A DNA stretch of 54,361 nt from a virus (Duplodnaviria > Caudoviricetes), in the IMG/VR virus record IMGVR_UViG_3300022074_000053, positions 1 to 54,361 of that record; one strand, given 5' to 3'. This document shows positions 1 through 54,361 of this stretch, in pieces. A program made the position numbers and the translations under genes. Below the pieces are notes generated by a model. It worked only from the letters and a program-made list of their open reading frames with translations. It had not been told where the DNA came from and made no database searches. Numbering within the stretch: position 1 is the first letter of the stretch; each line of letters opens with the position of its first letter.

Positions 1-152
1 CCAAGATCACAAACACATTTGGACCATCTCTTTCTCAAGTCCCTACATTTTTTAGTATTTTTTGTTTCTGGATTATTAAATAGTTCAAACCAATCATACC
101 AAAGTTTATTGCACTTGCTATTTTTTTCAGTTAAGTGTGGTTCCCTATACAT
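1..152 (-). CDS. hypothetical protein (partial, runs off window)
   Basis: Manual translation from ATG at 152: MYREPHLTEKNSKCNKLWYDWFELF..., open to the window edge; same strand as neighbours. Confidence 0.55.
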   Translation of the reverse strand, partial: MYREPHLTEKNSKCNKLWYDWFELFNNPETKNTKKCRDLRKRWSKCVCDL

Positions 153-223
153 TAGGAACCTACTTGGGTTGTGTGCCCTTGACTACGTTACTATTTATTT
201 AAAAAAATAAAAAAAAATGACCC

Positions 224-454
224 CTATTCGGAGTCATTGTTATAAAGATCTTCCAGTTTCTCTCTGGATAAATCCACATACATAACCTCCTCCCCATCAG
301 CAGGTGCTTCAGGATGACGTGGTTTAGGTTTAGGTTTTGGTTTATTCATTTCCACATTAATGGATTGAATGTTCCCCCACATCATCGCAAATGAAGCACC
401 TGCGATGATACCGAAGCAAAGGAAGTAAAAAAATACTTCAAAGTTATTCATCAT
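224..454 (-). CDS. small membrane protein, DUF2973-like
   Basis: N-terminal hydrophobic helix followed by RHPEAP motif; 4-bp overlap with upstream ORF. Confidence 0.55.
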   Translation of the reverse strand: MMNNFEVFFYFLCFGIIAGASFAMMWGNIQSINVEMNKPKPKPKPRHPEAPADGEEVMYVDLSREKLEDLYNNDSE

Positions 455-696
455 GCCTCCTGAAGAGATTGAACTGTGTTATGAAGTTCTCCAATGTCAC
501 GGAGACCTTCAGCACTGAACCACGGAGCATTTGCCCAACTGAATCCTTCACCCATGGTGCTATCGGGTGCTGTGATATACCAATGACATGCTGTGTCTGG
601 TACATCTACAGCACACTTAGACCAATCATCACTCCACTGGGGGACTTGCACCCACATTAGAGCAGCAAACATAATAGTGAATAGATATTTAATCAT
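451..696 (-). CDS. conserved cyanobacterial/cyanophage hypothetical protein
   Basis: 81-aa ORF, signal-like N-terminus, WSxCxVDVPDxxCHWY motif; overlaps both neighbours. Confidence 0.65.
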   Translation of the reverse strand: MIKYLFTIMFAALMWVQVPQWSDDWSKCAVDVPDTACHWYITAPDSTMGEGFSWANAPWFSAEGLRDIGELHNTVQSLQEA

Positions 697-1087
697 TTGT
701 GAGTCTCCGTTTTATGAGATGGTCTATTGAGAAATTACCAGGACCACTGAGGACAATACATGCTGAACCTCCCCAGTAAAGAACTAAAAGTTCTAACAAG
801 TAGATATTGAATCCAGATGTAACTAGGGCATGATAAATTGCAAATGATATTGTACCTAAGATTGCTAAGGCACCCAGACGAGTGCCTAATCCACAGATAA
901 CCATCCAACTACCCACAACCTCAGCAAGTGCTGCGAAGTATGATGAGAAGATTGGGAATGGCAAGTGCAATGGTCTTACAAATGCATCCGCAAAGTTTTC
1001 AATGTTTTCTAGTTTCTCATATCCATGATGGATAAGCATCGTGCCTAACGCTATACGAAGTAATAAGAATCCTAGAGATTGAATCAT
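689..1087 (-). CDS. DoxX family membrane protein
   Basis: LLLRIALG...HGYEKL and GPGNFSID motifs, several TM helices; ATG at 1087 overlaps psbD stop (ATGA). Confidence 0.8.
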
Positions 1088-2142
1088 AATGCATTTCCTC
1101 TTGGTAATACCTCTTCTGGGAATACAAACTGTTCGTGTGGTTGATCCACTGGTGCCATCCAAGCACGAAGACCTTCATTCAAGAGAATGTTCTTGGTATA
1201 GAAGGTTTCAAATTCTGGATCTTCTGCTGCTCTGATTTCTTGCGAAACAAAGTCATAAGCGCGAAGGTTGAGAGCAAGACCAATAATACCGATGGAACTT
1301 GTCCACAGACCCATAACAGGAACAAAGAGCATAAAGAAATGCAGCCACCTCTTATTACTAAACGCAATACCGAAGATCTGAGACCAGAAGCGGTTTGCTG
1401 TAACCATTGAATAGGTTTCTTCTTCTTGCGTTGGTTCAAACGCTTTGAATGTGTTTGCCTGTTCTCCATCTTCAAAAAGTGTATTCTCTACTGTGGCACC
1501 GTGAATAGCACAGAGAAGTGCTCCACCCAGTATACCAGCAACTCCCATCATATGGAAGGGATTGAGCGTCCAATTATGAAAGCCCTGGAGGAAGAGAAGG
1601 AAGCGGAAAATCGCCGCGACACCGAAACTCGGCGCAAAGAACCAAGAGGATTGTCCGAGAGGATAGATGAGAAATACAGAGACGAATACAGCAATAGGAC
1701 CAGAAAAAGCAATCGCATTGTACGGTCTGATTCCTACTAAACGAGCAATCTCAAACTGTCGAAGCATAAAACCGATAAGAGCGAAGGCTCCGTGGAGCGC
1801 CACAAAATTCCAGAGTCCTCCAAGTTGGAACCACCGCTGAAGGTCCCCCTGAGACTCAGGACCCCAAAGTAGAAGAAGAGAATGACCCATAGCATCAGCA
1901 GGCGTTGACACAGCCGCTGTAAGGAAATTAGCACCCTCAAGATAACTACTTGCGAGTCCGTGGGTGTACCAGCTTGTAACAAACGTCGTGCCAGTAAGCC
2001 AGCCACCAATTGCGAAATAAGCAGTGGGAAAAAGAAGTAATCCAGACCAGCCCACAAAGATAAAGCGGTCGCGTTTAAGCCAGTCATCAAGGACATCGAA
2101 CCACCCCCTTGTTGGTTGTTGTGATAGTGTTGAAGTTGTCAT
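1084..2142 (-). CDS. psbD: photosystem II D2 protein
   Basis: 352 aa, [16 protein letters not shown] ... [10 protein letters not shown]; GGAGG RBS upstream. Confidence 0.99.
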
Positions 2143-2168
2143 AACCTCCTATAGTTCTTTTCATATTT

Positions 2169-2197
2169 AGTTTACATATCTTTACGTTATAAGTCAA
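2169..2197 (-). promoter_or_regulatory. sigma70-like promoter of psbD (TTGACT-17-TAAACT) with overlapping HLR1-like direct repeat
   Basis: Boxes read directly; TTTACATA-TC-TTTACGTT at 2171-2188 on the + strand. Confidence 0.6.
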
Positions 2198-2295
2198 TGC
2201 GTAACTATACCCACTCTATTCTTGGATATAAAAATTTGAGGCCATGTATCATGAATAATATGTATGACCTTATAAGAAGTATCAGACGTAATCAT
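2194..2295 (-). CDS. 33-aa small protein upstream of psbD
   Basis: Manual translation [33 protein letters not shown]; resembles small ORFs I recall upstream of cyanophage psbD; overlaps gcvP stop. Confidence 0.5.
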
Positions 2296-4765
2296 TCATC
2301 TCTACCTGACAAGAACAAACTAAATTGCGATCTCCATACACATTATCAATCCTTGCTACAGCAGGCCAAAACTTTTCTTCCTGCTCCATAGGATACGCTG
2401 CCTCTTGGCGAGTATAACTACGATCCCATTCTTCAGAAGAAACACACTTTGCGGTATGTGGTGCATTCTTTAGTAGATCCGGATTGGTATCAATTTCATG
2501 ACGAATTTGTTTCATAGCATCTACAAATCTCTTGAGTTCATCAAATGATTCACTTTCAGTTGGTTCAACCATAATTGTTCCTGAAACAGGCCAACTTAGT
2601 GTTGGTGCATGAAATCCATAATCCATCAGACGCTTTGCAACATCCTCAGCAGTTACTTGTTTAAAGGGGCGAATATCTAGAATACATTCATGCGCTACTC
2701 TATTATTAGGACCACGATAAAGAACTGGAAAATAATCCTCAAGTTGATCTGCTAACCAATTGGCATTCAGTAAAGCAACCTCAGTGGCACTACGAAGACC
2801 GTCAGCGCCCATCATGCGGATATACATCCAAGGTATAGGAAGAATGCTTGCGCTCCCGTAAGGAGCAGCAGAGATATGTTGTGGTACAAATGGAATCAAA
2901 TGTTTTCCAACACCAATAGGACCAACTCCAGGACCACCGCCACCATGAGGGATACAGAAGGTCTTATGTAGATTAAGGTGACAAACATCAACACCATACT
3001 GACCAGGTTGAGAAAGACCAACCTGTGCATTTAAATTAGCACCATCCATGTATACTTGTCCACCAAACTCATGAACAATCTCGCAAATTTCACGAATGCC
3101 AGGTTCAAATACACCGTGTGTTGATGGATATGTAACCATAATACAAGCAAGGTTCTCTGCATTTGTAGATGCTTTCTTACTAAGATCATCAAGATCAATA
3201 TCTCCGTTGTCCTTACACTTAATAGCAACAACTTTCATTCCTGCCATTACAGAACTTGCAGGATTAGTTCCATGAGCACTAGTTGGAATCAAACATACAT
3301 TACGATGAGAATCTCCCCTACTTTTGTGATATGCACGAATAGTTAATAGACCAGCATACTCACCCTGAGAACCAGCATTTGGTTGTAAAAACATACCATC
3401 AAATCCAGTGATGGAGCATAACCAAACTTCAAGATTATGAATCAATTCAAGATATCCACGAACTTCATCTTCTGGAGCAAAAGGATGAATGTTACCAAAC
3501 TCTTCCCAACTAACTGGAATAAGTTCTGCTGCGGCATTAAGTTTCATCGTACAACTACCAAGAGGAATCATACCATCAACCAAACTAAAATCTTTTCTAG
3601 CAAGACGATAAATGTATCGCATCAAATCAGTTTCACTATGGTAGCGATTGAATACTTCTTGCTGTAACCATGGTTTTTCTCTAAGAGGAACACTATCAAT
3701 CGTAAAGATCTCATTAGCAATTCTTTCTAATCCCTCAGATCCATAATACACCGCATAAAAACCTGCCATAACTGCTAGAAGTGCTTGCGCCGTACAGATA
3801 TTACTGGTTGCCTTATCCCTACGAATGTGCTGCTCTCTAGTCTGTAGAGCAAGTCTCAGTGCCTTATTTCCCTCCTTATCTACAGACTGACCTACAATAC
3901 GACCAGGAATCTTACGCTGAAACTTTTCAATCGTAGCAAAGTATGCAGCATGAGGTCCACCATTACCCATAGGTATGCCAAATCGTTGACAGCTACCAAC
4001 AGCAATATCAGCACCAATCTCACCAACAGGTTTCATTAGAACTTGAAGGAATGGATCAACTGCAGCAGTTACCAAGACATCATATTCTTTAGCAGTGTAA
4101 ATGATACTAGTTGGATCCCAAAGTTCACCATCATTACCAGGTAACTGAATCAAAATACCAAAAGTATTTTCAAAAGATACATGACTTTGAAAATCACATA
4201 CTTCAACTTCAATGCCTAAAGGTTCTGCTCTAGTTTGAATAACCGAAAGAGTTTGTGGAAATACATTCTTATCAACGATAAATTTATTTCTCCCCTTTGC
4301 TGCACCATAACTCATAATCATCGCTTCTGCAGCAGCAGTTCCTTCATCTAGTAATGAAGCATTAGCAATAGGTAGTCCGGTCAACTCTGTGATAAGAGTT
4401 TGAAAGTTGAATAATCCTTCCAGTCTTCCCTGAGATATCTCTGCTTGATACGGTGTATACGATGTATACCATGCAGGATTTTCAAATACGTTTCTTTGAA
4501 TAACTGGAGGGCAAAAAGTTTCATAATATCCACGTTCACTTCGATTACTAACGATATTTTTATCTGCAATTACACGAAGTTCGGATAATGCTTTCTTCTC
4601 ATCACAACCTTGAGGAATACCTTTAAGTGCTTCCTTATCGATCAATATAGATTTAGGAACGATTTGATCGACGAGTTCATCTAAATTTGAAAGACCCAGA
4701 TCTTCAAGCATCCGAGTTTGCTGATTAATTGATGGACCAATGTGACGACCGATAAATTCTGACAT
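2282..4765 (-). CDS. gcvP: glycine dehydrogenase (decarboxylating), glycine cleavage P protein, compact form
   Basis: [53 protein letters not shown]-lysine motif [19 protein letters not shown]-terminal GDRNLVCSC; start moved to MSEFIGRH. Confidence 0.97.
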
Positions 4766-4787
4766 TTTTTTTCTAACGGACTTCAAT

Positions 4788-4813
4788 AAAAAAAGAGACC
4801 CGGAGGTCTCTTT
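4788..4813 (-). terminator. intrinsic terminator after psbA
   Basis: AAAGAGACC-TCCG-GGTCTCTTT followed by T run on the minus strand. Confidence 0.8.
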
Positions 4814-4842
4814 ATAATACACTTTATGAACTTAAAAGTCAA
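4814..4842 (-). promoter_or_regulatory. sigma70-like promoter of gcvP (TTGACT-17-TATTAT)
   Basis: -35 box contains the psbA TGA stop; 17-bp spacer. Confidence 0.65.
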
Positions 4843-5915
4843 CCAATGCTAGGTGCGGTGAGTGCCACAGGAGTGGACTCAGCAGCAGCAAGATCAAGGG
4901 GGAAGTTGTGTGCGTTACGCTCATGCATAACTTCCATACCAAGACCAGCACGATTGAGTACGTCCGCCCAGGTGTTGATCACTTTGCCTTGGGACTCAAC
5001 AATCGACTGATTGAAGTTGAATCCGTTAAGGTTGAATGCCATGGTGCTAACACCAAGAGCAGTGAACCAGATACCGACAACAGGCCACGCAGCGAGGAAG
5101 AAGTGCAGAGAACGTGAGTTGTTAAAGGATGCATACTGGAAGATCAAACGACCGAAGTAACCGTGTGCTGCGACGATGTTGTAGGTCTCTTCTTCTTGAC
5201 CGAACTTGTAACCATAGTTCTGGGACTCAGTTTCAGTGGTTTCACGAACCAGCGAAGAAGTAACCAGACTTCCATGCATAGCAGAGAAAAGAGATCCACC
5301 GAATACCCCAGCAACACCGAGCATGTGGAACGGGTGCATAAGGATATTGTGTTCTGCTTGGAATACAAGCATATAGTTAAAAGTGCCAGAAATACCAAGA
5401 GGCATAGCATCGGAGAAACTACCTTGACCGAAAGGATAAACGAGGAATACAGCAGAAGCAGCAGCGACAGGTGCGCTGTAGGCAACGCAGATCCAAGGAC
5501 GCATACCCAGGCGGTAGGAGAGTTCCCACTCACGACCCATGTAGGCGTAGATGCCGATGAGGAAGTGGAAAATTACAAGTTGGAAAGGTCCACCGTTATA
5601 CAACCACTCGTCGAGCGATGCGGCTTCCCAAATAGGATAGAAGTGAAGACCAATTGCGTTGGAAGAGGGAACAACTGCACCAGAGATGATGTTGTTACCG
5701 TACATGAGTGAACCAGCGACAGGTTCACGGATGCCATCGATGTCCACAGGAGGAGCAGCGACGAATGCTACGACGAAACAGATGGTTGCTGCCAACAGAG
5801 TTGGAATCATCAGAACGCCGAACCAACCGACATAGAGGCGGTTATTGGTGGAAGTTACCCACTCGCAGAAATTATCCCAAGTGGATGATTGTTGTCTTGA
5901 AAGAGTTGTAGCCAT
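4839..5915 (-). CDS. psbA: photosystem II D1 protein
   Basis: [10 protein letters not shown] ... [23 protein letters not shown]; viral-type RETTETESQ loop; uninterrupted; start moved to MATTLSRQ. Confidence 0.99.
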
Positions 5916-5934
5916 TTTCGTAAAAGGGTTATGT

Positions 5935-6030
5935 ATGAGTGCGGGGAACACCGGGTAGAATATTCCTCAGACACCCTCCGTCTGAGGTATTAGAGACGTG
6001 ATTTAGACTCCCTATAGGTCTCGGTTTGAG
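5935..6030 (-). ncRNA. structured psbA 5' leader, PhotoRC-II-like RNA motif
   Basis: Hairpin CCTCAGAC-GGAGGGT-GTCTGAGG (5965-5987) plus GAGAC/GTCTC stem; position matches PhotoRC-II; family named from memory. Confidence 0.7.
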
Positions 6031-6068
6031 GAGAGTTGCGTTACATTTCGTAACCTTCAACACTATGT

Positions 6069-6097
6069 ATAATAGTTCGGTTCCCCGTATTTGTCAA
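6069..6097 (-). promoter_or_regulatory. sigma70-like promoter of psbA (TTGACA-17-TATTAT)
   Basis: Consensus -35, 17-bp spacer. Confidence 0.75.
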
Positions 6098-6110
6098 CAA
6101 GTATTTTTAC

Positions 6111-8501
6111 TCATACTTTCCAGATGGTATCACAGTAATCCTGAATTGAACGGTCTGATGAGAAGAAACCAGATTTAGCGATATTAATAAGAGACTTTCG
6201 ATTCCATTCCTCACGGTTACCCCAGGTTGTGTCTACAACACTCTGAGCGCGACAATAATCACTAAAGTCAGCACATACACAGAAAGGATCTTTCTCTATA
6301 AGATTGGACATTAAATCAGTGAATGAATTCTTTTCGCCATTTGAGAAATGACCTGATTTAATTAATTGAATCGCTTCAAATAAACAACCACTCATATGAT
6401 ACTGAGGATCGTATCCATCTTTCCACAGTTGCTGTATTTCTTCTTCAGTCTTACCGAATAGGAAGAAATTTTCTTCACCGACGAGTTCTCTAATCTCAAC
6501 ATTAGCACCATCTAATGTTCCAATAGTTAAAGCGCCGTTCATCTGAAACTTCATGTTTCCAGTACCAGATGCTTCCTTACCTGCGGTAGAAATCTGTTCG
6601 GATAAATCAGCAGCAGGATAAACCTTCTCCCCCAACTTAACACTATAGTTTGGTAAGAATACAATTCTCAACTTACCATTCATATCAGGATCTGAATTGA
6701 TGGTTTCAGCAACGTTACAAATAAATCTAATGATTTCTTTCGCCATATAATATCCAGGTGCTGCCTTACCACCAAAGATTACTGTCCTAGGTACAACGTA
6801 ATCGTCTTTATGATTTTTGATATACACATACCTAGAAACCACCCATAAAGCAAGGAGATGCTGTCGTTTGTATTCGTGAATTCTCTTCACCTGAACGTCA
6901 AACATGCTTGATGGATCAACGGAAACACCAAGAGTCTTCTGTATGTATTGTGCTAGTTTATGCTTACCAATCAGTTTTGTAGCGCCAATCTTTTCAAGTA
7001 ACATGGAATCATCAACATAATTTTCCAAGTTACCCAAAAGACTCATATTAGAAACCCAATCAGTCCCCACATATTCATTAAGGACCTCAGCAAGTGCTGG
7101 ATTAGAATCTGCCAACCAACGACGTGGTGTTACACCATTAGTTACATTTGTAAACTTATGAGGCCAAAGATCATAGAACTCTGGCATCAAATTTTTGGTA
7201 ATAAGATCAGAATGAAGCGCAGCAACACCATTCACATGATGAGAACCAACTGTCGCAAGATGCGCCATTCTCACAGACTTGTTACCAGCTTCATCTATGA
7301 TTGACAATTTACGAAGAACTTGATCGTCACCAGGATACTTCATCCGTACAACTTGCAGGAATCGTGAATTGATTTCATAAATGATTTCAAGATGTCTTGG
7401 CAACAAACTCTCAAATAACTTGAGACTCCATTTCTCCAGTGCCTCTGGAAGCAGTGTATGGTTTGTATATGCGATAGACTTACTTGTAATATCCCATGCC
7501 AGATCCCAATCCATATGATGATCGTCAACTAGCAATCTCATCAATTCAGCAACAGCGATTGATGGGTGAGTGTCATTCAGTTGAACTTGATAATGTTCAT
7601 AGAACTCTTCAATAGGTAAGTTTCTTTCCTTGAGATTTCTAATCATATCCTGAAGAGAAGCACTTACAAAGAAGAACTGTTGTTTCAAACGAAGTTCTTT
7701 ACCTTGATCTGTTTCATCGTTAGGGTAAAGAATCTTAGAAATCGTTTCAGATCTTACACTATTCTCTACAGAACCAATATAATCACCGATATTAAAAGCG
7801 TAAAAATCGAATACATCTATTGCATCTGCTCTCCAGAGTCTAATTTTAGCGCAACTATCGACCTTATATCCTGCCTGAAGAACGTCGTAAGGAACAGCAA
7901 CCACATACTTGTCTGGAACCCAACGCACTCTAGAATCATATTCAGATAGTTCATAGTGCTCTACCTTACCACCAAATCCAACCATAACAGATTCATCAGG
8001 ATAACAAAGTTCCCATGGCCAATCCCCATGTAACCAATTATCAGTAACTTCTACCTGTTGATTGTCGCGGATTGTTTGTTTAAAAATACCATACTTATAT
8101 CTAATACCATATCCAGTGGCAGGAACTCTAAGTGTTGCCATGGATTCCATATAACAAGCAGCGAGTCTACCTAAACCACCATTACCTAGTCCAGGTTCTT
8201 CTGATTGCTCAAGAATCTCATCTAAGGTATATCCAAATTTAGAAACCGCATCCTCTGCTTCTTTGCGAATATCTAAATTAAGAAGATTGTTGCTTAATTG
8301 CGGACCAATCAAAAATTCTGCTGATAGATATGCGATTTCTTTCCGATGAGATTTTTCTACCAGATGATTATCCATCATCTTATCTCTCACTGCGTAACAC
8401 AATGCCGTATATACATCATGAGCTGTGGTATTATGAGAACTCTTTCCCAAAGTATAATGGAGACGTTCTTTCAATCTGTCACTAATTTCGTTTTGTACCA
8501 T
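6111..8501 (-). CDS. glgP: glycogen/alpha-glucan phosphorylase (GT35)
   Basis: EPGLGNGGLGRLAAC, QLNDTHP, YTNHTLLPEALE, VNGVAALH, QVKRIHEYKRQ, PLP site EASGTGNMKF..NGALTIGTLDGAN, FSSDRSI; start moved to MVQNEI. Confidence 0.98.
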   Translation of the reverse strand: MVQNEISDRLKERLHYTLGKSSHNTTAHDVYTALCYAVRDKMMDNHLVEKSHRKEIAYLSAEFLIGPQLSNNLLNLDIRKEAEDAVSKFGYTLDEILEQSEEPGLGNGGLGRLAACYMESMATLRVPATGYGIRYKYGIFKQTIRDNQQVEVTDNWLHGDWPWELCYPDESVMVGFGGKVEHYELSEYDSRVRWVPDKYVVAVPYDVLQAGYKVDSCAKIRLWRADAIDVFDFYAFNIGDYIGSVENSVRSETISKILYPNDETDQGKELRLKQQFFFVSASLQDMIRNLKERNLPIEEFYEHYQVQLNDTHPSIAVAELMRLLVDDHHMDWDLAWDITSKSIAYTNHTLLPEALEKWSLKLFESLLPRHLEIIYEINSRFLQVVRMKYPGDDQVLRKLSIIDEAGNKSVRMAHLATVGSHHVNGVAALHSDLITKNLMPEFYDLWPHKFTNVTNGVTPRRWLADSNPALAEVLNEYVGTDWVSNMSLLGNLENYVDDSMLLEKIGATKLIGKHKLAQYIQKTLGVSVDPSSMFDVQVKRIHEYKRQHLLALWVVSRYVYIKNHKDDYVVPRTVIFGGKAAPGYYMAKEIIRFICNVAETINSDPDMNGKLRIVFLPNYSVKLGEKVYPAADLSEQISTAGKEASGTGNMKFQMNGALTIGTLDGANVEIRELVGEENFFLFGKTEEEIQQLWKDGYDPQYHMSGCLFEAIQLIKSGHFSNGEKNSFTDLMSNLIEKDPFCVCADFSDYCRAQSVVDTTWGNREEWNRKSLINIAKSGFFSSDRSIQDYCDTIWKV

Positions 8502-8504
8502 ATG

Positions 8505-8526
8505 AAAAAAGGGCATTGCTGCCCTT
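8505..8526 (-). terminator. intrinsic terminator of the hli cluster
   Basis: AAGGGCA-GCAA-TGCCCTT plus T run. Confidence 0.75.
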
Positions 8527-8528
8527 AT

Positions 8529-8556
8529 ATTATATTCTATTTTATTTAACCGTCAA
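8529..8556 (-). promoter_or_regulatory. sigma70-like promoter of glgP (TTGACG-16-TATAAT)
   Basis: -35 box contains upstream ORF stop; consensus -10. Confidence 0.6.
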
Positions 8557-8687
8557 ATATGAGATGCCGGCATTTGTGCGGGAATCATCATACCACCATC
8601 CATATCGTCATCGTCATCGGCATTGATATCAGAAATCAAAGCAGCGAAGACAAATCCGCCTATCATACAAGTGGCAAGAAAAAGCAT
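8553..8687 (-). CDS. 44-aa membrane peptide with acidic DDDDDMDGGMM tail
   Basis: Manual translation MLFLATCMIGGFVFAALISDINADDDDDMDGGMMIPAQMPASHI; TGATG-coupled to hli. Confidence 0.65.
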   Translation of the reverse strand: MLFLATCMIGGFVFAALISDINADDDDDMDGGMMIPAQMPASHI

Positions 8688-8794
8688 CACCAAATACCTG
8701 GAATGATTTGCCCTGTTACGGCATAAGCACCCATCGCGGCAACGATACCGATCATGGCTGCAAGTCCATTAATACGTTCTGCGTTTTGGTTCAT
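8687..8794 (-). CDS. hli: high-light inducible protein (short type)
   Basis: Manual translation MNQNAERINGLAAMIGIVAAMGAYAVTGQIIPGIW; AExxNG and TGQIIPG motifs. Confidence 0.93.
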   Translation of the reverse strand: MNQNAERINGLAAMIGIVAAMGAYAVTGQIIPGIW

Positions 8795-8940
8795 TGTTGT
8801 TCCTCCAAAGTTTTGTTAGTGATGATGATCTTTTGACCATCGTGAGTAAATTGTAATTCGTCGTCAGGATGCCACAATAACTCTTCATACATATCGTCAA
8901 GTTTTTGCATATCCTGATAAAGTGCGTCTGGATTTGGCAT
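8791..8940 (-). CDS. 49-aa hypothetical protein
   Basis: Manual translation MPNPDALYQDMQKLDDMYEELLWHPDDELQF...; ATGA overlap with hli. Confidence 0.65.
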   Translation of the reverse strand: MPNPDALYQDMQKLDDMYEELLWHPDDELQFTHDGQKIIITNKTLEEQQ

Positions 8941-8966
8941 ATAAGTCTGTTTATCTGACGTATATA

Positions 8967-9188
8967 TTATCCAGGGAGCTCCAAATAAAACTTAGATTGA
9001 TCGCTAGGAGAATTCTCATAAATTGATGAATCTCCATATTGTTTGTGGTCTTTGTATCCAACCATACGCCCTTTAGTATTCTGAAGAGCAGGCATGAATA
9101 CGATAAAAAAGAATACTCCTGGGGCACCAATCAAAAGGGCACCACCAATAACATAGTAAGTAAGAATTTCAAGAAGGGAGTTTTCCAT
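8967..9188 (-). CDS. hypothetical membrane protein
   Basis: 73-aa ORF with one TM helix, operon-coupled. Confidence 0.65.
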   Translation of the reverse strand: MENSLLEILTYYVIGGALLIGAPGVFFFIVFMPALQNTKGRMVGYKDHKQYGDSSIYENSPSDQSKFYLELPG

Positions 9189-9409
9189 TAGGTGTGATCA
9201 GTAAAGTGTTTTTGAATAACTTCTAAGCGTTCTTCCTCATGTGCAATAATATCAAGTTGATCTTGAATTGCAGCGAGGATGTCTGGGTGTTCGCCAATAC
9301 CTACAGGTTGATGTAGGTAAACTTCTACATTTGCTTTTGCTTTAGCAATATTACCTTGAGCATCAGCACTTAGTGCTTCAATAATTTTAGCGCGAAGATT
9401 GCAGGACAT
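9188..9409 (-). CDS. conserved phage hypothetical protein
   Basis: ANVEVYL..PVGIGEHPD motif. Confidence 0.7.
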   Translation of the reverse strand: MSCNLRAKIIEALSADAQGNIAKAKANVEVYLHQPVGIGEHPDILAAIQDQLDIIAHEEERLEVIQKHFTDHT

Positions 9410-9463
9410 TGATACCGAATGTAAAAATTATATAGATTGCTTGACATCGTCAAGTATCAATTG

Positions 9464-9682
9464 TCAGAATCCGAAGACACCAAAGAAAAATACACTACCA
9501 GTAGAAGCATAAGAGATAATAGCAGCAACAAATCCAAGCATAGCAGTGCGTCCATTTAACTTCTCTGCTTTCTCAGCATAGGTCTCATATCCATAACGCT
9601 CTACGTCAGTTTGAGAAACATACATTCTGGGTTCTTTAGCAAACAGATTTTGCTGCCCTCTCTCATTTGTTGTTACAGTCAT
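9464..9682 (-). CDS. hli: high-light inducible protein (long type)
   Basis: NLFAKEP N-terminus and AEKLNGRTAMLGF chlorophyll-binding motif. Confidence 0.93.
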   Translation of the reverse strand: MTVTTNERGQQNLFAKEPRMYVSQTDVERYGYETYAEKAEKLNGRTAMLGFVAAIISYASTGSVFFFGVFGF

Positions 9683-9737
9683 TTACTTAACGTTGTAAAT
9701 CTTTACATAGTATATAGAAAAAAAAGAAAGGTGTCAA
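9672..9737 (-). promoter_or_regulatory. hli promoter (TTGACA-17-TATACT) with HLR1-like half-sites at 10-bp period
   Basis: -35 at 9732-9737, -10 at 9709-9714; + strand octamers GTTACAGT (9672), TTTACTTA (9682), GTTGTAAA (9692), TTTACATA (9702). Confidence 0.6.
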
Positions 9738-9759
9738 GCCCTTCTGTGAGTATATTCAT

Positions 9760-10548
9760 TTATTTCGCTTCAAATCCAGGTGGAAGTCTACCAGCATAAG
9801 GATTATATTCAAACATATCATTCCAATTTACATCTGGAGATTGATTTCTCCAAAACTGCCAAAGACCTTCATGACTACTTTTATGGAAGGCATCAATATG
9901 AATATCATGAATATCAGATCCCAATTCAATCTTATAAAGAAATAAAGGGATAGCAAAAGTATTACCAGAGTTATAAATTAAATCATCTGCTACAGCACGA
10001 GGTTTCATACCCTGGTCAAGTTTGTACTTATCACCACGACAATGAAGGTCAACTAACTTTTGAGCATGTCTCCTAGTAATCAAATAACAAGCAGTAGAGA
10101 AGTCATTGACATATCTCTTATGAAGTTGAACTGTTATTGAAGCAGGATTTATTATGGCAAGTTGAACAACATCATAATCATAAGGAATCTTTGAATAAAA
10201 ATCTTTCCAAGTAAATCCCCAGTGAAATACATTTGATATATCACAATCATCTTCCATCATTAGAAGACAAGGTTCATCTGTCTCCAAAAACATCTTAAGT
10301 GCTTTTAGATGAGAAGTAACACAACCAACTTCTCCCGATGTCATTTGATCAGGATATCTACCTTTTAGTATTTCTCCCAAATCATTGTCACCTCTACCAT
10401 CATAAGCAGAAATACGTTGATAGTTTTCTATCTGCCAATACTTAAATTGCTCTTCCATAAACTTCCAACGTTCTGGTTTATCATCTAAGTTGATAACATA
10501 TATCGGAGGAAGTCCTTTTAGTTTATATACCGCTTTGTTTTTATCCAT
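9760..10548 (-). CDS. glycosyltransferase family 25
   Basis: YVINLD..PER, RISAYDG, GEVGCVTSH, MEDD motifs. Confidence 0.88.
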   Translation of the reverse strand: MDKNKAVYKLKGLPPIYVINLDDKPERWKFMEEQFKYWQIENYQRISAYDGRGDNDLGEILKGRYPDQMTSGEVGCVTSHLKALKMFLETDEPCLLMMEDDCDISNVFHWGFTWKDFYSKIPYDYDVVQLAIINPASITVQLHKRYVNDFSTACYLITRRHAQKLVDLHCRGDKYKLDQGMKPRAVADDLIYNSGNTFAIPLFLYKIELGSDIHDIHIDAFHKSSHEGLWQFWRNQSPDVNWNDMFEYNPYAGRLPPGFEAK

Positions 10549-10550
10549 TG

Positions 10551-11309
10551 TTAAGATAGAACGTCTTCAATAATCATGTTGAACATCTTTGTCTTTTTCT
10601 CCAAAGGATCGTTAGATCCTTTCCAATTTGAATGCCAATTAGTCGCAGCACGGTAATGAATAAACTTACAATCTAAATGTAATTCTATATTATAACCTCT
10701 GGTTACTTCTTCATTTTGAAGTTCTATATCATTGTAGTGAGTTGGATACGTAGGTGAAACCTCATCAGTTTTTTTCATTTCAATACCAGTATTCTTAAAA
10801 TACCAATATGTCTGACCACCGACATCAGTCATTTGCCCATCAACCATACCGTCAGAAAAATCGATATTCTTATCTTCAATCTTAGGCATATTAAAAAACA
10901 TGATACCATTCCACATGTATTCTACATGAGATCTTTGTTGAGGAAGTCCAGCAATAATGGCATCTTCCATATAATCTTCTATACAAAATTCATCAATTAA
11001 AAACATATCAGAGTCTAAGAAAAATACTATATCTTCACTATGATTTTTTCTGATGATATTATCATATGTCCACTGAACAGTGTGAGCACAAGCTTGTGCT
11101 GGATTTAGTGGTTTGTTTGTTGGCGGTTTTCTATAATACTCAAGTTCATTTAAAGAACAAGCAACTTGAAACTGCTCTTTAATTTCTGGATCAACTGAGT
11201 CATCAACAATATGAAATTTGTATTCATCTTTCAAAAACTTTTTAAATAGAGTTTCTTGAAGAATAACAAAGTCGGGACGATTTACTACTGATGTGAAAAT
11301 ATGAATCAT
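10551..11309 (-). CDS. putative glycosyltransferase (GT-A fold)
   Basis: IVDDS and FLDSDMF (DXD) motifs; inside glycosylation island. Confidence 0.55.
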   Translation of the reverse strand: MIHIFTSVVNRPDFVILQETLFKKFLKDEYKFHIVDDSVDPEIKEQFQVACSLNELEYYRKPPTNKPLNPAQACAHTVQWTYDNIIRKNHSEDIVFFLDSDMFLIDEFCIEDYMEDAIIAGLPQQRSHVEYMWNGIMFFNMPKIEDKNIDFSDGMVDGQMTDVGGQTYWYFKNTGIEMKKTDEVSPTYPTHYNDIELQNEEVTRGYNIELHLDCKFIHYRAATNWHSNWKGSNDPLEKKTKMFNMIIEDVLS

Positions 11310-12202
11310 AATTGTTCCCTCACCCAATTTTCAAGTTTAACTTTGGGTCTCCACCCAAAAGTATTGTACATTTTCTCATTATTCGCACAAGTAACTCTGG
11401 ACTCACCAATACGTGGAGAAATATTAGTGGTGTTATCAGAGATCATTGCTGCTACTTCATTGACAGAATAGTTCACACCATTGCCAATGTTGTAAACCTG
11501 ACCATATGCTTCTTCATCAGCATTGCTGATTGCTGCCATAATATTAGCATTAACAACATCACCAACATATGTAAAGTCTCTACGTTGCTCACCATCACCC
11601 ACAATAGTAAGAGGTTCACCAGCAGCACGTTGACGAAGGAAGATACCTACAACAGGTGCATACTGACCTTTCAACGGTTGTCTTTCACCATACACATTGA
11701 AGTATCTGAAAATAACGGTATCCAAACCAAACAGTTTGGTGTACATCGTACAAAGTTTTTCTCCATTTACTTTAGAGATTGAATATGGGTTCAAACAATT
11801 ATCTGGTTGAGTTTCAACATTAGGAACTGGATTAAATCCGTAGGAAGATGACGTAGAAGAATACATTACTTTCTTCACACCCGCCTCGCGAGCACACTGC
11901 AGAACCGTGCAGGTGCCTACAGAGTTAATACTAACTGCCTCAATAGGGTTGAGAATTGCGGGTTGAATACGTGCCTCAGCAGCGATATGAAACACATAAT
12001 CAACACCATCATAGAGTGGACGTGTGTTTTCATAATCACGAATATCGAACTTATGGTTGCTCGCATCTTCATTCCAGTAAAACTGATCGTGAGCATCAGA
12101 GAACTCATTATCAATTACTACAACTTCATGACCAAGTTCCAAAAGTTCATCTACAAGGTTGGATCCGATAAATCCTGCGCCGCCAGTAACTAGGGATTTC
12201 AT
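11306..12202 (-). CDS. NAD-dependent nucleotide-sugar epimerase/dehydratase (GalE/WbpP-like)
   Basis: TGGAGFIGS, YSSTSS, YxxxK (YSISK), RYFNVYG, RDFTYV. Confidence 0.93.
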   Translation of the reverse strand: MKSLVTGGAGFIGSNLVDELLELGHEVVVIDNEFSDAHDQFYWNEDASNHKFDIRDYENTRPLYDGVDYVFHIAAEARIQPAILNPIEAVSINSVGTCTVLQCAREAGVKKVMYSSTSSSYGFNPVPNVETQPDNCLNPYSISKVNGEKLCTMYTKLFGLDTVIFRYFNVYGERQPLKGQYAPVVGIFLRQRAAGEPLTIVGDGEQRRDFTYVGDVVNANIMAAISNADEEAYGQVYNIGNGVNYSVNEVAAMISDNTTNISPRIGESRVTCANNEKMYNTFGWRPKVKLENWVREQL

Positions 12203-12927
12203 ACAATTTTCAATGGGTGATATGTGCTAGGAGCACCAGCAAGATCAGGAACTCCTTGAAGTCTTGAAAGATCAAACTTGACACTGTCAAAAAATCTTTG
12301 GGCATCACTAACGTGAATACCTACATCACTAATCTTACAAGTGGTAACTGCTTCATTATATCCATCTTGCCTGAAGAATGGATCATTTACACAGTAAACG
12401 TTAAAGTATTTTTGAACTTCAGCAAAACCAGGATCTTGGTTGTATCCAATCACCTCTGCTGCGTGATTACTAATACGCCTGCACATATTAACATATTCAG
12501 AGGTCAAATACAAGATTGCATGACCACCAAGCATATTAAATGTGCGAACAAGATCATCACTTACTTTTTCATAATGGACAAATGGTCCGGAGAATGCTCC
12601 AAGATATCTTGCCCATTGAGAGGTTCCAAGATAAACCGCATCAGCATCTTTAGGAACTTCAATTTCTGGTTTGAATGCATCTAGAGGAATACAATCATCC
12701 TCAAAGAGAACAAAGGGTGGATCAATCTCACATAAACCATTGTAGTGAGCACCAGCACAACCAGATGGTGGATTATGTGGTCGGTAAGGTCCTTCAACAC
12801 GAAGGATAGTTTCAAATCCACACTTCGTAAGAAGTGCTTCCATCTTTTCTTTCTTGTCTGTATCTTGCGGCAAATTCATATAAACCGCAGGAATTTTTCT
12901 TAAATCAATTTGCTGCATAATTTCCAT
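12199..12927 (-). CDS. GT25-like glycosyltransferase
   Basis: YMNL, GCAGAH, LFEDD, HAILY motifs. Confidence 0.6.
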   Translation of the reverse strand: MEIMQQIDLRKIPAVYMNLPQDTDKKEKMEALLTKCGFETILRVEGPYRPHNPPSGCAGAHYNGLCEIDPPFVLFEDDCIPLDAFKPEIEVPKDADAVYLGTSQWARYLGAFSGPFVHYEKVSDDLVRTFNMLGGHAILYLTSEYVNMCRRISNHAAEVIGYNQDPGFAEVQKYFNVYCVNDPFFRQDGYNEAVTTCKISDVGIHVSDAQRFFDSVKFDLSRLQGVPDLAGAPSTYHPLKIV

Positions 12928-13654
12928 AATGATTTGGATATTGACCTGCTATAAATTTTTCATTATTAAAATGACTTTCTTTTTTTAGCGCAACTATTTT
13001 TGGTTTATATGGATAACCTGGTTGGTTAATCAATTCTTCAGGAAACATATAACATGGACTCAATTGAGTTGGTGGGTTCTCATTAAAATATTTGTTGAGA
13101 TGACTCTCATCATGCCATCTAGCAATTATACCATTCCTTTCATCCTCCTCAACTCTTTCAGAAATAGTCTTTGCCATCTTTAAGAAGGTTTTAGATTTTC
13201 CACCCACAAATGCTGCAGCATAATACTTATCATGGTCCTCATCGGAGACGTAAGCAGTAGATCCTTCTCTCTTTTCATAAGGATAAAATTCTTTACTCTC
13301 TAATACTTTATATGGATGTAATACACCAACTAAATCATCCAAAACTTCACCACCAACTGGAGAAACAATACCAACATCAGCATCAAAAAGAAACAAGTAA
13401 TCAAAATCCTTTAAGAACTCTGCTTCAGATGTAATATAATTATATTTTTTCATAGCAGGTTCTGGCCAAGGTTTGTGACCAATGTGAGATATTTTTACAT
13501 TATCAGATACCTCTTCAATTTCATGATCAGTGAATAATAGACAATTAAAATCTAATTCTTCGTCATCAAGAAAATACTTTTCAATATCTTCTAAAAGACG
13601 ATCGACAAACTGAATATACTCATTTGTTGCTATTGTAATGATACAGATTTTCAT
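12905..13654 (-). CDS. glycosyltransferase family 6 (ABO-type alpha-1,3-Gal/GalNAc transferase)
   Basis: IATNEY, LFTD, WP, FDAD, YYAAAFVGG, WHDESHLNKYF, LSPxY. Confidence 0.9.
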   Translation of the reverse strand: MKICIITIATNEYIQFVDRLLEDIEKYFLDDEELDFNCLLFTDHEIEEVSDNVKISHIGHKPWPEPAMKKYNYITSEAEFLKDFDYLFLFDADVGIVSPVGGEVLDDLVGVLHPYKVLESKEFYPYEKREGSTAYVSDEDHDKYYAAAFVGGKSKTFLKMAKTISERVEEDERNGIIARWHDESHLNKYFNENPPTQLSPCYMFPEELINQPGYPYKPKIVALKKESHFNNEKFIAGQYPNHYGNYAAN

Positions 13655-14286
13655 TTCATATCCTTAAATAAAAAATCATTATGAAATCCAGTAGTGCCCC
13701 AACCGGGATTAGAAATTGGATTATATTGGGAATAATTACATAAACACTTGTAATCATTCTTCTGTAGGAATGTTTTTACATCATACTCATTAGAATCCCA
13801 CAATTCTATGAGCATATAATTTGGTCTATATTTTTTAAGGTTTAATCCTTTCAATACTTCCAATTCATAACCTTCAACATCTAATGATAGAAAATCAATA
13901 TTTTTATTAATTTCACATTTATCTATAATAGTTTCTAGAGTTGTAGTTTGACATGTATATTCACCACCATCAACTACTTTTGTCATCAAACCATTTTCAT
14001 GATTCAGTGAAACTTGATAATCATCTTCAGCACCACAAGCAGTATTAAAGCATATAGATTTTGGTCTATTCTTTACACACTCCTTATATCTTTCTCCAGA
14101 AACTTCAATCAGTATACCAGTCCAGTTTTTTGTTTTTTCAAAAAACGCAGTATTCGATTGAATTAAACCATCATATGCTCCGAGTTCAATGAAAAAACCA
14201 TTTTCTTTATTAAAGAAAATTTCTTCGTTGAGTTTCAAATCAAATGGTATTCCCTTATTTGTAAGATTTGAAAAAGATTCACTCAT
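13651..14286 (-). CDS. FkbM family methyltransferase
   Basis: FIELGAYDG..SNT, IDFLSLDVEGYE. Confidence 0.88.
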   Translation of the reverse strand: MSESFSNLTNKGIPFDLKLNEEIFFNKENGFFIELGAYDGLIQSNTAFFEKTKNWTGILIEVSGERYKECVKNRPKSICFNTACGAEDDYQVSLNHENGLMTKVVDGGEYTCQTTTLETIIDKCEINKNIDFLSLDVEGYELEVLKGLNLKKYRPNYMLIELWDSNEYDVKTFLQKNDYKCLCNYSQYNPISNPGWGTTGFHNDFLFKDMK

Positions 14287-14290
14287 TATT

Positions 14291-15064
14291 CTACGTTTTA
14301 ACTTGCTTCAGCATAATATAGTCTTCTTTTTTTCGACCATATCTCTCAAAGAAATCATAATAACTTGTTTCTTCATCACCAGTTTTCAATTCTTTAAAGC
14401 AATCATGAAGACCATTGAAGTAGAGATTTATAACTCCCTGATCATTTGTTTTACTTGTAAAGTATTTCAATGACCATTCATTCAATAAGTCACATGTATC
14501 TTCATCAATTAAATCTGTATCATAAATGAATGTAGTTGTTTGAAAATAATCTTTTGACAAATCAAAATTTTCATTCAACTCACGATAAATTTCTGGAAAC
14601 TCTACTTTATCAAATTGATCTCTAAGTTTCCAAACCTTTGATGGATCATCAAGTGCTGCTAAGAATTTACCCCTTTCGGCAAGAGCAACAATCTTATCAA
14701 CAGGTTTGAATATTTTCATAGAAGCATCTATTCCCCAACAATATTGCCACTGTTTGAAATAGGTATGGAAAGCATAAATCTTATGCCACTGAAATGACTT
14801 TCGCACCTCTGGAAAATCAGTTCTATGTGTTATCGGTTTCTGTATTAATTTTTTGAGTTGTTCTGTTCTGTCAATTTCGGGAAAATATTTAATGATAACT
14901 TTTTCATCATCATAAGAAAGATCTTTATCTTTAAGATCATCACCAATAATAACAACGATATCACCTTCATACTTACCATTCCTTCTTAATTCTTGAATGG
15001 TCTGATGAGCTCTATCTAACCAAGGTTCATTACAATAAGTTATCACACAAAAATCTTTTTTCAT
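14291..15064 (-). CDS. putative glycosyltransferase (GT8-like)
   Basis: QWHKIYAF, IDAS, NDQGVINLYF motifs. Confidence 0.55.
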   Translation of the reverse strand: MKKDFCVITYCNEPWLDRAHQTIQELRRNGKYEGDIVVIIGDDLKDKDLSYDDEKVIIKYFPEIDRTEQLKKLIQKPITHRTDFPEVRKSFQWHKIYAFHTYFKQWQYCWGIDASMKIFKPVDKIVALAERGKFLAALDDPSKVWKLRDQFDKVEFPEIYRELNENFDLSKDYFQTTTFIYDTDLIDEDTCDLLNEWSLKYFTSKTNDQGVINLYFNGLHDCFKELKTGDEETSYYDFFERYGRKKEDYIMLKQVKT

Positions 15065-15070
15065 AATAAG

Positions 15071-15748
15071 TTACCTCTGATTTGTAAAAATGAAATTTGA
15101 ACCAAATTGAACGTTGGTATCACCATATTCTAAATCAAAACCATTATTGGTCAGATATTCATTTACATCCCTGAACAAGCATTGTCCTTCATACATTGGA
15201 TTCATCTCAAGTTCAGTGTGAATAATTTGAACTGTATCTAAAAGTGAACCAAGACTTTGAAGTGCTTTAAGTTCTGCTCCCTGAAGATCCATCCAAATGA
15301 TATCAATCTTATCAATACCATTCTTTTCACAGAACGTATCTAGACGTGTACAAGGAACTTCGATTTCATATTGAACATATTTTTCTATAAAATCATATTG
15401 ACCATTAGCACGATAAAGACTGGATGCTCCCTGATTTCCATCTTCCCATGTTGTTATAGTTTTTTCCTTGTCCATAGGATAAAACTTACATAGTCCATCA
15501 TAATTATTTACTGCTTCATTAATAACAGTAATAGAATCATAACCTTCAGTATTTTCTACACAAACATTATACGATACTGGATTTGCTTCAAACGTATATA
15601 CTTTTGCGTTTGGATATTTTTTAGATAGTTCTACAGACTCCAATGCGTGACAAGCACCAACATCAAAGATAACTTCTACTTCTTTGTTTTTGAATGTTTG
15701 AGTAAGATATGAGTTAAACACTCTCATATCCTCAACGACATATTGCAT
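15071..15748 (-). CDS. FkbM family methyltransferase
   Basis: IFDVGA, FEANP, IDIIWMDLQGAEL. Confidence 0.88.
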   Translation of the reverse strand: MQYVVEDMRVFNSYLTQTFKNKEVEVIFDVGACHALESVELSKKYPNAKVYTFEANPVSYNVCVENTEGYDSITVINEAVNNYDGLCKFYPMDKEKTITTWEDGNQGASSLYRANGQYDFIEKYVQYEIEVPCTRLDTFCEKNGIDKIDIIWMDLQGAELKALQSLGSLLDTVQIIHTELEMNPMYEGQCLFRDVNEYLTNNGFDLEYGDTNVQFGSNFIFTNQR

Positions 15749-15752
15749 GAGA

Positions 15753-16544
15753 TTAATTAATGAAATTCAACCAGTAATCCACCGTTAGATAATCTTGATT
15801 GTCAAAGGAGAACTTATCATAAACCTCATCAAGGTTTATAGAATTCAAATCAGACCAATTATCAACAAATAGAACAGGCATATTTTTATATAGACGCTCC
15901 ATAGAACCCTCTCTTTTGATAACAGGAACTCGACGCATCATCAAAATTTCCCAGGTCCTATGACAATCAAGACCATTACCTCTAGGACTTAAAACAAACT
16001 TATGATCCCTAATTCTTTGTAGATATTCTGAATAAGAAAGGTTTGGTTCATCAATTGAGATGAACTTCATTTGTGATGCTGAATCATAACAAAATTGACG
16101 TTCTGCTAAAGAAGTATTTTTATTACAGTTTAAATATGCTGTCTTTACAGGATCATATTCTTTATTTCTTGATTCAATCAACCATTTAGTCTTAGGTCCA
16201 AAAGTTGCTTCCCATCTTTTATTTTCAAATCCAATAGGCAGTGGAATAACCTTTTCAGAATAAGAATTTTGTCCATACCACTCATCCCAACAAGTAAGTT
16301 GCTGAACATCTATACCATTAGGATTGTCTGTCGGACCATCATACAAACAATGATCACTATTAGAGGTAATAATTTTCAAAGATTTTCTTTTGTTTAGAAT
16401 ATCTTTGAACGATAATATGTGGTGAGTATCAATATAAATCGCATCTCCATCCTCTATGGTATATGGATCACAATAAAGTTGATCATAATGAATCAATACT
16501 TTATCAGCAACTTGAGGATACGACTCGCCTCGGATTATATTCAT
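15753..16544 (-). CDS. exostosin/GT47-like glycosyltransferase
   Basis: LPIG, FVLSPRGNGLDCHRTWE..PV motif. Confidence 0.65.
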   Translation of the reverse strand: MNIIRGESYPQVADKVLIHYDQLYCDPYTIEDGDAIYIDTHHILSFKDILNKRKSLKIITSNSDHCLYDGPTDNPNGIDVQQLTCWDEWYGQNSYSEKVIPLPIGFENKRWEATFGPKTKWLIESRNKEYDPVKTAYLNCNKNTSLAERQFCYDSASQMKFISIDEPNLSYSEYLQRIRDHKFVLSPRGNGLDCHRTWEILMMRRVPVIKREGSMERLYKNMPVLFVDNWSDLNSINLDEVYDKFSFDNQDYLTVDYWLNFIN

Positions 16545-17365
16545 AAGAATGGTGCCGTAACTTTAGAGTGAATGTGAAGATTGATAATTGGATATTCCTT
16601 ACCATCATATTTCACGTATGGTTTTTTGTCAATCATCACAGGAACAAGTTCACCACTCTGAATACCACGACCTATATCATGCGTATGATGAGCAAATCCT
16701 GGAGCATGACCTTGATGTGTTCCACCAAAAAATTGTCCATATGAGGAAGGATCAAATACTATATTAGTTTCATTTGGAAAAATATTGAGTTTTCTAATTA
16801 AATCTGGATTTCTATCCATTATTCCACATATCAATCTCATCTCATTTGCCATACCAGATGACGAATACTCAACCTGTAGAGATGGATTAAAAACTACATC
16901 ATGTAGAATATGACAAATTTTATTTGTTTTTTCTATACTGCCAAATCGTGAGAACCCAAACACCACTTCTAAGTTATTATGATAGGTAATATAAAGACCA
17001 TCAAAATCATTGATTAGATGTTCAAATTGATTAGATGATTGAAACATAAGAACATCAGAATCAAAATGATAACAAGCATCAAGATTCAAATGAACCATCG
17101 CATCTCTGACAAGAAAAACTCTGAATATAGATGTTCTCCAAAGTTGATTAGATTCTGTTCTGAACAAATTCATGTCCATAACTCTTAAGGTTTGTTCAGA
17201 AGCAATATCTTTTACTTGAAGGACTTCTACACCATCTATATCAACATCTTGATCTGTTACAAATATAATTCTTGATTCTGGATCAACTCTATCAATAGTT
17301 CTAAAAGAATCTATTAGATAATCTGGTGGCAATTGTCCGATGTGACAATGGATATAACTTATCAT
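16541..17365 (-). CDS. putative glycosyltransferase-like protein
   Basis: HFDSDVL (DXD), FDPSSYGQ, NLHIHSK; island context. Confidence 0.5.
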   Translation of the reverse strand: MISYIHCHIGQLPPDYLIDSFRTIDRVDPESRIIFVTDQDVDIDGVEVLQVKDIASEQTLRVMDMNLFRTESNQLWRTSIFRVFLVRDAMVHLNLDACYHFDSDVLMFQSSNQFEHLINDFDGLYITYHNNLEVVFGFSRFGSIEKTNKICHILHDVVFNPSLQVEYSSSGMANEMRLICGIMDRNPDLIRKLNIFPNETNIVFDPSSYGQFFGGTHQGHAPGFAHHTHDIGRGIQSGELVPVMIDKKPYVKYDGKEYPIINLHIHSKVTAPFL

Positions 17366-18117
17366 TCTATCCCTCTCTTATATCCATGACACGAAACAAA
17401 ATCAAAGTCATCTTTAAATTCATCTAAATGAGATTTGACTGGAATGAATGAAATATCCTCCCACACTAATTGCCTTTGCTGACACATATCTGGATAATTC
17501 AAAATCATATAATTAGCGTAAATATCCCATTCACTCATACAAGATCCTTCAGTATAATCAAGGATACTTATAATAATTTCAAATAAAGATTCGCATTCAA
17601 ATCTATTTTCAATAGTGGTATGCATCTCTGCCATCTTCTCCTTATTAAAGATCATGTGATGAGAAATAGCAGAGAAACCTATTGTTTTTTCAATTCCAAA
17701 AAGTTTCTTGATTGGTTCGAGATAAGGTTTATGATATTCTTCTGCTCTACAGAAGAAGAACTTATCAGAATCAAATGGTATATCTCTCAAAAATATTGTA
17801 TCGGAATCAACAAGGACATAAGAATCAGAAAGTTCTGGAATAACCTTGAAAGCATATAACTTCAGAAACTGCTGATATACCCATTTTGTTCTATACAAAA
17901 AATGTGGAGCATGAGAAGAGAACTTCTGAGCAATTTTTTCTTTATCAATATACTTGAAGTATCTTTCTTCTGGTACATGAATTGTTCCTTCTATTCGAGG
18001 ATCTTCCATCGAAACAATAAAAATTCTGCCCGCAGAAGAAATATTTCCTATTCCTTTAACACACAATTTAAGTGATGGGAAATCTTTAGGGTGACAAGGT
18101 ATTACAAAATCAATCAT
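17362..18117 (-). CDS. putative glycosyltransferase-like protein
   Basis: VIPCHPKD, WVYQQFLKL, VDSDTIF (DXD), SEWDIY. Confidence 0.55.
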   Translation of the reverse strand: MIDFVIPCHPKDFPSLKLCVKGIGNISSAGRIFIVSMEDPRIEGTIHVPEERYFKYIDKEKIAQKFSSHAPHFLYRTKWVYQQFLKLYAFKVIPELSDSYVLVDSDTIFLRDIPFDSDKFFFCRAEEYHKPYLEPIKKLFGIEKTIGFSAISHHMIFNKEKMAEMHTTIENRFECESLFEIIISILDYTEGSCMSEWDIYANYMILNYPDMCQQRQLVWEDISFIPVKSHLDEFKDDFDFVSCHGYKRGIE

Positions 18118-18914
18118 CAAATAACCTCCCAACCATCAAGATAAAGGTCTTTTGTATCCTTACCTAAACTTTCATGAAACCAATATGAAGGTGCTACAGT
18201 TTTTTTGCTTTTCGCCAACCAAGATCCCCACCATGAAAATGAAGAATTTCCAATCACATGATAATCACATAGAGATTGAAGACACAAATCAACTGCTGTA
18301 TTATTACCTTCAGCAAAAATAAATCTATCTCCCCGAAATATCTCCTGCTCTTTACACCAATCTATTCCATCAGAAAAAACAAGAACAGGGATGTCATCTG
18401 GCATACGAGACAATCCTTCTTTGTAATAATCAGTCGTTTGTTTGATGTGATGGTAGTATTCAAGATAATCACCTCTTCGGATATGTACAGCAATAACTTC
18501 AGTATCACCAAAATTTTGTTTGAATGATTCTTCAGTAGGAATACAAATCTCATCTACAAAAGTAAATGCGGATCTTATTTCTTTTTCAATATGTTTGAAA
18601 TATTTTTCTGTTTGAAAGTATCCATAAAGAGAAATATTATCAGGACAATTATCCCACAAATTTTGATCTAATTCAAAACCTGCCTCCATAACCTTAGGAA
18701 AATTAGTAACATACTTAGGAGCATCAGGAATATTGAAACACTCAAACATAGTGATGTCTGAATTTACACAGTTAATATCTCTAGTTGCTACAACAGATCT
18801 TGGAGGTAAACAATACTCATAATCATGCTTCGCAGCAAGACCACGAAGTGATGTATATTGGAACATTTGATTTCCAAGTCTACCAAGATTTCCTAAGTCA
18901 TCATTTGCGAGCAT
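18117..18914 (-). CDS. alpha-1,2-fucosyltransferase (GT11)
   Basis: GRLGNQMFQY, GYFQTEKYF, HIRRGDY, FSD, NSSFSWWG. Confidence 0.92.
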   Translation of the reverse strand: MLANDDLGNLGRLGNQMFQYTSLRGLAAKHDYEYCLPPRSVVATRDINCVNSDITMFECFNIPDAPKYVTNFPKVMEAGFELDQNLWDNCPDNISLYGYFQTEKYFKHIEKEIRSAFTFVDEICIPTEESFKQNFGDTEVIAVHIRRGDYLEYYHHIKQTTDYYKEGLSRMPDDIPVLVFSDGIDWCKEQEIFRGDRFIFAEGNNTAVDLCLQSLCDYHVIGNSSFSWWGSWLAKSKKTVAPSYWFHESLGKDTKDLYLDGWEVI

Positions 18915-19827
18915 AATCTTTATACCATTCGTAAGTTGATTTGATACCTTCTTTCAAATTAATCTGAGGTTCCCACCCAAGTGCTTTAATTTTATCGACA
19001 TTCAATACTTTACGTGGAGTTCCATTTGGTTTACTAGTATCCCAATTAATGATTCCATTATATTCAACAGTATCTGAAACTAATTCAGACAAATCTTTAA
19101 TTGATACATCTTCACCAGTTCCAACATTAATTGGTTCAGGACTATTATAATCCTTCATACAAGTGAAACAAGCATCAGCAAGATCATCAACATGAAGAAA
19201 CTCTCTTTTAGCGGATCCATTTCCCCATAGTGTAACAGGTTTACCTCTTTTACCGTCATCAAACTTACGAATCATTGCTGGGAGAACATGAGATGTCTCA
19301 AGATCAAAGTTATCTTTGGGACCATATAGATTAGTAGGCATCAAAGAAATACAGTTAAATCCATACTGCTTTCTATATGCTTGACACATTTTAATGCCAG
19401 CAATCTTAGCGATAGCATAAGCATCATTGGTTGGTTCAAGAGGACCTGTCATTAAATATTCTTCTTTAATTGGTTGTTCACAGATCTTTGGATAGATACA
19501 TGAAGATCCCAAAAATAATAGTTTCTTAACTCCAAACTTACGAGCAGCGTTAATTATATTTGATTGAATCATCAAATTGTCGTAAATGAAGTGTGCCGGA
19601 TAATCCTTATTAGCACCAATTCCACCTACTTTAGCAGCAGCGAGATAAACATATTGTGGTTGATTTACTTGAAAAAATCGACCAACATCATCTTGTCTAC
19701 GAAGATCCCAATAAGAAGAAGGACTAGAAAAAATGTTCGTATATCCTTTTCTGTGAAGCATACGAACAATTGCTGATCCCACAAGACCTGTGTTCCCAGC
19801 AACATAAACTCGACTCTCACTGTCCAT
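18901..19827 (-). CDS. fcl: GDP-L-fucose synthase
   Basis: [55 protein letters not shown]. Confidence 0.96.
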
Positions 19828-20818
19828 AAAGCACCATGTCCTCAATTAATTCTGTAAAAGAAGTTTCGGGTTCCCAACCCAGTTTTTCCTTTGCCTTAGT
19901 GGCATCACCCAGAAGAGATTGGACTTCAGCGGGTCGGAAATATTTATGGTCTACTTTGATAACAGGTCTCTTAGTGTTCCAATCATATCCAACTTCGTTC
20001 AGACCCTCACCCATCCATTCAATCTTCATGCCAAAGTATGGTGCTGCAGCATCAACAAAATCACGAACAGAATATTGTTCTCCCGTAGCAATTACATAAT
20101 CATCAGGTTCATCTTGTTGAAGCATCAACCACATTGCTTTCACAAAGTCTTTTGCATGTCCCCAATCCCTTCGTGCATCAAGGTTTCCGAGAGATAATAC
20201 GTTTTGTTCCCCAGTTGAAATACGGGACAATCCTCTGGTAATTTTGCGGGTAACAAACGTTTCTCCTCTTCGGGGACTTTCATGATTGAAAAGTATTCCA
20301 GAACTTGCATGTAATCCATAAGACTCTCTGTAATTTTTCACAATCCAATATCCATACAGTTTTGCTACACCATATGGAGAACGTGGATAAAATGGTGTTG
20401 TTTCACTTTGTGGAACTTCTTGAACAAGTCCATAAAGTTCACTGGTAGATGCTTGATAGATTCTTACACCTTTCTCCATTCCCAAAAGGCGAACTGCCTC
20501 AAGGATACGAAGAGTGCCAAGACCATCAACGTTACCAGTATATTCCGGCATCTCAAAAGAAACTTTTACATGACTCTGAGCACCAAGATTATAGATTTCA
20601 TCAGGTTCAATCTTTTTGATAACTCCAATAATATTGGTAGCATCAGTCAAATCACCATAATGAAGATGAATGTGATCATAAATGTGATCAATTCTATAAG
20701 TGTTGATAAGTGAACAGCGACGAACAATACCATGAACTTCATATCCTTTTTCAAGGAGAAGTTCTGCTAGGTATGATCCATCCTGTCCAGTAATTCCAGT
20801 AATTAGAGCAACTTTCAT
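19817..20818 (-). CDS. gmd: GDP-mannose 4,6-dehydratase
   Basis: [55 protein letters not shown]. Confidence 0.98.
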
Positions 20819-20836
20819 ATTATAGTCGTTTTAACT

Positions 20837-20876
20837 ATTATACTAAAAAAGGACGGTTTAAGCAACCGTCCTTTTA
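20837..20876 (-). terminator. intrinsic terminator overlapping the gmd promoter (TTGCTT-17-TATAAT)
   Basis: AAAAGGACGGTT-GCTTA-AACCGTCCTTTT plus T run; -35 in the loop, TATAAT right after the T run. Confidence 0.7.
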
Positions 20877-20879
20877 GGT

Positions 20880-21075
20880 CTTTCATGCACGCCACTTGTT
20901 CTTTTACAGGAAACAAGAAACCTGGCGGGATAATCCCATCCGCACCACCTTATTTTAGGAATAAGGAAACCAAAGAGGGTCTAATGACTCCACCACCTTA
21001 TTTTAGGAATAAGGAAACCCGAGGGTCAATTGACCATCCCGACCAGGGCAGGTTTCAGGTCACTCCGCGACCGCG
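20880..21075 (-). ncRNA. structured RNA with three tandem hairpin units, manA-like motif
   Basis: Two identical 29-bp units and one degenerate unit, each a hairpin followed by TGGYG; upstream of gmd; family named from memory. Confidence 0.65.
20943..21019. repeat. perfect 29-bp direct repeat (20943-20971, 20991-21019)
   Basis: CACCACCTTATTTTAGGAATAAGGAAACC twice; degenerate copy at 20891-20922. Confidence 0.95.
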
Positions 21076-21330
21076 AGCAGTAACTACATCACCAGTTACA
21101 TAGCATGGAACACCATCAGGGTCTAACCAACAGGTGTAATCATGATCTTCCATGGCAGTCATTAACTGCATTTCATTATCACAGAGATACATGTCTCTGT
21201 AACGTCCGGTGTAAGAATCTACTTTTTGAATACGGCAATCTGGTTTTCCATTGATTTCCAGAATACCAACTTGTACATAACGATAAGGAAACCGTTCAAG
21301 AAGAACGGTTGGTTTTTTCATTACTTTCAT
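21055..21330 (-). CDS. conserved cyanophage hypothetical protein
   Basis: LERFPYRYV..NGKPDCRIQK..YLCDNEMQ..WLDPDGVP. Confidence 0.75.
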   Translation of the reverse strand: MKVMKKPTVLLERFPYRYVQVGILEINGKPDCRIQKVDSYTGRYRDMYLCDNEMQLMTAMEDHDYTCWLDPDGVPCYVTGDVVTARGRGVT

Positions 21331-21545
21331 TGACTAACCTCAACAGTTTCAAGATCGCTGTAGATATGCTCCATCAGCATTTCATAATCATCTAGAAGAT
21401 CTCCTGAAAATACCACTCCCACTTTTTCGTAGTAGCGGCGTACCTTTTTGAAAAGTTTCGGATTCTTTACATCAAGGAAAATTTCTCCAGCGGCAGCAGC
21501 ACGGAGAGTGCTGATGTCTTTTTTGAATTTTTCAGTCAGTGCCAT
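21327..21545 (-). CDS. conserved cyanophage hypothetical protein
   Basis: LDVKNPKLFKKVRRYY motif; own promoter upstream. Confidence 0.75.
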   Translation of the reverse strand: MALTEKFKKDISTLRAAAAGEIFLDVKNPKLFKKVRRYYEKVGVVFSGDLLDDYEMLMEHIYSDLETVEVSQ

Positions 21546-21567
21546 TGTTGTGTTTGGTTGCCCTTAT

Positions 21568-21596
21568 ATTATAAGGTTTTGAATCTATGTAGTCAA
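21568..21596 (-). promoter_or_regulatory. sigma70-like promoter (TTGACT-17-TATAAT)
   Basis: Boxes read directly; preceded by hairpin TGCCAGAT-CTTC-ATCTGGCA. Confidence 0.75.
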
Positions 21597-21620
21597 GGTG
21601 CCAGATGAAGATCTGGCAAG

Positions 21621-21694
21621 TCGGGGAGACAGGATTTGAACCTGCGACCTATGCTTCCCAAAAGCACCGCGCTACCAAACTGCGCTACACCCCG
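21621..21694 (-). tRNA. tRNA-Pro(TGG)
   Basis: Cloverleaf CGGGGTG...TAGCGCAG..GGTAGCGC, anticodon loop TT-TGG-GA, GGTTCAAATCC. Confidence 0.95.
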
Positions 21695-21696
21695 AA

Positions 21697-21778
21697 GTGG
21701 TAGTTCCTATCGCCGCTAACCCTGAACTACCAAGGGGGTCACCGCAGTTGAGAAGGGTGGGTGGTGTTCTTCTCAACT
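21697..21778 (-). ncRNA. candidate structured RNA (hairpin plus H-type pseudoknot) co-transcribed with tRNA-Pro
   Basis: 9-bp hairpin 21747-21777; interleaved stems TGGTAGTTC/GAACTACCA and CTGC..TGACCC/GGGTTAGCGG; promoter TTGCCA-17-TATACT at 21784-21812. Confidence 0.55.
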
Positions 21779-21792
21779 TTCAAAGTATAGCA

Positions 21793-21954
21793 CTATTTGT
21801 GGTGTTTGGCAAATGGTTCCCAATGTTCCCATCCATATTTGTGAACTGCCCACATTCCAAGAATTGGAACAAATACCAGTGACCATCCCATAATTGCCAT
21901 AGTCCACCAGGTATTCAATACCCAAGCGGCAAAGTGTGCTGCTGAATGAATCAT
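21793..21954 (-). CDS. 53-aa hypothetical membrane protein
   Basis: Manual translation MIHSAAHFAAWVLNTWWTMAIMGWSLVFVPILGMWAVHKYGWEHWEPFAKHHK. Confidence 0.65.
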   Translation of the reverse strand: MIHSAAHFAAWVLNTWWTMAIMGWSLVFVPILGMWAVHKYGWEHWEPFAKHHK

Positions 21955-22034
21955 CCTCTATACCTCCCCGGCCATGTAAGTTGCATTCCTACCAGCAATA
22001 ATGTAATAAACACAAATATGAATAATAAAGTCAT
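21951..22034 (-). CDS. 27-aa membrane peptide
   Basis: MTLLFIFVFITLLLVGMQLTWPGRYRG; ATGA overlaps on both sides. Confidence 0.5.
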   Translation of the reverse strand: MTLLFIFVFITLLLVGMQLTWPGRYRG

Positions 22035-23386
22035 GCTGGATAATCCCAATTTGTAATCTCATCTACTTTAGATGTAGGACCCCATGTTCCTGCTTCATAT
22101 ATGTGAGGAATTGTATTGATGAGACATTCTTCACCAGTACAAAGAAGATCATCTACAATTCTCCAGGATTCCATCACTTCATCAGAGTGGACAAAGTGTG
22201 ATTGATTTCCACTGATCGCATCATATAAAAGTTTCTCATACCCATCAATCGCTCTTTCCTGGGGATAGGCGTGTGTGAGGGTAGCGAGTTCCAAATTGTC
22301 AGAAAGACCAGGAGATTTGATATCCATACGGATGTCCAGATGAGGATTAGGTTGAAGACGCATAACGATGCGATCATTTGTTTCCCCTTCATAAAGTTTT
22401 AGCGGTGGTGATTTAAATTTAATAACAACTTCCACACATCCATAGGGCATACATTTGCCTGTCATTACGCGAAAAGGAACTCCTTCCCAACGCCAGTTAT
22501 CGACATATAAAGAACCAGCGACGAAGGTAGGAGTACTGCTGAGAGGATCAACGCCCTCTTCAGTGCGGTAAGTATTGTATTGTCCAAAGATTGTATCCTC
22601 CCCTAAACGAGTGGCAGCAAGAACTTTAACTTTTTCTCTGCGAATTTCTTTCGCATCCATTCTGCATGGCGCTTCCATAGCAATGAGAGAAAGCACCTGA
22701 AGAACATGATTTTGTAGCATGTCCCTAACAGCACCAGCAGTGTCATAGTATTGAGATCGTCCATCACAACTGATTGTTTCAGTTGCGAAGATTTGAACTT
22801 CTTCTATGTAATTACGGTTCCATAAAGGTTCCAACAAAATATTGCTAAACCTAGTAGCAAGTATGTTATTAACAGTATCTTTGCCAAGATAATGGTCAAT
22901 GCGATAAACCTGTTTTTCGCGTAAATGTCGCTCAACCACAGACTGTAAATGATGAGCAGATTGATAATCGTACCCAAAGGGTTTCTCAATAACCAAACGC
23001 GATTTTTCGGGGTCATCAAGTCTTCCTGCTTCTTTGAGATTGATGATAGCATTCTCATATCGTTCTGGAGGTACAGATAAAAAGTAAGTGTTATCATCCA
23101 GATACCCCGGCAAATGATTCAGAGTTTCTGGTAAAGATAAATCTGTGGAAACATAATCTAAATGCCATAGAAAATCTTCAGGATAATCATCAGGATTAGC
23201 AAGAGATTCTTTCCATTGATCTGGAGTTCTTTCACGTCTAGCAGATCCAGTAATAACAAAATTCTCTGGAAGTAAGTCTTTCTTCCAGAGATTATAAAGT
23301 GCAGGAATTAGTTTTTTCTTACACAGATCTCCAGTCGCACCAAAGATAACAATCCCAGAACTAGTGGGCCGTTCCATTTCCATCAT
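22031..23386 (-). CDS. zwf: glucose-6-phosphate 1-dehydrogenase
   Basis: IFGATGDL, EKPFG, RIDHYLGK, RDMLQNH, RWEGVPF; start moved to MMEMERP. Confidence 0.98.
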   Translation of the reverse strand: MMEMERPTSSGIVIFGATGDLCKKKLIPALYNLWKKDLLPENFVITGSARRERTPDQWKESLANPDDYPEDFLWHLDYVSTDLSLPETLNHLPGYLDDNTYFLSVPPERYENAIINLKEAGRLDDPEKSRLVIEKPFGYDYQSAHHLQSVVERHLREKQVYRIDHYLGKDTVNNILATRFSNILLEPLWNRNYIEEVQIFATETISCDGRSQYYDTAGAVRDMLQNHVLQVLSLIAMEAPCRMDAKEIRREKVKVLAATRLGEDTIFGQYNTYRTEEGVDPLSSTPTFVAGSLYVDNWRWEGVPFRVMTGKCMPYGCVEVVIKFKSPPLKLYEGETNDRIVMRLQPNPHLDIRMDIKSPGLSDNLELATLTHAYPQERAIDGYEKLLYDAISGNQSHFVHSDEVMESWRIVDDLLCTGEECLINTIPHIYEAGTWGPTSKVDEITNWDYPA

Positions 23387-23492
23387 ATTTGTCTGATTCG
23401 TAGTAGTTATTTTCACCTTTTCGTATCCCAAAATGTATCGTAAATATCACAAACGGGATCGCGATCCATTTAAGAACATCAGCGAACATCAT
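23361..23492 (-). CDS. ndhP: NDH-1 complex subunit NdhP-like peptide
   Basis: Manual translation MMFADVLKWIAIPFVIFTIHFGIRKGENNYYESDKYDGNGTAH; one TM plus FG..YYxSDxYxGNGxAH tail typical of NdhP. Confidence 0.8.
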   Translation of the reverse strand: MMFADVLKWIAIPFVIFTIHFGIRKGENNYYESDKYDGNGTAH

Positions 23493-24516
23493 GACCTCCA
23501 AACATTGCTCTCATACCGTTCAGAACCTTGGCAGTGAAAGCACCCAAACGGCGCGACTCAAAGCGTGCCCACAACGCGCCGCTGATGACAGGAGCGGGTA
23601 CGCCAAGATCCACAGCAGCGTGAACAGTCCAACGACCCTCACCACTGTCTGATACTCCTCCATCGAACTTGCTAAGTTCTCTATCACCCCTAAAAACATC
23701 AGCGGTAAGATCGAGTAACCAAGAACCAACCACAGAACCACGACGCCATAACTCAGCCACCTCAGAACAGTCAATATCATATTGATAATCCCTCGGATTC
23801 TCCATCGGAGCAACCTCAGCATCGCCCTCTTTAACGTAAGCTGACCCAGCATTAGCTTCATGCAGGATATTAAATCCTTCTGCGTATGCTTGCATGATTC
23901 CATACTCAACTCCATTATGAACCATCTTTACAAAGTGACCTGCACCTGGTGGTCCACAATGTAACCAACCATACTCAGCAGATGTTGCGCTTGAGTAAGG
24001 GTCTGTGCGGGGTGCAGAGGCAATACCTGGTGCGAGTGCGCGAAAGATTGGAGAACAAACGGATACTGCAGTATCTGTACCACCAACCATAAGACAGTAT
24101 CCACGCTCCAGACCGTAAACACCACCACTAGTACCGCAGTCAAGATACGAGATGCCAAGTTTAGATAACCTTTCTGCCCTTCTGCGAGAGTCCTTAAAAT
24201 TACTATTGCCGTGATCAATAATAATATCTCCCTCACCACAAAACTGTAGTAACTCATTAAGTGTTTCCTCTACTAATTCTGCGGGTATAACAAGTTGAAA
24301 AATTCCTGGTGCTTTACCAACCAATCCTTCTTGATTGTGTACTACTTGAACAAGGCTTTCCAGAGAAGAGGCAATTCCACTGACATAACCTGCTTTATAC
24401 GCTTCTTGAGCTTTTTCATAGTTCCTCCTGTAACCCCAAACTTCAATGCCTTCTTTCATCATGCGACGAGACATACCCTCGCCCATGCGACCAAGACCAA
24501 TCAATCCTACTTTCAT
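23479..24516 (-). CDS. gnd: 6-phosphogluconate dehydrogenase (short type)
   Basis: GLIGLGRMG, DHGNS, GTSGG, GHFVKMVHNGVEYG, DSGEGRW, FGGH. Confidence 0.97.
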   Translation of the reverse strand: MKVGLIGLGRMGEGMSRRMMKEGIEVWGYRRNYEKAQEAYKAGYVSGIASSLESLVQVVHNQEGLVGKAPGIFQLVIPAELVEETLNELLQFCGEGDIIIDHGNSNFKDSRRRAERLSKLGISYLDCGTSGGVYGLERGYCLMVGGTDTAVSVCSPIFRALAPGIASAPRTDPYSSATSAEYGWLHCGPPGAGHFVKMVHNGVEYGIMQAYAEGFNILHEANAGSAYVKEGDAEVAPMENPRDYQYDIDCSEVAELWRRGSVVGSWLLDLTADVFRGDRELSKFDGGVSDSGEGRWTVHAAVDLGVPAPVISGALWARFESRRLGAFTAKVLNGMRAMFGGHDVR

Positions 24517-25118
24517 TTTTGTTCTACTGATGATACTAATGTTACTGAATCCAAATCACTTACATCTGGTGGAAATGGTTTGCGATCTTTTTCTCTTACA
24601 GTTAAACGATCAGGATCAATAATCCTCATCGCTTCGTATAATTCTTGTGCGTGATGCATTTCATCATTCATCACACTGCATATATCTATATCAGATCCAT
24701 CAACCTCTGACAGATACTTACCATACGTTTCCATAGCATGGATTTCTATTTCGTAGGAGAGATGGTAAGCAGCGCGAGGAGATAACCAATAATAAACCAC
24801 GTTGATCCAATAATAGATAAGTACGAGGTGTCTGGCAAGAAAGCGATCAATCCAATAAGCATTACCGCCCCTAGATTCCATGATTTCCAGATGTTCTGTT
24901 TCATTGACCGATTGCTCAAAGTGCTGTTTCATCAAATAAATATGCCACTGCCCACGCAAACCTAACGATTCACGCAAGTGAAGCACACTTAAAAAAGCAA
25001 AGTATGGTGCTCGTGCTATCTCCTCAAGAACCCAGAATCTCTGAAAGTGACGACCTTGATACAGGAAGTCTAAGATAGCAACTGTGATGTTTAATGTGAA
25101 CGTGTTAATAGATTTCAT
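24513..25118 (-). CDS. plastoquinol terminal oxidase (PTOX, alternative oxidase family)
   Basis: RFWVLEEIARAPYF, NETEH, EIEIHA..TY, DEMHH di-iron ligands. Confidence 0.92.
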   Translation of the reverse strand: MKSINTFTLNITVAILDFLYQGRHFQRFWVLEEIARAPYFAFLSVLHLRESLGLRGQWHIYLMKQHFEQSVNETEHLEIMESRGGNAYWIDRFLARHLVLIYYWINVVYYWLSPRAAYHLSYEIEIHAMETYGKYLSEVDGSDIDICSVMNDEMHHAQELYEAMRIIDPDRLTVREKDRKPFPPDVSDLDSVTLVSSVEQK

Positions 25119-25273
25119 ATATTTTGACCTATAAAGATATCAGGTTCTTCATCATCATCATCCCATTCAGGTTCATACATGAAGCATGGTTCTTCAAACA
25201 AATGTTCCATTCTAAGTTGCTTAATTCGTTCCCTAAGTCCTTTATAGAACTCTCTCTTTTCGTCAGCGTTCAT
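25115..25273 (-). CDS. 52-aa acidic hypothetical protein
   Basis: Manual translation MNADEKREFYKGLRERIKQLRMEHLFEEPC...; ATGA overlaps. Confidence 0.6.
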   Translation of the reverse strand: MNADEKREFYKGLRERIKQLRMEHLFEEPCFMYEPEWDDDDEEPDIFIGQNI

Positions 25274-25449
25274 TTAGGAGTTTCTTGAAAGTATGATGGT
25301 AATGGACATCCTTTAAATTCATTAATCTCATTCACTGATAGAACAAACATAGTAACAAATCCAAGACAAAAAGCAAACAACATTTGTGGGAAGTTATAAT
25401 TCCCCATGTAGGCAGTAGGATCAGGTTCATCATCGTGTGGATGAATCAT
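25270..25449 (-). CDS. hypothetical membrane protein
   Basis: NYNFPQMLFAFCLG..FKGCP; start moved to MIHPHDD. Confidence 0.55.
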   Translation of the reverse strand: MIHPHDDEPDPTAYMGNYNFPQMLFAFCLGFVTMFVLSVNEINEFKGCPLPSYFQETPK

Positions 25450-25636
25450 CCTTTCTATCTCTAAGCGCCTTTTCGATTTGTCGTCTAACTCGGTCCCTTG
25501 CTTCGGGGTTTTCGGTTTCTTTTCGGGAGTATCCATGTTTTTGATGATAGATAAAATGACCCTGTATAATCATTGTTACACCAAATAGGAATAGTAAAAC
25601 TACTCCTGACCAATTTATAAATGTGGATGAAGCCAT
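25430..25636 (-). CDS. hypothetical membrane protein
   Basis: One TM helix plus QGHFI..HGY. Confidence 0.55.
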   Translation of the reverse strand: MASSTFINWSGVVLLFLFGVTMIIQGHFIYHQKHGYSRKETENPEARDRVRRQIEKALRDRKDDSSTR

Positions 25637-25830
25637 GGCACTACTGGTGGAATAACGCCAATAAGTCTCAACAGACCCTCACTAAAGAGTCCAAGAATAA
25701 AGAAACCAACAAACATACTGATGATTCCAGCGTTACGATTATGTTTTCGTATTGCATCATCAATCATCTCTTGACACTCTTCACGAGTGACATAATGTGA
25801 CGGTTTAATTTGATCCATCCTGTGCGACAT
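25615..25830 (-). CDS. conserved cyanophage membrane protein
   Basis: ECQEMIDDAIRKHNRNA plus TM helix. Confidence 0.7.
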   Translation of the reverse strand: MSHRMDQIKPSHYVTREECQEMIDDAIRKHNRNAGIISMFVGFFILGLFSEGLLRLIGVIPPVVPWLHPHL

Positions 25831-25966
25831 TAGGCAGATTATCCATTGGATCGGGTACTCCCGATACTATAGCACAAGCTCTCCTATAGTAGAAATTGTC
25901 TGTATTTCCTGATTCTTCTAAAGCTTCTTTGACTCTCACCCAATTCTCAAAGGATGTTTTGTCCAT
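25805..25966 (-). CDS. 53-aa conserved hypothetical protein
   Basis: Manual translation MDKTSFENWVRVKEALEESGNTDNFYYRRACAIVSGVPDP... Confidence 0.65.
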   Translation of the reverse strand: MDKTSFENWVRVKEALEESGNTDNFYYRRACAIVSGVPDPMDNLPNVAQDGSN

Positions 25967-26065
25967 ATGTTTTTAGTTTGAAATACATACTAGCTATTAT
26001 AGTAAGTATTTCTAATTTGACTATAATGTTAGGATTTACTTACAGACATTAAAAAAATATAAAAT

Positions 26066-26320
26066 TTATCTTATCTCAAAATCCATTTTACGTATCTTAC
26101 GTTGTCTTCTACTTTCCTGAAAAGCAAGATCTTCAGAAGATAAAACATTCTCTTTTTTGTTTGAAAGAGAATTTAACATAACAACTTGGGATAAATCAAC
26201 AGCAGATATTTTATCTCCTCTAATTGTGGTCATATTAGGGCAACCACATGAAAATGCTTTACTAGGGTGACCTACTAATTCCTTTCCACAGGAACGGCAC
26301 CTTATTCTTATAGTGTCCAT
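26066..26320 (-). CDS. hypothetical zinc-ribbon protein
   Basis: CRSC...CGCPN; start moved to MDTIR; late promoter TATAAATA at 26362-26369. Confidence 0.7.
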   Translation of the reverse strand: MDTIRIRCRSCGKELVGHPSKAFSCGCPNMTTIRGDKISAVDLSQVVMLNSLSNKKENVLSSEDLAFQESRRQRKIRKMDFEIR

Positions 26321-26369
26321 TTTTATAATGTGTACTTCTTTCACAAAAATGTTTCCACATTTATTTATA

Positions 26370-26441
26370 TGCAAGAAGAGGGAATCGAACCCCCGACCGC
26401 CTCGGTGTAAACGAGATGCTCTACCGCTGAGCTATTCTTGC
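26370..26441 (-). tRNA. tRNA-Val(TAC)
   Basis: Cloverleaf; anticodon loop TT-TAC-AC; GGTTCGATTCC. Confidence 0.95.
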
Positions 26442-26617
26442 TATTGCTTATATTCTAACATATATTCCACCGTATTGGCAACATCATTCATAGCATCACG
26501 CAACATTGGTTGTTGACCTGAATGTTGTTCCGTTTTAGTGACACCGTTTTTGAATTCTTCGGAAAGAGTCCAGCGCCACTGTCCCATGCTTTTTGAATAC
26601 CAAAGATTAATCTTCAT
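26441..26617 (-). CDS. 58-aa conserved hypothetical protein
   Basis: Manual translation MKINLWYSKSMGQWRWTL...LRDAMNDVANTVEYM. Confidence 0.65.
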   Translation of the reverse strand: MKINLWYSKSMGQWRWTLSEEFKNGVTKTEQHSGQQPMLRDAMNDVANTVEYMLEYKQ

Positions 26618-26825
26618 TATCTAATCTAGATTCAAAGGTATCTAGCTTACCTTGTAATCTAGCAATTTCGCAAGTTAACTGCATATGCTCGTTTTCCATA
26701 TCTTCCAAACGATATTGAAGTCTCTCCACAAGATCATAAAGATTTTTAGACTCTGCTATGTTCTGTTCACCCCTATCAGATTCTTGATAGAACCATTCTA
26801 ACATTTTTTGAACTTTCTTTTTCAT
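26607..26825 (-). CDS. hypothetical coiled-coil protein
   Basis: Start moved to MKKKVQ, downstream of a promoter/terminator cassette. Confidence 0.6.
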   Translation of the reverse strand: MKKKVQKMLEWFYQESDRGEQNIAESKNLYDLVERLQYRLEDMENEHMQLTCEIARLQGKLDTFESRLDNED

Positions 26826-26849
26826 AAAAAAGGGGATCAAATGATCCCC
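26826..26849 (-). terminator. intrinsic terminator after pstS
   Basis: GGGGATCA-TT-TGATCCCC plus T run; preceded by TTGACA-17-TATAGT (26851-26879). Confidence 0.75.
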
Positions 26850-26862
26850 AACTATACAATAT

Positions 26863-27828
26863 TTACTTAATTGTGTCAACGGCAGCAAGAGATTTCTGCC
26901 GAAGATCCTCTGGAAGAGGTACATATCCCAAAGAATCTGAAACCACCTGCGACTTTTCGCTCAGCATATAACGAAGAGTTTCCTTAACTCCAGGTCTAGA
27001 GTCAGGATAAGCAAGAATCCAAGTCAGAGATACGATTGGATAAGCATTCGCACCCACAGGGTTAGGATCTTCCCCACGAAGTTTATCGTCTAGAACGATC
27101 TTGGCAAGTCCAGCAGCGGAGGTTTCACTGTTTGCTTTCACAAAGTTGCCTGCCTTGTTTTGTAGAGCAACCTGTTGAAACTTACCACCGTTCAAGTAAC
27201 CATAGTTCAGATAACCGATAGCACCTTGAGTGTTCTTGATAGTACCAGCAACACCAGCGTTACCTTTACCACCAACACCAACAGGCCACTTCACAGACTT
27301 ACCAGTGCCGACCTTTGCTTTCCACTCAGGAGAGAAGGCAGACAGGGAGTTGGTGAATCCTTTGGTGGTGCCAGAACCATCGGAACGCCACACGGTGACG
27401 ATCTGCTTATCAGCACAACCGAAGGTGCTCCAGTTTGTAATCTTACCAAGGAAGACATCAGCAAGTTGAGTCTGCGTCATCTTGGCATCACAACCAGGTA
27501 GATTGTAAGCAGGGACGATAGCGCCGCCAGTCATAGGAATATGAACCATGGGCAGTTTCTGCTTAGCATCACTCACAGCACCATCGCTGGCACCAAAGTC
27601 AACAGTCTTAGCAGTATACTGACGAACACCAGCACCACTACCAACTGCTTGATAGTTCACTTGATTTCCAGTCTCTTTATTAAAGGATGCGAACCAGGAA
27701 TTATACAAAGGAGCAGGGAAAGTCGCACCTGCTGCATTCAGTTTGAATGTATCTTTCTTTTCCTCAGCACCACAAGCAATAAGAACAGGTGCAGTCAATG
27801 TAGCAATAAAAAATTCTTTGAGTTTCAT
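26863..27828 (-). CDS. pstS: phosphate ABC transporter substrate-binding protein
   Basis: Lipobox LIAC, GATFPAPLY, YQAVGSGAG, DFGASD, RSDGSGTT, AYPI. Confidence 0.97.
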   Translation of the reverse strand: MKLKEFFIATLTAPVLIACGAEEKKDTFKLNAAGATFPAPLYNSWFASFNKETGNQVNYQAVGSGAGVRQYTAKTVDFGASDGAVSDAKQKLPMVHIPMTGGAIVPAYNLPGCDAKMTQTQLADVFLGKITNWSTFGCADKQIVTVWRSDGSGTTKGFTNSLSAFSPEWKAKVGTGKSVKWPVGVGGKGNAGVAGTIKNTQGAIGYLNYGYLNGGKFQQVALQNKAGNFVKANSETSAAGLAKIVLDDKLRGEDPNPVGANAYPIVSLTWILAYPDSRPGVKETLRYMLSEKSQVVSDSLGYVPLPEDLRQKSLAAVDTIK

Positions 27829-27863
27829 CTTTTTTGTTAGATAAACCTTGGTATATATTAGCA

Positions 27864-27882
27864 CTTAATTTAAATTTAACCA
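27864..27882. promoter_or_regulatory. putative Pho box
   Basis: CTTAATTT-AAA-TTTAACCA fits cyanobacterial PyTTAAPyPy(T/A)-N3 repeats, just upstream of pstS. Confidence 0.55.
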
Positions 27883-27883
27883 T

Positions 27884-27907
27884 AAAAAAACCTCCCGTTA
27901 GAGAGGT
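27884..27907 (-). terminator. intrinsic terminator
   Basis: ACCTCTC-TAAC-GGGAGGT plus T run. Confidence 0.75.
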
Positions 27908-27944
27908 CGTTAGGATATCGTAATTTGTGTTACGGCATGAACTA

Positions 27945-28322
27945 TCAGAAGGAGAAAGTTGCTCCCAGTTTGCCGCCAACACCCAGATCATCCATTTCAA
28001 AAGAATCGGTAGCAGTGACTGCGGAAAGTTCACCATAAACACCAAGACTATCAGTCAGATCAGCAGCAACACCAACCTTGCCAGAGTAACGGGTCTCGTT
28101 CTCAGCGCCGTCAAGGGCAAGGATCGCAGGTCCTCCCTGAACGTACCAAGATGCGTCTTCGCCAAGATCGCCACCAAAACCGACGTGAATATCAGTAATT
28201 GCACCAACGTAATCGTCTCCCGCCCAGGAAGCATTCGATTCCACGTTGACGTAGGGACCTGCAAGGGCAGCGCCTGCGGACATAGACAGAGCAGCAGTGG
28301 CTGCGAATACAGATTTAATCAT
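27945..28322 (-). CDS. small outer-membrane beta-barrel (porin-like) protein
   Basis: Signal peptide ending ALA-GPYVNVE, amphipathic strands, C-terminal Phe. Confidence 0.7.
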   Translation of the reverse strand: MIKSVFAATAALSMSAGAALAGPYVNVESNASWAGDDYVGAITDIHVGFGGDLGEDASWYVQGGPAILALDGAENETRYSGKVGVAADLTDSLGVYGELSAVTATDSFEMDDLGVGGKLGATFSF

Positions 28323-28400
28323 TTTTTTAAAAACCTCTTATGTATTGTGGATGATTACCACAGATGGAAAGGACTCGACATGTCCTTGTAAATATACCTA

Positions 28401-28416
28401 TGTAATTAATATTACA
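28401..28416. promoter_or_regulatory. NtcA-like palindrome TGTA-N8-TACA
   Basis: TGTAATTAATATTACA; late promoter TATAAATA at 28427-28434 nearby. Confidence 0.45.
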
Positions 28417-28467
28417 AAAGGTCAAGTATTTATAGTAGGTATAAATTCTGGTTAACCGTAACCAGAA

Positions 28468-28539
28468 AGCGGGTGATCGGGTTCGAACCGACGACATTCA
28501 GCTTGGAAGGCTGACGTTCTACCACTGAACTACACCCGC
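28468..28539 (-). tRNA. tRNA-Gly(TCC)
   Basis: GCGGGTG acceptor, anticodon loop CT-TCC-AA, GGTTCGAACCC. Confidence 0.95.
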
Positions 28540-28616
28540 AAGTGGTGGGAGAAGATCTCCCAGGCACATCCTTCACACGGATGAGACCATAATATAACAA
28601 TCACTTTAGATTGTCA

Positions 28617-28688
28617 AGCCTCTGACAAGATTTGAACTTGCGACCTGAGCTTTACAAAAGCCCTGCTCTACCACTGAGCTACGGAGGC
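28617..28688 (-). tRNA. tRNA-Thr(TGT)
   Basis: Cloverleaf, anticodon loop TT-TGT-AA, AGTTCAAATCT. Confidence 0.95.
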
Positions 28689-28843
28689 GTATTTTCTTCT
28701 CTCTTGAGTTTGAAATACAACTTATAGTACTTCTTTTTCATCTCATCAAGAATTTTTTTGTCTTCATCAAAACCAAGATATTTTAAGTGAGTAGAACTTC
28801 CTTCCAATTCAGATAATAGAAGTAAGATTTCAACTGGTTTCAT
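28679..28843 (-). CDS. 54-aa hypothetical protein
   Basis: Manual translation MKPVEILLLISELEGS...YYKLYFK; stop lies inside the tRNA-Thr 5' end. Confidence 0.6.
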   Translation of the reverse strand: MKPVEILLLLSELEGSSTHLKYLGFDEDKKILDEMKKKYYKLYFKLKREENTPP

Positions 28844-28857
28844 AATAAGAAGACAAA

Positions 28858-28931
<74 letters not shown>

Positions 28932-28982
28932 ATGAGAACCCACATATTATACTTTATGTGGGATATGGTGTCAATGAGTAAA

Positions 28983-29432
28983 TTAATTCATTCCATTACC
29001 AGACTTCCAACCACCTGGACCTTCATGGAAGTTTTCGGAACCACCAATTGCTTCTTTAGTTTCATCAACCGTATTCCAATTTGAGGTTGCCATCTCATAC
29101 ATTAATTGATGAATGCTACAAGGTTCTCCATTATATTCCCTACCATCTTCCTGCGCTTGCTGTTGCTTGATGATAGTTTCTTGCTCCATATAATCCAGTT
29201 GTTTTTCTGAACGCTCAGGAGCAGGTCCAAACCAAGGATCATCTTCCAAATACACGGGAGCTGGAGCTCCAGTATAATAGTTTATAGCATCATTTTTAAA
29301 TGCCTCGCCTTCATTATAATCTTCTTTCAGATCTTTACAGTTAATTACATTCTCATCGATAGAGCACTGAATATCATTCTCTATTGATTTGGCGATTGCT
29401 TTTTCTATTAGCGACTTAAATTTTTTAATCAT
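28983..29432 (-). CDS. hypothetical protein
   Basis: 149-aa ORF, DDPWFGPAP motif. Confidence 0.65.
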   Translation of the reverse strand: MIKKFKSLIEKAIAKSIENDIQCSIDENVINCKDLKEDYNEGEAFKNDAINYYTGAPAPVYLEDDPWFGPAPERSEKQLDYMEQETIIKQQQAQEDGREYNGEPCSIHQLMYEMATSNWNTVDETKEAIGGSENFHEGPGGWKSGNGMN

Positions 29433-29986
29433 GTGTAGATGTTGAATGAAACTGAAACTCTATCCCTAACACTATCACTACCAGTAACATAGTGCCAGAG
29501 ATGCCCCGGAAGGACGTACAATCGACCTACTTCAGGTTCCATAATATATTCTAGCATGTCTGCCCTATTTTCGTAAAGACTGCAATATTGAGATCCATCA
29601 TTCCTCATGACAACCAGATTGCCAGAACTCGGAGGAAGTTGAATATAATAGATACCAATAAGGTCTGCTCGACCGTGAGAGTGCATTACATTATAGTTAT
29701 AAGACTTATTGATATTACACCAATATTCCATGCGATGAACTTCTAATCCAAGACCTTTTTTATAAAGAAGATCATTAGAAAATTCTACTACGGTGTCCTT
29801 AAGTTTTAAAAACTTAGAGTCTACAAATATTGGCGAATGATATCCACCTTCGTTAGATAACTTAGCACTATCGTAACAATTCTTAATATCATATACTTCC
29901 GCTAATTGTGCCATCATATCAATCTGTGGGATACATGAGGACACAAAACTTGGAAATATGTTTTTATCTATAACATGATCGTACAT
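29429..29986 (-). CDS. 2OG-Fe(II) oxygenase-like protein
   Basis: SNEGGYHS, WCNIN, HSH, IYYI, LPGHLWH, RVSVSFN; start moved to MYDHV. Confidence 0.85.
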   Translation of the reverse strand: MYDHVIDKNIFPSFVSSCIPQIDMMAQLAEVYDIKNCYDSAKLSNEGGYHSPIFVDSKFLKLKDTVVEFSNDLLYKKGLGLEVHRMEYWCNINKSYNYNVMHSHGRADLIGIYYIQLPPSSGNLVVMRNDGSQYCSLYENRADMLEYIMEPEVGRLYVLPGHLWHYVTGSDSVRDRVSVSFNIYT

Positions 29987-30038
29987 ACTGATACAGAGTG
30001 TAGTTACTAAATAGAGCCATACAATCATAGCACGGAGT

Positions 30039-30542
30039 ATGAAAAAAGCTTTTATTGCTTTAAGTATGCTACTGTTAACAGCCGGTGGTGGAGCAGCAAA
30101 TGCGGGTGGTCTTGTAACCAAGCACACCTCAAGTGTTCAATTAACTGTTGATGCGGCGAGAGCAACCTCCACAAGAATTGGATCCTCATTTAGTATTTCA
30201 GGATCTAATATAGATACTACTGATGGATCCACTGCAGGAACTGTTTCTGCCGGAACTATCACCTCAGGTGTCTATAGTCCTGGAACAATTGCTGCTACTC
30301 AAGACACTGCTGGAGCGGCATTCTCCTTCAGTCAATCATACACTCAGGCTGATGCGGTTCCAACTGCTGCAGCAGCTTTAGGTGCAACACCTAACTTCTC
30401 AAGCGTAACTTCATACGCAGCTGGAGCAAAAGATACTTTAGCAGGTACTGTAACCTCTGCGGGTATTCTTACGGTGACAGCTGGCGGAGCCGGAACATCT
30501 GCTACCGGACAATTCGTCTCTGAGGTCACAGTTATTGACTGA
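30039..30542 (+). CDS. exported S/T/G/A-rich hypothetical protein
   Basis: Signal peptide (ANA-GG); late-promoter-like ACTAAATA at 30006-30013; GGAG RBS. Confidence 0.8.
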   Translation: MKKAFIALSMLLLTAGGGAANAGGLVTKHTSSVQLTVDAARATSTRIGSSFSISGSNIDTTDGSTAGTVSAGTITSGVYSPGTIAATQDTAGAAFSFSQSYTQADAVPTAAAALGATPNFSSVTSYAAGAKDTLAGTVTSAGILTVTAGGAGTSATGQFVSEVTVID

Positions 30543-30556
30543 TAACGGAGGTCGTT

Positions 30557-31027
30557 ATGACTTTTGGAAAGACAATACTTTGGTCTGTCCTAAGTGTGGT
30601 GGGTGCAAGTGCCATACTTGCACCTGCCCAGGCGGTCCCGGTGGTTCCGAACTTCACCCAGGGCTCAATGACGAGCCACACAGAGACAACATCGAAGGTG
30701 ACTGAAACTATTAATTCTATTGATTATAATACAGGATGGCAATACTCAGTAACTGGCACAAACGTGAACAATGGTGGAGAAGCATTAAATCCATCGAATG
30801 TGACAAACTCGGTGATGGTGAATCCACTCGGAGGAATGGAGGGACAGGTTTCAACAACCAACACCTCAGCAAATCTAGGAACAGCGAACTTTGTAATAAC
30901 GAATCCGAACGAAGCGTTTCAGTTCACTCAAACGTATTCGGGTCCAGGAATGTCAAACCAAACAATTATTCAAAGAGTAACAGAAGTTACAAGCGTAACA
31001 GATACTACAAGTGTCTTTACCCAGTAA
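30557..31027 (+). CDS. exported hypothetical protein
   Basis: Signal peptide (AQA-VPVVPNF); GGAGG RBS. Confidence 0.8.
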   Translation: MTFGKTILWSVLSVVGASAILAPAQAVPVVPNFTQGSMTSHTETTSKVTETINSIDYNTGWQYSVTGTNVNNGGEALNPSNVTNSVMVNPLGGMEGQVSTTNTSANLGTANFVITNPNEAFQFTQTYSGPGMSNQTIIQRVTEVTSVTDTTSVFTQ

Positions 31028-32025
31028 TTGCGCTGCTAATAGCGTCACCAGTGAGAGCGAACGTTGGTGGTGTATCAGCAACAGCAAACCCCATCGCAAA
31101 TAGCTCTGGCTCAGTTACGAACCAAGCTATTCAGGTTTTACAAGGTCCGTATATAACTAACACATATGGCGGTGGAATTTCCTGTCAAGGTCCAACTCTT
31201 AATATAACTCCATTTGTTACTCATAGTAGAAGTTATCAAGACCCATATGAAGGTATTTACTATGAACCTCAATATGATGGTAGAGATGTAAAAGGTCAAA
31301 AAGTAGAAATACAACAACAAGTTAAAAACTATCCCTGGGAAGAGTGGTATGACGATAGGGTCAGAACCGATCCTAATGATCCTCTTTATGATGTTAATGA
31401 AGATGGCATACCAGATAGATGGTTTGAAGATGGTGCTGATATGACAATCGTCATTGAAGATATTCAACCAGACGGAATTCCAGATCGACCAGGAAAGGTG
31501 GTCTGGGATAAACCAGTAAGAACAGGACAGAAAGATAATTTAAGCACTAATATTGGTCTATCAGCAACTATGTCTTTTCCACTTGATGGTGGATTACAGG
31601 AACGTTGTAAAGCAGCAGCAGACACTCAAACTGCATTAATGAAACAAACGGTTGCTAACAAAAGATTAGACTTTGAAATTGCTCGTCTCAAGAATTGTGG
31701 AGAATTAATGAAGGCTGGAATTCGCTTTCATAGAAGAAGTCCCTATTATGCCATCTGTGCTGATGTAGTAGTACAAAATGTGAATACTATTCCACAACAT
31801 AGGCACCCTATCCCTTCTTCTTCGGTTCCTTTAAGACAGGCAAACCCCGCTTCTCCCGGTACTGATTCGCAAGCACCTCTTGGCGGGACAATCTCCGGGG
31901 TTTCTTTCCCAATAAGGACTGCGCCTTTGTCAGCGCCTTCTTCACAACCGGTTTCACCACTCTTAACAAAAGATCAGCAAGAGGTTTTGCGAGTATTGCC
32001 GAAGACGTTGCCACAACAGCAATAG
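30736..32025 (+). CDS. exported hypothetical protein (start uncertain)
   Basis: Long ORF; signal-like segment YYKCLYPVIALLIASPVRA near 31000-31060; LDFEIARLKNCG. Confidence 0.7.
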   Translation: MAILSNWHKREQWWRSIKSIECDKLGDGESTRRNGGTGFNNQHLSKSRNSELCNNESERSVSVHSNVFGSRNVKPNNYSKSNRSYKRNRYYKCLYPVIALLIASPVRANVGGVSATANPIANSSGSVTNQAIQVLQGPYITNTYGGGISCQGPTLNITPFVTHSRSYQDPYEGIYYEPQYDGRDVKGQKVEIQQQVKNYPWEEWYDDRVRTDPNDPLYDVNEDGIPDRWFEDGADMTIVIEDIQPDGIPDRPGKVVWDKPVRTGQKDNLSTNIGLSATMSFPLDGGLQERCKAAADTQTALMKQTVANKRLDFEIARLKNCGELMKAGIRFHRRSPYYAICADVVVQNVNTIPQHRHPIPSSSVPLRQANPASPGTDSQAPLGGTISGVSFPIRTAPLSAPSSQPVSPLLTKDQQEVLRVLPKTLPQQQ

Positions 32026-32593
32026 AAGCAGTAGCAGTCACCGCACCTGCTGATGGAATATTTCCTACGATTTGTTCGGTTATCCCAATATCTTCTGTAA
32101 CTTGAATACACTCCTTACCAACTAATCTATACTCAATAACTTTCTGATCTCCTTTTATAAATCCAACAGGTTCTTTAAGTTCTTGTGCTTCTGTCGGACA
32201 ATCAATACCTTGATTTGGTGTTCTAGGAGCAGCAGGTGTTTTTGGTGTAGGTGGTTCAGGTGCTTCTGGTTGTTCTGGTGATCTTACTGAAGGAACTTCC
32301 TGAGATCTTTTTTCAGTTTCATACTGCAATCTTCTGGCATCATAATTGATTGCGTTAAAACTTGGCATCTCGCCATCACAAAATATCTTTACCTGATCCG
32401 GATCGTTATTAGGTAAATTAGCATTCTTATTACTATCTTCATGCGACTTCACACAGCCAGGCATATTCACAATAGGAAGACCCACCTGTGATGTTATAGG
32501 TGGATAAATTGGAACAGCCATTGATGGTTCAATTGCCCACCGTGGAACTGTAGGAATACTTAAATCACGAATATTAATTTCAGGAATATCCAT
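31808..32593 (-). CDS. hypothetical membrane-anchored protein
   Basis: PIVNMPGCV, Pro-rich linker, C-terminal hydrophobic and basic tail. Confidence 0.75.
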   Translation of the reverse strand: MDIPEINIRDLSIPTVPRWAIEPSMAVPIYPPITSQVGLPIVNMPGCVKSHEDSNKNANLPNNDPDQVKIFCDGEMPSFNAINYDARRLQYETEKRSQEVPSVRSPEQPEAPEPPTPKTPAAPRTPNQGIDCPTEAQELKEPVGFIKGDQKVIEYRLVGKECIQVTEDIGITEQIVGNIPSAGAVTATASIAVVATSSAILAKPLADLLLRVVKPVVKKALTKAQSLLGKKPRRLSRQEVLANQYREKRGLPVLKEPKKKG

Positions 32594-32594
32594 C

Positions 32595-32864
32595 TCAAGG
32601 CAATCTTAATGCTCCTCCCGTATACTTAGGTCCAGTCTCTCCCATCGGTACTACACCACCTGTCGCGTCAGGAAGAGCAGGCATAGCAGCATCAATAAGT
32701 CCAGGAAGTGCTTCAGCAATTGCTTCAGTTGCCGCAGATGCTGCTTTCTCTCTTGCCCTTTCTATTAAGACATCCTTGCTAAGATATAACCAAGTACCAC
32801 CACCAACAACGGCAGCAGATACAGCAAAAGACGCAAGCGCAAGTACATTGATTATTTTCTGCAT
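32595..32864 (-). CDS. hypothetical membrane protein
   Basis: N-terminal TM helix. Confidence 0.7.
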   Translation of the reverse strand: MQKIINVLALASFAVSAAVVGGGTWLYLSKDVLIERAREKAASAATEAIAEALPGLIDAAMPALPDATGGVVPMGETGPKYTGGALRLP

Positions 32865-33322
32865 TATACTAACGTGCCATGAGCACGGCGAATTTCTCTA
32901 AGTTCTTCGAAGTTCTTTTGTTTAGTTCCACCATCATAAGACCAAGCATAACCTTCATCAATCATTTGTTCGTTCAATGAAGATTCAGCGTCACCAATAT
33001 ATAACCACCCTAATAAGCGACCATACTTGCCCATACCACCAACAAGCTCAGTGCGAATAATAAGGTCATCATTCCCATTAATGGCACCATCCAATTTCTC
33101 TTTGAGCCAATTCGTTGCCTCAATTCCCAACTCCTTTTCTTCAAGGTCCCTGGTTCTTTTTTCTGGAGTATCTACACCAGCAACTCTAACCCTTTCTTTT
33201 TTGAATAAATCAAATCCAAGATCAATAGTTACATCAATGGTATCACCATCAACGACTCTATTGATTTCAACTACTCGGAAGTTGTAACACGACTTCCTGC
33301 TGGGTGGTACCATTGCGCCCAT
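32864..33322 (-). CDS. thermonuclease (SNase) family nuclease
   Basis: VVDGDTI, RVRVAGVDTPE, GKYGRLLG, LNEQMIDEGYA. Confidence 0.9.
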   Translation of the reverse strand: MGAMVPPSRKSCYNFRVVEINRVVDGDTIDVTIDLGFDLFKKERVRVAGVDTPEKRTRDLEEKELGIEATNWLKEKLDGAINGNDDLIIRTELVGGMGKYGRLLGWLYIGDAESSLNEQMIDEGYAWSYDGGTKQKNFEELREIRRAHGTLV

Positions 33323-33533
33323 AATTCGTCTCCTTAGCTTCTAATGATGCTGCTATGCCAATAATAGTTATAAGTGCAGCAATTACTGCGCTAGCGCCCC
33401 AAACAGTTTTTTCAAGTTTACGAATACGCTGACGGAGTTCTTCAGTCGTTTCTTCCGCATCTTCAATGCGGTGTTTCAGAAGTGCTATCTCCTGATCCTG
33501 TTGGGCGTCCTTCAGTTCTATTTGATTGGGCAT
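33267..33533 (-). CDS. coiled-coil plus TM hypothetical protein
   Basis: RIRKLEKTVWG followed by TM helix. Confidence 0.55.
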   Translation of the reverse strand: MPNQIELKDAQQDQEIALLKHRIEDAEETTEELRQRIRKLEKTVWGASAVIAALITIIGIAASLEAKETNYGRNGTTQQEVVLQLPSS

Positions 33534-33675
33534 CTTCTAACTCCTGGAATGCCATACTCATAATGGTATATATGTAATAACTTACTCCAATAAGGAGTAT
33601 AATTATTGAAATAATAACACTCCATACAGGATCATTAGTATTTTCTAAGGGACGAAGAAATAAATTCATTAGCAA
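33463..33675 (-). CDS. hypothetical membrane protein
   Basis: LRPL..NDPVWSVI plus TM helix. Confidence 0.55.
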   Translation of the reverse strand: MLMNLFLRPLENTNDPVWSVIISIIILLIGVSYYIYTIMSMAFQELEDAQSNRTEGRPTGSGDSTSETPH

Positions 33676-34283
33676 TCATTAAATACAGATCCTACTTCCG
33701 AACCAATAGTCTCTCCTGCTTTATTACCCAAAAGAGCAGCCCATCCTGCTGCTAACCATCCAATGTAAGGGATGTTGATGAGAGCAGGAGCGACAAGACC
33801 AGTAGTAATAGCACTACCTGCCATCGCACCTTGTGATCTTGCTCCAGCGTCCGCCACGATACACTCTATGCTTTCCACAGTCTTTCCCTCAGAATCCAGC
33901 GTTGTGGCACCCCCAATATTTCTTACACCTTCCATGGTATATTGATCATAGCGAGTTTCACTACGCTTCTCATGGGAACCACCAAACATTCCTTTCTTTT
34001 CCTTATCAAGATCTAATGTTCTATGGGAATCAAGGATTGTGGGATCATTTGCTTTATAATTAATTCTATATCCCTCTGGACCTGCTTCAATAGTATATGA
34101 AGCATAATCTCCTTTAGGAATATTGATCGTAGGAATTTGGGGAACTTGAGGTCTATCAGGTTCATCGTGAATCAAATGACCAAGAACACCAATATGTGCT
34201 ACAGCAAAAAGACTACCAACACTAAGAGCAACCCATTTAAAAGGATTGTTATTTTTTATCGGGTTCAATTTTGTTTCGGACAT
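33669..34283 (-). CDS. hypothetical membrane protein with C-terminal glycine zipper
   Basis: YKANDP, IPYIGWLAAGW motifs. Confidence 0.75.
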   Translation of the reverse strand: MSETKLNPIKNNNPFKWVALSVGSLFAVAHIGVLGHLIHDEPDRPQVPQIPTINIPKGDYASYTIEAGPEGYRINYKANDPTILDSHRTLDLDKEKKGMFGGSHEKRSETRYDQYTMEGVRNIGGATTLDSEGKTVESIECIVADAGARSQGAMAGSAITTGLVAPALINIPYIGWLAAGWAALLGNKAGETIGSEVGSVFNDC

Positions 34284-34294
34284 AACCTACTCCA

Positions 34295-34576
34295 TTAAAC
34301 AACTTTTTCTTTTTTACACTCTTCTTTCTTTTCTTCTTTCCTATCCTTTTTGGTAGGAACAACCCCGAAAGTAGCTAAAGTCCCAGTGAACACGCTGGCT
34401 ATAAATGTGGGGTCGATATTCTTTTGAGGAACACCAGGAATAGTCACATAATTTAGTGTGAGAATTGCTGCAGACCACGATAGAATAACAACGCGCACCA
34501 ATGCCGACAGACCTTCGTCTGCCCAATCAAACTTATTCTGTTTGGTTTCCTCTTTCTTCTTTGGAGCAGACTCCAT
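34295..34576 (-). CDS. hypothetical two-TM protein
   Basis: DPTFIASVFTGTLATFGV motif. Confidence 0.75.
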   Translation of the reverse strand: MESAPKKKEETKQNKFDWADEGLSALVRVVILSWSAAILTLNYVTIPGVPQKNIDPTFIASVFTGTLATFGVVPTKKDRKEEKKEECKKEKVV

Positions 34577-34600
34577 GTTGAAAGAGCAAGGCAGCTTTAT

Positions 34601-34795
34601 TTAGGGGTCAAGAATCTCTACAGAGATATTCGCGTTTTGTATTTGATTGTATTTTTTACAAAGGGAATCACTTGATTCGTGTTCCCATTTATGATATGCA
34701 CTTTTTAAGTTCTGAATGTAATCAGTTCCACCGAGACCGACCATTTCATCGGCAACGATTTTCTTGATTAACACATCTCTTGTTATATGTGTCAT
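34601..34795 (-). CDS. hypothetical protein
   Basis: 64-aa ORF on the coding strand. Confidence 0.6.
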   Translation of the reverse strand: MTHITRDVLIKKIVADEMVGLGGTDYIQNLKSAYHKWEHESSDSLCKKYNQIQNANISVEILDP

Positions 34796-34903
34796 ATGTA
34801 AGAATAGTTTTCCAACAACAAACCCTTACATTATAAGACTTATAGAGATTATTTCAAAGGATTTGTCTTGGGTGGTTTTGTTCGCTACCTGCAGCGAATG
34901 ATA

Positions 34904-35584
34904 TTATTTAGCAATGAATCCATTTTCAACTAACCATTCACGGGTCATTGGCGTGGGTTCATAATCAGTCCACATCGTTCCAGCGGCACAAGATTCTAAT
35001 GCTGCCTGAGTCATACCTTCAGTGTGACCTGCCCAATATGCTTCCTTTTCCCAGGGAATTGCTTGTGGTTGAGATTGATAAGCACTCTTTGCGATTGCCT
35101 GATACATCTTAGGAACTTCTTCCTGGGGTTTGATGATAGCAATAAAGTTATTTTTAATACTACCCGCCATACAATCCTGAGCAGCGTGCCATCCTTCATG
35201 ACGCATTACTGACATCATAGTGCCAGGACGATGCATATGAGCAACATTCAGAAAGAAGTTATTACTTACAGTATGATAGACACCACGATGACCAATTGGG
35301 AAGTATCGCATATCTGCTAGAAAAACCTTAGCTCCGACCTTATTAAGTGATCGGACGAGAGAGTCAAACTCATCAGCAACAATACTATAATCAATATCAG
35401 ACAATTCATCATGTTTATTGAGATCAGAAACTGTTTTAAGTTCTTGAACATGATCGGTGCATTCCCTGAGTAACATGCATCCTTGAGCATGAGCACTGAA
35501 ATAGTGCTCCTCTTTGATTGGATCAGCAAGCGCAGGAGTCGTCAGAGAAACTGCGGCGAGCATAGCAAAGATAGTTTTAATCAT
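34904..35584 (-). CDS. exported putative zinc metallopeptidase
   Basis: Signal peptide; HEGWH (HExxH) with downstream WEKEA. Confidence 0.65.
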   Translation of the reverse strand: MIKTIFAMLAAVSLTTPALADPIKEEHYFSAHAQGCMLLRECTDHVQELKTVSDLNKHDELSDIDYSIVADEFDSLVRSLNKVGAKVFLADMRYFPIGHRGVYHTVSNNFFLNVAHMHRPGTMMSVMRHEGWHAAQDCMAGSIKNNFIAIIKPQEEVPKMYQAIAKSAYQSQPQAIPWEKEAYWAGHTEGMTQAALESCAAGTMWTDYEPTPMTREWLVENGFIAK

Positions 35585-35703
35585 ATTTTAAAAAATTTGT
35601 TGTAAAGAGCAGATGCTTCAAGATGCTTGCCATGATTTGTAAGATATCTGATTCTATCAAGAATCTTACGTTTGAAAACCTTAGATGTTTCCTCCATCTT
35701 CAT
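35581..35703 (-). CDS. 40-aa hypothetical protein
   Basis: Manual translation MKMEETSKVFKRKILDRIRYLTNHGKHLEASALYNKFFKI. Confidence 0.5.
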   Translation of the reverse strand: MKMEETSKVFKRKILDRIRYLTNHGKHLEASALYNKFFKI

Positions 35704-35875
35704 CTCCTATGTATTCTAGTGACATCACATCAATATCTTTAACATCAGGATTCATCCATTCTCTAAACTCACAGTGAAGTGAATAAGCATCATCGATATC
35801 ATCTTCACAGAGAGTGTGAATTCTATCTATAACGTAATTATGTACTTGAATTAGATTCTCTTTTAAAGTTACCAT
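35681..35875 (-). CDS. hypothetical protein
   Basis: 64-aa acidic ORF, operon context. Confidence 0.55.
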   Translation of the reverse strand: MVTLKENLIQVHNYVIDRIHTLCEDDIDDAYSLHCEFREWMNPDVKDIDVMSLEYIGDEDGGNI

Positions 35876-36287
35876 AGTCTTTACGCATATAGCGACCTAG
35901 AATGTTGCTATTATAGTATGCCGGAGAACCGTCGTCAAGTGACTCAGATAATACATTATTGAGAAACAATTGTTTTGTTTCTTCAAAGTTACAAGTTCCT
36001 TTTGTTGAGTGTAAACTTAATATTTCTCTACTGAAGAACTCTTTACCATACTTTTTTATATCCTCCTTTAATTCTGGACAAGAACCATAATACTTTTTCC
36101 AATCTGATTCTTGTTTTACTTTTCGTTTCTTCCCTGGTGGTTTTCTAAAAGACCAAAAATACTTTCGCCCAATGTATTGTCGTTGGTTGGATTTATTGGT
36201 AATGAGATAAACAAAACCAAAGTTATCCCCAACATCATCACTATCAAATACTCGTTTCAAGTATAACCAAGGATTTTCATAACTCAT
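35838..36287 (-). CDS. GIY-YIG family endonuclease-like protein
   Basis: GFVYLITN...YIGRK, YYGS, YN; promoter TTGACA-17-TAGAGT at 36336-36364. Confidence 0.75.
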   Translation of the reverse strand: MSYENPWLYLKRVFDSDDVGDNFGFVYLITNKSNQRQYIGRKYFWSFRKPPGKKRKVKQESDWKKYYGSCPELKEDIKKYGKEFFSREILSLHSTKGTCNFEETKQLFLNNVLSESLDDGSPAYYNSNILGRYMRKDYGNFKRESNSST

Positions 36288-36398
36288 ACTAATGTATTAT
36301 ATGAGCTATTATTTATCTCTAAATCCAACAAAGCAACTCTACTCACGAATTGAGTTCCTGTCAAGCCCTTGATAAATAATCAATAAAGAGTTATACTG

Positions 36399-36743
36399 AT
36401 GTCTGTTTACGTCAGAAATCTAACAATAAGTTCCCACGCAAATTTCTCAGAAAATCTTGAGCTGATTCAGACTGGTGGTGATCCAACAGATTTAACTGGA
36501 TACACTGTAAACTCTCAAATGAGAAAGCATCCAGATAGTTCTAAATTTCACACCTTTGCGGTAGGTATTACTAGTGCTAAGGATGGAAAAATAACTTTGT
36601 CCATGGGTAGCACAGCAACTGCTGAAATCAAACCAGGAAGATACTTATATGATATAGCAGCGATCAGAGAGAATGGAAATACATCAATTATTCTTGAAGG
36701 AACTGTGAACGTAAGAGCTGGATTTTCTACTAACTGCCCATAA
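36399..36743 (+). CDS. putative virion structural protein (paralog 1)
   Basis: DLTGYT..SQMRK, KPGRYLYD, ILEGTV; late-promoter-like ATAAATA at 36372-36378. Confidence 0.7.
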   Translation: MSVYVRNLTISSHANFSENLELIQTGGDPTDLTGYTVNSQMRKHPDSSKFHTFAVGITSAKDGKITLSMGSTATAEIKPGRYLYDIAAIRENGNTSIILEGTVNVRAGFSTNCP

Positions 36744-36745
36744 AA

Positions 36746-37084
36746 ATGTCACAAGAAGTCTTTATTGTAAATCTGGTTATGCACACCGGAACCGATTTTA
36801 CACAAACCTATGTCCTTGAAGACACAACATCAAATTCCGAAAAAGAACTAGATGGATTTTCTGCTTGTGCTCAAATAAGAAGGTATGAAACCTCTAGTGT
36901 GGCGGCAGTATTCAGCACAAATTTTAAGGATGGTGGTAGAATAGAGATCAGTATGGAAAGAACTGTCACTTCTACATTAAAACCAGGAAAGTATTTCTAC
37001 GACTTAGTCATTAAAGACAGTAGTGATGTTAAGACAAGAGTGGTTGAAGGAACCATTCACGTTAAGAAATCAATTACTAGATAA
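36746..37084 (+). CDS. putative virion structural protein (paralog 2)
   Basis: GTDF, AQIRR, KPGKYFYD, RVVEGTI. Confidence 0.7.
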   Translation: MSQEVFIVNLVMHTGTDFTQTYVLEDTTSNSEKELDGFSACAQIRRYETSSVAAVFSTNFKDGGRIEISMERTVTSTLKPGKYFYDLVIKDSSDVKTRVVEGTIHVKKSITR

Positions 37085-37726
37085 TTACTTTCTTATATTA
37101 TCGTAGTATTTTTTACTTGATTTATATTTGTCGTAACCCCAGTTTCTTCTTGGTTTTACTACTGGTGTGGTTGGAGCAGCAACTCCTGGATCTTTAGGTT
37201 GGTCACCCTGAGTGGTTGAATCATTACCTGATCCTGTAACGCTGTCAAGCACTTCCTTTCCACCAACAAGTGCTAATCCAGCACCAGTAGTAATAGCAGC
37301 ACCTTTAACTAAAGGAGTATTTAATTTATTTTTTACATTTTTAGTAACTTTAGTTACTTTCTGACCCGCAGGAGAATTTTTAATCTTTGATCCGAGACCT
37401 TTAATACCAGATCCCTGGTTCACACCTGGAATTGAAAGTTGTTTAGTGCTTCCTCCACGAGAGAAAAGACCTTTTAGTTTGGTTGCTTGTTTGGCTAACC
37501 AACCACCAATAGCACCTAAACCAATTCTTTCACATATTATGAATAATTCTGGATTTCCAAGATCAACACTTTCCGTTAAAACTAAAGAACTGAGAATACC
37601 TTCTACTTGTTCCTCATCATCACAGTTCCAAAATTCTAAAATTTCTTCAACACTATAATCATCCTTAAGCATAGCATCAGTGACGCTAAGGAAGTATTTT
37701 TCTTCGTCTGTGTAATTGTAGTACAT
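37085..37726 (-). CDS. hypothetical protein (acidic N-terminus, basic/hydrophobic C-terminus)
   Basis: 213-aa ORF with GGAGG RBS. Confidence 0.7.
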   Translation of the reverse strand: MYYNYTDEEKYFLSVTDAMLKDDYSVEEILEFWNCDDEEQVEGILSSLVLTESVDLGNPELFIICERIGLGAIGGWLAKQATKLKGLFSRGGSTKQLSIPGVNQGSGIKGLGSKIKNSPAGQKVTKVTKNVKNKLNTPLVKGAAITTGAGLALVGGKEVLDSVTGSGNDSTTQGDQPKDPGVAAPTTPVVKPRRNWGYDKYKSSKKYYDNIRK

Positions 37727-37735
37727 AGTTACCTC

Positions 37736-39154
37736 CTATTTCTTTTTTGGTTTTTTTCTAAGTCTCGATAGAACTTTATCTGCCAAAGAAGTTCCGGCAG
37801 TATATCCAGCGACTCCTCCACCAATCGTTCCAACAGGTCCAGCAAAACTACCAAGACTAGATCCTACAGCACCACCTAACCACCCAGCAGCGGTTCTAAA
37901 ACCAGATTTGAGACCAGCTTTAAGTCTACTATCTCCAGATGCTCTATTTTTTCTATAATCTAAGAAAGTATCAAGACCAGCACCAACAGCACCTAAACCT
38001 TTAGCAGCTTTACCTGCGTACTTACCAAGATTTCTTTCAACTGCTTTATCAATAGTCTTTTGTGTTACAGGTGTAGGTTTTCCTTTAAGGAGATTTTTTT
38101 CTGGTGTAATATCTTTTACTTTAACTGGTTCAACATCAATAACAGAGTTTTTAGGATTTACTAAACTCTTAAAATTCTTTTTAGATAATGCCTTTTGAGA
38201 GGATGTAGTTTTTCCTACTGATAATCCCCCAACACTTTTAATAAATGATTTATTTCCTCTAGCGAGAGTAACTTCAGATCCTGGTTTGGGTTTATTTTTG
38301 AAAGAGTATCCAGATCTATTAGATTTTTTTACATCATTGCCTACAAGATTTTTAATTACTTTATCAAGATCAGCACCTCTTGTTTTAGAAATATCTCTTG
38401 TAGCATCCGCTTGAGCACGAAATCTTGTGCGTTGACCTTTCGTAGATGACCTCCCAACCATCTCTGGTTTAGCACCAGATGCTTTGAGACCCTGTGCATC
38501 TACAAAATCTTGAGTTACCTTGCGACCTTGATCCTGCATACTACGGATGTACTCATTAGCAGGAGTCTGCGGTACAGTTTTAACTGGGGTGCCTGGAAAG
38601 GGATCTGGTATAGAAGGTTTCCCAGATTTCGCTCGCTTAGTGACATTTTTAAATGGTCTAGCAGGTGCCGGAATCTTCGACTTAAATGGATCAGGAATAC
38701 CTTGCTTTACAGTTCTCTTCTGCCTTACAGAACGATCAACATTGGGGTTTGATTCATCTGCTTTCAGACCACCAGACTTAGAACCCGAGAATCCTCTTCT
38801 TGCTGCTATATCAGACTTTACTCTGGCAGTAGCACCACTCCTATCTCCAGGGAACGACAAGGTACCTCTAGCAAGACTTCCAGTGGTTTTGCCACCAGTT
38901 GCTCCTTTTACCCTCTGAGCGCTTCTAAACTTCGCTGCCTGCTTGGAAACATCTGCCTGCTTCACTGCCGTTGTCTTGGGCGTTTTAGGTGCCTCAGGGT
39001 TTGCTACCTTAGGAGGATTAGAAGGATCTGAAAACTTCTTATCAATTTTTTTCCGATTACTTAGATCCAATGGATCTCTATCTCCTGGAGCAGGGGATGC
39101 TACAGCAGTATTACCTTTTTTTCTTTCTAGTATAAAATTACTAAACGACTTCAT
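37736..39154 (-). CDS. putative internal virion protein, basic, with glycine-zipper tail
   Basis: Start MKSFSNFILE below late promoter TATAAATA (39181-39188); GWLGGAVGSSLG..GGGVAG. Confidence 0.7.
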   Translation of the reverse strand: MKSFSNFILERKKGNTAVASPAPGDRDPLDLSNRKKIDKKFSDPSNPPKVANPEAPKTPKTTAVKQADVSKQAAKFRSAQRVKGATGGKTTGSLARGTLSFPGDRSGATARVKSDIAARRGFSGSKSGGLKADESNPNVDRSVRQKRTVKQGIPDPFKSKIPAPARPFKNVTKRAKSGKPSIPDPFPGTPVKTVPQTPANEYIRSMQDQGRKVTQDFVDAQGLKASGAKPEMVGRSSTKGQRTRFRAQADATRDISKTRGADLDKVIKNLVGNDVKKSNRSGYSFKNKPKPGSEVTLARGNKSFIKSVGGLSVGKTTSSQKALSKKNFKSLVNPKNSVIDVEPVKVKDITPEKNLLKGKPTPVTQKTIDKAVERNLGKYAGKAAKGLGAVGAGLDTFLDYRKNRASGDSRLKAGLKSGFRTAAGWLGGAVGSSLGSFAGPVGTIGGGVAGYTAGTSLADKVLSRLRKKPKKK

Positions 39155-39187
39155 TCCGCTACCGCGTTCCAGTATAAGAATATTTAT

Positions 39188-39218
39188 AAAAAAAGGGAGA
39201 GGACTAATCCTCTCCCTT
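39188..39218 (-). terminator. intrinsic terminator after the nrd operon
   Basis: AAGGGAGAGGA-TTAG-TCCTCTCCCTT plus T run. Confidence 0.85.
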
Positions 39219-39344
39219 GAATGCTTCATATCCATCATATTCTCCAAACATATAGGAATCAGATAATGCCGCCTCCCTATATGCTTGTAGTGATTTATCC
39301 GTTAACTCAAAGTTGGAATCCTGAGAAGGTGTCTTTTTTGACAT
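39204..39344 (-). CDS. 46-aa hypothetical protein
   Basis: MSKKTPSQ...AYREAALSDSYMFGEYDGY; overlaps nrdB end. Confidence 0.45.
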   Translation of the reverse strand: MSKKTPSQDSNFELTDKSLQAYREAALSDSYMFGEYDGYEAFKGED

Positions 39345-40491
39345 CTTGTTTGATCCCTCCAACGATGTAAGACTCAACCTCAGTCTCCTGAGGAGCGACT
39401 TGAAGACCCTTCGACGAAATCCAATGTTCCGTCCAGGGGAGTGGGTTATTCTTTGCGGGAATGTCATAGATAGGTTTTAATCCAATTGCCTTCATTCTAC
39501 GATTGGCAACCCATTCAACATATTGTTGAAGAAGTTTATCATTTAGACCAATCATAGATCCATCTTTAAACAAATACTCTGCCCAAAGTTTTTCCTGATT
39601 AACACAGTTCTCAAAGGCATTGAGCAACCACTGTTGCTCTTCTTTGAAAATTTGTTTCATCTCAGGATCATCACCCTGCTTCCACTTATTCAAGATATTT
39701 TGAGTGATGGCAAGGTGTGTATTTTCATCTCTAGCAATTAATGAGATGATTTTTGCAGATCCCTCCATGAGTTTGAGTTCGCCAAACGCAAAACTGCAAG
39801 CGAAACTGACATAAAAGCGAATACCTTCAAGAATATTAACGTTTGCAATTGCTCTGAAGAGTTTGCGCTTGAGTTCATATCGGGATTCTAAGGCGTAAGG
39901 AACTTGTTCTAATGCGTGTTGCCATTCGTTAGAGTTATCCCATTGATGGGCAGCATTCAGAAAATCATTATATGCTTGAGTAACACTGGTAGCACGCTCT
40001 ACAATACGATCATCTGTCAAAATGTGGTCAAATACATCTGAAGGATCGGCATATACATTTTTGATGATATGTGTATATGAACGACTGTGGATCATTTCCA
40101 TGAATCCCCAGACTTCCATACATGCTTCTAATTCAGGTAATGAGCAGTAAGGGATAAAAGCCATCCCAGGACCGCGCCCTTGTACAGAATCCAGCATGAT
40201 CTGGTATTTAAGATTGCTGGTAAAAATGTGCTTTTGCTCTGGACGTAATGTCTGATAATCACTGCGATCCTTTTGTAAGGAGACCTCTTCAGGTCTCCAG
40301 AAAAAACCTAATTGCTGTGTTGTTAATTTGTCGAAGACTGGATACTTGTAAGAATCATATCTTTGGATTCCTAGTGGTTTACCGAAGAACATCGGTTGTT
40401 TTTTAGTGTCAACTACTTCTGAGTTGAATACGGTCATGGAGTCAACCATTGGTTTCTCCTCTTTGTTCGTCTTAAATCTTACAAGACTCAC
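39307..40491 (-). CDS. nrdB: ribonucleotide reductase class Ia beta subunit
   Basis: FWRPEEV, LDSVQ, EMIHSRSY, LEGIRFY, ARDENTH, APQETE. Confidence 0.98.
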   Translation of the reverse strand: MSLVRFKTNKEEKPMVDSMTVFNSEVVDTKKQPMFFGKPLGIQRYDSYKYPVFDKLTTQQLGFFWRPEEVSLQKDRSDYQTLRPEQKHIFTSNLKYQIMLDSVQGRGPGMAFIPYCSLPELEACMEVWGFMEMIHSRSYTHIIKNVYADPSDVFDHILTDDRIVERATSVTQAYNDFLNAAHQWDNSNEWQHALEQVPYALESRYELKRKLFRAIANVNILEGIRFYVSFACSFAFGELKLMEGSAKIISLIARDENTHLAITQNILNKWKQGDDPEMKQIFKEEQQWLLNAFENCVNQEKLWAEYLFKDGSMIGLNDKLLQQYVEWVANRRMKAIGLKPIYDIPAKNNPLPWTEHWISSKGLQVAPQETEVESYIVGGIKQDVKKDTFSGFQL

Positions 40492-42769
40492 ACTCTTCCT
40501 CCTCTGCGTTTTCTAGTTGAGCGATTAGATTATCAAGACTTTCTTTGGTATCTTCTACCTCATCAGTCTTGATGTCGTAGGTGTTTTGATAATATGAAGT
40601 CTTCCAACCAAGTTTATATGTGGTTAGAAGATCCTGTGCCATTACTGAGACTGGAACTTCATTATCGGGGTATTGTTCTGGATTATAACTCCAGTTTCCG
40701 CTGATTGCTTGATCAAAGAACTTCTGCATAACAGCAACAATATTGATGTAACCGTTATTAGACTCCATATCCCAGAGGAGCGTGTAATTGTTTTTAAGAG
40801 TTGCATATTGAGGAACAATTTGTTTGAGTGGTCCTTTTTTGCTTTTCTTAATGGACAAATACCCTCTAGGTGGTTCGATTCCATTTGTTGCGTTTGACAC
40901 AACGGAACTGCTCTCTGATGGCATCTGAGCAGACAGTGTTGAGTTCCTAACTCCATAGGAGAGAACCTTAGTTCTAAGATCCTCCCAATCATAGTGAAGC
41001 TCATTCGGAACTATTTGATCTACATCATGTTTATATGTATCAATTGGAAGAATTCCATTCGCATACTTTGTTCGGCTACTATACTCACAGGCACCTTTTT
41101 CTTTCGCAAGATCTACTGTAGCAGAAATAAGATAATATTGAAATGCTTCAGTCAATTCGTGAACCAGTTTCCATGCCTCAGGATCGTTGTAATTAACGCC
41201 CTGCTTCGCCAGGAAGTGTGCTAAACCAATGTAACCAATTCCAAGTGAGCGGCGTGCTCTTGTGGCGATTTCTGCTGCTCTGATGGGGTAGTTTTGAAAA
41301 TCAATAAGTTCATCAAGACTGCGAACAGCAAGATCGCAGAGAACTTGAAGATCCTCAAAATCCCTAATTTTCCCAACATTAACAGCACTAAGGATGCACA
41401 GAGCAATTTCTCCATTTTCATCATCAATATGATTAAGTGGTTTTGTTGGTAATGTAATCTCTTGACATAGATTACTCATTTCAACTTTATCTGTGAAAGA
41501 AGAATGAGAATTACAATGATCGATATTCATAATGTAGAGACGACCAGTCTCAGCACGTTCTTTTAGAATATCTAAGAATAGATCTTGTGCCCCGATAATT
41601 TTGCGCGGAACAGATCCATCAGATTCATAACGCTTATAGAGATCATCAAACGATTCAGTGCCAAAAGCATCATACAAACCTGGAACATCGTGAGGGCTGA
41701 AGAGACTGATTTCTTCATTCTTGATAAAACGTTCGTAAAATAGTTTAGAGATTTGGATGCTGTAGTCCAACTTTCGGACACGGTTATCTTCCGTCCCTTT
41801 ATTGTTCTTGAGTACAATGATATCCTCTATTTCTTGGTGCCAGATAGGAAAGTGAACAGTCGCTGACCCACCTCTGATGCCGTTTTGTGTGCAGCATCGG
41901 ACAGTTGCTTCAAACTTTTTGAGGAAGGGGACCACACCTGTGTGTTGAACCTCTCCGCCTCTGATTTTAGCGTTGATGCCCCTGATGCGACCTGCGTTGA
42001 TACCGATGCCCGCCCTTTGTGCAACGTATCGGCCAATTGCCATATCAGAACTAAAGATAGAATCGAGGGAGTCATCAACATCAACAAGAACACAGCTAGC
42101 ATATTGTCGAAGTGGAGTTCGCACTCCCGCCATGATAGGTGTGGGGATGTTGATTTTGTGCCTGGAGATTGCGTCATAGTACTTCTTTACATAATCGAGA
42201 CGTGTTTCTTTTGGATACTTTGAAAAGATAGTAGCAGCAATCAACAGATACATGAACTGAGGGGTCTCATACTGAGCACCGGTGCTGCGATCTTGAACCA
42301 GATACTTATCAACTACCTGGCGCAAACCAGCGTAGGTAAACAAGTAATCGCGATGATGATCAATAAACGATTCAAGTTTATCAAATTCTTCCTTTGTGTA
42401 AAGGTCAAGAATCTCAGAATCATAGACTCCTTTTTCTACACAATTTTTAGTGTGCTCATAAACAGTGTGAGTATCGTGAATACGACCATTAATCTGCTTC
42501 CTGAGAGCAAACAGAAGCAGTCTAGCAGCGACGAATTGATAGTTTGGATGATCCAGATCAATCAAGTCACTTGCAGAGCGAATCAGGATCTCCTGAATCT
42601 CTGCCGTAGTTATACCATCATAGAATTGTATGCCAGACTGCATCTCAACTTGAGAAGCAGAAACACCTGCCAAATCATTACATGCTTCTTCAACCATAAC
42701 GTGAAGTTTATTCAAGTCAAGAGGTTCTGTATTTCCATTTCTCTTAACTACCTTGGTCCCGTTGCTCAT
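40472..42769 (-). CDS. nrdA: ribonucleotide reductase class Ia alpha subunit
   Basis: ATP cone VVKRNG, PTPIMAG, SCVL, SNLCQEI, C-terminal CESCKI. Confidence 0.98.
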   Translation of the reverse strand: MSNGTKVVKRNGNTEPLDLNKLHVMVEEACNDLAGVSASQVEMQSGIQFYDGITTAEIQEILIRSASDLIDLDHPNYQFVAARLLLFALRKQINGRIHDTHTVYEHTKNCVEKGVYDSEILDLYTKEEFDKLESFIDHHRDYLFTYAGLRQVVDKYLVQDRSTGAQYETPQFMYLLIAATIFSKYPKETRLDYVKKYYDAISRHKINIPTPIMAGVRTPLRQYASCVLVDVDDSLDSIFSSDMAIGRYVAQRAGIGINAGRIRGINAKIRGGEVQHTGVVPFLKKFEATVRCCTQNGIRGGSATVHFPIWHQEIEDIIVLKNNKGTEDNRVRKLDYSIQISKLFYERFIKNEEISLFSPHDVPGLYDAFGTESFDDLYKRYESDGSVPRKIIGAQDLFLDILKERAETGRLYIMNIDHCNSHSSFTDKVEMSNLCQEITLPTKPLNHIDDENGEIALCILSAVNVGKIRDFEDLQVLCDLAVRSLDELIDFQNYPIRAAEIATRARRSLGIGYIGLAHFLAKQGVNYNDPEAWKLVHELTEAFQYYLISATVDLAKEKGACEYSSRTKYANGILPIDTYKHDVDQIVPNELHYDWEDLRTKVLSYGVRNSTLSAQMPSESSSVVSNATNGIEPPRGYLSIKKSKKGPLKQIVPQYATLKNNYTLLWDMESNNGYINIVAVMQKFFDQAISGNWSYNPEQYPDNEVPVSVMAQDLLTTYKLGWKTSYYQNTYDIKTDEVEDTKESLDNLIAQLENAEEEECESCKI

Positions 42770-43737
42770 ATCTTTTTCCAAATGTTGAATTTAACTTTTG
42801 CTTCTAAACCAGAATATGTATTTGATTCTATCATAGACATTACATCATGTCCAGCGATAATCATGTCATTGATATCTTTTTCTATGATACCGTTTGGCCA
42901 GATGACGACTTTTTGATTTCTGTCGATACATCTCTCAATTCTTCCAACAATTTCACGATTGCGGGGCTCGTTATCGTAAACAAGAATAATGTCGCTTCCC
43001 TCAAGATAACCCAAGTCACCATCACTACCACACAAAGCCACGCTATTGTTGATGAAAGTGCTGTCAAAGGGTCCTTCGACCACATAGATTGGTAGTTTTT
43101 CATCAATTGTTTCAAGTCCATAAATTTTCGGCGCTTCATCCTCTAACATCACGGTGATATATTTAACAGAGTTAGGAATTAGACTTCTACCCTGAAAACC
43201 AATAAGATTCTTACCCTTATCATACATTGGTATAATAATACGCGGTTCATCCCTATATGTGGAGTCAAACGTTTGTTTTTGTATATTTGTCCACTCTTTG
43301 AATTTATTAGTATAATAAAACTTTTCAGGATTAAGTTTTCTATCTTCCAAATATTTTCTAGCAACATCATTCTCAGATGCTTTAGGAATATCTAACTTTT
43401 TCTTGAATACTGGTTTCTTAAATTCAAAGACAGGTTCTTCGCTGACAAAATTTCTTCCTGTATGACCTTCCTTAAATTTCTCAAGAGTATACTGCTTATG
43501 AAGAGTAGTATCAAGTTTCTTGATAAAATTATTCAATGACAAACTAGCACCACAGTTGTGACACTTAAAGTTGGTATTGTTCTTCACAACATACATATAC
43601 CCACGACACTTATTCTTGTTCTTCTGTGAGTCTCCACAGATGGGGCAACGGAAGTTGTATAGGTCAGGTTTGACCTTCTTGAATTTTTGTAGGCGTGACG
43701 AAATTAATCCAACATACTTGGAATCAATTAGATCCAT
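42766..43737 (-). CDS. gp61: DNA primase (T4 gp61)
   Basis: CPICGDS..CHNC zinc finger, RIIIP, VEGPFDS, DNEPRN, KDINDM. Confidence 0.96.
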   Translation of the reverse strand: MDLIDSKYVGLISSRLQKFKKVKPDLYNFRCPICGDSQKNKNKCRGYMYVVKNNTNFKCHNCGASLSLNNFIKKLDTTLHKQYTLEKFKEGHTGRNFVSEEPVFEFKKPVFKKKLDIPKASENDVARKYLEDRKLNPEKFYYTNKFKEWTNIQKQTFDSTYRDEPRIIIPMYDKGKNLIGFQGRSLIPNSVKYITVMLEDEAPKIYGLETIDEKLPIYVVEGPFDSTFINNSVALCGSDGDLGYLEGSDIILVYDNEPRNREIVGRIERCIDRNQKVVIWPNGIIEKDINDMIIAGHDVMSMIESNTYSGLEAKVKFNIWKKI

Positions 43738-43746
43738 TACAACAGG

Positions 43747-44160
43747 TCACTTTCTTCTTTCTATTATAACCTGCTGTGGTTCGGGAGTCAAGAAAAGGGG
43801 TGCCAGTCTGCTACCTGCACCAATGACAAGTGCTGCTACAACTAGAACACCACCAACTTGCCATCTAAACTTGGAAAATCCTCTTATCTCCTCTTGTATC
43901 TTATCAATTCTACCGTGAATTACTTTATGATTCTTTTCCTCATTGTATTTAATCTCATCAATCATCTTGATGATGAGTTCGTCACTTTTAATACTTTGCT
44001 CTATCCTTTCATCATGCTTCGCTAGGATTTGAGCGATTCTTGCGTTTCCTTCAGATATTTTATCAACAGCGTTCTCTAACTTCGCCAACATCTCTCTGGA
44101 GAGATCCTCGTAAATATCTAACTTAGTCTGTAACTGAGCAACTTTTGAATCTGAGAACAT
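43747..44160 (-). CDS. coiled-coil plus TM hypothetical protein
   Basis: LAKHDERIE coiled coil, C-terminal TM helix. Confidence 0.7.
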   Translation of the reverse strand: MFSDSKVAQLQTKLDIYEDLSREMLAKLENAVDKISEGNARIAQILAKHDERIEQSIKSDELIIKMIDEIKYNEEKNHKVIHGRIDKIQEEIRGFSKFRWQVGGVLVVAALVIGAGSRLAPLFLTPEPQQVIIERRK

Positions 44161-44579
44161 TATGCCATCCAGTTCTTACGTGAACCTCTACCCGCGTAAA
44201 TGTACTTTTTCTTCTTCCTTACAGGAGGATCATCTCCTGCTTGAACTGTCCCTGCGATCTTACCATCACCAACATTATTAGTTGGACCCATGGACATCTC
44301 TTCCTTATAAGGTTTTCTTTTCTTATTACCAGGAAATTCTCCTCTATCCTTATATTCTTTATCAGTCAGATAAGCTTGTGGATCATTATGAAACTTCTTC
44401 GCATCCTTTTTACCAGTTGGATCAGTAATCATTTGACGAATTGATCTTACTTTTGCTTGTGAAGTTAAAGCATTAGTTCCACCGCCGCCACCACCCATTC
44501 CAGGAGCACCCGGAGGAAGTCCAAATTCTTTTAAGATGCGTTGCTCTCTTATAATATTAATGATTTTATTAATATCCAT
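44160..44579 (-). CDS. hypothetical protein
   Basis: Coupled ORF, PTNN..G.IAG..DDPPV motif. Confidence 0.65.
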   Translation of the reverse strand: MDINKIINIIREQRILKEFGLPPGAPGMGGGGGGTNALTSQAKVRSIRQMITDPTGKKDAKKFHNDPQAYLTDKEYKDRGEFPGNKKRKPYKEEMSMGPTNNVGDGKIAGTVQAGDDPPVRKKKKYIYAGRGSRKNWMA

Positions 44580-44950
44580 TATAGATTCTTTAATTCATCT
44601 AAACAAATATGATCTACTGGAATTCCAGATATATGAGTTTTTGGATAATCAGGAATTCTATTCAAAAAGACAAGAAAACTTTTTATTGATGGCCAAAGAT
44701 CTTCCTCTAAATTGTAAAATAAAAGAGGAACTGCAGCATCATCAAAAACATTGAATAAAATTATAAGATGATTTAATATCAGGTGAATCTTAAGTTCACC
44801 TGTATTTTTATATCTTTTCAATAAACGTTTTATGTAACGGATTCTCTTTAAATCCGCCTCAAAGTCATCTCTGGTAACGGCTTGAGGATTATTATAAAAT
44901 TTTATAGCAAAGAGTAAATAATTACTCTCATTCAATTCATCAAATCTCAT
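44579..44950 (-). CDS. conserved T4-like phage hypothetical protein
   Basis: DLKRIRYIKRLL..LILNHLIILFNVF. Confidence 0.8.
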   Translation of the reverse strand: MRFDELNESNYLLFAIKFYNNPQAVTRDDFEADLKRIRYIKRLLKRYKNTGELKIHLILNHLIILFNVFDDAAVPLLFYNLEEDLWPSIKSFLVFLNRIPDYPKTHISGIPVDHICLDELKNL

Positions 44951-44971
44951 ACCATATTATCAGTTATTTAA

Positions 44972-45475
44972 TCAATCTGCGTATTGTGAATCATCGCCAG
45001 CATCACCAGTTATACTGCTTCCAGCAACAAGTGTTTCTGTCTTAATTCTAGCCACACCGTGCATATCGGTGTAGGACTTTACAGCAACCCATCCAGCGTG
45101 AGATGGAGCATACTTACGTGCAGTTCCAGAGGCAGCATTTGCAACTGCTTGCTCATTAGTATCTACTCCGAAAATCTCTTCACCATCGTAGTTAGAGTCT
45201 TCGTTTACATAAACTGGTTGCTCAGAGATGTTGTAAGTAACGCCACTGATAGCGGTTCCGTCAAGACCAGTTGTATTATGAAGAACAGCAGTGGTATTAC
45301 CAGTGCGCTCCTTAATAACTGCACTTCCTTTTCCTGTAATAGTAACGACTGCACCCTCAATAGCGGAAGCAGCAGGAAGAGTAGCACCACCACCGAAAGT
45401 TGCAACCTTAGTTGTAAGGTTGACACTAACAGTACCAGTCGAATATAAAGAGTCTGATGTGCCCCAAAGAGACAT
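44972..45475 (-). CDS. putative virion structural protein
   Basis: MSLWG..FGVD..HAGWV..ETLVA; late promoter TATAAATA at 45506-45513. Confidence 0.7.
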   Translation of the reverse strand: MSLWGTSDSLYSTGTVSVNLTTKVATFGGGATLPAASAIEGAVVTITGKGSAVIKERTGNTTAVLHNTTGLDGTAISGVTYNISEQPVYVNEDSNYDGEEIFGVDTNEQAVANAASGTARKYAPSHAGWVAVKSYTDMHGVARIKTETLVAGSSITGDAGDDSQYAD

Positions 45476-45522
45476 GTTTCCTTACCTATGAATCTTGTAT
45501 GGAAATATTTATAAAAAGAGAA

Positions 45523-45726
45523 TCACTCCTCTTCTTTAGCAACCATAGCTTTCTTGACAACTTCCAGTAGTTGATCGTCCATATCAGTCTTGGTTAGCTT
45601 AACCGCTTTACCCAAGATAACAAGACAGATCTCAACCAACTTCTCACCGAGTTCCTCATTTTCCGGAATCTTCGCGACCGCATCGGAGATAATTTTTGAC
45701 GCAAGTGGGAGTAAAAATGCAAACAT
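45523..45726 (-). CDS. conserved hypothetical protein
   Basis: LTKTDMDDQLLE motif. Confidence 0.7.
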   Translation of the reverse strand: MFAFLLPLASKIISDAVAKIPENEELGEKLVEICLVILGKAVKLTKTDMDDQLLEVVKKAMVAKEEE

Positions 45727-45771
45727 TGTTTTATCACATACTTACATTATATAGTGGACTTTACTATTTTT

Positions 45772-47040
45772 TCAGATTCCTGTCTCTGATCCGTCAGCGT
45801 ATTTTTTCATTTTAGATCCATCAGGATTCATTGTTGCTTTACGTGCTCTTTCTGCAGCACGTCTTTTGATTTCATTGTTGGAATTGTTAAAGTCTGGATG
45901 ACCACCACCAGCAGTAACTGATGTTTGCTCACAAGTTGCCGCCATCTTAGCAGATGAGGCAGTCATTGCTTTCATGGTCTCTTCTTCACCAGGTTCCATA
46001 TTCATAATCAATGGATTCTTCATACCCATTGCTCTCAACTTATTCTTAAGAAGTGTTCTATAAGTTGCTCTTTCACCAGCAGAGATTTCTTCCTTCTCTT
46101 TTTTACCCTCTTCAACAGTATCTGGACATGCCTTCGTGCCATGAATATCACAATCTTTTCCTTCTTCTGTTTTAGTACATACTAATTTTTTCTTTTCAAT
46201 CAATTCTTTCAGTTTAGAAGCACTCTCTGTTGTAGGCATTACCTTAACAGCACCAGTCTTGTAATTATCAATGTTAGAAGGGTTGATTTTTTTGGTGTTC
46301 TGTCCTTCAGTTGAAGTAGTTCCATCAACAAGGAACTCTTCCTTCACTGCATTCTTCTTAGCAATCGCTTTATTAATAGCATCACGACGGTTGTAGATGT
46401 ACTTATCAGTGCCATCTTTCTTACCATCATTGTTTACATCACCATCTCTATCACTAGATTTCTTGGCAACTGGATCCATTTTTCCTTTACCTTCTCGTTT
46501 GGTTCCTTCATAAGGATCACCGTGCTCAGTCATCTCAACTTTCAAACCCTTTGATCTTAGCGCAGTAATTTTTTCACGATTGGCATATCTTACATACGAT
46601 TTACCAGATTTTTCATCAATGACTCTTACCTTATACTTCTTCTCTGAAGTTTCATCTTCCTGGATGACCTCTTCTTCAATAGTCTTCTCAACGAAGACTT
46701 TAAACATTGCTTTTGCGACAGCACTAGTAGCACCATCATTCATAGTAGCATCATAAGACTCTTTCTTATCACCACCACCATCTTTTCCAAATAGTTTTGC
46801 TCTAACTGCTGCTTGTTCTGGAGCAGTAAGATTGCTGTTAGACATATACTGGGAGTATGCCGCTCTCAAATCAATACCTTCTCTTCTAGCACGATAACGG
46901 ATATCGTAAACTGCTTGACGAATCTTCTTCTCAGAACCATCACCTTTTACACTACTTTCACCCGGAGCAGTATCTGCTGGAGCTGCTTTCGCAGGAGCGT
47001 GCTTTCTCGCTGGGAGTTCCTCAAATATCTTTTTAGTCAT
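45772..47040 (-). CDS. hypothetical late protein with a Ca-binding-like loop
   Basis: RQAVYDIRYRARRE; DRDGDVNNDGKKDGTD; ATAAATA upstream. Confidence 0.7.
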   Translation of the reverse strand: MTKKIFEELPARKHAPAKAAPADTAPGESSVKGDGSEKKIRQAVYDIRYRARREGIDLRAAYSQYMSNSNLTAPEQAAVRAKLFGKDGGGDKKESYDATMNDGATSAVAKAMFKVFVEKTIEEEVIQEDETSEKKYKVRVIDEKSGKSYVRYANREKITALRSKGLKVEMTEHGDPYEGTKREGKGKMDPVAKKSSDRDGDVNNDGKKDGTDKYIYNRRDAINKAIAKKNAVKEEFLVDGTTSTEGQNTKKINPSNIDNYKTGAVKVMPTTESASKLKELIEKKKLVCTKTEEGKDCDIHGTKACPDTVEEGKKEKEEISAGERATYRTLLKNKLRAMGMKNPLIMNMEPGEEETMKAMTASSAKMAATCEQTSVTAGGGHPDFNNSNNEIKRRAAERARKATMNPDGSKMKKYADGSETGI

Positions 47041-47058
47041 CGGAAGAATTCTAGAATA

Positions 47059-48321
47059 CTATTTTCTTATCTTATATTTATTTATGAATTGTCTTCCGCT
47101 AGACATTCCAGGAACCATGGTCTCAACGTACTTCCTATGAGCATCAGTTCCAATTAATCTTTGACTAGCAGGAACTCCAGAAATAGTAGTTCCATTTACC
47201 ACTGCCTCAGTGACATCTCTAATCCATGCTTTAAACATAATCTTATCTTCAGTAACACAAATAAGATGATTAGCACCTCTACGGACAATACGACCAACTA
47301 AACCAGTATTGAGATTTTCAACCAATTCACCTAAACGGAAAATTGCCTTACTAACATAATTTTCTCTTAGAGTATCTTGATCAAACTTGGGTGCCATTTC
47401 CCAGATACCCCATTCCTCATTGATACCCATTGACATTCTTGTAGTATCAAAAAGTTGCTTTGCTTCTCTACGTGGAAAACCTTCAGGCATAGCAGACATG
47501 AAAGTTTTGAAATCATTTTCAGAAGCAGCAAGTCTCAATCTTGATGCTGACATTCCTTCCACGCCATCAGCGTCAGGATCCCTATCACCAGCAGAAACAA
47601 CCTCAACATTGTCGAACTGATATAGAGAACCATTATAGTTGTTAGCAAGTTTATCAAACTCCTTTACTCTATCGGCACCACCAACAATTCTTACGTTAGC
47701 ATATCCATCATTATGTGCTTTCTTTAAAATATCAAAAATAGTTCTAGTATTTTGATCATTTTGAATCCTTGAACTATGTTGAGGGAACATTCCTCTCATG
47801 AACGCTACCTTAGTATCAGCATCTAAAGGATTCTTCTTAGGATCATTTGAACGTGAAGGAACAATTACATAATCACTTTCTTCTGCTTCGGCAGCGGCAG
47901 CAGCAGTATCCATTAATTGTTGATGACCAACATGTGGTGGATTGAATCTACCAAAAGCAATAGTCAAAGTTCCTCTTGTCTTAGGAACTGGTGGTGGTCC
48001 TGCTTCTAAGTCGGGACTGATATTTACTGTCTGTTGCTGAGGTTCAGGTACTGCTGTTTGTTGTGCTTGAGGTTCCTGTTGTTGTAGAGCAGGGTCTGTG
48101 AAATTAGGATCAGAAACGTTCTTTTCTAATTCCGTTTGATTGGGATCATCTTGCCCAACTTTCTGTCTCTTATTATAAAACTTTAATCTGCCTTTTTCAG
48201 TCTTAGCGACAAATTCTCCTGTAGAACGATCATACCATCCACCATGCCCATCACCTTGAAGACCAAGACGTGCTGCTTGTTGTGCTGCGGATTCGCTTAA
48301 AAATTTAAAAAAGGATTTCAT
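47059..48321 (-). CDS. cytidylyltransferase-like nucleotidyltransferase
   Basis: FGRFNPPHVGH (HxGH), KNPL, GADR, SAGDRDPD, MSASRLR. Confidence 0.85.
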   Translation of the reverse strand: MKSFFKFLSESAAQQAARLGLQGDGHGGWYDRSTGEFVAKTEKGRLKFYNKRQKVGQDDPNQTELEKNVSDPNFTDPALQQQEPQAQQTAVPEPQQQTVNISPDLEAGPPPVPKTRGTLTIAFGRFNPPHVGHQQLMDTAAAAAEAEESDYVIVPSRSNDPKKNPLDADTKVAFMRGMFPQHSSRIQNDQNTRTIFDILKKAHNDGYANVRIVGGADRVKEFDKLANNYNGSLYQFDNVEVVSAGDRDPDADGVEGMSASRLRLAASENDFKTFMSAMPEGFPRREAKQLFDTTRMSMGINEEWGIWEMAPKFDQDTLRENYVSKAIFRLGELVENLNTGLVGRIVRRGANHLICVTEDKIMFKAWIRDVTEAVVNGTTISGVPASQRLIGTDAHRKYVETMVPGMSSGRQFINKYKIRK

Positions 48322-48533
48322 TATTTGTTTCTACGTAGTTCTAAAGTAATCTTTCCACGATTGGTAACGATATACTTTAAAATATCATTTCTTATTTTTA
48401 TATATTTATTCTTCTCAGTGCCTTTGGTTACATCTATCTCCTTTTGAAATGTCAAGTAGATATATCTAGCAAACTGTTCATAGTTTGTTCCATCATAATC
48501 TTTAATAAGTTTACTAATATATTCAGACATATT
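48321..48533 (-). CDS. hypothetical protein
   Basis: Basic 70-aa ORF from MSEYI. Confidence 0.55.
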   Translation of the reverse strand, partial: NMSEYISKLIKDYDGTNYEQFARYIYLTFQKEIDVTKGTEKNKYIKIRNDILKYIVTNRGKITLELRRNK

Positions 48534-49452
48534 GTTTGATGCTCCTACCACCTTTTCCACTGATAACCATTCTAGCACCCTTTATGCCATAGTTAGAACG
48601 GTCACCTTTGTAGATACACATAAAAACGGGTTCGTAAGCACCACCAATAGAATCACCGTTATTATGAGTTTGTGCAGAAGCAACTAACTTATACTTACCA
48701 ACTCCAGTTCTAGTAACGTTCACAGTTCCTTGAAGAAGAACATCCACATTCTGAATACTTGAACCACCACCAAATCCATTACCATAAATCGCCATCATCT
48801 TCAGACGATTATCTTTTATTTTTCTAGCAACCGTTGTTGCACTAGGCATTTGAGTTCCAAACATTGCTTGACAAGTTTGAACAAACGCCCGAGTCTCTGG
48901 ATGTGCTGCCAACATAGGTTCACCACGTTGAGTTATACCACCCCACTGCTGAATTGCAGTTGCAGATGAACCATCCTTGTGAGAAACAAATCCAACCATA
49001 TTTCCATTCATATCTCTGAAATGAAAGTCAGACTTTGGAGTTCCAGGTGTGCTTTCTACATTTACAACTTGATATGAATTCTTTCCAACTTGAAGATTAA
49101 CAAAATCAGATCCTAGTTGATTCTTTATCTGCTCCAATTTTCTCCTTATAGAACTTACTTCCACATCTTCTGCAGCAGTTGTATTTTGAGATCTACCAGA
49201 AAATATAGAATCTTTATAGAGTTGAGTCAGTCTAATCTGACCCTTCATTGTTGTTGGAAGAATGATACTAGAACCTTGCTGATATTGAGAAAGATCTTCA
49301 ATACTTCTTAAAGTATTAGCAACGGTAGGATCAATCTTCACCTTTTGTCCATTGCTTTCCACAAGAGTAAAATCTCCTCTACTTGCAATCCTTGTGCGAA
49401 ACAGAGAGAAGTTATTTCTCTTTCTAAGTTCTGTGGGAGATAATCCTGCCAT
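48523..49452 (-). CDS. putative PD-(D/E)xK-like nuclease
   Basis: GTPKSDF...FVSHKDG...QQWGG resembles a PD-(D/E)xK core with an S-x-K variant. Confidence 0.5.
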   Translation of the reverse strand: MAGLSPTELRKRNNFSLFRTRIASRGDFTLVESNGQKVKIDPTVANTLRSIEDLSQYQQGSSIILPTTMKGQIRLTQLYKDSIFSGRSQNTTAAEDVEVSSIRRKLEQIKNQLGSDFVNLQVGKNSYQVVNVESTPGTPKSDFHFRDMNGNMVGFVSHKDGSSATAIQQWGGITQRGEPMLAAHPETRAFVQTCQAMFGTQMPSATTVARKIKDNRLKMMAIYGNGFGGGSSIQNVDVLLQGTVNVTRTGVGKYKLVASAQTHNNGDSIGGAYEPVFMCIYKGDRSNYGIKGARMVISGKGGRSIKQYV

Positions 49453-49471
49453 TTCCCTTTTTGGGTATTTA

Positions 49472-49544
49472 TGGAGTTAAGCGGACTCGAACCGCTGACA
49501 TCCTGCTTGCAAAGCAGGCGCTCTACCAACTGAGCTATAACCCC
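49472..49544 (-). tRNA. tRNA-Ala(TGC)
   Basis: GGGGTTA acceptor with G3:U70, anticodon loop TT-TGC-AA, GGTTCGAGTCC. Confidence 0.96.
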
Positions 49545-49553
49545 GAAAGAAGA

Positions 49554-49880
49554 TTAATCCTCTTTGAGTTTCTTTGCTTGTCTACTAGACCACAATGCAG
49601 CAAGAATAATAGCACCATAGAAAAGAGTGTCATCCAGCATCACTAGGAAGAAGATAACAGAAGCACCATACTTAATTATAAAAGGTAATGGTGATAAGAT
49701 TTTACCGAAGACTTTGCGGTATTGTTGTTCAAACTTGAAGTATCCAAGTGCTAACAATGTAACTACAAACTCACTATATGGAACAACAAAGTATAATGAG
49801 AAGAAGATGAAGAGTGGCCAATAGTGGCGTTCAGGAATCTTCTTTACTAGTTTCAGATACTTATGAATTAAGTTCTTCAT
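49554..49880 (-). CDS. hypothetical membrane protein
   Basis: Several hydrophobic segments. Confidence 0.7.
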   Translation of the reverse strand: MKNLIHKYLKLVKKIPERHYWPLFIFFSLYFVVPYSEFVVTLLALGYFKFEQQYRKVFGKILSPLPFIIKYGASVIFFLVMLDDTLFYGAIILAALWSSRQAKKLKED

Positions 49881-50031
49881 CTATCTGTTCATCAAGGTCA
49901 TTAATAACATTACGTATTTCAACAATTCGCACCGGTACACATTTAGGGTCATATGTGTAAATCTTCTGCTCATCAAAAAGAACTTGCCTAACTGCTGCAG
50001 CAGATCTAACGTCAAGATTTAGAGTAATCAT
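49861..50031 (-). CDS. hypothetical protein
   Basis: MITLNLDVRSAAAVRQVLF... Confidence 0.6.
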   Translation of the reverse strand: MITLNLDVRSAAAVRQVLFDEQKIYTYDPKCVPVRIVEIRNVINDLDEQIDEELNS

Positions 50032-50267
50032 TTCCATCCTCCTTTTAGAACCCACTCATCGTGGTATTGGTTTTTCCAAGCATTGCTGATTCCGTAGGAT
50101 GGTTGAATTACTTGCTCAATATACCTACGATTTTCTTTGGCAATATTTAAACTCTGTTCTTCTAGAGTTTTGACTCGCCCATCAATTTGTGAGGACCACC
50201 ATACTGCTCCTGCACCCTGAACCAAGAGGAAAGATACAATAGCAAAAGGGATTTTAAAATCTTTCAT
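50028..50267 (-). CDS. hypothetical membrane/coiled-coil protein
   Basis: TM helix followed by DGRVKTLE. Confidence 0.65.
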   Translation of the reverse strand: MKDFKIPFAIVSFLLVQGAGAVWWSSQIDGRVKTLEEQSLNIAKENRRYIEQVIQPSYGISNAWKNQYHDEWVLKGGWK

Positions 50268-50422
50268 GATTCACTCTCAAGTAGTTTGTCTATCTGTTGA
50301 GAAATCTCTCTGATTTTAAGGATACCTTCATTAGAGAAAAAACCAGGGTGGTCTTTTGTATACAAGAACAGATGATGACGTAAAACAATTGCGTCATGTC
50401 TACTCAGTTCAAGGTTGATCAC
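50264..50422 (-). CDS. 52-aa hypothetical protein
   Basis: Manual translation from GTG: MINLELSRHDAIVLRHHLFLYTKDHPGFFSNEGILKIREISQQIDKLLESES; 4-bp overlaps. Confidence 0.55.
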   Translation of the reverse strand: MINLELSRHDAIVLRHHLFLYTKDHPGFFSNEGILKIREISQQIDKLLESES

Positions 50423-50829
50423 AGATCGTCAACCTCACGGTTTTCAGAGTAATATACATCAAACTGTCCACCAGGATAACGCTTCTCAAGTTTCTTGACA
50501 TTGCGAGCAACGACTTCATCAAAAGGAACTCCCAGCGCCATACATGCTTGCGCTACATACCACATCAAATCACCAAGTTCAATAATAAGGTGTTCTTTAT
50601 TATGAGTATCCCAGGGTTTGCCTTGGAAGATCATTTTCTTGATAATCTCAAGAAACTCACCACCTTCAGCATTAATACCAACACCGGCAGTCAGGAGACG
50701 TTCAATATTGGCACCTTTCTCATCCAGTTCAACTAGACGATCAGAAAGGGCAACGAAATCTGTAGATGCATCAGAAGTAACAGCATCTACGAATCTTTCA
50801 TATCGTTCAAAATCAACTTGCTTAGTCAT
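50419..50829 (-). CDS. mazG: MazG-like nucleotide pyrophosphohydrolase
   Basis: AEGGEFLEIIKK, ELGDLMWY, NVKKLEKRYP. Confidence 0.93.
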   Translation of the reverse strand: MTKQVDFERYERFVDAVTSDASTDFVALSDRLVELDEKGANIERLLTAGVGINAEGGEFLEIIKKMIFQGKPWDTHNKEHLIIELGDLMWYVAQACMALGVPFDEVVARNVKKLEKRYPGGQFDVYYSENREVDDL

Positions 50830-52208
50830 TAGAATTTAAATCCGTCGAATGATTTTTTAGGTTTCTTTTCTTCCTCGTAATTATACTCCTCTTCTCGTCC
50901 AGAGTCAAGTATATCTTCTTGTGCTGTTTGTTCGCAATCATACAATCGCATCTTAGCACGATCAATACCAACAATAAATCTTTTGAATATTGTTGGATCA
51001 TTATAGCGATTCTTTAATTGCTTCACCATAATCTGTCCCAACTGTTCCAGTTCTTCCGTGCTAATAAGGGCAAACATAAGATCAGCAGTAGCAGGGAGAC
51101 CAAAGGATTCACTAGTATCAGTAAGGTCAACATCAGAGCTACCATAACCAGAACGAGTGGTCTGGGTGGCAGATACGATAGGGACCTCGGCTTCGACAGC
51201 CAATCCTCTAAGTTCCTCTGCAATCGACTTAACAAGAGTATAGGAATTAATATTGGCAGATCCTTTGTAACGTGACGAGGCACAAATATTGAGATAATCC
51301 ACAAATATAATATCAGGTTTAAAAGACTTCTTAAGTGAAAGTTCATTAAGAAGTGCCTTAAAGTGTCCACTGTGGGCGCTGGCAGTAGGATACTCTTTAA
51401 TTATAAGTTGCCCCTGAGTTTTCTTAGTAAGATTGGTTACTTTGTTTTCAAAAGAAGATTTAGGAAGTTCTACCAAATCTTGAATAGGGACATTGAGGAG
51501 GTTTGCGTCAATACGTTCAGCAATTTTCTCCTCTGCCATCTCCATTGTAATGTAAAGCACGTTACGTCCGTTAAGCAAAATGGAGCTAGCCATGTGACAC
51601 ATGAAAAGAGACTTACCAACACCTGTCCCAGCAAGAGCGACATTAAGAGTCTTTTTAGGAAGACCACCTTTCGTAATCTTGTTGAAATATTCTAGATCAA
51701 ATGGAATACGATCTTCTTTCCGGTGATAAGACTCATATCTTTCTTTATAATCTTCTAAGTAGTTGTGACCGATATGGTTGTCAAAAGAAACCGCAAGAGC
51801 ATCCGACAAAATTGAAGGGATAGCATCACGATTCTTTTCTTTATCTCCACCATCAGCAATACCAATAGATTCCATCAATGCCAAATAAATGGCACGATCA
51901 CGACACCACTTCTCAGTGGTATCCAATAACCAATTGTGCTCTACGGGAGCATCTGTGAGACTAGAAGTAATCTCACGGGATTCTTTGACCTCAGTTTCAG
52001 ATAGGTCAGTACGGGTTTCTAGTTCAATAGCAAGTGCTTCTGTTGTGATAGCAGCACCATACTTCACAATGAACTGAGTAATCTCCTGAAAGATAATCTT
52101 TTCAGTTCTCTGTTCAAAATAATCAGGTTGAATGAAAGGAATTACTTTACGAGAATACTCTTCATTGAAAACAAGATTTCGCAGAATAGTTGTCTCAATT
52201 CGCTCCAT
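50829..52208 (-). CDS. gp41: replicative DNA helicase (T4 gp41)
   Basis: Walker A AGTGVGKS, IKEYPT, VDYL, SESFGLPATAD, QLKNRY. Confidence 0.97.
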   Translation of the reverse strand: MERIETTILRNLVFNEEYSRKVIPFIQPDYFEQRTEKIIFQEITQFIVKYGAAITTEALAIELETRTDLSETEVKESREITSSLTDAPVEHNWLLDTTEKWCRDRAIYLALMESIGIADGGDKEKNRDAIPSILSDALAVSFDNHIGHNYLEDYKERYESYHRKEDRIPFDLEYFNKITKGGLPKKTLNVALAGTGVGKSLFMCHMASSILLNGRNVLYITMEMAEEKIAERIDANLLNVPIQDLVELPKSSFENKVTNLTKKTQGQLIIKEYPTASAHSGHFKALLNELSLKKSFKPDIIFVDYLNICASSRYKGSANINSYTLVKSIAEELRGLAVEAEVPIVSATQTTRSGYGSSDVDLTDTSESFGLPATADLMFALISTEELEQLGQIMVKQLKNRYNDPTIFKRFIVGIDRAKMRLYDCEQTAQEDILDSGREEEYNYEEEKKPKKSFDGFKF

Positions 52209-53205
52209 AAGAATAGGTCTGTTGTGCAATTACGTCTAATTTTTCCATCACTTCAGGGGTGAAGTAAGTATCGGGATCTTTCAGGATTGCTTTCGCGTAT
52301 ACCTTCTTCCCATCTATCTCATATCTACCAGCAACGTTTTTCCATAATCCGCCAATCTCACCAAGTTCAAGAAGACCAAAATATCGATCAAGACCACGCT
52401 CATCGTAATAAAGACGCACCGTAACATCTTGATTCTCCTTGCTTAAACGCGACTTAGCAGTCTTTGCCTTGATAAGATTTCCAACGATTTCCGTTCCATC
52501 CTTCTCCTTCTTTTTGCTAAGATGGATAATTGTAGAAGCAGCGTACTTGAGTCCAGAACCTCCTCCCATTTCTTTAGTTGGAACGTAAGCACCGATGACA
52601 TCATAAGTATGGTTGGTAACGATCATAGGAATGTTTGCTTGACCCAACTTGAGTGTAAGCATTCTGAAAGCTCCTTTAATAAGTTGGGATTTTGTCATAT
52701 CCCGAACTAGCTTATCGTTGAGCGTATCAGTGATCTCTTTCTCAGTGGATAACATCCCCAATGAGTCTAGCACAAACATGCATGGTTTGCGGTCCTCTGC
52801 GGACTTTTTCATATAAAGATCTACTGCCTTAAGTGCCTTACTACGAAACTCTTCAACAGTTACAACATTAACAACAACTACACGATTAAGATCTAACCCA
52901 CGACTTGCGAGAAGAGACTTGTTAACAGCGGCTTCAGTGTCAAAATATAGACAATAACCATCAGGGTTAGAATCAAGGAAGTTCTTGACGACAGCAAGAG
53001 AGAAAAAAGTTTTTCCAGTACTAGACTCCCCAGCAATGGCAGTAATCTTATTCCCAGATACGCCACCAAATATAGACCCTGAAACAAGTGCGTTAAAAAT
53101 GTACGAACCCGTATCAACATACCTTTCAGTGTCATCAATATCGGATGCGAGTTTTGTGTAGTCATCACCAATTTCTTTTACAATTTCAGTTAAAAAATCC
53201 ATCAC
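52195..53205 (-). CDS. uvsX: RecA-like recombinase
   Basis: GESSTGKT, YFDTE, DSLG, MGGGSG, KSR. Confidence 0.96.
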   Translation of the reverse strand: MMDFLTEIVKEIGDDYTKLASDIDDTERYVDTGSYIFNALVSGSIFGGVSGNKITAIAGESSTGKTFFSLAVVKNFLDSNPDGYCLYFDTEAAVNKSLLASRGLDLNRVVVVNVVTVEEFRSKALKAVDLYMKKSAEDRKPCMFVLDSLGMLSTEKEITDTLNDKLVRDMTKSQLIKGAFRMLTLKLGQANIPMIVTNHTYDVIGAYVPTKEMGGGSGLKYAASTIIHLSKKKEKDGTEIVGNLIKAKTAKSRLSKENQDVTVRLYYDERGLDRYFGLLELGEIGGLWKNVAGRYEIDGKKVYAKAILKDPDTYFTPEVMEKLDVIAQQTYSYGAN

Positions 53206-53333
53206 TTAACCTTCTCTTTGTGGTAGTTCATTTTATAGGACCAAAGTTTTTGGTAGAGTGCAGTATCACCACCAAGGCGGAGAGCACTAATAATTGTTTC
53301 GAGTTCTTTATCGTTAATAGGAAGATTCATCAT
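53202..53333 (-). CDS. 43-aa hypothetical protein
   Basis: Manual translation MMNLPINDKELETIISALRLGGDTALYQKLW...; 4-bp overlaps with gp43 and uvsX. Confidence 0.6.
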   Translation of the reverse strand: MMNLPINDKELETIISALRLGGDTALYQKLWSYKMNYHKEKVK

Positions 53334-54361
53334 CCAAAAAATAGTTCTAGATTTACAGTTTTTTCTACATTCCATCCAATCGCATCTAGAATTGCTTTGA
53401 GTGGTTCGACAAAACTCTTTTCAAATTGTAGATCATAGTCGATGTATTTGTCAAGATTAAGTTCTCGCGGAAAATCCTGGATGAATGATATAACATTCTC
53501 CCGAATGATATTAGGTTTCTTCAAATAGAGGAATTTGATTTTCTCCCCATTATTGATGAGTGAATATTTATTAGTCAGTTTGTTCTCCTTAATATAATGA
53601 TTAAAAAGTAATGCACCACGGCAATGAATTGGAGTTCCTTTTACATAGATGTCTGCGTAAGAACGATATTTTACCACATCTGACACTGATCTGGGGAAAG
53701 CAATCTCTTCTGGAGGAAGAGATTTGAACTCTTTACGGCACTTGTCAATGAAGTCAATAACATCTTCTTCAGTGCCATTCATCATCAACTTAAGACCATC
53801 CTTAATCATTTTGCGACAAGGTGCGGGAGTAGAAGATTTGACTGCTTCAATACCCATCATTTTGAGTTTAGGTTCTTCATAACGAACACCTTCACTATCC
53901 CAAACATTAAGAATATAACGCTTCTTCGCAGTCCAGATACCACGTTCAGCAATATTCTCACGCTTCATAAACATCTTCTGATCGTAAGCGTTTACGTAAT
54001 CCGCGAGTTCTTGGTAACAACGGTCAATATACTTTTCAAGTTCCATCTCACACACCTTATTAAGGAACGTGACAACGCTTTCAGTAGTTTTCTCTCTTCC
54101 CTTGTATACACTGTCAACCAAAGGACCCAGATTAAGATAAATGGAATCGGTATCAGAAGCAATAACATAATCAACATCATTTGTTTTTAAGATCTTATTG
54201 ATCTTTTGATTCATCTTATTCTCAATCCAACGGATAGAGACTTGACCAGAAAGCGTAATCGCCTCCGCATTGGCCAGTTTATAGTACCTAAAATACTGAT
54301 TACCGATAGCACCATAAGCAGAGTTGAGTGAGATCTTCTTAGCCATCTGGATATTGTTGCA
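53330..54361 (-). CDS. gp43: family B DNA polymerase (T4 gp43), C-terminal part, 5' truncated by window
   Basis: KISLNSAYG, ASDTDSIY, KKRY, KSSTP. Confidence 0.97.
   Translation of the reverse strand, partial: CNNIQMAKKISLNSAYGAIGNQYFRYYKLANAEAITLSGQVSIRWIENKMNQKINKILKTNDVDYVIASDTDSIYLNLGPLVDSVYKGREKTTESVVTFLNKVCEMELEKYIDRCYQELADYVNAYDQKMFMKRENIAERGIWTAKKRYILNVWDSEGVRYEEPKLKMMGIEAVKSSTPAPCRKMIKDGLKLMMNGTEEDVIDFIDKCRKEFKSLPPEEIAFPRSVSDVVKYRSYADIYVKGTPIHCRGALLFNHYIKENKLTNKYSLINNGEKIKFLYLKKPNIIRENVISFIQDFPRELNLDKYIDYDLQFEKSFVEPLKAILDAIGWNVEKTVNLELFFG

Follow-up and report, generated by a model that had tools for sequence, protein, structure and literature searches.

Cyanophages shut the Calvin cycle of the cells they infect and drive carbon through the pentose phosphate pathway. 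In the background given by PMC12801897, cp12, talC, zwf and gnd are the known auxiliary metabolic genes (AMGs) by which cyanophages redirect carbon, and glgP, the gene for glycogen phosphorylase, is not among the genes listed there. Like this set, the glgP described here is a host-derived central-carbon gene of T4-like cyanophages; its predicted point of action, however, is a level further up, at the storage polymer. Another gene of glycogen metabolism on marine viral sequence is glgA (glycogen synthase), known from Pacific Ocean viromes according to the review PMC10452541; it serves synthesis, in contrast to glgP, and belongs to another family. The same review, paraphrasing Waldbauer 2019, names glycogen phosphorylase among the host proteins for which phages or fragments of viral metagenomes contain homologues.

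On the enzyme side, a comparison is offered by GlgP1 of Synechocystis, like phage GlgP a cyanobacterial-type GT35 phosphorylase (Neumann et al., bioRxiv 2022.11.21.517384). The preprint reports that removal of its C-terminal peptide brings activity down to the level of the reduced enzyme, and cyanobacterial GlgPs are said to have a C-terminal extension in general (bioRxiv 2022.11.21.517384; PMC12892837).

We analysed a stretch of 54,361 nucleotides (the window), the IMG/VR virus record IMGVR_UViG_3300022074_000053, in which glgP lies next to psbA. Among 50,697 phage records searched, glgP was found in one cyanophage, S-SCSM2R (PQ898602.1), where ORF260, annotated 'carbohydrate phosphorylase', is 85.4% identical in amino acids to the window GlgP over 100% of its length. 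The main text of the S-SCSM2R paper (PMC12801897, without supplements) contains none of the terms 'ORF260', 'carbohydrate phosphorylase', 'glycogen' or 'glgP', and the S-SCSM1 paper makes no mention of the gene. In the main texts of open-access papers, our literature search yielded no account of a glgP encoded by a cyanophage; one match for a viral glgP AMG was discarded, as its subject is transcripts of the community, not a gene of a phage.

Results

The window encodes an intact glycogen phosphorylase with trimmed termini

From its first ATG the glgP reading frame encodes 801 aa; comparison with relatives suggests that the true start is likely the second ATG, at 8501, giving 796 aa, a length also common to many relatives. 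The product matches the profile PF00343 with 1038.2 bits (cut-off 27), residues 92–801 aligning to positions 2–713 of 713. The top solved structure was 9wvu (976 bits; about 60% identity as judged by eye), and human and rabbit muscle phosphorylases scored 809–811 bits over residues 10–801. The PLP lysine is K656 within EASGTGNMKF, a block common to the human and rabbit muscle enzymes and 9wvu, and its counterpart in the rabbit chain 3zcp (843 residues) is the lysine at index 681, taken to be rabbit K680. The blocks KRIHEYKRQ, GLGNGGLGRLAAC, LNDTHP and TNGVTPRRW are also the same as in the solved enzymes. In an alignment of 14 phage copies the PLP-lysine, phosphate-site, Gly-rich loop and sugar-binding His/Asn blocks were unchanged; K544, R545, H547, Y549, K550, G113–G116, H317 and N460 (the Lys/Arg/His/Tyr/Lys of KRIHEYKRQ, the Gly-rich loop, the LNDTHP His and the TNG Asn, presumably phosphate- and sugar-site residues) were invariant. 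Judged by profile and motifs, the reading frame is an intact glycogen/alpha-1,4-glucan phosphorylase of family GT35, as the sequence-only reading had proposed for a protein of about 796 aa with PLP and catalytic motifs.

The best cellular matches of phage GlgP come from Prochlorococcus, Synechococcus and Cyanobium; they belong to the same family, share the catalytic blocks and are 57–65% identical over the whole length. The phage proteins are, however, shorter (about 791–803 aa versus about 840–856 aa in picocyanobacterial hosts). Missing from them are parts of the host proteins: about 25 N-terminal residues that include a conserved Cys, an internal block of 4–5 residues, and a C-terminal peptide of ~10–12 residues with one Cys; the host blocks around '..LRLPTPGC..' and '..PVEITCDVR' were missing in all eight phage copies aligned. 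Phage GlgP thus stops at the conserved core (..IWKV), without an extension, whereas Synechocystis GlgP1 carries a C-terminal redox switch, and the single Cys in the extension of the marine hosts contrasts with the Cys837/Cys842 pair of GlgP1. Since the terminal peptides are missing, phage GlgP is probably outside whatever control these peptides exert in the host. The trimmed enzyme need not be more active, because removal of the C-terminus lowered the activity of Synechocystis GlgP1. The lost peptides amount to a natural experiment on the regulation of cyanobacterial GlgP.

The glgP locus and its spread among cyanomyoviruses

The features of the window are collected in Table 1. The sequence-only reading placed glgP directly upstream of psbA and in one window with zwf, gnd and nrdAB, and both statements hold: psbA is the next gene downstream, behind the PhotoRC-II RNA, and the other four genes are identified by their Pfam matches. 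Upstream lie a short ORF, presumed hli-like from an HLIP-like motif recognised by eye, and hli, whose 72-aa product gave no match in a Pfam scan.

Table 1. Positions of glgP and associated features in the window
Feature	Position	Strand	Evidence and remarks
psbA (photosystem II D1)	4839..5951	-	PF00124, 299.9 bits
PhotoRC-II RNA in psbA leader	5952..6048	-	RF01717, 72.1 bits (gathering score 39); between glgP and psbA
glgP, glycogen/alpha-1,4-glucan phosphorylase (GT35)	6111..8516	-	ORF, PF00343, PDB alignments; start by comparison with relatives
7-bp G+C-rich hairpin and T-run	8509..8526	-	Spans first ATG of glgP; fold computed
sigma70-like match TTGACG-16-TATAAT	8529..8556	-	11/12 positions; -35 overlaps stop codon of upstream 46-aa ORF
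Short hli-like ORF, 35 aa	8687..8794	-	Upstream of glgP; ORF list
hli, 72 aa	9464..9682	-	Clusters with S-SCSM2R_253 ('high light inducible protein')
zwf (glucose-6-phosphate dehydrogenase)	22031..23431	-	PF02781, 293 bits; PF00479, 153 bits
gnd (6-phosphogluconate dehydrogenase)	23479..24516	-	PF03446, 118 bits; PF00393, 75 bits
pstS (phosphate-binding protein)	26863..27864	-	PF12849, 131.7 bits
nrdB (ribonucleotide reductase small subunit)	39307..40491	-	PF00268, 183 bits
nrdA (ribonucleotide reductase large subunit, ATP-cone)	40472..42781	-	PF02867, 439 bits; also PF00317, PF03477

A promoter of its own had also been proposed for glgP. The sigma70-like site exists, but the region holds 17 such sites against 14.4 ± 3.6 in shuffled sequences, and we therefore regard it as no more than a match to the consensus. 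The related locus L005 conserves it, and L001 and L056 do not. The hairpin that spans the first ATG has a computed fold of -12.4 kcal/mol (z -1.77; 12 of 200 shuffles fold equally well) and appears terminator-like for the upstream hli operon. An analogous hairpin with a T-run precedes glgP in loci L001, L056, L006, L010 and L012. The word TAAATA, a candidate late-promoter-like element, was found repeatedly 5′ of glgP in several loci.

S-SCSM2R shares with the window the broad gene order (glycosyltransferase island, hli, glgP, psbA, psbD), the GlgP subclade and an annotated PhotoRC-II RNA before psbA. It differs in having GT24, kdsA/B and 2OG-oxygenase genes between glgP and psbA, where the window glgP abuts the psbA leader. 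A glycine dehydrogenase gene between psbA and psbD is a feature of the window and a further difference from S-SCSM2R.

In IMG/VR, 215 of 218 candidate stretches were confirmed to encode a GlgP relative. We examined 82 copies (80 fetched IMG/VR loci, the window and S-SCSM2R): 51 stand in the order regA-glgP-gp43, 24 directly follow nrdA-nrdB, 6 share the hli/psbA setting and 1 is unclassified. The window itself is of the type glycosyltransferase island-hli-glgP-psbA. For the commonest setting, P-SSM5 and P-SSM2 are the closest phages in culture, at ~80% nucleotide identity. As a separate observation, contigs of 481–483 kb bear near-identical proteins. Thus, glgP is not standard among the AMGs of cultured cyanophages, yet it is widespread in their uncultured relatives. 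The sequence-only reading, which did not know glgP as a standard cyanophage AMG, is borne out as far as cultured phages are concerned, with a single carrier; the novelty of the gene is reduced by its abundance in IMG/VR, the existing annotation in S-SCSM2R and the mention in a review.

Fate of the glucose-1-phosphate

Genes of carbon redirection accompany glgP beyond the window: zwf is present in four of five relatives' records, and cp12 and talC are each present in three of five, including both 100%-complete records and S-SCSM2R. The predicted PLP-dependent phosphorylase would cleave host glycogen with inorganic phosphate during infection, yielding glucose-1-phosphate, which a mutase would turn into glucose-6-phosphate. 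An alpha-phosphoglucomutase (PF02878) was found in none of the five relatives' records, and in the lineage of the window the mutase would probably be the host phosphoglucomutase. Some relatives may instead use a phosphomannomutase-like enzyme of the phage, whose gene neighbours glgP: such a gene lies at most three ORFs downstream in 16 of the 55 loci with at least 900 nt of downstream sequence. It was found in none of S-SCSM2R and the two complete relatives, and the best structural relatives of its product are, by name, mannose-specific enzymes. Oxidation of glucose-6-phosphate by phage Zwf and Gnd would then supply NADPH and pentose phosphate from which to make nucleotides via NrdAB, and the CP12 and TalC of the complete relatives may be part of the same reprogramming.

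We consider it probable, with appreciable room for doubt, that a captured and selected glgP releases glucose-1-phosphate from host glycogen to feed phage Zwf and Gnd. The sequence-only reading had arrived at a similar route. What stands of it is a phage-borne, intact, host-derived and selected glgP in the company of zwf, gnd and nrdAB, with cp12 and talC in the complete relatives; the missing alpha-phosphoglucomutase leaves a gap in the phage-encoded part. Gene neighbourhood in the hyperplastic regions of T4-like phages is, moreover, weak evidence of function.

A bolder version can be entertained as a tentative idea that we would not expect to hold in full: many uncultured cyanomyoviruses may possess a self-sufficient glycogen-raiding route. 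It would combine a regulation-free GlgP core that has shed the terminal control peptides of the host enzyme, an adjacent HAD-type phosphohexomutase that in some lineages converts glucose-1-phosphate to glucose-6-phosphate, and Zwf/Gnd/TalC with CP12, so that dNTPs could be made from stored carbon with photosynthesis off, at night or in the deep euphotic zone. Spread of the cassette might have been aided by a SegE-like homing endonuclease, which flanks it after nrdB.

It is also possible that glucose-1-phosphate goes mainly into UDP-, ADP- or dTDP-glucose and their derivatives for the phage glycosyltransferase island, in host surface remodelling or virion glycosylation, rather than into the pentose phosphate pathway. 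The window glgP indeed borders an island with a GT25 gene at 9760..10548, epimerases, GT6, GT11 and FkbM methyltransferases. Two features of S-SCSM2R hint at such a use: the 4-nt overlap of glgP with a GT24 gene, and a UDP-glucose 6-dehydrogenase gene 8 kb upstream. However, a sugar-1-phosphate nucleotidyltransferase (PF00483) was found in none of five records (the window, S-SCSM2R, the two complete relatives and G004). In addition, Gmd with the wcaG RNA and a GT11 mark the island of the window as one of GDP-mannose/GDP-fucose type, and GDP-mannose synthesis does not begin at glucose-1-phosphate. Furthermore, 75 of the 82 glgP copies stand in replication or nucleotide modules, away from a sugar island. 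The earlier suggestion that glucose-1-phosphate feeds the sugar-nucleotide island is thus weaker than proposed; we regard it as unlikely to be the main fate.

Less likely again is a general energy supply, in which glycogen carbon would pass through glycolysis and respiration to give ATP when photosynthesis is weak, at night or in deep water, without a special link to NADPH or dNTPs. A phosphorylated hexose obtained by phosphorolysis costs no ATP, which would suit this purpose, and P-SSM5 and P-SSM2 are phages of low-light Prochlorococcus. A plastoquinol oxidase-like gene next to gnd in the window would also fit. Against this reading, the phages encode, for the steps after GlgP, enzymes of oxidative pentose phosphate metabolism (zwf, gnd and talC), together with cp12, no glycolytic genes were seen among the annotated parts, and 24 of the 82 glgP copies directly follow nrdA-nrdB.

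Selection and origin of phage glgP

None of the 82 copies is shorter than 780 aa. The median Nei-Gojobori dN/dS was 0.134 and the maximum 0.24, calculated over the 2204 of 3321 pairs with 0.05 < dS < 1.5; phage glgP is kept under purifying selection. In a careful tree the phage sequences formed a clade with support of 100/100 and a stem branch of 0.28, and phages and picocyanobacteria were joined against other bacteria, again with 100/100. The phage gene is host-derived, and phage GlgP forms a single clade inside or beside picocyanobacterial GlgP. A sister position to picocyanobacteria as a whole, which a quick tree had suggested, was dropped: constraining phages to group with marine lineages raised the log-likelihood by 18.4 units (p-AU 0.65), and the careful tree does not fix the placement. 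All these copies probably go back to one capture of glgP from a picocyanobacterium, in the ancestry of a large T4-like cyanomyovirus group, and the gene would afterwards have moved among at least three genome positions.

The single cultured carrier is the one point, and not a specific one, in favour of glgP being a functionless passenger, a recently captured host gene in decay. Full-length copies throughout, the low dN/dS, the invariant catalytic residues, the depth and monophyly of the clade, and a G+C content of 0.38–0.39, the same as in the remainder of the window, make this very improbable.

The gene resides on phage DNA

The window is T4-like cyanomyovirus DNA, not host DNA: it gave nucleotide matches of 76–79% to S-SKS1, S-SM2 and other cyanomyoviruses over nrdA, nrdB, primase-helicase and DNA polymerase, and carries PhotoRC-II and wcaG RNA motifs and six tRNAs. 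Across phage loci the neighbours of glgP include regA, gp62, gp44, gp45, gp43, uvsX, nrdA and nrdB. Contigs from runs of three other studies (X1, X7 and X11) bridge both junctions of the gene. The psbA-glgP junction is crossed without mismatch by X1 (5889–6818) and X11 (5858–7840) and with one mismatch by X7 (5889–6822); the glgP-hli junction is crossed exactly by X1 (7758–9122) and X7 (7317–9132).

Although the window comes from a metagenome and represents a genome only 29% complete, we give practically no credence to host DNA joined to phage by mis-assembly or contamination, given these independent contigs with at most one mismatch, the 80 other IMG/VR loci and the cultured S-SCSM2R in which core genes of phages flank glgP, and the distance of host GlgP, with its terminal peptides, from the window copy.

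Contigs of X1 and X7 also contain a joint that skips 6075–9041 (glgP, the short hli and small ORFs). The shorter side of this joint has just 22 letters, and we therefore claim no glgP-less variant at the window site. At most a hint of expression comes from exact contigs over glgP in an oligo-dT RNA library (X15); contigs do not give strand or expression level, and DNA carry-over is possible.

Discussion

Phage glgP is a further auxiliary metabolic gene of cyanophages, barely mentioned in print though widespread. The source of glucose-6-phosphate for the redirected pentose phosphate flux has so far been left to the host; a phage-owned GlgP, if active on glycogen as predicted, would place the storage polymer under viral control. 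The idea is directly testable, because the carrier S-SCSM2R is cultured and infects standard strains. Such viral control would offer a handle on infection at dusk, at night or at depth, where replication may benefit from stored carbon, and on the share of that carbon which the most abundant phototrophs of the ocean lose to the making of viruses.

An intact glycogen phosphorylase gene in a T4-like cyanophage

The window is a whole IMG/VR virus record (54,361 bases; estimated as 29% complete). Its right half resembles S-SKS1, S-SM2 and other T4-like cyanophages over nrdA, nrdB, primase-helicase and DNA polymerase, with 76–79% nucleotide identity (442 matching records), and the left half matches their psbA, psbD, zwf and gnd (452 matching records). 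The kilobases holding glgP have the G+C of the flanking phage DNA, 0.38–0.39. Profiles confirmed each of zwf, gnd and nrdAB, which a sequence-only reading had placed in the same window as glgP. The PhotoRC-II and wcaG motifs are known cis-regulatory motifs.

Features of the window and of related loci
Feature	Location	Strand	Evidence
glgP, single open frame, 801 codons	6111..8516	-	ORF calling
Glycine-cleavage P-protein (glycine dehydrogenase) gene, 846 aa, between psbD and psbA	2282..4822	-	PF02347, 524 bits; PF21478, 159 bits
psbA, psbD, GT25, epimerase	window		profile match
GT6, GT11, FkbM methyltransferases, GDP-fucose-synthase-like epimerase	window		profile match
GDP-mannose dehydratase, zwf, gnd, plastoquinol-oxidase-like gene, pstS, 2OG-oxygenase	window		profile match
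nrdA, nrdB, nuclease	window		profile match
PhotoRC-II RNA motif, directly before psbA	5952..6048	-	Rfam, 72.1 bits
wcaG RNA motif, before GDP-mannose 4,6-dehydratase gene	20881..20974	-	Rfam, 96.8 bits
SegE-like GIY-YIG homing endonuclease	35838..36287	-	PF19835, 184 bits
ORF right after nrdB, 503 aa	37736..39247	-	no Pfam family
tRNA genes (6)	21621..21694, 26370..26441, 28468..28539, 28617..28688, 28858..28931, 49472..49544	-	Rfam
Phosphomannomutase-like gene, cluster 12, 235 aa	L075:10848-11555	+	HAD family
zwf in two adjacent frames, 35%-complete relative (L166/L167)	G003:C1:20467-20941	-	profile positions 1-93, 105-183

The window GlgP matches PF00343 from end to end (1038.2 bits; profile positions 2–713 of 713), and can be aligned almost throughout with the solved structure 9wvu (976 bits) and with human and rabbit muscle glycogen phosphorylase (809–811 bits). 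As can be seen from the alignment, the PLP-lysine block EASGTGNMKF (K656 in the window GlgP), the phosphate-site block KRIHEYKRQ, the glycine-rich loop GLGNGGLGRLAAC and the LNDTHP and TNGVTPRRW blocks are the same as in the solved enzymes, and their residues are invariant across 14 phage copies; for the roles and the rabbit numbering of these residues we assume the customary assignments. The gene is thus intact, with PLP and catalytic motifs, as had been claimed. Two ATGs lie five codons apart. Because the first falls inside the loop of a 7-bp hairpin followed by a T-run, and glgP of the relatives starts downstream of the equivalent hairpin, the second ATG (8501) is the likelier start; it would give the 796 aa originally proposed.

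At the psbA–glgP–hli junctions, for which the sequence-only reading had suggested a check by read pairs, contig support was found on both sides of the gene. Logan contigs cross the psbA–glgP junction without mismatch in sequencing runs X1 (5889–6818) and X11 (5858–7840) and with one mismatch in X7 (5889–6822); these three runs belong to three different studies, and one may be the source sample. The junction with the hli group is crossed without mismatch in X1 (7758–9122) and X7 (7317–9132). Both junctions are real. In two runs, a contig joint leads from 6074 straight to 9042, leaving out glgP and small upstream ORFs (6075..9041); with only 22 letters on its shorter side, it may reflect a related phage that lacks the cassette, or a chance join.

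glgP is widespread and occupies three genomic settings

Only 22 of 50,697 deposited phage records match the window GlgP at all (tblastn). The sole cyanophage among them is Synechococcus phage S-SCSM2R (PQ898602.1; 85.4% identity, full length), where the gene, ORF260, is annotated ‘carbohydrate phosphorylase’ and has the same broad setting as in the window; the other 21, below 60% identity, are enterobacterial records or unannotated human-faecal contigs. In IMG/VR, however, 215 of 218 candidate stretches encode a GlgP relative. The best 120 of 8000 scored protein-cluster matches are all 72–98% identical and mostly 791–801 aa long, some of them on contigs of 228–251 kb. The gene is therefore unusual among deposited cyanophages, as had been supposed, but not unique to the window.

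We kept 80 IMG/VR loci, called and clustered their ORFs, and named recurrent neighbours by PHROGs and Pfam; with the window and S-SCSM2R these give 82 copies. The commonest setting (51 copies) is gp45-gp44-dam-gp62-regA-glgP-(phosphomannomutase-like)-hsp20-(purM)-gp43-uvsX. In 24 copies glgP lies directly 3′ of nrdA-nrdB, and six have the arrangement of the window, glycosyltransferase island-hli-glgP-psbA; one could not be classified. The nearest cultured relatives, at ~80% nucleotide identity, are Prochlorococcus phages P-SSM5 and P-SSM2 for the regA-glgP-gp43 setting and Synechococcus phages Bellamy and S-SM2 for the nrdA-nrdB-glgP setting, and none of the four had a glgP match in the tblastn search.

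The three settings are interleaved on a quick GlgP tree (71 rows), which indicates that glgP has repeatedly moved or been exchanged. In 20 of the 24 nrdA-nrdB-glgP loci, one of the next three ORFs after glgP encodes a SegE-like endonuclease (cluster 9; for example, L012:10412-10864), and it is possible that this GIY-YIG enzyme is the vehicle for movement of glgP between phage genomes. The 503-aa ORF of the window occupies the position after nrdB where 24 other phage loci hold glgP. The glycine dehydrogenase gene is already known in phages: the window product is 68–69% identical to the annotated copies of Prochlorococcus phages P-HM1, P-HM2 and MED4-213. Seven of the 80 loci have a homologue near glgP, and the window product, at 846 aa, is shorter than the full copies (917–923 aa) in L070, L073 and L077.

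Phage GlgP is under selection and has a single origin

No copy among the 82 is shorter than 780 aa. Median dN/dS was 0.134 and the maximum 0.24 (Nei–Gojobori, codon alignment). Only pairs with 0.05 < dS < 1.5 entered the calculation (2204 of 3321), the remaining pairs being too close or saturated.

Among 600 candidate stretches listed from bacterial contigs (one genome per species), at least 592 encode GlgP relatives; the best cellular matches listed are Prochlorococcus, Synechococcus and Cyanobium at 57–65% identity, and the next listed are unrelated phyla at no more than 55%. We compared phage and picocyanobacterial GlgP, as the sequence-only reading had proposed, in a careful IQ-TREE analysis (LG+G4; 38 rows: 14 of 39 phage representatives, 19 picocyanobacteria and 5 others). 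The phage proteins form one clade (100/100) within a joint clade with picocyanobacteria (100/100), inside which no resolved branch fixes their position. The quick tree placed phages as sister to all picocyanobacteria. We dropped this placement, because grouping phages with the marine lineages in a constrained tree raised the log-likelihood by 18.4 units (p-AU 0.65) and the careful tree does not bear the placement out. The trees argue for one origin of phage glgP from picocyanobacterial GlgP, and we claim no particular donor.

Phage GlgP lacks both terminal peptides of the host enzyme

Host GlgPs are mostly 840–856 aa long, whereas phage ORFs are mostly 791–803 aa. In an alignment of eight phage and seven cellular proteins, all eight phage copies lack three host blocks: ~25 N-terminal residues that include a conserved cysteine, 4–5 internal residues, and a C-terminal peptide of ~10–12 residues, again with a cysteine; phage GlgP ends in a conserved ..IWK(V/I). 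Passages of a 2026 review (PMC12892837) describe a C-terminal regulatory peptide as a distinctive trait of cyanobacterial GlgPs. According to excerpts of a preprint (bioRxiv 2022.11.21.517384), Synechocystis GlgP1 has a Cys837–Cys842 switch within this peptide and is active when oxidised; activity is weak in the reduced enzyme, the C837S variant and the C-terminally truncated form. The peptide of marine hosts, however, has one cysteine instead of this pair. We can safely infer that phage GlgP would stand outside whatever control the terminal peptides confer; the effect on activity may go up or down.

Expression signals

In the commonest setting glgP overlaps the end of regA, and would thus probably be co-transcribed with replication genes. 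In the window, a sigma70-like consensus match, earlier read as glgP's own promoter, is indeed present upstream, as is a hairpin, but neither is statistically compelling. Exact contigs over glgP in an oligo-dT RNA library hint that the gene may be expressed, but may also come from carried-over DNA. TAAATA recurs 20–45 nt 5′ of the glgP start in the window and in L005, L006, L010, L012, L001 and L056, often just ahead of a hairpin and T-run; we take it to resemble a T4-type late promoter.

A probable route from host glycogen

Most probably, phage GlgP would free glucose-1-P from host glycogen, using Pi. The oxidative enzymes that come next, Zwf and Gnd, are encoded by the phage itself, as is NrdAB. 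Among the records of five relatives, zwf occurs in four, and cp12 and talC in three apiece, S-SCSM2R and the two 100%-complete records among them. The two-frame zwf of one relative suggests a frameshift or sequencing error. The link from glucose-1-P to glucose-6-P is not phage-encoded in the window's lineage, PF02878 having been found in none of the five records searched. Other lineages carry a HAD-family phosphomannomutase-like gene (235 aa) close by: of the 55 loci that extend at least 900 nt beyond glgP, 16 have it among the first three ORFs downstream. Its product best matches eukaryote-type phosphomannomutases (104 bits), matches HAD alpha-phosphoglucomutase weakly, and may serve the mutase step or GDP-mannose synthesis. 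The gene is present as ‘hypothetical protein’ in P-TIM68, S-SSM7 and S-SSM6a; none was found in S-SCSM2R and the two complete relatives. No debranching/amylase-type gene (PF00128) was found in the window and four relatives.

A general energy role of GlgP overlaps with this glycogen-degrading route. It is also plausible, as the sequence-only reading suggested, that glucose-1-P feeds sugar nucleotides. This applies to the arrangement seen in the window and to S-SCSM2R, whose glgP overlaps a GT24 gene and has a UDP-glucose dehydrogenase gene nearby. However, such a route would be without a phage-encoded activating enzyme, as a sugar-1-P nucleotidyltransferase (PF00483) was found in none of the window and four relatives, and the window's sugar island is of the GDP-mannose/fucose type. 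That glgP is a passenger gene is contradicted by the selection and spread data, and an assembly artefact by these and the junctions.

Relation to known cyanophage genes

The main text of the S-SCSM2R paper (PMC12801897; supplements apart) contains none of ‘ORF260’, ‘carbohydrate phosphorylase’, ‘glycogen’ or ‘glgP’, and its ‘phosphorylase’ passages concern mannosylglucose phosphorylase. A full-text literature search, with subscription journals and supplements outside its scope, returned no main-text description of cyanophage glgP. The novelty first suspected stands to this extent, but is reduced by what is already on record. The nearest prior statements are the GenBank annotation of ORF260 and two in a review (PMC10452541): one, a paraphrase, says that host glycogen phosphorylase is still made during S-SM1 infection and has homologues in phages or viral metagenome fragments, and the other is a report of viral glgA. 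Nothing in the literature searched describes the single deep phage clade, the occurrence of glgP in three genomic settings or the missing terminal peptides at both ends. glgP belongs with the host-derived central-carbon auxiliary metabolic genes of cyanomyoviruses and is a logical more than a startling addition to them, but it occurs widely, is kept by selection and can be tested directly in a cultured phage.

Follow-up and report, generated by a model that had tools for sequence, protein, structure and literature searches.

A conserved pseudoknotted RNA element with its own predicted promoter beside tRNA genes of marine cyanophages

The window, by which we mean the entire 54,361-nt stretch of phage DNA that we analyzed, encodes a tRNA-Pro on its minus strand. 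In front of this gene lie, in the order in which they would be transcribed, a promoter, a hairpin (P0), an H-type pseudoknot, and a spacer of 3-4 nt (Table 1). A sequence-only reading of this DNA had pointed to the promoter (TTGCCA and TATACT, 17 nt apart, at 21812-21784), and our consensus scan agrees: it matches at 10 of 12 positions and has a TG just upstream of the -10 hexamer. G21777, the first base of P0, is the seventh base after the -10 hexamer and is the predicted transcription start. The two 9-bp hairpins that had been described were both predicted by single-sequence folding, namely P0 with its 13-nt loop (21777-21747) and P2 (UGGUAGUUC/GAACUACCA), whose possible ninth pair is U21732 with A21698. 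The structure does end 3 nt before tRNA-Pro, as had been noticed (the last paired base is A21698 and the spacer is CUU). Our model of the element has one strong match in the window contig, and the flanking ORFs belong to PHROGs of unknown function. The window also encodes a tRNA-Gly, which has a promoter and a structured leader of about 50 nt, and a tRNA-Arg(UCU) (28857-28932), which has its own promoter and no copy of the element, so tRNAs do not need the element.

Table 1. The element and its immediate neighbors in the window
Feature	Position	Strand	Basis or remark
-35 hexamer TTGCCA	21807..21812	-	10/12 in consensus scan; within the last codons of an upstream 53-aa ORF
-10 hexamer TATACT	21784..21789	-	Consensus scan; TG one base upstream (extended -10)
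P0, 5'-terminal hairpin, 9 bp with 13-nt loop	21747..21777	-	Single-sequence fold
Pseudoknot, whole	21744-21699	-	S1 and P2 interleaved
S1 5' strand: C21744, G21743, mismatch G21742, UGACCC 21741-21736	21736..21744	-	Partner 21722-21714
Loop L1 (CCUU)	21732..21735	-	Family alignments; UU invariant; 0-4 extra bases in members
P2 (S2) 5' strand GGUAGUUC	21724..21731	-	Partner 21699-21706; single-sequence fold
One-base junction A21723, then S1 3' strand: GGGUUA 21722-21717, mismatch G21716, C21715, G21714	21714..21723	-	Covariation and RNAalifold
Loop L3 (GCGAUAG)	21707..21713	-	Near-invariant pattern G-C-N-A-N-A-G
P2 (S2) 3' strand GAACUACC	21699..21706	-	Covariation
Spacer (A)CUU, pseudoknot to tRNA +1	21695..21698	-	Presumed 3' end of the small RNA, by putative RNase P cleavage
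tRNA-Pro (anticodon UGG)	21620..21694	-	ARAGORN; Rfam tRNA 64.5 bits at 21621-21694
Hairpin GCCAGAU-CUUC-AUCUGGC, no U-run, directly 3' of the tRNA	21600..21617	-	Sequence
Next promoter, TTGACT-17-TATAAT	21596-21568	-	11/12 in consensus scan; serves a 72-aa ORF at 21327-21545

In the pseudoknot, S1 has eight pairs around one purine-purine mismatch, P2 has 8-10 pairs, a single base joins the two helices, and the 3' strand of S1 lies entirely inside the loop of P2. The nested fold energy of the single sequence is unexceptional (z = -1.33; 18 of 200 shuffles fold as well, and the knot is outside the fold model), and support for the structure therefore comes from comparison with relatives. Among the matches listed, we obtained 124 distinct sequences in which both stems covary: 99.6% of the 2049 alignment cells pair, and 11 of the 17 pairs have changed on both sides. 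By helix, and again among the matches listed, both sides have changed at 5 of 8 pairs in S1 (99.7% of cells pair) and at 6 of 9 pairs in P2 (99.4%); the fourth pair of P2 from the loop, for example, is G-C in 112 sequences, G.U in 6, A-U in 4, and U-A in 2. The covariation score is 0.490, as against a mean of 0.193 for shuffles, none of which (0/500) reached 0.490, and registers slid from this one scored at most 0.132. A first alignment gave a similar outcome, and RNAalifold predicted S1 independently. The strands interleave in the order 1-2-1'-2' and covariation supports both helices, so the element is an H-type pseudoknot, and the homologs show that it is conserved in cyanophages.

The original version of the knot needs one correction. 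Its 6-bp core (UGACCC/GGGUUA) has strong covariation and was recovered by RNAalifold, but the distal pairing, proposed as CUGC with GCGG, was off by two. In that register a G-C pair is broken, with no compensation, in 11 of the 124 sequences among the matches listed, and the C of CUGC is C21747, the last base of P0. Shifting the register by two gives C21744-G21714 and G21743-C21715 and leaves 21742/21716 as a G.G or A.G mismatch. Among the matches listed, 113 sequences then have G-C at 21743-21715, and the remaining 11, which are the ones that were broken before, have U-A.

In a scan anchored only on the 5' half, the changes seen in L3 were from G to U or A at the third base and from Y to A at the fifth base, plus one inserted A. 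(The search patterns themselves account for some of the apparent invariance; for the 3' half, only the 5'-anchored scan and the blastn matches are free of this bias.) L3 has 7 nt with which to cross nine layers of S1, which is sterically tight. Base triples could explain why the UU of L1 is invariant beside invariant U-A pairs of P2 and why the As of L3 stand beside G-C pairs of S1. A coding explanation can be set aside, as L1 has insertions of 1, 2, and 4 nt that would break any reading frame; insertions that are not multiples of three argue against coding. The end of P2 (...ACCA, ...CUACU, ...CCGUCA, or ...CCAGGA) varies in step with its pairing partner. There is thus no conserved NCCA-like 3' end, and the idea of a tRNA mimic based on the ACCA of the window fails on this point: many members end in ...CUACUUU, ...CCGUCA, or ...CCAGGA.

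P0 is conserved as a structure. A hairpin of at least 5 bp that ends at the same C is present in 159 of 179 distinct upstream contexts, versus 105 of 895 shuffles, among the matches listed. The stem types in these matches include GUUGA/UCAAC (96), GUGGU/ACCAC (34), and GCCAG/CUGGC, so that the changes are compensatory, and the loop sequence is not conserved. The C/A-rich loop in which an anti-Shine-Dalgarno-like sequence had been seen is peculiar to the window, and most members have GAAA or GAGA tetraloops or unrelated loops. This comparison rejects the idea of an sRNA that acts through such a loop.

The promoter is also a property of the family. We aligned 187 contexts (among the matches listed) on the first G of P0, and the resulting matrix reads TTGACA and TATAAT at canonical spacing, with that G as the +1 position. 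Frequencies in these 187 listed contexts are T.91, T.88, G.83, A.75, C.83, and A.60 at -35 to -30 and T.92, A.93, T.89, A.78, A.63, and T.97 at -12 to -7, and TAnnnT is in place in 182 of the 187 contexts among the matches listed. The distance from the promoter to where the structure begins is thus constant, as expected of a small-RNA gene. Contigs from four marine RNA-library runs cover 21698-21751, which may reflect DNA carry-over or read-through. These contigs are often short, with divergent sequence on either side, and come from relatives with the same core; at least two of them carry a relative's promoter and P0 upstream. Peaks of RNA-library depth over the element reflect words that are shared between phages.

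As the sequence-only reading had found no named family for the element, we searched the window with the 4227 models of Rfam 15. At gathering thresholds there were 8 matches, none of them on the element. In the region 21400-22100 with E up to 10, we saw only the tRNA, two weak matches on the plus strand, and YrlA (RF02553) at 21.8 bits (E 0.049, as compared to a gathering score of 69), and the YrlA match spans 21638-21748 and so borrows the genuine tRNA-Pro. Five diverse members had no match on the element at E up to 1, and twenty further loci had 103 matches at gathering thresholds, all tRNA-type except for one abiF and none on the element. A full-text literature search returned no description of the element in the text that it covered, and the supplements of PMC10690425, with 10,006 candidate RNAs, may include the motif. 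The element is a structured RNA that matches no catalogued family. The non-coding RNAs named for cyanophages in the relevant passages of two articles are few: CfrI, PhotoRC-II, wcaG, manA, glnA, and abiF (PMC9964418, PMC12197685). The element, a small structured RNA with very strong support, extends this set. With a knot of about 55 nt, a hairpin, and an invariant core, it lends itself readily to structure determination, pull-downs, and phage genetics.

Few viruses of the ocean are as abundant as the T4-like cyanophages. We found the element in at least about 265 IMG/VR contigs and in about 65 records of cultured phages or single viruses, including the Synechococcus phages S-SM2, ACG-2014f, and S-SKS1 and the Prochlorococcus phages P-SSM2 and P-SSM5. 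(The family size and frequencies from IMG/VR are lower bounds, being taken from the matches listed.) Each of five complete genomes has one strong model match, and two contigs have two divergent copies each, one linked to tRNA-Arg and one to tRNA-Pro. The carriers belong to unrelated lineages, the Kyanoviridae and Llyrvirus S-SKS1, which implies horizontal spread of the module. Outside of phages, an exact-core scan of 185,579 species genomes returned 21 stretches, of which 19 match only the pattern itself (16-29 bits) and only two are full length by the covariance model. Those two are an 832-bp contig and a contig end, both in MAG bins. Thus, by the exact-core scan, the element is restricted to phages apart from two stray MAG contigs, and none of the full-length matches in these species genomes is a cyanobacterial copy (an exact-core scan would miss a diverged relative in a host).

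The usual neighbor is a tRNA. Among the matches listed, a tRNA gene begins 0-5 nt downstream in 134 of 181 distinct contexts, and these 134 tRNAs are Arg-UCU (103), Pro-UGG (30), or Lys (1). Of these 134 listed contexts, 58 have a gap of 2 nt from the expected end of P2 to the tRNA, and 52 have a gap of 3 nt. The other 47 of the 181 (among the matches listed) have no intact adjacent tRNA. Three such loci (L023, L069, and L062) have the element beside truncated remnants of a tRNA, and in two loci without a tRNA (L022 and L058) the hairpin and promoter that stand behind tRNA-Pro in the window directly follow the element. In copies of the S-SKS1 type, the element is followed by a U-run and then by a fresh promoter for the next gene. 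Copies of the P-SSM2 type sit between hsp20 and the next ORF, and several copies without a tRNA (P-SSM2, L165, and L152) also have no terminator behind them and would be 5' leaders of mRNAs. Over 242 dereplicated loci, we found no consistent class of downstream gene and no neighboring RNA-binding gene, and all-against-all clustering of the 4998 ORFs of these loci gave no RNA-binding candidate for a protein partner. The lack of a consistent downstream gene class speaks against regulation of a single target in cis. What stands out is the combination of features: the element has its own consensus early promoter, it occurs in phages of both Synechococcus and Prochlorococcus and in at least two unrelated phage lineages, and it has been kept where the adjacent tRNA has decayed.

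We propose, with about an even chance of being right, that the element is a complete small-RNA gene of marine cyanophages, which would make an early, self-contained RNA that is released by RNase P and acts in trans through its invariant junction. The near-consensus promoter is of the sigma-70 type, i.e., early and read by the host polymerase, and would start transcription at the first base of P0. A compact pseudoknot would form directly after P0, so that both ends of the RNA would be tucked into helices. Cleavage by RNase P at the +1 position of the tRNA would free an RNA about 70-85 nt long (83 nt in the window, 21777-21695), which would resist nucleases and act early in infection. Its partner would be conserved and bound via the invariant helical junction, and is more likely to be a host protein than a small molecule. 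The tRNA would be only a co-expressed gene and a signal for 3'-end processing.

A first alternative, which seems rather unlikely to us, is that the element is a cis-acting 5' leader in which P0 and a stable pseudoknot protect or assist the RNA that is transcribed behind them. Such a leader might block the 5'-end-dependent decay by RNase E or RNase J, aid the folding of the first tRNA and its processing by RNase P, or promote read-through by the polymerase. (There is precedent for read-through: the put RNAs of HK022, two simple stem-loops just downstream of early promoters, act in cis to modify RNA polymerase.) The element is always at the predicted +1 of a strong promoter and always upstream of, and co-directional with, a tRNA or gene. 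The near-exclusive pairing with Arg(UCU) or Pro(UGG) and the tight spacing, 0-5 nt overall and mostly 2-3 nt, could instead reflect a cis role in the maturation of those tRNAs. The structured leader of tRNA-Gly in the window hints that this phage may commonly place such leaders before its tRNAs, and the copies with neither tRNA nor terminator are as compatible with a 5' element that acts in cis as with an RNA that acts in trans. However, RNase P would sever the element from the tRNA, so the mature product would not be protected. Also, tRNA-Arg and other tRNAs of the same phages lack the element, both the S-SKS1-type copies and the window have a separate promoter for the next gene, and the invariance of the junction and L3 goes beyond what a generic roadblock would need.

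Two more specific roles are quite doubtful. The element could be a counter-defense or takeover RNA, that is, an abundant early decoy that would capture a conserved RNA-binding enzyme of the picocyanobacterial host, such as a tRNA- or RNA-cleaving toxin, a defense nuclease, or a core RNase. The decoy would share its early operon with replacement tRNAs and would often have a gene for a Phd/YefM-like antitoxin nearby. Equally, the element could gate, in response to a ligand, the maturation by RNase P of the tRNAs that decode AGA and CCA. If true, ligand-gated maturation of phage tRNAs would be a new regulatory principle.

A related but improbable alternative is a ligand-sensing, riboswitch-like aptamer, in which binding at the junction would gate how the neighboring tRNA or gene is processed or expressed. 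The element is a small H-type pseudoknot with an invariant junction, invariant loop nucleotides, and variable helices, which is the conservation pattern of the pseudoknot classes of riboswitches, and it is at the 5' ends of transcripts, as predicted. But it has no expression platform, given the 0-5 nt to the tRNA in 134 of 181 contexts (among the matches listed), and the genes downstream of the remaining copies are heterogeneous, which counts against membership among the riboswitches. No riboswitch model in Rfam matches even at E up to 10, and base triples alone may account for the invariant UU of L1 and the As of L3.

Conservation could also act on the DNA, with the RNA fold being secondary, if the element were a target or co-conversion tract of a homing endonuclease or a signal for recombination or replication. 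A gene for a SegE-like GIY-YIG endonuclease (PF19835, 181 bits) does lie upstream, at a median of about 700 nt, in 101 of the 242 dereplicated loci, and the module has spread horizontally between the Kyanoviridae and S-SKS1. We consider this very improbable because the compensatory changes at 11 of 17 pairs and in P0 are the mark of selection for folding of a single strand rather than for binding to a duplex site, and because an integral promoter with its +1 at P0 implies transcription of this strand. That the element is a new small self-cleaving ribozyme is hardly probable at all. A ribozyme would be in keeping with a compact phage pseudoknot whose core is invariant, and some HDV-like ribozymes of gut phages are likewise next to tRNAs, but none of the ribozyme families in Rfam 15 matches, we know of no self-cleaving fold with the topology of a hairpin plus a simple H-type knot, and RNase P already accounts for the only cut that is needed. 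Finally, a degenerate tRNA or a mimic of a tRNA or Y RNA is scarcely credible and already largely refuted: the element sits in a tRNA array with the position and spacing that a neighboring tRNA gene would have, P2 with its loop looks loosely like a D arm by eye, and there is the weak YrlA match, but that match leans on tRNA-Pro, neither ARAGORN nor the Rfam tRNA model calls anything over 21695-21777 or the homologous stretches, ACCA is not a conserved end, and the bases that resemble a D loop form the covarying 3' strand of S1.

Returning to the proposed small-RNA gene, its parts can be compared to known systems. Other orphan structured RNAs of phages, GOLLD and ROOL, are often adjacent to tRNA genes and are hundreds of nucleotides long; neither they nor the put RNAs have any sequence or fold in common with the element, and no Rfam model matches it. 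The fold can be set beside the triplex-type H-type pseudoknots, which include the core of telomerase RNA, the SAM-II and preQ1-II aptamers, and frameshift knots. Like these, the element has interleaved helices, a one-base junction, a U-rich L1 opposite U-A pairs of stem 2, and an L3 with As opposite G-C pairs of stem 1, where its triples would form. Unlike these classes, it matches no Rfam model and has no expression platform and no slippery site, the last because transcription is predicted to start at P0. The manner of 3'-end formation has a parallel in MALAT1/mascRNA, where RNase P defines a 3' end that is shielded by tertiary structure. In both cases a downstream tRNA or tRNA-like unit gives, or for the element would give, the 3' cut, and the new end is placed in a compact tertiary structure. 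MALAT1, however, is a long eukaryotic RNA of unrelated sequence that forms a triple helix with an A-rich tract.

Nearer to cyanophages, the stable RNAs rnaC and rnaD of T4 (species 1 and 2) resemble the element in that they are non-tRNA RNAs of unknown function near a tRNA-Arg in a T4-like phage. In the annotated T4 record, tRNA-Arg is at 71173-71247, rnaD at 71053-71171, and rnaC at 70908-71046. With gaps of 1-6 nt, rnaC and rnaD are packed against tRNA-Arg and so are presumably released by tRNA-processing enzymes, and they hinted decades ago that tRNA processing can release functional RNAs. They differ from the element in being downstream of the tRNA, in their lengths of 119 and 139 nt, and in having no promoter of their own annotated directly in front. 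Homology was not supported: a comparison of all loci by nhmmer, including the T4 locus (L248), gave no T4 match, and the covariance model reached only 11.5 bits (E 0.88) in the T4 locus, inside a tRNA gene and not in rnaC or rnaD.

Like the element, manA (RF01745) is a structured cyanophage RNA of unknown function within a tRNA operon; unlike it, manA is already catalogued and has a larger and different fold (192 model positions). The original description placed manA in 5' UTRs (PMC2864571). It was absent from all 20 of the other Arg-linked loci that we sampled. In ACG-2014f and RB11-B, however, manA fills the space from tRNA-Arg to the next tRNA with gaps of 1 nt, in the same transcription unit as the element. 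As manA is packed between tRNAs of this operon in two lineages, the release of non-tRNA RNAs by tRNA processing is plausible, and the element and manA together suggest that, in the tRNA operons of cyanophages, tRNA processing also serves to free other functional RNAs.

The window, a 54-kb piece of a T4-like cyanophage genome, carries zwf and six tRNA genes. Its minus strand contains every feature that the sequence-only reading listed for the tRNA-Pro leader, and a second promoter beyond the tRNA. The wcaG and PhotoRC-II RNAs of the window are both ordinary in cyanomyoviruses.

Features of the element and its surroundings (window coordinates unless a locus is named)
Feature	Position	Strand	Remarks
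PhotoRC-II RNA	5952-6048	minus	Rfam match, 72.1 bits
wcaG RNA	20881-20974	minus	96.8 bits; upstream of GDP-mannose dehydratase-like ORF 19817-20818
Membrane-type ORF, 53 aa	21954-21793	minus	PHROG 1184 (function unknown); 3' end inside element's promoter
Element promoter, TTGCCA-17-TATACT	21812-21784	minus	10/12 match; TG before -10
P0, 9-bp 5' hairpin	21777-21747	minus	its G is seven bases past -10
Pseudoknot, 46 nt	21744-21699	minus	preceded by UG after P0
Spacer, (A)CUU		minus	between pseudoknot and tRNA-Pro
tRNA-Pro(UGG)	21694-21620	minus
Short hairpin, then promoter TTGACT-17-TATAAT	21596-21568 (promoter)	minus	3' of tRNA-Pro; 11/12 match
72-aa ORF			PHROG 552 (function unknown); served by promoter 21596-21568
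SegE-like GIY-YIG gene, example	L015 10545-10982
Phd/YefM-like ORF, example	L040 126-296

Both stems of the proposed pseudoknot, S1 and P2, covary. In an alignment of 124 distinct element sequences, the interleaved stems pair in 99.6% of 2049 cells, and both sides change in 11 of the 17 pairs. Covariation scores 0.490, versus 0.193 in shuffles (0 of 500 reached the observed value) and at most 0.132 if the registers are slid; an earlier alignment, with 105 sequences, agreed. Each stem is also predicted independently, as RNAalifold, which cannot draw knots, picks exactly S1, while the minimum-energy fold of the single sequence picks P0 and P2. The H-type knot of the sequence-only reading thus stands as to its interleaved stems, but its four distal pairs were in the wrong register: one of them is broken without compensation in 11 of the 124 sequences, and if the register is shifted by two, the same 11 have U-A for G-C. 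The first C of the "CUGC" assigned to the distal pairs closes P0. A P0 hairpin of at least 5 bp ending at that C is present in 159 of 179 distinct contexts, versus 105 of 895 shuffles. Its stem shows several compensatory types and its loop sequence varies freely; judging by these contexts, P0 is conserved as a structure.

The fixed positions are UU in loop L1, the three junction-side pairs of P2 (U-A, U-A, C-G), the junction A with the first two G-C pairs of S1, and G-C-N-A-N-A-G in loop L3; from the top of P2 through L3 this invariance is partly by construction, as two of our three pattern scans fixed that part. The third scan fixed the 5' half alone. Among its 216 matches in the loci examined, 176 have the canonical 3' half, about 14 are unrelated chance matches, and roughly 24-26 are further true members. 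These vary only at two L3 bases (the one from G to U or A, the other from Y to A), by one inserted A, and at the fourth P2 pair (G-C to A-U, U-A, or G.U). We infer a knot stabilized by base triples, in which L1 would occupy the deep groove of P2 and the adenines of L3 the shallow groove of S1, but the pattern could equally be a binding pocket. A coding explanation is ruled out by insertions of 1, 2, and 4 nt in L1.

When 187 distinct upstream contexts are aligned on the first G of P0, a promoter emerges at -35 to -30 (T.91, T.88, G.83, A.75, C.83, A.60) and -12 to -7 (T.92, A.93, T.89, A.78, A.63, T.97), with TAnnnT correctly positioned in 182. By this alignment the promoter is part of the element's unit, and the RNA is predicted to start at P0. 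Some lineages have this promoter inside the 3' end of the upstream coding region. Contigs from marine RNA libraries hold the element and relatives; these are assemblies, some including promoter sequence, from which RNA ends are not readable.

With the 56-nt knot as the query, we found the element at a single site in each of 57 phage records, all from Synechococcus phages, and no annotated feature covers it in the phage records examined. A diverged member as the query adds Prochlorococcus phages P-SSM2 and P-SSM5 and two single-virus genomes (Kyanoviridae). As S-SKS1 is a Llyrvirus, outside Kyanoviridae, the element crosses phage lineages. The three IMG/VR scans returned at least 119, 120, and 119 stretches, and at least about 265 IMG/VR contigs carry the element. 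The covariance model has one strong match in the window and one in each of five complete genomes. Two contigs (L032 and L082) have two divergent copies each, which suggests two old paralogous lineages; one copy heads an Arg-Gly-Asn-Val tRNA cluster, and the other, 1.2-2 kb downstream, precedes tRNA-Pro or is at its former site or standing alone. When one genome per species was scanned for the exact core (185,579 species), 21 stretches matched, and only 2 were full-length by the covariance model; both are on stray MAG pieces, none is cyanobacterial, and a diverged host homolog would be beyond such a scan. Upstream of the element, at a median distance of about 700 nt, 101 of 242 dereplicated loci have a gene for a SegE-like GIY-YIG homing endonuclease (PF19835, 181 bits). 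This resembles T4, where segB is inside the tRNA cluster, and the endonuclease may explain the module's horizontal spread.

Among 181 distinct contexts, the element is followed by tRNA-Arg(UCU) in 103, by tRNA-Pro(UGG) in 30, and by tRNA-Lys in 1. Counted from where P2 is expected to end, the gap to the tRNA is 0-5 nt; it is 2 nt in 58 contexts and 3 nt in 52. An intact adjacent tRNA is missing in 47 of the 181, a few of which are cut by contig ends. The element outlasts tRNA loss: in three or four contexts, an intact element is beside a truncated tRNA. (The tRNA-Arg is truncated or degenerate in L023, L069, and L062; in L211 it is broken after the anticodon stem, possibly by an intron.) The remaining copies have no tRNA at all: those of the S-SKS1 type lead into a U-run or straight into the promoter of the next gene, those of the P-SSM2 type separate hsp20 from the following ORF, and others precede small membrane proteins, a Phd/YefM-like gene, or other genes. 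Conversely, the window's tRNA-Arg(UCU), after an hli-like ORF, has its own TTGACA-17-TATAAT promoter and a plain 14-nt leader (28933-28990, minus strand). Thus, the element and the tRNAs are separable. In RB11-B-type phages, the element sits in the equivalent gap between hli and tRNA-Arg. Downstream of the Pro-linked copy, 60 of 242 loci have a small Phd/YefM-like ORF (PF02604, 23.5 bits, cut-off 29.8), which two records (S-SM2 SSM2_185 and Bellamy gp194) call an antitoxin. We found no coherent set of downstream genes across the contexts compared, and clustering of 4998 ORFs from 242 loci gave no recurrent RNA-binding neighbor.

Comparison of these relatives establishes a conserved gene-like unit in which a consensus early promoter is followed by a 5' hairpin and then by a covarying H-type pseudoknot; the unit is phage-specific, mostly single-copy, and usually abuts a tRNA. 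The comparison also supports the central proposal of the sequence-only reading, a new pseudoknotted RNA that is likely freed by RNase P. Host RNA polymerase would transcribe the element early, and RNase P would free an RNA of about 70-85 nt, presumably stable because both its ends are base-paired. We give about an even chance to an RNA that acts in trans and uses the invariant junction to bind a conserved partner. We prefer this because the element persists without a tRNA, because a fresh promoter often insulates it from the next gene, because there is no consistent cis target, and because the sequence constraint far exceeds what a generic roadblock would need. The main rival is a cis-acting leader, which would fit the element's fixed position at +1, its tight spacing to the tRNA, and the copies without a terminator; we consider it unlikely. 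A riboswitch seems quite improbable, conservation at the DNA level very improbable, a ribozyme more so, and a tRNA mimic in general the least probable of these. We reject the mimicry suggested by the terminal ACCA, as well as the proposed anti-Shine-Dalgarno loop.

No Rfam 15 family matched the element in the window (at gathering thresholds or E up to 10), in five diverse members (E up to 1), or in 20 further loci (gathering thresholds), so the suggested Rfam search gave no named family. The sole overlapping match, YrlA (21.8 bits, threshold 69), leans on the genuine tRNA. The nearest precedent in kind is rnaC/rnaD of T4, which lie downstream of tRNA-Arg and have no similarity to the element. 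We found no description of it in the accessible literature, and the supplements of an IMG/VR motif catalog (PMC10690425) may contain the motif; the only cyanophage RNAs listed in the accessible portions of a 2025 review and a 2023 genome paper are abiF, wcaG, manA, glnA, CfrI, and PhotoRC-II (PMC9964418, PMC12197685). This is a well-supported new orphan RNA family in ecologically dominant phages.

At 28540-28616 (minus strand), the window's tRNA-Gly is preceded by a promoter of its own (TTGACA-17-TATTAT) and by a two-hairpin leader of about 50 nt, possibly another structured tRNA leader; the leader's tail, ...ACCACUU, abuts the tRNA and has the same seven bases as the tail of the tRNA-Pro leader. 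In phages ACG-2014f (L003 565-775) and RB11-B (L005 530-740), manA RNA (RF01745; 90.1 and 82.5 bits, threshold 55.2) shares an operon with the pseudoknot and exactly fills the gap from tRNA-Arg to the next tRNA, with 1 nt on each side; it is absent from 20 other Arg-linked loci. Originally placed in 5' UTRs, according to the accessible text of PMC2864571, manA would be excised by tRNA processing in these two phages. Finally, abiF RNA (RF03085, 44.8 bits, threshold 37) is directly beside a tRNA at 2554-2590 of L139, an uncultured cyanophage-like contig with a large tRNA array.
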